Source of the DNA: a virus
Taxonomy: Duplodnaviria; Caudoviricetes
Length of the DNA: 30,136 nucleotides
Strand: one strand, 5' to 3'
IMG/VR virus record: IMGVR_UViG_3300020045_000321
Coordinates: 1-30,136 of that record
Under the pieces are notes generated by a model. That model did no database searches. It was not told the origin of the DNA and saw nothing but the letters and a program-made list of their open reading frames with translations. Both the position numbers and the translations under genes were made by a program. Positions 1 through 30,136 of the stretch are shown piece by piece. Position 1 is the stretch's first letter. Each line of letters begins with the position of its first letter.

Positions 1-2
1 AT

Positions 3-1130
3 CATGCTGTTAATCCTGACACCATTGAATTATCTTCTGCTGACCTTGCTAACTTGGTGTTCTCGACTCCTCACAAGAATAAGGAATATGTAGCTGGTAT
101 TCTTGAGCAGGTCGATCATAGTGAGGCTAGTGCTAAAACAACCATCCAATTAATCAACTCTATTCGTGAAGGGAAGTTACTTAAGCAGTTGTCGTTGTCG
201 TCGTATGAGGTAGCCGAAGGTCGAATGGAACGTGAGAAATTCCTAGATCAACTACAAAACTATCTTGCTGAGGTAGATAATTATGTTCACGCTGGTAGTG
301 CTGAGTTTGATGATCTTTGTTTCGTTACCTCTGATCTTGATGAGCTTGTTAATTCTGCTGTCACATCCTCCGGGTTGAGATGGAGACTCAACACACTCAA
401 TCAGATGTTAGGCAGTTTACGTAAAGGAGACTTTGGGGTTGTATTTGCGAGGCCTGAGACGGGCAAGACAACTTTCCTAGCCAGTGAGGTCACCTTCATG
501 GCTACGCAGCTTGTAGACCCCTCCAGTGGCCCCATAATGTGGATTAACAATGAGGAGCAAGGTAACAAGGTGATGTTGCGGTGTTATCAGGCAGCATTGG
601 GATTAGATCTTGTTAATCTCTATTCAGACATAGCAAAGAACAGGAGTAAGTATTCAGAGTTAACACATGATAAGATTAAGATCTTTGATAGTGGTGTTGT
701 TCATAAGAAAACTGTGGAGGAACTTTGCAGGAAGTTTAAACCATCCTTGTTGATCTTTGATCAGATTGACAAGATTCAAGGGTTCGTCAATGATCGGGAG
801 GATCTACGCCTAGGAGCTATTTATATCTGGGCACGTGAGTTAGCTAAACAATACTGTCCTGTTATTGGTATCTGTCAAGCTGATGGTACTGGTGAGGGTG
901 TGCGGTGGTTAACCATGAGTCACGTCGCCAACGCCAAGACTGCTAAGCAAGCGGAGGCCGACTGGATTCTTGGTATTGGTAAGGTTAATGATGTTGGTTA
1001 TGATCAACTGCGTTTCCTACACTTATCTAAGAATAAGTTAATGGGTGATGCAGATACTATTGCTGACCAGCGGCATGGTAGACGAGAATGTTTGATAGAT
1101 GCGGGTATTGCCCGATATAAGGATATTTAA
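3..1130 (+). CDS. DnaB-like (SF4) replicative helicase, 5' partial
   Basis: Walker A ARPETGKTTF, NNEE, Walker B-type LIFDQID, ICQA, EADWILG and LSKNK motifs. The frame is open back to position 3, so the true start lies upstream of the window. Confidence 0.92.
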   Translation, partial: HAVNPDTIELSSADLANLVFSTPHKNKEYVAGILEQVDHSEASAKTTIQLINSIREGKLLKQLSLSSYEVAEGRMEREKFLDQLQNYLAEVDNYVHAGSAEFDDLCFVTSDLDELVNSAVTSSGLRWRLNTLNQMLGSLRKGDFGVVFARPETGKTTFLASEVTFMATQLVDPSSGPIMWINNEEQGNKVMLRCYQAALGLDLVNLYSDIAKNRSKYSELTHDKIKIFDSGVVHKKTVEELCRKFKPSLLIFDQIDKIQGFVNDREDLRLGAIYIWARELAKQYCPVIGICQADGTGEGVRWLTMSHVANAKTAKQAEADWILGIGKVNDVGYDQLRFLHLSKNKLMGDADTIADQRHGRRECLIDAGIARYKDI

Positions 1131-1131
1131 T

Positions 1132-1188
1132 ATGACAGCAGAACGTGAAGCAATTGCAGCCGAGGAAGCGCAGACGGTGGAGCCATGA
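1132..1188 (+). CDS. Very short ORF MTAEREAIAAEEAQTVEP, possibly a gene remnant
   Basis: ATG immediately after the helicase stop; its TGA overlaps the ATG of the next ORF (ATGA). Confidence 0.3.
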   Translation: MTAEREAIAAEEAQTVEP

Positions 1189-1466
1189 AGCAACTTTTAC
1201 AAGAGCCTTATGGCTGGATGATTGAGGGCAGTTCAATTGTTTGGAGGTTTGAGTTTGCCGAGCTGGACGCAAAGGCCGAAGCTGCACGATGCGGCGGCAC
1301 TTGCAAGGCTTTCCCGATTTATACCCAGCCAGTCGCTGAGTTGACCAATGAAGAGATTCACATCGCTTGGAGTAGTGTGGATTACACGGTTCCGTACCAG
1401 CAATTCAGGATTGATGTTGCACGCGCTGTACTGGCAGCGCAGAAAGCTAAGTCATGGGTTATTTAA
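1185..1466 (+). CDS. Hypothetical phage protein (93 aa)
   Basis: GGAG upstream of the ATG; EPYGW...PIYTQP...LTNEEI pattern resembles small accessory phage proteins; locally GC-richer than its flanks. Confidence 0.7.
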   Translation: MKQLLQEPYGWMIEGSSIVWRFEFAELDAKAEAARCGGTCKAFPIYTQPVAELTNEEIHIAWSSVDYTVPYQQFRIDVARAVLAAQKAKSWVI

Positions 1467-1615
1467 ATGAGTATGGTTTTCTAAAGAAACCGGAGAAAGA
1501 ACAAGATTATAAACGAGCAATTAATAAACTCTTAGCACAGGGATTTACAGTAGACAACCTACTACGATACTTAACTAAAATCAAGGAAGAGGTAGAAAAT
1601 AAAACACAAACTTAA
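1454..1615 (+). CDS. Hypothetical protein (53 aa, MGYLNEYGFLKKPEKEQ...)
   Basis: Read manually, below the ORF-track cutoff; overlaps the previous stop and fills the gap in a tightly packed operon. Confidence 0.6.
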   Translation: MGYLNEYGFLKKPEKEQDYKRAINKLLAQGFTVDNLLRYLTKIKEEVENKTQT

Positions 1616-1634
1616 AAACAAATGTATTATTTAT

Positions 1635-1808
1635 ATGGTGGTGCGAACAGACTCGACGCTACAAATTCCTCGTGATACCGTGTGCTGCTTATGTAGGACG
1701 TTTGAACGAGCAGAAGAGTTGTGTGGTGAGTATGAGCAAATCTTTTTAGACAAGGGCTGGACTGATCTTACGTTTCATGTGGAGGGGAATATTTATTATG
1801 ACAGTTGA
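1635..1808 (+). CDS. Hypothetical protein (57 aa, MVVRTDSTLQIPRDTVCCLC...)
   Basis: Read manually; fills the operon gap and overlaps the next start. Start codon uncertain. Confidence 0.5.
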   Translation: MVVRTDSTLQIPRDTVCCLCRTFERAEELCGEYEQIFLDKGWTDLTFHVEGNIYYDS

Positions 1809-1965
1809 GGATAAGGCAAAGGAGTATTACCGGAAGCAGATGATCTTGTGGCCTAGGGCTTTGAGTTGGTATGACTTATCTGAAGAAACTAAAACATATT
1901 TTATAGATAGGATACAAACTAGTGAGGACTTTAACGCTCGACACGGAAACGGAGATATACAATAA
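1798..1965 (+). CDS. Hypothetical protein (55 aa, MTVEDKAKEYY...)
   Basis: GGAGGGG Shine-Dalgarno upstream of ATG 1798; WYDLSEETK motif. Confidence 0.6.
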   Translation: MTVEDKAKEYYRKQMILWPRALSWYDLSEETKTYFIDRIQTSEDFNARHGNGDIQ

Positions 1966-3046
1966 TGGCAACCCCTTTGACTCACGTAATAAGCTGGTGT
2001 GTTGGTCATGGAAGCAGGACGATCATGAAGCTAATGCAGCTATGTGGAGCATACCTTCTGCTGTCCAGTCTTGTGTGGATGGTGCTGATATGCTTGTCGG
2101 CTTTAATTTCAAGTTTGATTATCATTGGCTACACAACAACGGGGTAAACCTAGCTGGGAAACGTATATGGGACTGTCAAGCAGCCCACTACATCCTAACT
2201 AGTCAGCTCTGTGTGTTCCCCTCCTTGAATGAGGTCTGTGAGTATTATGGGTTATCACAGAAGCTGGACGTAGTTAAGACAGAGTATTGGGAAAAAGGTA
2301 TCACTACTTCATTGGTGCCACAGGAAATCTTGTTACCTTACGCGGCGTATGATGTGCAGCTAACGTACCGAGTATTCCAACTCCAATGGAAGCAAGCAAC
2401 AGCCGCTCAACGGGCTTTAATCTTGTTGGATGGGCAGGATACCCATGTGTTACGCGAGATGGAATCTAATGGCATCCTGTTCGATGCAGAGCTATGTTTA
2501 CAACGTGAAAAGGAAATAGATGGTAAGATCAAACTTCTTGAAGATCAACTCAAAGCAGTATATCCACAAGTTCCTATTAACTTTGCTAGTAACGATGATC
2601 TGTCTGCCTTTCTATATGGTGGAACAGTTGAAGAGGTTATCAAGGTTCATGACGGCTTTTATAAAACAGGAATTAAAAAAGGACAACCCAAGTTAAAGAA
2701 CACAGTAGTAACTCATCAGTTACCTCAGTTATATAAACCAGTCAAAGGAAGTGAGCTAAAGAAGGCTGGCTATTACGCTACGAATGAGCCTACGTTACGT
2801 CAACTCAAGGGTAACATGGCTACGGTTAATCTTATTCTTGGGCTTGCTAAGCTTGCTAAGATCAATGGTACTTATTATAAAGGGCTTCCTAAGTTGAATA
2901 AAGAAATGCACTGGCCGGAGGGCATACTCCATAGTAACTTCAATAACACACAAACCATTACAGGACGACTCAGTTCCAATAAACCCAACCAACAAAACTT
3001 TAGTGGAGATATTCTTGATATCTTTGGTAGTTGTTATACCACATGA
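1922..3046 (+). CDS. polA: Family A DNA polymerase, N-terminal part (3'-5' exonuclease plus thumb)
   Basis: ExoI LDTETE, ExoII GFNFKFD, ExoIII YAAYDV, MESNGILFD, INFAS and TITGRLSSNKPNQQN; stops just before motif A. Confidence 0.92.
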   Translation: MRTLTLDTETEIYNNGNPFDSRNKLVCWSWKQDDHEANAAMWSIPSAVQSCVDGADMLVGFNFKFDYHWLHNNGVNLAGKRIWDCQAAHYILTSQLCVFPSLNEVCEYYGLSQKLDVVKTEYWEKGITTSLVPQEILLPYAAYDVQLTYRVFQLQWKQATAAQRALILLDGQDTHVLREMESNGILFDAELCLQREKEIDGKIKLLEDQLKAVYPQVPINFASNDDLSAFLYGGTVEEVIKVHDGFYKTGIKKGQPKLKNTVVTHQLPQLYKPVKGSELKKAGYYATNEPTLRQLKGNMATVNLILGLAKLAKINGTYYKGLPKLNKEMHWPEGILHSNFNNTQTITGRLSSNKPNQQNFSGDILDIFGSCYTT

Positions 3047-3237
3047 ATAAAGAGATGTTAAAACTAGATTACACCGACGCCGTTACAAATCTATTGATGT
3101 TAGTCAACCAAAACAGTTCACGCAGTATTGCCCTGGACTTATGGAAGTACTATCCAATGGAAACACAACAGCTCTGTTCTGCCTTGGTACAGACACAGCA
3201 TACCAAGAAGGTTGCTAAACTTTTAATGAAAGATTGA
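3043..3237 (+). CDS. Hypothetical protein (64 aa) between the two polymerase genes
   Basis: ATG 3043 overlaps the upstream TGA (ATGA); its stop is 1 nt before the ATG of the polymerase C-terminal gene. Confidence 0.65.
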   Translation: MNKEMLKLDYTDAVTNLLMLVNQNSSRSIALDLWKYYPMETQQLCSALVQTQHTKKVAKLLMKD

Positions 3238-3238
3238 T

Positions 3239-3669
3239 ATGCTTATATCGGCAGATGCAAGTCAGTTGGAGTGGCGTACTGCCGTAGAACTTAGTAATGA
3301 CCAAGTAGGACTTAGTGAAATATTAGATCATGCAGACACACACTCACTCAACCAAAAGGCGTTTGAACTCCCATCACGACTCATCGCAAAGATCTATTTG
3401 TTTAGAACGATCTTTCGTGGCTCTGGGTGGGCCTTTGCCAACGATGCCGATTTCTCCCACGTATCATCATCCAGTAAATATTGGGATAGGGTCAACGAGA
3501 AGTTCTATTCTAAATATGCCGGTCTGGATGCCCAACATAAGCGATGGGCACAGCAGGTGGTTTCCGGGCAACCTATCGTGGGTCCACTAGGTCGATCATG
3601 GAAGCTCAAGATGCAGGACAAACGTGGTGAGCTGGTTATCCCTTGGACTACCCTCACAAACTTCCCCGT
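3239..3669 (+). CDS. polA: Family A DNA polymerase, C-terminal part, exon 1
   Basis: Motif A ADASQLEWR, DTHSLN and motif B RLIAKIYLFRTIF; ends in TNFPV at the intron 5' splice site. Confidence 0.92.
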
Positions 3670-3765
3670 TAAATGTAGCGGCTTTTATCAGTAATGGTAA
3701 TCGAATAACTCTGTGAACTCAGGGGAAATCTAGAACAGATAATCCTGAACTAAGGCAAATAGTAG

Positions 3766-3794
3766 TTGACAGTACAAGGAAAGTATGCTATACT
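3766..3794 (+). promoter_or_regulatory. Sigma70-type promoter inside the intron, upstream of the HNH gene
   Basis: TTGACA (3766-71), 17-nt spacer, TATACT (3789-94) with extended -10 TG; AAGGA RBS before ATG 3825. Confidence 0.85.
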
Positions 3795-3824
3795 AGAGAT
3801 ATAGACTTTAAAAAGGAAATATCT

Positions 3825-4394
3825 ATGGTTTGGAATAAAACATCATCAGAACTAGTGGATCAGATTATGACTACTATGAGGCAAGATTATTCTCTGCGTT
3901 ATGCAGATATTGCCAAGCAGTTTGCTGTATCTGAATGTCTAGTATCTAGTTTAGCACGTAAGCATTTAACACCCATAGAAAGAGCAGAAAGATATTCAGC
4001 AATCAATCATTATGCTAAGTTGAAATCCAATCCCATGACTGGTAAAACCCGAGAATTACATCACAACTCTAAAGTTGAGGTGCTTGTTGTTGGGTATAAA
4101 ACAGAGTGGGCTCCACAATGGTGGACTGGACTTATGCCTAAAGGTAATAGGGTAATGATACACCAACGCGTATGGTGTGAGTCTAATAACAAGACTGAAG
4201 TACCCAAAGGATTTGTCATTCATCATATAGATGAGGATAAATTTAATAATGATGCTGATAATCTAATCTGTATATCTAGACGTGAACATGCACAAATTCA
4301 TTGTGTGTCAAATCTATTAGCAAAGCGCAACGACTATCCGAAAGGAGTAGAGGGCAGCGCCCTCGAAGCGCAGAGGCACCTTATGGGTGTATGA
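3825..4394 (+). CDS. Intron-encoded HNH homing endonuclease with N-terminal HTH-like region
   Basis: HQRVW...VIHHIDEDKFNNDADNL...HAQIH HNH signature; HTH-like LRYADIAKQFAVSECLVS. Confidence 0.92.
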   Translation: MVWNKTSSELVDQIMTTMRQDYSLRYADIAKQFAVSECLVSSLARKHLTPIERAERYSAINHYAKLKSNPMTGKTRELHHNSKVEVLVVGYKTEWAPQWWTGLMPKGNRVMIHQRVWCESNNKTEVPKGFVIHHIDEDKFNNDADNLICISRREHAQIHCVSNLLAKRNDYPKGVEGSALEAQRHLMGV

Positions 4395-4459
4395 TATAGT
4401 CTGGCCTATATGGGGACATATAGAGGGTATATGGAAGCGGTATACTCGTAACATAAGCG

Positions 4460-4739
4460 ACAGGGCACCGGGGCAGACGTAATGAAGATTGCACGGATTG
4501 TTTTCTACAAACGAATTAAAGCTAGAGGCATTCCATGTAAGTTCATTACCACCGTCCACGACAGTATTGTAGTTGATGCAGAGTCACAATACCTAGAGGA
4601 GATTACCGCGCTATTTCATGAGGCGTTCGCCGCGATCATCCCTAATATTAAGACTATATTTGGGTATAATTGGAAGACTCCTCTTGAGTGTGAGGTTAAA
4701 TTCGGAAATGATTTTATGAATATGGAGAAATGTAAATGA
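4460..4739 (+). CDS. polA: Family A DNA polymerase, C-terminal part, exon 2
   Basis: QGTGADVMK, motif C TVHDSIV and PLECEVKFG; the spliced product of 3239-4739 is 236 aa. Confidence 0.92.
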
Positions 4740-4879
4740 GTTGGGGTGCCCTACCTTGGTGGGTATATCAACTGGAGTCTGAGCACTATGAGGCTAGGCT
4801 ATCTGGTTGTATGGAAGATGAGTGGATTGTTCGTCATGCACGAAGTTTTCCACAATATCTGAACTTATTTTATAAATAA
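4736..4879 (+). CDS. Hypothetical protein (47 aa, MSWGALPWWVYQLE...)
   Basis: Read manually; ATGA overlap with the polymerase stop and GGAG upstream. Confidence 0.6.
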   Translation: MSWGALPWWVYQLESEHYEARLSGCMEDEWIVRHARSFPQYLNLFYK

Positions 4880-4882
4880 GTG

Positions 4883-4912
4883 TTGACAAAGTGTATCTGA
4901 GTATGATATACT
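4883..4912 (+). promoter_or_regulatory. Sigma70-type promoter upstream of the putative SSB gene
   Basis: TTGACA (4883-88), 18-nt spacer, TATACT (4907-12) with extended -10 TG; AT-rich sequence upstream. Confidence 0.8.
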
Positions 4913-4916
4913 AAAG

Positions 4917-4945
4917 GTATGTACTCAATATTATGTAGTACATAC
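4917..4945. repeat. Perfect 9-bp inverted repeat GTATGTACT-N11-AGTACATAC
   Basis: Seen directly; overlaps the predicted transcription start of the 4883 promoter. Confidence 0.8.
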
Positions 4946-4969
4946 ATATTAAATAATTAAGGAATTAAA

Positions 4970-5524
4970 TTGCAAATTCAAATTTTGTCGGTTAGTATCA
5001 CAACAGTCCCTACAGCCAAGGGTTCGTATCAAGTAGCTGACTTGGCATTTAAGAATCTTACCTATCAAGGTAAAGTTGAAGGCAAGAAAGTAATGAGCTT
5101 TGGTGCTGCTAAAGCTTCGTTTGAAGCATTGGCTATTGCTCAACCGGGTGAGGTATATGACGTTACCGTTGTTAAGAATGACAAGGGGTTCAATGACTGG
5201 ACAGCGATGGTTAAAGGAGTAGCAGGTGCAGCACAACCGGCCCAAGCAAAAACATCAGGAGGAGTTGTGGCGACAGCAGCGACAGCACAACCCTCCCGTA
5301 GTACCTACGAGACCCCCGAGGAGCGTGCAAAGAAGCAGGTCTACATTATCCGTCAAAGTAGTTTTAGTACTGCTGTCACTGGTCTTAGTGCTGGTGCTAA
5401 GACACCTGTGAAGTTCGAGGATGCATTAGCATACGCCAAGAACATCGAGAAGTATATCCTTGATATGGACTTGGGCGGAGCGGGCTTCCAAGATATTCCA
5501 GATTTCCCTGCTGAAGCTGAATAA
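4970..5524 (+). CDS. Putative single-stranded DNA-binding protein
   Basis: AAGGA RBS with TTG start; beta-rich N-terminus, Ala-rich linker, acidic/aromatic tail FQDIPDFPAEAE; located between polymerase and exonuclease with its own promoter. Confidence 0.65.
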   Translation: MQIQILSVSITTVPTAKGSYQVADLAFKNLTYQGKVEGKKVMSFGAAKASFEALAIAQPGEVYDVTVVKNDKGFNDWTAMVKGVAGAAQPAQAKTSGGVVATAATAQPSRSTYETPEERAKKQVYIIRQSSFSTAVTGLSAGAKTPVKFEDALAYAKNIEKYILDMDLGGAGFQDIPDFPAEAE

Positions 5525-5753
5525 ACTACTAAGAGATCTTATCTTACTTCTTCTGTTGGTATCTTTCACTACCTTTGCGTATAAGCTCGGGTATGTAGTC
5601 GCCAAGGAAGAAGTTAAGGCATCCGAGCAACATGATCTTTGTTTTGATACTGCAAAGGAAAATGCTTGGATTGCCTATAAAGACGGTCAGATCAGATGTT
5701 TCCGTGAACACAAAGAGTATCCACATCGGTCACGAGGGAGTTTTATAGAATGA
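5460..5753 (+). CDS. Hypothetical membrane-anchored protein (true start probably later)
   Basis: Hydrophobic LILLLLLVSFTTFAY segment; stop overlaps the next ATG. Confidence 0.55.
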   Translation: MIWTWAERASKIFQISLLKLNKLLRDLILLLLLVSFTTFAYKLGYVVAKEEVKASEQHDLCFDTAKENAWIAYKDGQIRCFREHKEYPHRSRGSFIE

Positions 5754-5944
5754 AAACTAAGAAGATTCATGTAGGTTGGTTTAGTATTAGTAAAAATGGA
5801 GTGTCCTCTTATCATTCCGGTATTGAACAAGATCCAGTTTATATAGCAAAAACTCTTACAGAGCATGTTACTGGTGGACCATATACAGTAGTAAAAGCTT
5901 TTATGGAAGTAGAACTCAAAGGTAAAAATGATTGCCCTAATTGA
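5750..5944 (+). CDS. Hypothetical protein (64 aa)
   Basis: GAGGGAG RBS, ATGA overlap, operon packing. Confidence 0.65.
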   Translation: MKTKKIHVGWFSISKNGVSSYHSGIEQDPVYIAKTLTEHVTGGPYTVVKAFMEVELKGKNDCPN

Positions 5945-6443
5945 TGGGGACATCATCTTAGGAAAGGTATGGTTAGATGGAAATGGATATCCAAAAGTTT
6001 CTATAGGGTCATGTAAAGATAACTATGTTCATAGAATAGTGGCTGCTCTAATGTTAGGTAGAGAGTTACAAGGGACAGAATGTGTCCACCACATCAACTA
6101 TAACAAGCAAGATAATCGTAGGAGTAATCTGTATGTGTGTAAAGATGATGCAGAGCATCGTCAAATACATGCTATACAGGATATTCTAAATGATGGGTAC
6201 GACCCTAAACTATATCATTATTGTACCTACCATAAACAATATGAGTTAAAGACAGAATTTAGTACTAGACCAAGTAGTTGGTGTGGATTACATAATATGT
6301 GTCGAAAAGCAACCAATGAGTATAGAAAACTCAAAGGTTATGATCACAGTTTATTTGATTGGAAGGCAGCTATGAACCAACAGTTTCGTAGAGCATTGAA
6401 AAAGGGAATCACTAGTCCCCTTAAGGAGGGCCGTTGTCTATGA
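5928..6443 (+). CDS. HNH homing endonuclease fused to the first 10 codons of the exonuclease
   Basis: NGYPKV...YVHRIVA...VHHINYNKQDNRRSNL...HRQIH; begins MIALIDGDII, the canonical start of T7 gp6/T5 D15-type exonucleases. Confidence 0.9.
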   Translation: MIALIDGDIILGKVWLDGNGYPKVSIGSCKDNYVHRIVAALMLGRELQGTECVHHINYNKQDNRRSNLYVCKDDAEHRQIHAIQDILNDGYDPKLYHYCTYHKQYELKTEFSTRPSSWCGLHNMCRKATNEYRKLKGYDHSLFDWKAAMNQQFRRALKKGITSPLKEGRCL

Positions 6444-7182
6444 GTTCTTTTAAAGCACTTATAGACGGTTAGGAGACATCATCGCGTACCGTTGTGCTGC
6501 TAGTGCCGAGAACGAGCCCCTAAGCATAGCACAAGAGCGGGCGGATGCTCTTATCGAACGTATCATGTTTGAAACAGGCAGTGGTTCTTGTAGAGTATTC
6601 CTCACAGGCACTGGTAATTTCCGATATGATATTAATCCAGAATACAAAGCTAATAGAAAAGATAAACCCAAACCGCGCTGGCTACAGGAGCTGCGTGAGC
6701 ACCTAGTCCTCGGTTGGGGGGCTACTATTAGCGAAGGCAACGAAGCAGATGACGAACTTGGTATTGCACAAGCCACCTCTACGGAGAACACAGTCATCGC
6801 AAGTATCGACAAAGATCTCTTGATGATCCCCGGTAATCATTATAATTTTGTGAAGAATGAACACAAAACTGTGAGTTACCTAGAAGGACAGAAGATGTTT
6901 TATTACCAACTTATTATGGGAGATACCTCAGATAATATCTTTGGGTTTGATGGTAAAGCACGGAGCAAAGTTCCGAAGTTTCTTGAACCCCGGATTGATT
7001 ATCTCTTATCTCTAGATAATGAGTATGACATGTTTGAATATACCCTTGACTTATATGGTGGTGCGGGTGATGAGCACGTACTAGCAAACTATATGATGAA
7101 TGCACATTGCCTCTATATATGGCAGAAACAAAACGACCAATGGCGACCTCCAACAAAACCCCTCGATTTCGTTCAGGACTAG
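6440..7182 (+). CDS. 5'-3' exonuclease (T7 gp6/FEN-like) with a discontinuous frame at the 5' end
   Basis: The frame from 6472 reads GDIIAYRCAA...NFRYDINPEYKANR...EADDELG...SIDKDL...GDTSDNIFG. AAGGAGG plus ATG 6440 encodes MSSFKALIDG-stop in another frame. The ATG 6565 product would lack the first acidic motif. Confidence 0.85.
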
Positions 7183-7514
7183 AGAAAAAGGCATGGGCTA
7201 TGATGCCCAAGTCAACTACATATGAGACCGACAAGATTAAATATCTTGTTGAGCATCTCTACCATCCCGATTTTACAATTGCTCCGAACACCTACATCGA
7301 AACTAAAGGACGCTTCCTTAGTGCGGATAGGGCGAAGCACTTACATATTCGGGAACAACATCCAGAAGTGAAGGTCTACTTCCTATTTGGTAATGCAGAA
7401 AATAAGCTCACCAAGTCCAGCAAGACTAGCTACGCAGATTGGTGTATTAAATATGGTTTTGAATATGCTGATTTTTACAAAGAAGGTATTCCCAAAGAAT
7501 GGTTTAATAAATGA
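7140..7514 (+). CDS. T7 endonuclease I-like Holliday junction resolvase
   Basis: FRSGLE, YHPDF, IETKGRF, K(T/S)YADWC and IPKEW motifs; likely start ATG 7140. Confidence 0.92.
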   Translation: MATSNKTPRFRSGLEKKAWAMMPKSTTYETDKIKYLVEHLYHPDFTIAPNTYIETKGRFLSADRAKHLHIREQHPEVKVYFLFGNAENKLTKSSKTSYADWCIKYGFEYADFYKEGIPKEWFNK

Positions 7515-8278
7515 GACATTTAATTTTGCCAGACGTTCAAGCCAAGCCCGGCTCCGACTTCTCATTCCTTAATAAGATAGGGCAGTACATCGTAGAGAAA
7601 AAACCTGAGGTCATTATATGTATAGGAGACTTCGCAGATATGCCCTCCCTATCATCCTATGACGTAGGTAAGAAGTCTTTTGAGGGTAGGCGGTACGTCA
7701 AGGACATACAAGCCGCTCACGAGGCTATGGAAGCCCTCCTAGCACCACTCAAAGCGTTCAACATCAAAGCAATTCGTAATAAGGAGAAACAGTACCACCC
7801 CCGTATGGTCATGACGCTTGGAAACCACGAACATCGTATTGTTAGAGCAGTAGACAATGACCCTAAGTTAGATGGTGTCCTGTCTATAGATGATCTCAAA
7901 TACAAAGAGTTCGGTTGGGAAGTTCATAACTTTCTTGACGTTGTTATCATTGATGGTGTGGCATACAGCCATTATTTTGTTACCGGTGTGGCTGGTCGTC
8001 CGGCTAGTAGCGCCAGCGCACAACTAAATAAGAAACACCAATCTTGTATTGCAGGTCACCAGCAGGGACTTCAGATTGCTACAGCCAATAGGGCTGATGG
8101 TAGTTTGATTACTTCGGTAATTGCTGGAAGTTGCTACCAGCATTTGGAACATTATATGGGTCCACAGGGAAATAAACATTGGAGGGGGTTTTTGGTCTGC
8201 CATGATGTACAACCAAACGGCGAATTTGATCTGATGCCTGTGAGTTTAGACTATGTAACAAAAAAATATGCAGACTAA
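7511..8278 (+). CDS. Calcineurin-like metallophosphoesterase
   Basis: PDVQ, IGDFAD, LGNHE, YSHY and AGHQQ motifs. Confidence 0.88.
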   Translation: MRHLILPDVQAKPGSDFSFLNKIGQYIVEKKPEVIICIGDFADMPSLSSYDVGKKSFEGRRYVKDIQAAHEAMEALLAPLKAFNIKAIRNKEKQYHPRMVMTLGNHEHRIVRAVDNDPKLDGVLSIDDLKYKEFGWEVHNFLDVVIIDGVAYSHYFVTGVAGRPASSASAQLNKKHQSCIAGHQQGLQIATANRADGSLITSVIAGSCYQHLEHYMGPQGNKHWRGFLVCHDVQPNGEFDLMPVSLDYVTKKYAD

Positions 8279-8726
8279 GTATTGTCCACAATGTCAAGAG
8301 ATAAAAAGTACAGTATTATTTTATAGAAATTCTTCAAATAAGCAAAATTGCAGTGCTTATTGTAAAGTTTGTCAAAACAAGCGTACAACTCTTTATGTGA
8401 ACGCTAATAAAGAAAAAATGAGTCCTCATTTACGCAGATACTCTCTTAAAAAGCGTTATGGTTTGTCTATTGAAGATTATAATACTATGTTAGAAAAACA
8501 AAATGGGGTTTGTGCTATTTGTAAAAAGCCTAATAGTACTAATAAGCATTTTGCTGTAGATCATTGCCATAGTACAAAGAAAATTAGAGGTATTTTATGT
8601 GATAATTGTAATAAAGGTTTAGGGGTTTATCATGATGATACTTCTATATTACAAAACGCTATTTTATATTTGGAAAACTCAAAAAATGTTTGGTCATCTT
8701 TATACACAAAAACCCGGTTCACTTGA
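8268..8726 (+). CDS. Endonuclease VII-family HNH nuclease (putative free-standing homing endonuclease)
   Basis: N-terminal CPQC...CKVC, RYGLSIEDY, QNGVCAIC...VDHCH...IRGILCDNCNKGLG; strongly AT-rich. Confidence 0.9.
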   Translation: MQTKYCPQCQEIKSTVLFYRNSSNKQNCSAYCKVCQNKRTTLYVNANKEKMSPHLRRYSLKKRYGLSIEDYNTMLEKQNGVCAICKKPNSTNKHFAVDHCHSTKKIRGILCDNCNKGLGVYHDDTSILQNAILYLENSKNVWSSLYTKTRFT

Positions 8727-9039
8727 CGCCGCCTTTGAACGCGGTGCTATCCAGTCAGGTCTAGTTGACCCGACAGCAGCAACCTTCCCAGAGAATCGTT
8801 TGACAGGTATCCTACCCCCTATTGAATGGGGCCAACCCCCACCAACAGCCAATCAAGAGCCCGAGGTGTGGTGGTTAGTACAGAAGGATATGCTTAAACG
8901 CAACTCCTTTGGTGTTGATAAGTATGGTATACCACTTCAACCCCACAACGGACGTGATGCCCTCAAGGATGCTTATGAAGAGGCTCTTGATCTTGTGGTC
9001 TACCTCCGACAAGCTATCTATGAACGGGATTCAAAATAA
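8686..9039 (+). CDS. Conserved phage protein, possibly an all-alpha NTP pyrophosphatase (MazG-like fold)
   Basis: GVDKYG and DAYEEALDLVVYL acidic helix; likely start ATG 8686. Confidence 0.6.
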   Translation: MFGHLYTQKPGSLDAAFERGAIQSGLVDPTAATFPENRLTGILPPIEWGQPPPTANQEPEVWWLVQKDMLKRNSFGVDKYGIPLQPHNGRDALKDAYEEALDLVVYLRQAIYERDSK

Positions 9040-9659
9040 TGCCAATAGTTAAATTAGAATGGGCAACACCCAATATCGAGGAAGTAATCTTAAAGTGCTG
9101 TCGTCCACAAGAGACTAGCCCAAGCAAAGATCCTGTTAAGCTCTTGAACTATCTTATTAAGCACCATCATTGGAGTCCATTTGAAATGGTTTCTATTTGT
9201 ATGGAAATTAATACTACACGAGATATTGCTCGACAGATCCTACGTCATCGTAGCTTTTCCTTCCAAGAATTCAGTCAGCGATATGCTAAGGTAACTGAGT
9301 TCACAGAAAGTGAAGTCCGCCTGCAGGACACAAAGAATCGACAGAACTCGTTGCCTAACGAAGACAAAACTCTAGAAGCATGGTGGAGTTATGCACAAGA
9401 TGTTTTACTAGATCATACAACAGAAGTTTATGAGCAGGCTTTGAAGAAGGGTATTGCAAAAGAAGTAGCTCGTAAGATTCTCCCCGAGGGATTAACATCT
9501 TCTCGTATGTTTATGACAGGAACCTTACGTAGCTGGCTCCATTATATCTCTATTCGTATGGATGCAGCTACACAGAAAGAGCATCGACAAGTAGCTGAAC
9601 AGTGTGCCTTGATCTTGACTACTCTTTGTCCTACTATTATGGAAGCTTTCTATGCCTGA
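9039..9659 (+). CDS. thyX: Flavin-dependent thymidylate synthase
   Basis: HWSPFE, signature RHRSFSFQEFSQRY, KEVARKILP and TQKEHR. Confidence 0.95.
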   Translation: MPIVKLEWATPNIEEVILKCCRPQETSPSKDPVKLLNYLIKHHHWSPFEMVSICMEINTTRDIARQILRHRSFSFQEFSQRYAKVTEFTESEVRLQDTKNRQNSLPNEDKTLEAWWSYAQDVLLDHTTEVYEQALKKGIAKEVARKILPEGLTSSRMFMTGTLRSWLHYISIRMDAATQKEHRQVAEQCALILTTLCPTIMEAFYA

Positions 9660-9825
9660 CATTTCTATGTGTCCCGGTGGTAGTTGTTCAGAACGGACAC
9701 GATGCTATCGTGCTACAGCTATCCCAAGTGAACTTCAGGTTTACTTTACCTTTTTACCATTATCACCAGATGACTCTTGTGATTACTATATCCCATTAGA
9801 AAAGAATACAGATGAAAATAAATGA
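9652..9825 (+). CDS. Small Cys-rich protein (57 aa, MPDISMCPGGSC...CYR...CDYY)
   Basis: Read manually; overlaps both neighbours, four spaced Cys residues; more plausible than the track ORF 9602-9799. Confidence 0.7.
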   Translation: MPDISMCPGGSCSERTRCYRATAIPSELQVYFTFLPLSPDDSCDYYIPLEKNTDENK

Positions 9826-10147
9826 TTATCAAAAACAAGCCCTCTCCTTCCGTCTTCCTAGTGCCGATCATATGTATGCTCTACTTAACCTCACCAGCGA
9901 AGTGGGTGAGCTTAATGGTCACATTGCAAAAGGAATTCGAGATGAAATTCCACAACAAACTATCGGTGTGAATATCGCAAAAGAACTTGGTGATATCCTG
10001 TGGTGTATTGCTGCGGTATGTGCTGATATGGGTATTACCTTAGAGGACGTAGCTCAAGGTAACCTAGACAAGCTGACCAAACGTAAGGCAACAGGAACTA
10101 TCAAAGGGTCGGGTGACGACAGAGAGTCGATTGTAAATGCAGTCTGA
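9812..10147 (+). CDS. mazG: MazG-like nucleotide pyrophosphohydrolase
   Basis: YQKQA, LTSEVGEL, KELGDILW, NLDKL and GSGDDR motifs. Confidence 0.88.
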   Translation: MKINDYQKQALSFRLPSADHMYALLNLTSEVGELNGHIAKGIRDEIPQQTIGVNIAKELGDILWCIAAVCADMGITLEDVAQGNLDKLTKRKATGTIKGSGDDRESIVNAV

Positions 10148-10295
10148 TATTGAAGAACTCAAACTCTTGATCATTCATAATTTAGATATTCAGGAATTCT
10201 TGGATATCTTGGATATTGATCTTGTTGAACTCGTAGAAATCCTAGAGGAACAGATTGAAAACAAGTACACACAACTCCACGCTGCCGTTCGCTAA
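10137..10295 (+). CDS. Small acidic helical protein (52 aa, MQSDIEELKLLII...)
   Basis: Read manually; overlaps the upstream stop; D/E- and L/I-rich. Confidence 0.7.
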   Translation: MQSDIEELKLLIIHNLDIQEFLDILDIDLVELVEILEEQIENKYTQLHAAVR

Positions 10296-10446
10296 GCAGT
10301 CTTATAAGAAACCATATCAAATTCGTATACACGAAGAAAAGGAGGCCAATCGTGACATTGCCTATGCTCTCACCAGTGGTGAAACCGAAACGGATCGACA
10401 AGTGCCCTACATGCAACTCGTGGATGAAACGCCAAAACTTACGTGA
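10255..10446 (+). CDS. Hypothetical protein (63 aa)
   Basis: GAGG upstream of a TTG start, but large overlaps with both neighbours. Confidence 0.4.
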   Translation: MKTSTHNSTLPFAKQSYKKPYQIRIHEEKEANRDIAYALTSGETETDRQVPYMQLVDETPKLT

Positions 10447-10513
10447 ACAGCCTCCCATCTACTTATGTATGGCTTGTGAACACAAAAAACGGAATCAATT
10501 GAATGACAAATAA
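10352..10513 (+). CDS. Small zinc-ribbon protein (CPTC...CMAC)
   Basis: Read manually; AAGGAGG upstream of GTG 10352 (in-frame ATG 10364); overlaps the nrdJ start. Confidence 0.65.
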   Translation: MTLPMLSPVVKPKRIDKCPTCNSWMKRQNLREQPPIYLCMACEHKKRNQLNDK

Positions 10514-12185
10514 ACAAGATTTTAAAAACGCATTTGCACAAAATATTTTCAACGCTAAGTATGCAAAATTCCCCGGAGAGACTTGGGCACAACGTGCTCA
10601 TGACATTGTAGAAGATGTTTGTGGTACTCGTTGGGGTACTGCTAGCACCCTTATGAGCACCTCTGATCTACGACAACTTGAAGAGTATATCAAAGATCAG
10701 AAGTTCTTCCCCGGTGGTCGTTATATTTGGTACAGTGGTCGTGGACACAGCTTCTTTAATAACTGTTTTCTTCTTCGAGCAGAAGAGGATACACGAGAAG
10801 AGTGGGCCAACCTCATGCAACGTTCTATTTCCTGTTTGATGACAGGTGGTGGTATTGGTATTGACTATTCTCGTTTGCGTGCTAAGGGGCGGCCTCTTAG
10901 TCGTACAGGTGGAACTGCCTCTGGTCCACTTCCTCTTATGCAAATGATTAATGAAGCAGGGCGCGGGGTAATGCAAGGAGGATCACGTCGATCTGCAATC
11001 TATGCTAGTCTCAATTGGCAACATGACGATATTGATCAGTTCCTTAAAAGCAAGAATTGGGACGAGCTGACCAAAGAACAGAAGGCTATCAACTTCAACT
11101 ATCCAGCACCATTGGATATGACCAACATCAGCGTCAACTACGACGACGCGAGTTTGGGTTGTTACACCAAGGGGTTGGGTGGGTCGATCACAGATAGCGA
11201 GCTGGCTACCAATCCTGTTTTTATGGAGAACTGTCGACAAGCACTCATGACCGGTGAACCCGGCTTCTCCTTTAACTTCGGAAGTAAACAGAATGAAACC
11301 CTACGAAATGCCTGTACTGAGGTTACATCAGAAGATGATAGTGACGTTTGTAATCTTGGCTCAATTAATATGGGTAATATATCATCTTTGGAGGAGTTCA
11401 AATCTGTTGTTTCCTTGGCTTCTAAGTTCCTCGTCTGTGGAACACTACGAGCCGATCTGCCATACGAAAAAGTCTATAAAGTTCGGGAAAAGAACCGTCG
11501 TCTTGGACTTGGACTTATGGGTATCCATGAGTGGCTCCTCCAACGAGGTGAAAAATACGAGGTAACAAATGAACTACATCAATGGCTCCAAGTCTATCGA
11601 GCTGAGTCCGAGTCAGCAGCTAATGAGCACTGTGATAGATTCTTTATCTCTCGTCCAGTCGCCTATCGTGCAATCGCTCCCACAGGAAGCATTGGAATCC
11701 TTGCGGGAACAACAACTGGCATTGAACCGTTGTTTGCAGTCGCATATAAGCGTCGCTTCCTTACAGAAGGGACTAAATGGAAATATCAATACGTGGTGGA
11801 TGGAACAGCACAGTCACTTATTGAGAAGTATTCTGCTAACCCCGATTCCATCGAAACTGCCCTAGACCTGAGTACCGATTATGAACGACGACTGGCGTTT
11901 CAGGCAGGAATCCAAGACTACGTGGACATGAGTATTTCTAGTACTATTAATCTTCCTGCGTGGGGTAGTGCTACTAACAACGATTCGACAGTTAAAGGCT
12001 TTACAGAAGTATTAGCAAAATATGCTCCTCGACTGCGTGGCTTTACCTGCTACCCAGACAGTAGCCGTGGAGGCCAACCACTGACATCGGTGCCTTATAA
12101 AGAAGCACTTGCTCACAAGGATACTGTCTACGACGAGACGATTGATATTTGTGATCTGACTGGTGGGGGCACGTGTGGGTCTTAG
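10503..12185 (+). CDS. nrdJ: Class II (B12-dependent) ribonucleotide reductase
   Basis: PGGR, NNCF, GGGIGIDYS, QGGSRRSA, TGEPG, NACTE, CNLGSIN, RRLGLG, IAPTGSI, GIEP, ISSTIN and a C-terminal Cys pair; no nrdB nearby. Confidence 0.88.
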   Translation: MTNKQDFKNAFAQNIFNAKYAKFPGETWAQRAHDIVEDVCGTRWGTASTLMSTSDLRQLEEYIKDQKFFPGGRYIWYSGRGHSFFNNCFLLRAEEDTREEWANLMQRSISCLMTGGGIGIDYSRLRAKGRPLSRTGGTASGPLPLMQMINEAGRGVMQGGSRRSAIYASLNWQHDDIDQFLKSKNWDELTKEQKAINFNYPAPLDMTNISVNYDDASLGCYTKGLGGSITDSELATNPVFMENCRQALMTGEPGFSFNFGSKQNETLRNACTEVTSEDDSDVCNLGSINMGNISSLEEFKSVVSLASKFLVCGTLRADLPYEKVYKVREKNRRLGLGLMGIHEWLLQRGEKYEVTNELHQWLQVYRAESESAANEHCDRFFISRPVAYRAIAPTGSIGILAGTTTGIEPLFAVAYKRRFLTEGTKWKYQYVVDGTAQSLIEKYSANPDSIETALDLSTDYERRLAFQAGIQDYVDMSISSTINLPAWGSATNNDSTVKGFTEVLAKYAPRLRGFTCYPDSSRGGQPLTSVPYKEALAHKDTVYDETIDICDLTGGGTCGS

Positions 12186-12327
12186 TATCGGCGTAAGCTT
12201 CATCAATGGCATGATGTTGGGGATTGAGTTCCCTGACAAAGCTACTCTAGTAGAACCGGATGATATTAAGTTCTGTTTTGTACTTGATCTCTTGATCATT
12301 CGTTGTATTTTTATCTGGTCAAAATAA
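12175..12327 (+). CDS. Small hydrophobic hypothetical protein (50 aa)
   Basis: Read manually: GTG start, GLSIGVSFINGMMLGIEF...FVLDLLIIRCIFIWSK; overlaps the nrdJ stop. Confidence 0.6.
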   Translation: MGLSIGVSFINGMMLGIEFPDKATLVEPDDIKFCFVLDLLIIRCIFIWSK

Positions 12328-12456
12328 AGGAGGACTTCTATGGAAGGTGATGGTTATGCTTGAAGGATGGGATGACTAAGTAGCAACCCTTGTTAAGGAG
12401 AATCTAATGTGATTTAAGATCGGTCATCAACACCTTACGTGGAATCCAGAAACAAG

Positions 12457-12493
12457 AAAACCCCAAGGACTCATCATCCAAGGGGTTTTTTTT
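12457..12493 (+). terminator. Intrinsic terminator between the convergent arms, probably bidirectional
   Basis: AAAA-CCCC-aa-GGA-ctcatca-TCC-aa-GGGG-T8; the A-rich 5' flank supplies a U tract on the - strand just after the lysozyme stop. Confidence 0.85.
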
Positions 12494-12498
12494 GGTCT

Positions 12499-12912
12499 CT
12501 ACGATCCGAATTGATCTCGTTCCGAGTTACGTCTTGATGTTATCTCAGGTGGTATATGCCAACGATTGAACTCCAGCATAGCTTTGGTAAATTGTTTGAG
12601 GTTAATAAACTTAAGCATCGTAGACCGCTTAAAAGCATTAACACCAACGTTAAACACAAAACTAACTAAAGCATCATATTGGTTCTGTGTGAGTGGCACC
12701 AACGTCGACGTGTTAATACAAAGTTCGGATGTTTTAATGTCTTTCCTAAGTGCCTCCTCGATTTGTTGGTCCGTCCAAACAAGACCAGCTTTGACTTCCG
12801 GTCCCGTGTGTCCTACGCCAATTGTCCAAATCCCCTTGGTGTCTAGGTAAGCTTTGTTTCGTTTACCCTCACGTAGCGTAAGAATCTTTAAACCGTTATC
12901 TGAAATAAACAT
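12499..12912 (-). CDS. Endolysin, GH24 phage lysozyme
   Basis: E-x8-D-x5-T triad (REGKRNKAYLDTKGIWTIGVGH), QNQYDALVSFVFNVG and RRNSE. Confidence 0.95.
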   Translation of the reverse strand: MFISDNGLKILTLREGKRNKAYLDTKGIWTIGVGHTGPEVKAGLVWTDQQIEEALRKDIKTSELCINTSTLVPLTQNQYDALVSFVFNVGVNAFKRSTMLKFINLKQFTKAMLEFNRWHIPPEITSRRNSERDQFGS

Positions 12913-12913
12913 C

Positions 12914-15900
12914 TCATTGTACCCGTCGCATCAAAGATTGTTGTCGTGTTACGTTGGTGCTGGCTGCATCCTTAATCAATGCAGCATTCTGTGGGGATGT
13001 GCTTAAGTCAACACCCTTCTGAATCAACGCCGCTTCCAAAGCTTTAGGATCACCCTGACCATTCTTAATATATTTATCAATAGACTCTCGTGAAATAGGC
13101 CGATCTCTAAAGATATCCTGTGCCATCTTATTAAGAGCAGTCTCACGAATACTCTTATAACCGAGGTCCAGTTGCTTCAGTTCATAGTTCTTAGTCTGTT
13201 GAACAGATTTATTAATACCAAGTAGTCCGATCTTACCCAACAACCTATCCACATCATTGATCTCAGCAGTAGCTCGCAGTTTAGTAGGATCGGTGCTATA
13301 AGCCAAGTCACCTTTTGTATACCACTGATCCTTCATCATGCCCTGCATAAATGGAGGAGCTAGGTTCAACGCAGCAGCTTTTAAGTTCTCTTCGGAAGGA
13401 CTCATAGCAGCCCGTCCTGTTGCCTTAGCCATCTCAACCAGCTTACCACCACCAGCAAATGCTGCGTCGCCAGCAGAAGATGGAAGTACATCACCAAGAC
13501 CAACACGAGAAGAAATATCAGCGCCAGCTAAGGTAAACATACCATTAGATAGTGCATAAGAACCTTTAGGACCAAGTTTCTCTCCAACAGTCTCTGACAA
13601 CTTCAGGGTATCCAAAGTCAACGAACGTTCCTCACCCAATTTCTTTGTGATAAACCCATAGAGTTGATCCCATTGTGAATAGAACGGTAGGCCCATAAGA
13701 CCAGCAAAAGCGATGGTACTAGCCATCTGCGCTAGTAGTGGTGTTGCATTGCCTGAGTTACCAATCTCCCGTGCATACAGAGCCCAACGGCTGAGTTCGT
13801 TATGTCCAAAACTCTTCAAGTTATATGCCATACTACCCAGTGCACCCAAGGCGTTATAGATAGGAGGTTTTTCCATCTGTGAGTAGTTGTTCATAGCCAT
13901 GTCGGTAAACCGATGGGCTTGTTCATATAGACCATGCTCAGCAGTCAGACCACCATCGTGTAAGGTATTAACTAAGGCATGAAATACCGCAGCACGAGTA
14001 CCGGTTTCTACGTGAGCTTGCGGAGCTTGTGTAGCCTTGTTTACATAATAAGCAGTATCTTTGGATGTTGATGTACTATGCTGTACCATGTCCGTAGCGT
14101 ACACGTGGTTATTCTTAGCGTAATCCACAGCACCCTGTTCCAAAGCATTCAAGGGTTTACCCGATACTTGTTTGTACAAGGTTCCCATAGCTTTAGAAAC
14201 ACCACCTACGCCCCATGAGTCAACCCCCTTACCACGCAAGTAGAGATTCATCGCAGGAAGTGCTACCAATGGTTGTAGCATCTGGATAGCAAGGAACGTC
14301 GGTGACAAGCTCATCATCATGGTATTAGCCACTTGCTTAGCCACATTAATACCAGCCTTAGGTACACCTGGTCCAATACCAAATGGTGCAAAGAGAGCTG
14401 AGATACCAGCGTCAACAGCCTTACCCATACGACTAGGTTCGATGCCCATTGCGTTGTTTAAGTAGTCCTGTGCAAGTTTACTAGCATTAGGATGATCCTT
14501 CATCACCATAGGGTCGTGGAGCACCGTAGACACGTCCACAGCAGCCTTAGCCATCTCACCCCATTGGTAAGCACTCTCCGCGTACCGTACCTGATTCTCA
14601 AAGAAAGCCTTAGCATTCTCACTCCCTGTGAGCCACTGCTTACGTCCTTCCATACCCCAAACACCTTTCTTCTGCATAGTATGTTGTTGCATACCAAGGA
14701 AGTTGTTTGGGTTATCACGGTGGACTTCATTCAAAGTCTTTACAAACTCCGCAAAGTTGGGGTTGTTCTCTCCGATAGTATCAAGAACATCTTTAAAGGC
14801 TTCATTAGGTGTACCCATACGAGAACTTCTACTTACAGAAGTATCTTGCAACGGTCCAAACTCATACTCAGGATTCTTCTGTTTGATGAGTTCCTCTAGC
14901 TTAGACAAGGAGTTTTTACCCAACGTCTTACTATTAGCACCGATAACACCAACCACTTCACGTTCACCATTAACCATCTTGTAGACCGTCTTGCGAAAGT
15001 CTCCAGACATGTTCATAGCAGAGTAGCCTGTACGAGATGTGATTGGTTTCTTACCAGCCGCCTCACGGGCTACGTTGATCTGCTTGAGTACATCAGCCAT
15101 AAGAGCTTGGTGTTGTAGCACAGCATTCTGAACCTTCTCAGAAATACCATGCTTAGTCATCATCTCTTTTGTGATAACAGTTTGGGTCTTGTCGGAGTTG
15201 TCTAACAGCTTAAACGTATCGTTGTACTCTGTCTTAGACAGCTCGCGCAAAGAACTCAGATACTCTTTGTGAATCTTCTCATTGATCTGTGAACGGGCTT
15301 TACCTTCAGCAGACAACATCCGATCAACAGCAAAGTGAACAACAGGATTGTTGACCTTAGCTTTGAGATAACTACCGCCCTTAGTCAGGGCATTGATACC
15401 CTGTTGAACCATGTTCTGTTTTACATCAGAGGTGTTCGCGGCGAACGCAATAGCCTGTTGAGAATTCTCAATAAGAGCATTACCAACTTCTTTTAGTTTG
15501 TTCCAGTGTTCCTTAGTAAAAGGAATACCACTATGCATACTAACAATATCACTTCCGAATGGATTTTCTCCGGGCTTTGGGCCAGCACCCTTGGACAATG
15601 CCTCCGTGATATTTGCGTGAGCTTTAGCAGCAGTTTCACGTGCTGTGGATAAAGCAGCTTTAGCAGACAATAAGGTAGTGGCGTTAGCTTTACCAGCTTG
15701 TACTTGCTCAGTCAACTTCTGAACATGTTGTTCTTGTTTAGCCAGTTTGTCTTCAGCAGCCTTAACAAAAGGATGTTCTTCAACAGAACGTTGGAATCTA
15801 TCAGCAGTACTCTCAGCTCGGAAAGCTTCTTGTCTACTGCCTACGTCAAACATATCCGTTTGTTTAGAACTTACTTGTTCAACATAATCTTTATATGCTT

Positions 15901-17179
15901 TGTCGATGTCAGCGGGACGATCATACTTGGTGCCGGGTTCCTTAGCCAAGTTGTCTACAATCTTCTCAAATTCCTGACGTGTAAAGGGGCGTTCACCTGC
16001 ACCCTCAGCAGCACGCATATCAGTGTAGGCACGATTCTGTTCACGATCACCTACCCAGTCACCTTGCTTAGTCAGCTCAGGGATAGGAGCTTTAGAAGCC
16101 ATCTCTCCTTCACGCTGTAAGTCAAATAGTTCAGGCTGTCCAAACATCTCATCTTGATTTCGTAACTCAGGAGGTAGTTCGCGTGAGGCACGTTGTGCCA
16201 TTTCACCACTAGGAGCAAGATCACCGGGATGATCAGTAGCCCACATCTCTTGCTGTTTAGCACCAAGGAAGTCTTGATTACCTTGTTGACGAGCCATCTC
16301 ATCCATACGAGCTAGTTCAGCTTGCTTAGCTACCTCAACAGCACGGTATTGTTCTGGTGGAATAGATACCCCAGCAGTGTCTACGTTAACCTGCTCTGGA
16401 TGCTCCAGTTGAAGCTCCATCTGACGACGTTGGCGTAAGGGAGTAGTTGGTGAGAACACCCCCTGTTGTCCAGCATCGTATGGTGTAGCAAGACCTTCTT
16501 CTGTACGTGGGAACATTTCCTGTTGGCCTTTAGCCACTGGCTCAGGGTTGTTAATCTCAGCAACAAGATTATCAACAGAAGATCGTTTGGTTGGTGGCTT
16601 ACCAGCATCACGTAAACCGGGATCAACCGTTTCAGCAATCTTAGCAAGACCTTTACCAGCCAACTTAGCTCCGGGGATGCCAACACCTAGTGAAGCAATG
16701 TCAAGACCCAGCTTGGTAGCACCAGCCATCTCCTGTGAACCGGTAGCTTGTCCAATCTTGTTACCAGCCCAGTCAACTGCCTCACCAATCCACTCAAACG
16801 GTTTCATTGAAGCTTGGTATGTTGGGTTTGTCTCCAAGCCAGTTGCTTTACCCATAGAAGGGATAAGACGTTCTACTTCTGCTTGACCAGCCTTACGCAA
16901 TTCATCGGTAGTATAGTCACCGCCTCCGCGTAGCTTAGCACCAATAGAAGCACCAATACCAAGAGGCATCTTAGCAAGACCTCCCAGTACGTCAACACCA
17001 GCGGCACCTAAACCTAAGAAATTCTGCCCGAGTTGTCTTAGTGCGCTAGGACCGGCATCCTGTGCCTTTGGAGCAGGGAGTGTTTGTGTATGAGCAAAAG
17101 CCTCATCAATATCGGAATCTGATGGCTGACTATCAAACTCGATGGTATGTCCATTGTTAAATTGGATTTTATAAGCCAT
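12914..17179 (-). CDS. Large internal virion / DNA ejection protein (1421 aa)
   Basis: Very long, helical, A/G/Q/K-rich, no Cys; last of three such genes after the tail genes, as in podoviruses; AGGA RBS. Confidence 0.7.
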   Translation of the reverse strand: MAYKIQFNNGHTIEFDSQPSDSDIDEAFAHTQTLPAPKAQDAGPSALRQLGQNFLGLGAAGVDVLGGLAKMPLGIGASIGAKLRGGGDYTTDELRKAGQAEVERLIPSMGKATGLETNPTYQASMKPFEWIGEAVDWAGNKIGQATGSQEMAGATKLGLDIASLGVGIPGAKLAGKGLAKIAETVDPGLRDAGKPPTKRSSVDNLVAEINNPEPVAKGQQEMFPRTEEGLATPYDAGQQGVFSPTTPLRQRRQMELQLEHPEQVNVDTAGVSIPPEQYRAVEVAKQAELARMDEMARQQGNQDFLGAKQQEMWATDHPGDLAPSGEMAQRASRELPPELRNQDEMFGQPELFDLQREGEMASKAPIPELTKQGDWVGDREQNRAYTDMRAAEGAGERPFTRQEFEKIVDNLAKEPGTKYDRPADIDKAYKDYVEQVSSKQTDMFDVGSRQEAFRAESTADRFQRSVEEHPFVKAAEDKLAKQEQHVQKLTEQVQAGKANATTLLSAKAALSTARETAAKAHANITEALSKGAGPKPGENPFGSDIVSMHSGIPFTKEHWNKLKEVGNALIENSQQAIAFAANTSDVKQNMVQQGINALTKGGSYLKAKVNNPVVHFAVDRMLSAEGKARSQINEKIHKEYLSSLRELSKTEYNDTFKLLDNSDKTQTVITKEMMTKHGISEKVQNAVLQHQALMADVLKQINVAREAAGKKPITSRTGYSAMNMSGDFRKTVYKMVNGEREVVGVIGANSKTLGKNSLSKLEELIKQKNPEYEFGPLQDTSVSRSSRMGTPNEAFKDVLDTIGENNPNFAEFVKTLNEVHRDNPNNFLGMQQHTMQKKGVWGMEGRKQWLTGSENAKAFFENQVRYAESAYQWGEMAKAAVDVSTVLHDPMVMKDHPNASKLAQDYLNNAMGIEPSRMGKAVDAGISALFAPFGIGPGVPKAGINVAKQVANTMMMSLSPTFLAIQMLQPLVALPAMNLYLRGKGVDSWGVGGVSKAMGTLYKQVSGKPLNALEQGAVDYAKNNHVYATDMVQHSTSTSKDTAYYVNKATQAPQAHVETGTRAAVFHALVNTLHDGGLTAEHGLYEQAHRFTDMAMNNYSQMEKPPIYNALGALGSMAYNLKSFGHNELSRWALYAREIGNSGNATPLLAQMASTIAFAGLMGLPFYSQWDQLYGFITKKLGEERSLTLDTLKLSETVGEKLGPKGSYALSNGMFTLAGADISSRVGLGDVLPSSAGDAAFAGGGKLVEMAKATGRAAMSPSEENLKAAALNLAPPFMQGMMKDQWYTKGDLAYSTDPTKLRATAEINDVDRLLGKIGLLGINKSVQQTKNYELKQLDLGYKSIRETALNKMAQDIFRDRPISRESIDKYIKNGQGDPKALEAALIQKGVDLSTSPQNAALIKDAASTNVTRQQSLMRRVQ

Positions 17180-17194
17180 TAGATTTCCTGTTTA

Positions 17195-18115
17195 TTATTG
17201 TGAGATTACTTTAAACTTAGTACCACTCTTTGTGGAGTTTACTGGGGGTCCTTCAGGTGGACGGACAGAAGGAGGTACTTTATTAACCAACTGAGCTTTA
17301 CCCTCGTTGATATCCAGTTTAGTTCCTTGACCAGCAGCAGCAGTCTTAGCTTCGATAGTACGAGCACCCTGATCATATAGACTTTGGAAGAAAGTCTTCT
17401 CAATATCAGTCAAGGGCTGTTGAGTATCGGGACTAACACCAGATTGAAGGATGGCGTAGGTAGCACTAACTTGCTCAGGAACTTTCATAGAAGAGAGTTT
17501 CTGTACGAAGGACACACCACCTCCACCACCTGTACCACGTTTATACTTACCAGCATCAATACCCATCTGCTCAATCCTGCTAGCATTAGCTCCCGCAGCA
17601 CCAGTTTCAAGGATACGCTGACGCCCCTTCTCTTGTTCCAACGCAACCTTATAATCCTGCTCTTGTTTAGCAGCACGAAATGTTTGACCCATTTCATAAA
17701 TCTGCTGTCCTTGAGCACGCTCATTTGGATCATTAGAATAGGATAGTTGTCTACCATGCTGTTCAATAGCTTTGATGTCATTCTCTTTCATATCGAGAAT
17801 AGCTTGTTGCTGATCTTTAGCAAGATTCTGGAACTGCAAAGCATTAGCACGATCAAGACCTAGTTGACTAGTTTGATTGGTAATGCCTCGCGTAGTATTA
17901 ACACCACGTTGTTGGTCAACCAAAAGAGGATTCATGGCAGTAGATTGCTGGTTTGCCAAGAATCCCTCTTGAGTCTTATTAGCTTCTTGTGCCAAGTTCT
18001 GTTGTTGGAACTGTTGTGCTAAGCCTTGGTTCTCTTGGGCTTGTTGATATACCCGAGGATCACCATAACCATAAGTAGCTTGGAGTGTTTCTAAGGTCGG
18101 AAGTTCATTTGCCAT
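17195..18115 (-). CDS. Putative ejection protein (Gln-rich coiled coil)
   Basis: Position and composition; likely start MANEL at 18115, just after the upstream stop. Confidence 0.6.
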   Translation of the reverse strand: MANELPTLETLQATYGYGDPRVYQQAQENQGLAQQFQQQNLAQEANKTQEGFLANQQSTAMNPLLVDQQRGVNTTRGITNQTSQLGLDRANALQFQNLAKDQQQAILDMKENDIKAIEQHGRQLSYSNDPNERAQGQQIYEMGQTFRAAKQEQDYKVALEQEKGRQRILETGAAGANASRIEQMGIDAGKYKRGTGGGGGVSFVQKLSSMKVPEQVSATYAILQSGVSPDTQQPLTDIEKTFFQSLYDQGARTIEAKTAAAGQGTKLDINEGKAQLVNKVPPSVRPPEGPPVNSTKSGTKFKVISQ

Positions 18116-18117
18116 GA

Positions 18118-19548
18118 TTATGTCCACTCATAAGAAGAAGATTCTGGAACGGACTCCTGTTGATAAGAAGGAGGGGTCCAGTCGTTATACAAATTCTTTA
18201 AGCCAGAATATGCCTGCTGTCCTAAGCCCTGAACACCCTTATTACCAAGTAGTTGAGCAAGAAATTGTCCTTGTACCACTTGTCTATTTTGATTGGCTGT
18301 TTGTGCTTGGGTATTGGTCAAGTTACTTGATTGTCCCAAACTAGACATGGAGTTTGCAACCGTAGGTGCCATCGCAGCAAGGCGAGCTTGGAGTTCAACA
18401 GCACGTGTACCGTATTGACTATTGCGACCAGCCTTAGCATCTTGACGGGCAAGCTGTTGTGCTAGTTGTTTAGCATATGGACTATCTGGAGCATACATAT
18501 TCTGCAACCCACTCATTTGAGATTGGAGTGCTTGTTGTGTTTGCTGTGAGTTCTGTGCTAGTTGATTGGCTTGTTTATTTGCTTGATAACCGCCATAGAG
18601 TGTCCCAGCAAGCTGACCCCAATTAGTACCACCACCTCCAGCAGCAGAGGGTCCAGTAGTGTTACCCGCATTCTGTGCAGAAGCAATGCCAGCAGCCATA
18701 GGACTACCTTGTCCATATGGCCCGATAGAAGCATTTTCTCTACTTGCTTGGTTAAATCCTGCATTAGCAAGACCACCCAAGGCTTGTGAACCTAGTTGTG
18801 CACCAGCAGCGCCAGCAAGACTACCCCCCACCATTCCACCTAGCATACCGGCAGCTTGTGTTCCCACAGAGGCGGTTGGGTTATTGCTCCGAGCAGCATT
18901 GTATCCCATACCTAGAGCAGAACCAGCCAGTCCTGGAACAGCAGCTCCAATTACAGAAGCTCCAATATCTTTTCCACGTACTGCATCAATACCTAAATTA
19001 GCTATCCGACCAATTGGTGTGTATCCCAGCAGAGTTCGCGCAAAGCTCACAGCAGGATGATCCATAACAGAAGATTCTTTATCTGTTCCTGTAATACCCA
19101 TACCACTAGTGCCCATACCAAGCATACCCAAGTTATTTGCAGATTGTTGTGATACCTGTAATCCCTGCGCTGAGGGGGATGAGGTATTCATACCCAAACC
19201 ATACTGTCCCGGAGTGTATCCTGTACCAAACATATCGGACAAAGAGTAGTTACCGATATCGTTGGAAGTAGCCCCTGAGAATCCAGCAGCACCTTGTCCT
19301 AGAGTTCCACCAAAACCATAGTCAGTAGAGGGGTTAAAACCAATGTTGTTTGTGTCTGTTTGTGAGAGGGTTGTGTTTGGGTTAAAGCCCTCTACCGTAC
19401 CAACACCTAGACCATAGTTACCCCAAGGAGAGGAGCCACCACCACCGGAGCTATTTGAGTACCCACCCACATTTCCAGAGGTTCCTCCATAGTTCTCACT
19501 AGATCCTGTTGAGTACCCACCATAACTATCTCCATCGCCGTAAGCCAT
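18118..19548 (-). CDS. Putative ejection / DNA transfer protein (Gly/Ser-rich)
   Basis: AAAGGA RBS; glycine-zipper hydrophobic segments and a Q/A-rich C-terminus typical of pilot/ejection proteins. Confidence 0.6.
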   Translation of the reverse strand: MAYGDGDSYGGYSTGSSENYGGTSGNVGGYSNSSGGGGSSPWGNYGLGVGTVEGFNPNTTLSQTDTNNIGFNPSTDYGFGGTLGQGAAGFSGATSNDIGNYSLSDMFGTGYTPGQYGLGMNTSSPSAQGLQVSQQSANNLGMLGMGTSGMGITGTDKESSVMDHPAVSFARTLLGYTPIGRIANLGIDAVRGKDIGASVIGAAVPGLAGSALGMGYNAARSNNPTASVGTQAAGMLGGMVGGSLAGAAGAQLGSQALGGLANAGFNQASRENASIGPYGQGSPMAAGIASAQNAGNTTGPSAAGGGGTNWGQLAGTLYGGYQANKQANQLAQNSQQTQQALQSQMSGLQNMYAPDSPYAKQLAQQLARQDAKAGRNSQYGTRAVELQARLAAMAPTVANSMSSLGQSSNLTNTQAQTANQNRQVVQGQFLAQLLGNKGVQGLGQQAYSGLKNLYNDWTPPSYQQESVPESSSYEWT

Positions 19549-19558
19549 AATTTATCCT

Positions 19559-20275
19559 TTAAGCACTAATATTATCTGTAACCGTTAAGATTATAGAAGG
19601 AATCGCCGGAACAGGAGCAGTCGCTGTTAAGGCAGTAATTTGACAACCCGTGTCATCTGTTGACCAAACTAACTCAAAGTAATCATTTGCAGTAAGACTG
19701 AGTACAAAATTCCAAGAGGCTACAAGAGCAGCATTACTTCCTGCTAGGGTAACTTCAGTACCGCTATTGGCGACGTTAGTTCCATTGATGCGCGGCCAAA
19801 TCCAGACTTTCTTCGCAGCAGCGGCGGTCTTGTTTAACTGAGCAGAGAACTGAAAATCATATACACCAGTAGCAGAACAAATAATCCGTGAAGTGGGTGT
19901 ACCAACAGTAACACCATGAGAGAGGTCTGTACTATTAAAAGTAATGGGATAAGCAGTATTGATTGCAGCAGCAGTTTGAGTAGTGGTATCGTGAAAAACA
20001 CCATACTTAGGATCACGGGCAATCAATGCTTGTACAGCAGTATGCTCGGTATTTGTAAGATGATAATGTTCTCCAGCAGTTCCACCCTGAATACTGGTCA
20101 ATAAGGAATGGGCTTTAGATTGCAAATCTGCAATAGAACTTCCTGCTTTGTTGATTACTGACCATGCAATAGAACCACCAGTGGAAAGATAGGCATTAAG
20201 TTTGTTGTACCAATCAATCCAAACAAAGTCACCTGACGCAGCTCGCGTAGGAGGGGGAGGTAATCCACCAGCCAT
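19559..20275 (-). CDS. Virion structural protein (tail needle or short fibre-like)
   Basis: GGLPPPP N-terminus, IQGG...HYHLT motif and a C-terminal C1q-like beta-sandwich (GVYDFQFSAQL...ANDYFELVW); follows the gp10-like gene. Confidence 0.55.
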   Translation of the reverse strand: MAGGLPPPPTRAASGDFVWIDWYNKLNAYLSTGGSIAWSVINKAGSSIADLQSKAHSLLTSIQGGTAGEHYHLTNTEHTAVQALIARDPKYGVFHDTTTQTAAAINTAYPITFNSTDLSHGVTVGTPTSRIICSATGVYDFQFSAQLNKTAAAAKKVWIWPRINGTNVANSGTEVTLAGSNAALVASWNFVLSLTANDYFELVWSTDDTGCQITALTATAPVPAIPSIILTVTDNISA

Positions 20276-21738
20276 TATTGTTGTCCTTTATTAAAGTCCA
20301 TTTCCAAACCTTCTAGTCGAACAAGATGTGGTAGACTGTAGCGCAACCGGAAAGCTCGTCTACGGAAAGTTCCCAATTGTTTTACAACAGGAAAATCATT
20401 CGTATAACTAAGCAAACGTGGTGTGCTCCAGGTGTTGTAATCATCATCGGACCAGTCTAGGTAGAAGGAATTCTCTGTACCAAGACCATCAGGAATATCA
20501 CCAAGGATACTTACACGAGACAGGAACTTCCTATTGATAGTGTCGTAGTCTACTTTGTTTGTGGTAACTTCACATCGAAATGCTGTGAGGTTATCCTTAA
20601 AGTAAGAGGCATTCATCTTGTAGATGTTTGTGCCAACTTTATCTAAGATATAAGCAGAGCCATCTAGACCATCAGAGGCAAACTGTCCAATGAAGGGGAA
20701 CTCACCGTTAACACCACTAGCCCATTCGTGCCAGAGTTTAGTATCAAAACTATAGACAAGGGTTCGTGTAGTTAGTACCAAGACATAAAGCTTCTGTCCA
20801 CTTACACGGATAGCGTAAGCAGTAGCGTTCTGTAGATTAGTACCTTCTGTTAATAAAGCATGTTTAATTGCAGGAGTTCCAATTTCTTTTTCTTTGAAGC
20901 CATCAATGGTCCACACAGTATTACCACCATTACCAGTGGCACCAATGAGGATGACTTCTTTTTCTGTTTGTACTACTGTGTTTCCTGCCACAGTACCAAA
21001 CTGTTGAACAGCAGAATCATAGCGAGCTAACGGTGTTCCAGTAGCAGCGGCTGCATCATAGAAGTACTCAACGCTATTACTACCAACCGCGTAGATATAG
21101 TTATTATTCTTTGTTAAGGCTTTAATGGTATCTGGGTACATCTCAGCAGAGATATAGTCACCGACTGTCCATAGAGTAGGATCATCTAAGTTACTATTAT
21201 AGATATCCTGTGTTCCTGATTTAGCAAGAAAGAGGTAACCGTCTAAGAAAATAGGATCAGGTAGATGGGGAGAAGGGAAGTCCCCTGCAACAGGAATCAT
21301 AGTGGGTGCTATGGCTGGACTAGAGAAGACATACCCGTTAGTGCCATCTACCAATACCAGCGTAACAGCACCAAGAGAGGATACAAATTCTGTGAAGCCT
21401 ACTTGACCAGTTGAGGTAGCAATACTGGATAGTAGAACACCATTGACGTATATCTTATCTGCTACTACAGAGATCACATAACCCACACCAGCTACTGTCC
21501 AGTAGTAAATACCACGAGCCACACCAGCGTTAACTGTGTAAGCTGAAACCATCCCGGGACGGGACTTGATATAAGCCTTCTTAGTTTCTTGTGTAGGGCT
21601 ATCGTGAAGCTCCACCATCATGTTGACTAACCGATAGTCTTTTGTAAGATCAACACCATTTCGTTGCTGTAGATCACCTACAAAACTCATACGAGTAGCA
21701 TCATAGGTGTTTTGTTGGGGGTTACGGTTGAAAGCCAT
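20275..21738 (-). CDS. Tail hub/nozzle, P22 gp10-like packaged DNA stabilization protein
   Basis: 487 aa, beta-rich; FLDGYLF, SAEMYPD, TLVYSFDTKLWHEW, WSDDDYNTWS and LGTFRRRAFRL patterns. Confidence 0.75.
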   Translation of the reverse strand: MAFNRNPQQNTYDATRMSFVGDLQQRNGVDLTKDYRLVNMMVELHDSPTQETKKAYIKSRPGMVSAYTVNAGVARGIYYWTVAGVGYVISVVADKIYVNGVLLSSIATSTGQVGFTEFVSSLGAVTLVLVDGTNGYVFSSPAIAPTMIPVAGDFPSPHLPDPIFLDGYLFLAKSGTQDIYNSNLDDPTLWTVGDYISAEMYPDTIKALTKNNNYIYAVGSNSVEYFYDAAAATGTPLARYDSAVQQFGTVAGNTVVQTEKEVILIGATGNGGNTVWTIDGFKEKEIGTPAIKHALLTEGTNLQNATAYAIRVSGQKLYVLVLTTRTLVYSFDTKLWHEWASGVNGEFPFIGQFASDGLDGSAYILDKVGTNIYKMNASYFKDNLTAFRCEVTTNKVDYDTINRKFLSRVSILGDIPDGLGTENSFYLDWSDDDYNTWSTPRLLSYTNDFPVVKQLGTFRRRAFRLRYSLPHLVRLEGLEMDFNKGQQ

Positions 21739-22446
21739 TTAGTGTTTTCCTGACCAATCTGGTTGCATGTACATCGACCCCTCCTCGACTCCATACATCA
21801 AAGCTTGTTGATGGAAGAACTCCGCTTCTTTAGACAAGGTAGAACGATCTTGTACTGGAAGACCATACTCGGAAGACAACCGCCAAGCAAGACCATAAAT
21901 CATAGCTTCTGTCCAATAGGAAGGAAAGTCGATGTCATCAGTGCTAACAACCATGTCCTCAAAAGGACGTTGGTAAACAATGGTAATTGTTGTTGTGCTA
22001 TCGTTAGGGATAGGCCACAAGTTGATAGTACCTCTGTCCGCAAGCGGCTGGTAGTACAGGTTAATCGGAACACCAGAACTAATAGTCAAGGGTAGGATGT
22101 TGTAATTATAATTGGTATAAATATTCATAGGAACATTTACACTATTAGTTTGATTACGATAAGCCTGAACAACCTTGAGTGGTGCTGGTGTAGCTAAAGC
22201 CATACCATTGCCTATAATATAAGCAGCTTGTCCTGAGATAACTGAGAAGGTATACTTCTTCATTGCCCATACAGGCATACCGTCCGCTTGGAAGCCTTTA
22301 ATCATGGCATTTAGAGCCTCGGCTGCGTTGGTGACCTCATAGGCAGCAGGAGCACTTCCACCCGCTAGAACAGCCAGTTTACGTAATGCACTATTGATGA
22401 TTCCATCACGATTAAGTGTCCACGAAGCTACACCACTTGTACTCAT
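21739..22446 (-). CDS. Head-tail adaptor (P22 gp4 / tail tubular A-like)
   Basis: IINSALRKL...ALNAM, LWPIP and FPSYWTEAMIYGLAWRL; directly upstream of the gp10-like gene. Confidence 0.72.
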   Translation of the reverse strand: MSTSGVASWTLNRDGIINSALRKLAVLAGGSAPAAYEVTNAAEALNAMIKGFQADGMPVWAMKKYTFSVISGQAAYIIGNGMALATPAPLKVVQAYRNQTNSVNVPMNIYTNYNYNILPLTISSGVPINLYYQPLADRGTINLWPIPNDSTTTITIVYQRPFEDMVVSTDDIDFPSYWTEAMIYGLAWRLSSEYGLPVQDRSTLSKEAEFFHQQALMYGVEEGSMYMQPDWSGKH

Positions 22447-22447
22447 A

Positions 22448-22837
22448 TTAAGATACCTTATTTATTTTTTCGTATGTACGGAAACCACCCAAACCCAACA
22501 TACCAATGAGGATAGGCATCATCTCGGAGATGTCAGCCGGTTTGATGTCAATAGCATGAGAGAAGAATGCTAGTGCTATAAACTTAGCAATGGATAGACC
22601 AAGCCAGTTCCAAGCACAAGCACATCCACACACCCAGCCAATGAAAGGACGCCAGCCAGATACAAAGATAGAAGAAGACTTACCCTCTTCTTTATTAATG
22701 TCTAGTTGGCCCTGTACTACCATGACAGCAGCAGCTAGTTGTTGTTTCTCTTCTTCTGTTTTATCAGGCCAGATCTTACCAATTACGGTATTAGCCAGAT
22801 TACTAACTGCACCCAGACCTGTAATATCTATAGACAT
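22448..22837 (-). CDS. Holin, 3-TM GTA-type family
   Basis: QLDINKEE...FVSGWRPFIGWVC...GMLGLGGFRTYEK signature. Confidence 0.82.
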   Translation of the reverse strand: MSIDITGLGAVSNLANTVIGKIWPDKTEEEKQQLAAAVMVVQGQLDINKEEGKSSSIFVSGWRPFIGWVCGCACAWNWLGLSIAKFIALAFFSHAIDIKPADISEMMPILIGMLGLGGFRTYEKINKVS

Positions 22838-22966
22838 AATGTTTGCTGCTTTTAGACAAGTTGTTTATTAGTTTATTGCTTGGCATTTTAGTGATTGATG
22901 TGGACTATTCCGTCAAGCAGCAGGATGATGTGACTGTACGTGACTTGATTACTTTTAGGATATTGG

Positions 22967-24817
22967 TCACACCTGCGTTCCAACAACCGTTCCATCCGTT
23001 GCGGACGATGGCGCACTATTTTTGATACGCAATCTACCTGTAGTATCCACCCATAGGTAATAAGTGTTCGTATCCCAGAATGACTTAAGTTGCCATCCGT
23101 TGGGGCCAACGACCATTGAGTCCATCATTGTGTGAACTCCACCTGTCACATAAAATGTCTCCAAGCGGTGCTTGCTGGACACCCCCGACGCATCGGCTGC
23201 TTCGTGGTACAAGCCACCAGACCGCCCAGCTCCTCCAGCAGAGGCGTCCCTGTTGTATCCTTTTAGAGCGAAAAACGTATCTCCCGTTGTGGTTGATGTA
23301 GAAGGGTTGTCAAAAGACAGTGTTCTGGTGGATAAGTACATCTCGCCACCGTTCGTCTGTATCGTGTTTGCCCCGTTATTTGCTAGAACGTTTCCATAGA
23401 TGACAATGTTTGTGGCCGTAGATTCTGCACAATAAATACCATAGCTTGTATTATCTGATATTGAATTTCCGGTGCAAATAGAATTTTCAGACCGAATAGT
23501 TGCTATTTGAATTCCAGCAGCATTACTCTTGACAACGTTACCGCTTATGATGGTTCGCGGCGCTTGGGTGTATATCCCTGTTGATGTGCAGTATGATACA
23601 AGGTTTCCGACAATGGCAAAATCACCGCCATCCTCACCTGCGACTGATGAATCAGAAACAACGATGCCGCCGTAGCATCCCTTTACGTTGTTGCCTTGGA
23701 TGACACATCGGCGTCTATCAGTTGGAGACCCTGAAGCATCTCCTGCGACGATGCCTGCCGCATAAAGATCAGACGGGGATAGTTCATTGCAATCATAGAT
23801 GGTGTTTCCAGCAACAACAGCATCAGCGTAGTTGATGGTAATACCGCCGCGTCCACACTTAAATATGGTGTTGCCAATCGCTTTGCATTTGGTTGATAGG
23901 CTGGCTGGATGTCCCATTGCGATGCCAACCTGATCTCTTGAATAGCTCAGAATGCAATTAGAGATTACTGAATCAATTGCGTTGAAACTTACAACAGAGC
24001 CAATACACTCCGCGCCAATTACGCCGTCAATGGTTACTCGCTCAGATGCTGATGATGCTGACGCCGCAACACCGATACAGGAATACCATGACTTGCGATA
24101 TAGTCCACCGTTTACCTGAACATCTGAGCAACCATCAAAGAAGCAGATTTCACTTGCGAGAGCTGTAGGTGCCCCAACAGAATAGTTGCCGGAAATATCG
24201 CAGTTGATTAAGGATATAAATGTAGAATCGTTAAACCATACAAGCGGTGTCTGAAGCCAACCGGATGCCTGGTATCTGTTTGCCCCGCCAGAAATACTAC
24301 AGTTAATAAGTTTTATGCTGTCTTTAGTAGTTGCGTAAATAGCCCCAACCTTTGCCTGATCAAGCGGATTTGTCGTAAATACGGATTCATCTACGCTTAT
24401 TTTCATTCGGTCAAAGACAATATTATCTCCGCTGCAAGTGAAAACATATGCACGGCTTCCAGTCGCCTGCAATTCCGCCGATGCGTTAATTGTTCCGCCG
24501 CCAACCAGTAGTCTATTTGCGGGGATTGATACTGGAAGTGAACACAGATAGTCACCTGGGAAATTGACAATTTCGTTCCCCGTCAGCGCAGCAATAAATG
24601 CAGCAGAGCTATCTGTCAATCCAGTTGGATCAGCACCATAATCGTCAACACTCACACTCTCGCGCAGCTTGTTCTGCACCGTAGTCTCCACAGCACCAAC
24701 GCCAGCAGGCGTATAAAATACAGTGGAAGCATCATCATTAAATGTCTTTGTGTTGACATCATTCAACCACGCCGACGTAATGGTTGTTCCTTGGGTAAAC
24801 GTAGTTGAATTAGTCAT
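22967..24817 (-). CDS. Tailspike / depolymerase with right-handed beta-helix
   Basis: Virion-anchor N-terminus (AWLNDVN), linker GAVETTVQNKLRESVSVDDYGADPTG, repeated I.GN.I beta-helix turns and C-terminal YLWVDTTGRLRIK. Confidence 0.85.
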   Translation of the reverse strand: MTNSTTFTQGTTITSAWLNDVNTKTFNDDASTVFYTPAGVGAVETTVQNKLRESVSVDDYGADPTGLTDSSAAFIAALTGNEIVNFPGDYLCSLPVSIPANRLLVGGGTINASAELQATGSRAYVFTCSGDNIVFDRMKISVDESVFTTNPLDQAKVGAIYATTKDSIKLINCSISGGANRYQASGWLQTPLVWFNDSTFISLINCDISGNYSVGAPTALASEICFFDGCSDVQVNGGLYRKSWYSCIGVAASASSASERVTIDGVIGAECIGSVVSFNAIDSVISNCILSYSRDQVGIAMGHPASLSTKCKAIGNTIFKCGRGGITINYADAVVAGNTIYDCNELSPSDLYAAGIVAGDASGSPTDRRRCVIQGNNVKGCYGGIVVSDSSVAGEDGGDFAIVGNLVSYCTSTGIYTQAPRTIISGNVVKSNAAGIQIATIRSENSICTGNSISDNTSYGIYCAESTATNIVIYGNVLANNGANTIQTNGGEMYLSTRTLSFDNPSTSTTTGDTFFALKGYNRDASAGGAGRSGGLYHEAADASGVSSKHRLETFYVTGGVHTMMDSMVVGPNGWQLKSFWDTNTYYLWVDTTGRLRIKNSAPSSATDGTVVGTQV

Positions 24818-24819
24818 AT

Positions 24820-25080
24820 TTAAGGTCTGTCTTGTTTAGTGTCGAGTTTAGCATCTATCTTATCAAGTTTAGTGAATAGAGCATTAGAAAGTTTATCGAG
24901 ATCATCACGCTTGACGTAAGACCCAGCAACTAGGAGTTCAATATGTTGAACCGCTTTGATTAAATCGGCGTCGGCGGTCTTAAGGGCTTTAATAGAATCA
25001 TTGAGACTATTAAGAATCCATGCTCCCATAAAGCCGATAACACCTATTATACTGTTAATTAAGGTTTGGTTTTCCATCAT
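24820..25080 (-). CDS. Single-TM coiled-coil phage protein
   Basis: Start at 25080 via ATGA overlap; hydrophobic N-terminus followed by heptad-like repeats. Confidence 0.65.
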   Translation of the reverse strand: MMENQTLINSIIGVIGFMGAWILNSLNDSIKALKTADADLIKAVQHIELLVAGSYVKRDDLDKLSNALFTKLDKIDAKLDTKQDRP

Positions 25081-25331
25081 CGGAATATCAGTATAAAAGC
25101 TGCTGCTAATAAACCGCCCATGCATGTAGCCACAAAGTCCCAAACATCACAAGTATGTTTATCTGGATGATAGTCATCATAAGCCTCTTTTGCTACTGCT
25201 AAGAGAGCACACACTAGTAACGCAAGGGAAAGAGACTTACCTGCAAAAACTAGGGCAAACACAACAACAGAGCCACTGAGGGCATGGGCTTGTTTGTCAA
25301 GAGGGATTTTAAAAAGGTTTGTTATTTTCAT
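25077..25331 (-). CDS. Small multi-TM membrane protein (VanZ-like pattern)
   Basis: DKQAH...AKEAYD...DVWDFVAT.MGG with three hydrophobic segments. Confidence 0.65.
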   Translation of the reverse strand: MKITNLFKIPLDKQAHALSGSVVVFALVFAGKSLSLALLVCALLAVAKEAYDDYHPDKHTCDVWDFVATCMGGLLAAAFILIFR

Positions 25332-25717
25332 GATTCAGGCCTTAGGTCTAGTCCAGAACCTAATGAAATTGAAAGGGGATCTTTGTCTATCCAAAGAGTT
25401 TCTTCTGCATACGATCCTATAGAGGCATCTAAACCAGCACGAGCACAATCTGCTGTGCCTATGTCTGCCTTACCCACAATCTCACGGACTGAGCAGATAT
25501 TACTAAGATAGACATCAGCAACAGGATAAGGACGGGAGAACTCTACGGTAATCTTTTCCTTTTGTACACGAAGGAAGTCCGATGGATGACGGTTCTCGAA
25601 GTCTTCTTTACAGACCATGAGACCATCCCACCGGCGTTGTAGGTCTAGCGCCTTAAACTTACGACCACATGAATCACACAACGCATTCCAGTTACCCGGT
25701 ATTAAATGATTACGCAT
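25328..25717 (-). CDS. Conserved phage protein with a Cys-containing N-terminal domain
   Basis: WNALCDSCGRKF...WDGLMVC..DFE.RHP. Confidence 0.7.
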   Translation of the reverse strand: MRNHLIPGNWNALCDSCGRKFKALDLQRRWDGLMVCKEDFENRHPSDFLRVQKEKITVEFSRPYPVADVYLSNICSVREIVGKADIGTADCARAGLDASIGSYAEETLWIDKDPLSISLGSGLDLRPES

Positions 25718-25720
25718 ATT

Positions 25721-26332
25721 TTACATTCCCATACCAGTCAAGGCCCGCCACGCTGGTGTTACTGTTTGGACAGCAGTTCCTTGTATTGGAGCAGTTCCAG
25801 AAAATTGAACTGAACCATTCATAGTAGAAACACGAATTTTAGTAGTAGCACCAGTACCTCCAAATACAACAGTTCCAGTAGAAACCAATACTCTTGTCTG
25901 TAAGGGAATACTAGTCCCGCTAAACACAAACGAACCTGATGTAGGCTGTAGTCGTGTACGCAAAAGATTCTGTGTACCAGATAAGGTAAAAGAACCGGTT
26001 GGGCTTATTGTGTAAATGGTTCCGACGCTACCAGCAACAAAAGTAATTGGTGCAATACCTTGGTAAACAAGAATTCCTCCGTAAGAAAGAACCCGTGTTT
26101 GTATTTGTAAAGCAGTCCCAGAAAAGACTAGAGTTCCAGAAGCAGGTGTTAACCGTTGTCGTAGAAGTAAAGCATTTCCTGTAAATAAGATAGAGCCACT
26201 AGGAGTAATGATATAGATACCACTACTACTTGTATCAACAATCTCGGTATCAAACCAAGCTGCTTTTTGTAATTCTGCGTCAAACCAAGCATCTTGTCTC
26301 AGCTCTCCATCAAACCAGCCGAGTAGTGCCAT
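25721..26332 (-). CDS. Repeat-containing virion protein (fibre-like)
   Basis: Three WFDxE repeats followed by seven approximately 20-aa G-x-hydrophobic-x-aromatic/hydrophobic-x-G repeats. Confidence 0.6.
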   Translation of the reverse strand: MALLGWFDGELRQDAWFDAELQKAAWFDTEIVDTSSSGIYIITPSGSILFTGNALLLRQRLTPASGTLVFSGTALQIQTRVLSYGGILVYQGIAPITFVAGSVGTIYTISPTGSFTLSGTQNLLRTRLQPTSGSFVFSGTSIPLQTRVLVSTGTVVFGGTGATTKIRVSTMNGSVQFSGTAPIQGTAVQTVTPAWRALTGMGM

Positions 26333-26334
26333 AC

Positions 26335-26502
26335 TTAACCCCTAGTGAATATCAGACCATCGTATAACCACCCTAAGGACTCTTCTCCTGTTTGCTCTAG
26401 TAGCAGATACTCAGGATACATCTCAGCGGTAGTTTGTATTTGATCTGGTGTAATACTGACACATAAAACTACCACACCAGCATCTACACCAATCAAGATC
26501 AT
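26335..26502 (-). CDS. Small protein (55 aa), possible fibre assembly chaperone
   Basis: Read manually: MILIGVDAG...LGWLYDGLIFTRG; GWxYDGxxF resembles tail fibre assembly proteins; fills the gap exactly. Confidence 0.65.
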   Translation of the reverse strand: MILIGVDAGVVVLCVSITPDQIQTTAEMYPEYLLLEQTGEESLGWLYDGLIFTRG

Positions 26503-26503
26503 A

Positions 26504-27691
26504 TTATTTTTCCATTACAGCGAGGGAACCACTAAAGAAGGTTGCCGTAGCAGCACTACATAGAATGTTGTGGAGCATACAAGTACCATTATATAAACGG
26601 ATGCCGGGTGAACCAATCAGTTTTGGAGTAGAGACGTTTACCACAGCAGTGCCGATGGTGGAAATATCACGACAGATCATCAGGCTAATAGCACCAGTCA
26701 ACAATGTTGTTGTTAGGGTACAACTCTGAATAGACTGGACACCAGTATCACCAGCAGCGAGTTGGAACCAAATGATAGTACCTACAACTGCCGTAGCGGG
26801 TAGCTGAGAACCAGCAATGGCTGACAACGTGGCAGTTCGACTAGCAACACCTTTGCTATTTGTATAGGTAACTGTGATACCGGCGTTAGCCGCAGCATTG
26901 GTCAAAACTGTTGTTACCAATAGAGCAATTGTACACCCTTCACCGGTAGTAGCACCATTCACATCCCGAGCAGGAAGTGCGGGAGTTGTTATTGCTTGAG
27001 CAGTAGTAGTTGTAACCACAAGACCAGAGTTAACCCACAAGACATCAAAGAAGTCGTTGGTGTGATTAATAGAAGAAGCCATTTCCAACGCAGTAAGGTA
27101 ATTAGCCCCTGTAGCCGCATTAGGAATAGGAATACAACCATAATCAGCAGCCGTAGTACCATCTGTTACTCGACCATTAACACCCGGTGTTCCTACTGCC
27201 CACGCTCCAGGATAACCTGCATCTTTAGACGTACAGTACCAACAACCGATGACATCAGGTGCTGTAGAAGTCTTCATAAATGGAATACTCTTGCCACCAT
27301 AACTACCTAAACCAGCAGCAGGATATTCAGCTCCTTGTGAGTCTCGGTGGACCCAAGAACCATCTTCACGATAGCCCATGTTCTCACCTGGTAGGAGAAT
27401 AAACTGCATTAATTCAACAGAATTTGTACCGTCGAAATGCTCAACACCAACCGTACAAGATGTACCTGCCGAGTTGTTAGTTACATAAATGGCTTTAACA
27501 TTTCGTTGAGTACTTGCTCCCGGACTAGCTACAATAGTAGTAGTTGCTGCTGTAGTAATGCGTGTATTTGTACGAGCTGGGGTAATAGTAGTTCCACTCA
27601 CATCCACATAAGATGTGTGGACCTCAATTGTGGTCGTAGCTGTTCCTGTGATTAGTCGAACAACGTCACTAGTAGATGTAAGTAAAAGCAT
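26504..27691 (-). CDS. Thr/Ala/Gly-rich virion structural protein (395 aa)
   Basis: Beta-rich composition and position in the structural operon. Confidence 0.6.
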   Translation of the reverse strand: MLLLTSTSDVVRLITGTATTTIEVHTSYVDVSGTTITPARTNTRITTAATTTIVASPGASTQRNVKAIYVTNNSAGTSCTVGVEHFDGTNSVELMQFILLPGENMGYREDGSWVHRDSQGAEYPAAGLGSYGGKSIPFMKTSTAPDVIGCWYCTSKDAGYPGAWAVGTPGVNGRVTDGTTAADYGCIPIPNAATGANYLTALEMASSINHTNDFFDVLWVNSGLVVTTTTAQAITTPALPARDVNGATTGEGCTIALLVTTVLTNAAANAGITVTYTNSKGVASRTATLSAIAGSQLPATAVVGTIIWFQLAAGDTGVQSIQSCTLTTTLLTGAISLMICRDISTIGTAVVNVSTPKLIGSPGIRLYNGTCMLHNILCSAATATFFSGSLAVMEK

Positions 27692-27693
27692 GT

Positions 27694-28092
27694 TTAATTG
27701 GCAGAGATTGTGGGAGTAATCTTGACAGCATCCCCACTGTTTGCAATAGCAAATGGTGCAGAAGCATCACGTTCGGACCAAGCCAAGACAGTTGAAACAG
27801 CCTGTGTTACATAATAACCATAGATGTTATTACTAGAAGCACCAGAACAAGTGAAGGTCTGTTGAGCAGAATAAGCAATAGTACCACCACTAGCTGCATT
27901 CCACGTAGCACCAGTCAAGGTAATGGCAGAGTAGCCTGTGAAGGTTGCCTCTGTGTACGTTGCTGTGGTATCTGTGTCAGATGGTGTGATGTTGTTTTGG
28001 TAAAGACGCAAGATCAGGTTCTGAGGAGCAGTCTTATTAACAAGCATCTCTAGTGCTAAGTTTTCACCTACGTCAGGGACATTAAGGGCCAT
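27694..28092 (-). CDS. Putative virion structural protein
   Basis: Likely start MALNVP at 28092; LRLYQNNITP, EATFTGY and IYGYYV motifs. Confidence 0.6.
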   Translation of the reverse strand: MALNVPDVGENLALEMLVNKTAPQNLILRLYQNNITPSDTDTTATYTEATFTGYSAITLTGATWNAASGGTIAYSAQQTFTCSGASSNNIYGYYVTQAVSTVLAWSERDASAPFAIANSGDAVKITPTISAN

Positions 28093-28378
28093 AACCAAGC
28101 TCCAGTGCTTTATCAGCAGAGATCATTCTGCGTTGTGAGGGGATTTCAGGATAACGTGCTTGGCGTAATGTTTCTAACGGAACATTTGCTACACCGATAT
28201 TTTCACCTGTAATCGAATCTGTATAGTGAATTTCACACAAAGTACCAATGGTAAATAGGATGGCAATCTTGTTGCCGTACATTACCCACATACCTGTTCG
28301 CCAACCCTTGACAACACTGTTAGGTTGGGGTGGTACTTTAGGAGACATCCATGTTTTAAGGGATGATAAGATACTCAT
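28082..28378 (-). CDS. Hypothetical protein (98 aa)
   Basis: TAATG coupling to the upstream gene; operon packing. Confidence 0.65.
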   Translation of the reverse strand: MSILSSLKTWMSPKVPPQPNSVVKGWRTGMWVMYGNKIAILFTIGTLCEIHYTDSITGENIGVANVPLETLRQARYPEIPSQRRMISADKALELGYGP

Positions 28379-28713
28379 TACAGGATGATATAATTGATCT
28401 GTACACCAGTCACTGTGGCTACAGAGAGATTGACACTGAGGGCTTCACCTACTGCTGTCTGGAACCAGCCATGTTCATTAAAAGAACAGACCAGACCACC
28501 AGTAGCTCCAAGAGGAAAGGTAGCAGAAATGTCAGTAGCAGAAGAAAGAAACTTGACACTGTTAGCTAGGGTAGTAACAATGGCAACGCTGATAACACGG
28601 ATAGACATACCCGGTTGACCAGCTATAATTTGGGTCGCTCCTAAAGAGGAAGCATTAACAAAAGTATTCTTGATACTCAGGTTTTGTGGCGCTGTGCGCG
28701 TAACATTTGACAT
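28378..28713 (-). CDS. Putative virion structural protein (111 aa)
   Basis: AAGGA RBS; beta-sandwich-like composition. Confidence 0.6.
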   Translation of the reverse strand: MSNVTRTAPQNLSIKNTFVNASSLGATQIIAGQPGMSIRVISVAIVTTLANSVKFLSSATDISATFPLGATGGLVCSFNEHGWFQTAVGEALSVNLSVATVTGVQINYIIL

Positions 28714-28736
28714 TAACTGTCCTTCTAAAGGTGAGT

Positions 28737-28760
28737 AAAAAGGGGCACATGGCCCCCTTT
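28737..28760 (-). terminator. Intrinsic terminator after the capsid and decoration genes
   Basis: The - strand reads AAAGGGGGCCATGTGCCCCTTTTT, 4 nt after the stop of 28765-29229. Confidence 0.75.
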
Positions 28761-28764
28761 AAAT

Positions 28765-29229
28765 TTATCGAACGTAGTAGATCGACAGATACAGTTCACC
28801 AGAAGTTGGTGTACCGGTAGTAGCCAATCCTGCGGCCCATACTTGAATATCGGCAGAGTAGGGGATGTTATAGTTCTGCATAATCCCAATGACTGGGGAC
28901 AGAACAGAGTTAACACCAGCAGCACCAAAGGCAGCGGCATTAGCAGCCATCAGTTGTGCACCACCAGAAGCCGTACCAAGAGCAAGAGTAGCAGCAGAGA
29001 CAGAACCACCAGCAAGCTGTGTTTTGACCCACAACTTCATATCCAAGATCGTAGCATCTGCGGGAAGTACAGCCACAAGAGTATTAGTTGCAGTAGTGAC
29101 TGTAAAGTTAGCAGAGGTAAGTTTAACTACCTTGATAACTACATCCTTAATATTACTCGTTGCTGTTGGGCCTGTACCAGCAGCGGGATCACCGACTGCT
29201 ACTTGACCTTGTACAAAATTAATTGCCAT
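28765..29229 (-). CDS. Putative capsid decoration/cement protein
   Basis: Directly follows the major capsid gene, AAAGGA RBS, terminator downstream; LPADATI...LALGT beta-rich pattern. Confidence 0.65.
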   Translation of the reverse strand: MAINFVQGQVAVGDPAAGTGPTATSNIKDVVIKVVKLTSANFTVTTATNTLVAVLPADATILDMKLWVKTQLAGGSVSAATLALGTASGGAQLMAANAAAFGAAGVNSVLSPVIGIMQNYNIPYSADIQVWAAGLATTGTPTSGELYLSIYYVR

Positions 29230-29306
29230 TTTATTCCTTTAATAGAAACCACCAGCATGAAACACCGCGCTTGCGCCGGGTTCAGAGGCTGGAGGCATAT
29301 TATTTC

Positions 29307-30136
29307 TTAGGCACCAGCCGACCCGTACAAACCTCGCGGATCAGTCCAGCCGAACGAGTAACGAGCGGTAGCCTTGAACTTAGCGTTCTCGGTATCCCAA
29401 TCATTATCCATATCGAACTGATCACCACGACGTTCAAAGTACTTCATACCGTGAGGCACGTTAGTACGGATGAACCAAGCATCGGTATCAGTCAAGAAGT
29501 GGTTAGTGATAACCTTAGGAATAGAACCCAGAGTTTTGATGGCATTCAGATCGTTGTTGTCAGTGCCAACACGACCATCAGTACCAAGAATACGCTTAGC
29601 TTCAAAGATCAACTGGCGAGGAATGATCAACGATTCAGGACGAACCGCAATCAGCAAACCAGCATCATTGGTGAAACCAGCGATGTCGATACAAGCCTGT
29701 TCCAAACTAGCTTCAGACAAGTCCGACGCAGTAGAAATGACGTTAGACCAAGTACCACCTTTAAGGTTGGTGTGGGCGTTGTTCAGAAGGATGGTGCCAT
29801 CACCACCTGTATAACCGGCTGTGAAAGCACGATTGTACACGTTAGCTGCAACAACTTCCTTTGTCTGACGCATGGAGAATGCAAGACCTTGAGCCTTACG
29901 TTGACCAACCACATCATACTGGTCATCTTCCATCATCTCACGAGTGATGATAAAACCGAGAGCAAACACAGCGTGTTGATAACGCGTGATGAATGCTTGT
30001 CGTTCGCTGTCATAAGAGACCGCAGAACCCTCAGGCTTATTCACTGCAAGACCGAAAGAAGAGATACCGACATCTTCTTCAAACGCTTTGCTAGACGAAA
30101 ACTTATCGAAAAGTTTGTCGTATTCTACTTCATACT
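29307..30136 (-). CDS. Major capsid protein, 5' partial
   Basis: KPEG, ITREMMEDDQY, SMRQTKE, LIIP, FLTDTDAWF and ARYSFGWTDPRG motifs; frame open to the window edge. Confidence 0.92.
   Translation of the reverse strand, partial: YEVEYDKLFDKFSSSKAFEEDVGISSFGLAVNKPEGSAVSYDSERQAFITRYQHAVFALGFIITREMMEDDQYDVVGQRKAQGLAFSMRQTKEVVAANVYNRAFTAGYTGGDGTILLNNAHTNLKGGTWSNVISTASDLSEASLEQACIDIAGFTNDAGLLIAVRPESLIIPRQLIFEAKRILGTDGRVGTDNNDLNAIKTLGSIPKVITNHFLTDTDAWFIRTNVPHGMKYFERRGDQFDMDNDWDTENAKFKATARYSFGWTDPRGLYGSAGA

What the first reader, a model, noticed from the sequence alone, without database searches (positions are those of the whole stretch)
5928..6486. HNH insertion hijacks the exonuclease start and re-supplies an N-terminus that needs a 5-nt hop over UAG (candidate ribosomal bypass cassette)
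Seen: the apparent native exonuclease start MIALIDGDII (5928-5957) runs in frame into an HNH. GG(G/A)GACATCATC is repeated at 5946-5957 and 6472-6483, 526 nt apart, and deleting one interval restores MIALIDGDIIAYRCAA. At the HNH end, AAGGAGG plus ATG 6440 encodes a second, synonymously different N-terminus MSSFKALIDG, followed by GGT TAG GA GAC ATC ATC GCG. The exonuclease body frame has no start between TAA 6451 and the DII motif. A peptidyl-tRNA-Gly moving from GGU (6467) over UAG to GGA (6472) gives exactly ALIDG-DIIAYRC. Known: T4 gene 60 bypassing uses a Gly take-off codon followed by UAG and a GGA landing codon, and is linked to a homing endonuclease insertion. Inference: this is a mobile HNH plus mini-bypass cassette that keeps its host gene functional without splicing. 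Alternatives are a recent inactivating 5-nt insertion or an assembly error.
Basis: partly seen in the sequence, partly recalled or inferred. Interest (0 to 1): 0.9.

Follow-up and report, generated by a model that had tools for sequence, protein, structure and literature searches.

The report
Five-base ribosome hop behind phage nuclease
A likely selfish nuclease gene sits in the start of this phage's 5'-exonuclease gene and brings a spare gene start that is joined to the rest by five extra bases holding a stop codon; related phages keep such a gap right behind a predicted RNA hairpin, so ribosomes likely hop over it, which would be a natural miniature of the phage T4 gene 60 bypass.

Summary
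Confirmed and extended. A 526-nt HNH insert splits the start of a phage FEN-family exonuclease gene and re-supplies ten codons followed by GGU-UAG-GA before the body. Not an assembly error: two public runs hold a ~90% identical insert without gaps, one beside the empty allele. I found 27 distinct gap junctions, counting the window, behind two nuclease families (HNH_3, endonuclease VII). All have a stop right after the take-off codon (26 UAG, 1 UGA); gaps are 5 or 6 nt; take-off and landing codons co-vary (Gly, Ala/Ser, Asp, Leu). New: a hairpin ends at the take-off codon, with compensatory changes; among loci found by nuclease protein alone, 18 of 18 gapped loci fold more stably there than 13 of 13 gap-free ones. 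The gap persists after nuclease loss. Best reading (0.75): programmed peptidyl-tRNA hop pushed by the refolding hairpin; untested at the bench. Correction: gap-free versions exist, so the spare start rescues the gene; the gap is likely self-immunity. Not a member of the T4 MobA family; not found in print in 8 searches. This scan noted the same kind before on other DNA (e1-9705206 and others).

The parts
5928..5957 (+). First copy of the exonuclease N-terminus (10 codons), now the start of the HNH ORF; likely the host's native start
   Evidence: empty allele L001 starts the same way without a break; most HNH homologs begin with such a stub
5928..6443 (+). HNH_3 endonuclease ORF, 171 aa, likely homing; its last codons carry the SD and the 5' hairpin arm
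   Evidence: PF13392 E 9.5e-9; 11 homologs at 44-64% identity
5946..5957 (+). Left copy of the 12-nt repeat (duplicated target region)
   Evidence: X1 long/short contig pair
5958..6483 (+). 526-nt insert (ends ambiguous within the 12-nt repeat)
   Evidence: 574 vs 48 nt contigs in X1; alignment with L001
6423..6429 (+). Shine-Dalgarno AAGGAGG for the second start
   Evidence: nearly invariant in 18 cassettes (GGAGG was part of the pattern for some of them)
6436..6466 (+). Predicted hairpin: 5' arm 6436-6444 (covers the AUG and the HNH stop), 3' arm 6458-6466 ending one base before the take-off codon
   Evidence: -14.1 kcal/mol, z -3.5 for 6429-6469; 96% of cells paired, 2 of 8 pairs with double-sided changes in 22 loci; tracks the gap
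6440..6469 (+). Second, element-supplied N-terminus (10 codons, MSSFKALIDG) with the first active-site Asp
   Evidence: this Asp is D in 105 of 107 aligned homologs and aligns with the LLVDG Asp of Taq 5' nuclease
6467..6469 (+). Predicted take-off codon GGU (Gly)
   Evidence: co-variation with landing codon
6470..6474 (+). 5-nt coding gap: UAG stop plus GA; predicted landing codon GGA at 6472-6474 overlaps the stop
   Evidence: 15 of 15 exonuclease-linked hits of a pattern blind to the gap have NNN-TAG-NN-GAY
6472..6483 (+). Right copy of the 12-nt repeat (landing codon, resume codon and two more)
6475..7182 (+). Exonuclease body (235 aa), T5-FEN/T4 RNase H/ExoIX fold; resume codon GAC 6475-6477
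   Evidence: model of the empty-allele protein pLDDT 96, Foldseek T5 D15 E 5e-10; dN/dS 0.06 against L001

Best explanation
A 526-nt insert carrying an HNH gene lies just behind the D-x-D codons at the start of the phage's 5'-3' exonuclease gene and supplies a second N-terminus that is joined to the body by a stop-containing 5-nt gap; ribosomes likely pause at UAG with peptidyl-tRNA-Gly on GGU, are likely pushed forward by the hairpin refolding behind them, and would re-pair on GGA five bases on to make the full enzyme. Shown: the anatomy, its conservation in 27 distinct junctions, codon co-variation, hairpin-gap linkage, selection on the body, nuclease exchange and loss. Inferred: homing, the hop, the pushing role of the hairpin, and that the gap protects the second copy from the element's own nuclease. 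Also inferred: since the hairpin covers the AUG, the second start is probably opened by ribosomes finishing the nuclease ORF (translational coupling).
For: Gap conserved in bodies 27-88% identical (20 compared) scattered among empty alleles on a tree. Blind pattern: 15 of 66 stretches have an exonuclease behind them and 15 of 15 have codon-TAG-2 nt-GAY. Middle base of take-off and landing: G/G 15, C/non-G 8, no G/C crossing in 23 distinct junctions (Fisher 2e-6, relatedness ignored). Take-off moved to Asp with matching landing in L217 (GAT TAG AC); 6-nt in-frame forms CTT TAG CTT (L018) and GGT TGA GGC (L200). D-x-D spacing has no insertion in the intact homologs of a 120-row alignment, so an exact skip is needed. 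Hairpin: 41-nt window ending at the take-off codon folds at -13.9 (18 cassettes, weakest -10.6) vs -3.7 (86 intact alleles, strongest -10.0); in 31 loci found by nuclease protein alone, 18 gapped <= -7.9, 13 gap-free >= -7.7; double-sided changes at 2 pairs; in L012 and L217 the stem does not cover the AUG yet still ends at the take-off codon. First copy absent, stopped or out of frame in many loci; nuclease deleted (L028) or absent (L086) with the gap kept. dN/dS 0.15 between two gapped loci. Precedent: T4 5' stem-loop as motor, synthetic stop-hops (PMC5009743 passages), upstream hairpins stimulate forward shifts on 70S ribosomes (PMC6321510 section 2.1).
Against: No protein, ribosome or RNA data. 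The window's own pair GGU/GGA (5 of 27 junctions) is not a G/A or U/C wobble pair as in all T4-family cases. Six junctions match at only two positions: four UCY to GCY, GCU to GUU (L010), GAU to GGU (L012). The landing codon often equals the codon of the first copy, so part of the co-variation may be inherited from the host rather than selected. Junctions are related, so the p-values overstate. Core stem pairs are mostly invariant; in the first 18-row alignment none of 8 pairs had a double-sided change, and GTCTATGA was in the search pattern for many of those rows. L018's stem is weak (z +0.7, centroid only) and its gene has a second nuclease insertion. In the 70S study the hairpin effect was seen only without RF2. 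Selection on the bodies could partly date from empty ancestors.
Confidence: 0.75

Rival explanations
1. Another translational event at the same pause: a -1 or +2 slip (or read-through in the 6-nt forms) that adds one or two residues between the two Asp.
For: A stop in the A site and a 5' hairpin also favour shifts; the body frame is open across the gap (reads R-R-L-G before the Asp).
Against: No re-pairing is possible at -1 (CGG) or +2 (UUA); no intact homolog has an insertion within D-x-D; the junction sits at the strand-to-helix turn in the model; co-variation of flanking codons is not predicted.
Confidence: 0.08
2. The 5 nt are removed at the RNA level: RNA polymerase jumps forward at the hairpin, or the transcript is cut and joined.
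For: Hairpins can move RNA polymerase forward (recalled); no RNA data exclude it.
Against: The flanking repeats are only 1-3 nt; the stop is in codon register in 27 of 27; third-position changes follow tRNA wobble; no Rfam match at the site.
Confidence: 0.07
3. Protein in pieces: the 10-residue peptide (or the HNH's N-terminal stub) complements a body that is re-initiated at a non-AUG codon behind the AGGAG/GGUGA in the gap.
For: TAGGAG and TAGGTGA resemble SD sequences; nuclease-split genes that assemble in trans are known (Aeh1 nrdA, as told); L018 and the window's DNA polymerase are split further down.
Against: No start in the body frame in the window; codons behind the gap vary freely among hydrophobic residues; the resume Asp is kept with synonymous change; Ala/Ser junctions (TAGCTGA) lack the SD look; first copy absent or degenerate in many loci.
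Confidence: 0.05
4. The exonuclease is dead and the gap merely hitch-hikes with a spreading element.
For: Gapped alleles are rare (1 of 80); a host FEN might substitute (inference).
Against: Bodies are full length and keep catalytic motifs; dN/dS 0.15 between gapped L015 and L016; gap kept after nuclease loss; 94 nt around the cassette inferred unchanged where the HNH differs by about 9%.
Confidence: 0.03
5. The whole 526-nt insert is spliced out of RNA or excised from DNA between the 12-nt repeats, and the first copy is used.
For: X1 holds an exact 526-nt-shorter form; its library is not on record.
Against: X1 also shows two variants at 7196-7300, as a strain mix would; X2 has only the long form; no ribozyme core fits in an insert filled by the ORF; loci without any first copy keep the gap; first copies decay (L013 IEGD, L019 INGD).
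Confidence: 0.015
6. Assembly or sequencing error.
For: No reads of the window's own sample were laid.
Against: Same length in X1 and X2 and in 26 other distinct junctions.
Confidence: 0.005

Closest known systems
Phage T4 gene 39 / mobA / gene 60 element with 50-nt translational bypass (bioRxiv 10.1101/2022.08.31.505936, parts 1-4 of 7 read; 10.1101/2024.12.09.627546, part 1 of 7 read)
   Same: Homing-type nuclease inserted in an essential-type gene; element supplies a recoded copy of the displaced sequence; Gly or Asp take-off, stop (mostly UAG), matched landing; nuclease can be swapped or lost while the gap stays; gap at a conserved acidic motif; a 5' stem-loop proposed as motor.
   Different: Target is a FEN-family exonuclease, not topoisomerase II; 171-aa HNH_3 or endonuclease VII, not MobA; gap 5-6 nt, not 20-50; only 7-11 residues precede take-off in most loci, so no long nascent-peptide signal; no take-off/A-site stem-loop, no mini-SD; hairpin abuts the take-off codon and usually hides the AUG; gap-free sister elements exist.
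Synthetic stop-hops in E. coli (Weiss et al. 1987; seen only as a title listing +5 and +6 shifts, and as described in PMC5009743 passages)
   Same: Matched codons flanking a stop, +5 or +6 movement.
   Different: Those were reporter constructs; the 2016 review says no natural in-frame stop-hop was known. Here the pattern is natural, conserved and tied to a hairpin and a mobile nuclease.
Streptomyces phage Hau3 terminase 10-nt (and 7-nt) bypass (PMC10732093, passages)
   Same: Short gap in a phage gene, 5' stem-loop and SD proposed as signals; bypass shown by MS in E. coli when UUA was changed to a stop.
   Different: Triggered by rare UUA, proposed as regulatory; no nuclease named in the passages seen.
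byps of Magnusiomyces mitochondria (as described)
   Same: Mobile inserts skipped by ribosomes; loose take-off/landing matching tolerated.
   Different: 27-55 nt, unused sense codon, mitochondrial ribosome; 81 inserts.
Refolding upstream hairpins as frameshift modulators (PMC6321510, abstract, sections 2.1 and 3.1)
   Same: Hairpin next to the E site promotes forward movement at a slow stop.
   Different: Engineered, +1 only, no hop.
Free-standing homing nucleases that re-supply the displaced gene end (fungal mitochondria; recalled, no call)
   Same: Duplicate of the host gene end keeps the gene whole without splicing; matches the gap-free sister elements here.
   Different: No recoding.

Membership tests
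T4 gene 60 / MobA bypass cassette | MobA (269-279 aa) or replacement nuclease inserted in the topoisomerase II large-subunit gene | tested here: not met
   Target is a PF02739 exonuclease; nuclease is 171-aa HNH_3 (family features)
T4 gene 60 / MobA bypass cassette | Stop (or hungry) codon right after the take-off codon | tested here: met
   UAG 6470-6472; 26 UAG and 1 UGA in 27 junctions
T4 gene 60 / MobA bypass cassette | Take-off and landing codons identical or G/A, U/C wobble pairs | tested here: inconclusive
   Window GGU/GGA matches two of three; 21 of 27 junctions match at the first two bases, 16 of these meet the strict rule
T4 gene 60 / MobA bypass cassette | Take-off stem-loop with the take-off codon in its 5' side | tested here: not met
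T4 gene 60 / MobA bypass cassette | Coding gap of 20-50 nt with mini-SD 5-7 nt before landing | tested here: not met
   Gap is 5 nt; the triplet 6 nt before landing is AGA
T4 gene 60 / MobA bypass cassette | Nascent-peptide signal in a ~45-residue extension | tested here: not met
   10 codons precede take-off here, 7-11 in 20 loci listed
T4 gene 60 / MobA bypass cassette | Element-encoded homologous replacement; gap outlives or changes its nuclease | tested here: met
   Second N-terminus; HNH_3 and PF02945 carriers; L028, L086
Programmed translational bypassing (general) | One polypeptide made across a gap that is present in the mRNA | not testable with these tools
   No proteomic or RNA data; no RNA holder listed
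HNH_3 homing endonuclease | HNH motif above the Pfam cut-off | tested here: met
   35.2 vs 24.8 bits; H54, H55, N67, H77 invariant in 12 rows
HNH_3 homing endonuclease | Patchy presence at one site with cognate empty alleles | tested here: met
   L001 97% identical and empty; X1 holds both alleles; scattered on the tree
HNH_3 homing endonuclease | Cuts the empty allele and spares the occupied one | not testable with these tools
   Needs a nicking assay
Group I intron | Catalytic core (P3-P7), 5' U and terminal G splice sites | tested here: not met
   Rfam scan of 1-13000 found only 4211-4423; the insert is filled by the ORF
Nuclease-split gene in pieces (Aeh1 nrdA type) | Downstream piece has its own start in frame | tested here: not met
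   No start between TAA 6451 and 6565 in the body frame
FEN-family 5' nuclease | Fold and acidic motifs (N-terminal Asp, EADD, DKD, GDxxDN) | tested here: met
   the N-terminal Asp lies before the gap

The most novel reading that the evidence does not exclude
A self-contained recoding module of about 45 nt (hairpin, take-off codon, stop, 2-3 nt) makes bacterial ribosomes hop efficiently with no nascent-peptide signal; it is portable between codons, host genes and unrelated nuclease families, and acts as a 'ribosomal micro-intron' that lets selfish nucleases immunise their target inside an invariant catalytic motif while tying host-gene expression to their own translation. It would be the first widespread natural stop-hop class.
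Probability: 0.55. Interest if true: 0.9.

Novelty: new variant of a known kind. Interest (0 to 1): 0.8.

Why it matters
Natural bypassing is known from very few systems, and T4 gene 60 needs a large set of signals. A 5-nt hop with a natural allelic series (Gly, Ala, Ser, Asp, Leu take-offs; UAG/UGA; 5 and 6 nt; compensatory stems; gap-free sisters) would isolate the proposed '5' stem-loop as motor' mechanism in a minimal, directly testable cassette, and would give the natural stop-hops that the 2016 review says were unknown. It also shows a further way, besides introns, inteins and split proteins, for homing nucleases to live inside essential motifs, and explains N-terminally truncated gene calls for this family (16 of 120 homologs fail an N-terminal D-x-D motif test; at least P0070 shows the cassette's read-through).

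Tried and rejected
Cultured carriers: tblastn of the HNH against 50,697 phage records gave 23 weak, partial matches and none covering 80%; exonuclease hits were all under 60% (N-termini not inspected). Prokaryote genomes: cassette pattern 0 hits; HNH alignment 1 weak hit, not followed; so no host is named. RNA: no RNA holder listed, no evidence either way; X5 laid nothing. tRNA with an expanded anticodon: none in the window (contig is partial). Rfam: nothing at the site. L008, L009, L014 (generic HNH), L027, L030 (chance pattern hits), 51 of 66 stretches, 7 of 12 and 11 of 42 had no exonuclease behind them and were dropped; L019 ends before the junction. The 12-nt repeat alone was rejected as evidence. 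Take-off at the first Asp with landing on the second (8-nt hop) was rejected: no pause codon follows, and it would delete an invariant Asp. -1 shift at UUU-AAA was rejected: it meets TAA 6451. UAG reassignment was rejected for the window: TAG ends 2 of 33 ORFs, including this one, and it would not restore the frame. Literature searches listed no paper on this element; subscription journals and bioRxiv supplements were not covered, and the supplements of the Manning and Atkins preprint were not seen.

Full report
Setting. The window is a 30-kb phage contig (whole held assembly) with helicase, family-A polymerase, exonuclease, endonuclease I, ThyX and ribonucleotide reductase on the + strand and structural genes on the - strand. 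The finding lies at the start of the one 5'-3' exonuclease gene seen among the 27 ORFs scanned.

Observation. All coordinates hold. ORF 5928-6443 is an HNH_3 protein whose first ten codons look like an exonuclease start. Its last codons hold an SD (6423-6429) and overlap ATG 6440, which opens ten codons ending in GGT 6467-6469, then TAG, two bases, and the 235-codon body from 6475. The body frame is closed by TAA 6451 and has no standard start until 6565. The nearest relative, L001 (97% identical protein, about 96% DNA over the body), has an unbroken gene and no nuclease.

Not an artefact. Contigs of runs X1 and X2 (one study) carry a roughly 90% identical insert; over 6370-6501 X1 differs by 3 letters and over 6370-6515 X2 by 4, with no gap. 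From the overlap of the contigs I infer that 6378-6471 is unchanged, while the HNH part differs at about 39 of 428 places (chance about 1e-4; inferred from a cut table). X1 also holds a 48-nt contig that is exactly 526 nt shorter than the 574-nt one (depth 217 vs 127), and two variants at 7196-7300, which fits a mix of an occupied and an empty strain. Library types are not on record, and no reads of the window's own sample were laid.

The N-terminus is needed. In 120 homologs the first Asp is D in 105 of 107 rows with a residue and the second in 109 of 109; the only row with extra residues between them is P0070, a gene call that reads through the cassette's body frame. The first Asp aligns with the LLVDG Asp of the Taq 5' nuclease (its catalytic role is recalled). 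A model of the empty-allele protein (pLDDT 96) has the first strand at residues 2-6 and a helix from 7, and matches T5 FEN, ExoIX and T4 RNase H. A start at 6565 would drop the strand, both Asp and the first helix.

A family of junctions. The HNH has 11 close homologs, most starting with an exonuclease stub, and more in the 50% library. An HNH alignment gave 5 viral and 6 metagenome loci: L010, L013, L015, L016, L017, L020 have the 5-nt gap at the same codon, L012 has it one codon later, L018 has CTT TAG CTT two codons later still, L011 has an intact second start with no gap, L014 is unrelated and L019 ends early. A DNA pattern gave 11 stretches, 9 real, and showed that the same cassette follows endonuclease VII genes (PF02945 in 7 of 7). 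A pattern blind to everything after GAC gave 66 stretches; 15 have an exonuclease behind them and all 15 read codon-TAG-2 nt-GAY. A pattern blind to the 5' arm gave 12 stretches; the 5 with an exonuclease all carry GTCTATGA upstream (no new loci). An endonuclease VII alignment, blind to the DNA, gave 42 loci, 31 with an exonuclease behind: 18 gapped (15 distinct), 13 gap-free (10 distinct). In all: 23 distinct 5-nt junctions at the Gly/Ala/Ser codon (26 loci), two 5-nt at the Asp (L012, L217), two 6-nt (L018, L200): 27 with the window.

Codon matching. Take-off to landing: GGU-GGU 9, GGU-GGA 5, GGG-GGA 1, GCU-GCU 2, GCC-GCU 1, UCC-GCU 2, UCU-GCU 1, UCC-GCC 1, GCU-GUU 1, plus GAU-GAC, GAU-GGU, CUU-CUU, GGU-GGC. 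The middle base never crosses between G and C (15/0/0/8; Fisher 2e-6, not corrected for kinship). Against: six junctions match at two positions only, the window's U/A third position is outside the wobble rule seen in the T4 family, and the landing codon often equals the first copy's codon (L015, L017, L021, L031, L035, L041; not the window, L010, L024), so it may be host-derived while the take-off codon is adjusted to it.

The hairpin. 6436-6444 pairs with 6458-6466. ATA/GTA-GAC, which forms the 3' arm, occurs in 8 of 86 intact alleles but in all 18 cassettes, of which 12 were found without asking for it. Folding the 41 nt that end at the take-off codon separates cassettes from intact alleles without overlap and, in the blind set, gapped from gap-free sister elements without overlap (-7.9 or lower vs -7.7 or higher; distinct loci p 2e-5). 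With 22 loci, 96% of cells pair, two pairs change on both sides (5 cells; 0 of 500 shuffles; slid controls 15-57% paired); the earlier 18-row set showed none. In L012 and L217 an unrelated 11-12-bp stem lies downstream of the AUG and still ends at the shifted take-off codon, which ties the stem to the hop and not only to initiation. L018's stem is weak.

Selection and history. All 19 gapped bodies of the main set and the 7 are full length or run off the contig, and keep the acidic motifs (EADD variant missing in L041 and L211). dN/dS is 0.06 for window/L001, 0.15 for L015/L016, 0.16 for L021/L022, 0.30 for L070/L093. Gapped hosts are scattered among empty alleles on a FastTree of 69 bodies (L018 left out, near-duplicate empties dropped). 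The first copy is in frame with the nuclease in some loci, stops at once in L013, L031, L041, is out of frame in L035, and was not found within 628-900 nt in L023, L028, L070, L086, L093; L028 has only a nuclease remnant and L086 none. There the second start plus gap is the only source of the first Asp, which argues against splicing of the whole insert and against complementation by the nuclease's stub.

Why a gap. Gap-free sisters prove that a spare start is enough to keep the gene whole. They show a different mark: GTG before the first Asp in 11 of 13 loci against 2 of 86 intact alleles. I infer two ways to make the second copy uncuttable, recoding or a 5-nt insert, in line with T4, where the bypass insert blocks MobA nicking (as told; the original paper was not read).

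Mechanism. Shown: anatomy and conservation. Inferred: ribosomes ending the HNH ORF open the stem and restart at 6440; after ten codons UAG enters the A site; the short peptide and slow termination loosen the P-site pairing; the stem zips up behind the ribosome, invading the E-site codon, and draws the mRNA back; tRNA-Gly re-pairs at 6472-6474 and decoding resumes at 6475. Precedents: the T4 5' stem-loop as motor and synthetic stop-hops (PMC5009743, 12 of 22 passages shown; bioRxiv 2024.12.09.627546 part 1), hairpin-stimulated +1 shifts on 70S ribosomes without RF2 (PMC6321510), and a 10-nt phage bypass shown by MS (PMC10732093, 12 of 26 passages).

Known or new. It works like T4 gene 60 but fails that family's defining features (target, nuclease, gap length, take-off stem-loop, mini-SD, peptide signal). 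Eight searches listed no paper on this element; closed journals and preprint supplements were not seen. Earlier AI notes of this scan describe the same kind on other DNA: one in an exonuclease gene and several in polymerase, terminase, portal and uvsW genes; nothing by sequence or in this genome. I saw them after forming my reading and did not check their loci. Verdict: real, conserved, very likely recoded; new variant of a known kind; interest 0.8.

Noticed in passing
window 3670-4459 (+): Likely group I intron with an HNH ORF (3825-4394) in the DNA polymerase A gene; exon 1 ends in U, intron ends in G, exon 2 resumes the polymerase motif; Rfam Intron_gpI E 0.003, below the gathering score.
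   Followed up: partly
window 3043-3239 (+): The polymerase gene is also split between 1922-3046 and 3239, with a 64-codon ORF of no Pfam family in between.
   Followed up: partly
window 8268-8726 (+): Free-standing endonuclease VII ORF overlapping the genes on both sides; no duplicated start or gap seen by eye.
   Followed up: partly
window 5750-5944 (+): 64-codon ORF without family, absent from L001 and from the X2 allele at this place.
   Followed up: no
L018 about 1400-1750: A second nuclease-like ORF splits the exonuclease mid-gene, before the DKD motif.
   Followed up: partly
L195-L198, L201, L210, L218, L219, L229, L231, L232: Gap-free second starts behind endonuclease VII use GTG before the first Asp (11 of 13 loci); L001, the window's nearest empty relative, has it too and may be a resistant or cured allele.
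   Followed up: partly
L013 1965-2397: HNH is frameshifted and its first copy reads IEGD then stops, while the gap and hairpin are intact.
   Followed up: partly
P0070, P0116, P0020 and others: Gene callers start gapped exonucleases behind the gap or read the body frame through the cassette; P0020 and HNH P0124 share a contig length of 6646. P0116 may be another gap variant; no DNA could be fetched.
   Followed up: no
window 12440-12500: Terminator-like hairpin with U-runs between the converging gene blocks, seen by eye.
   Followed up: no
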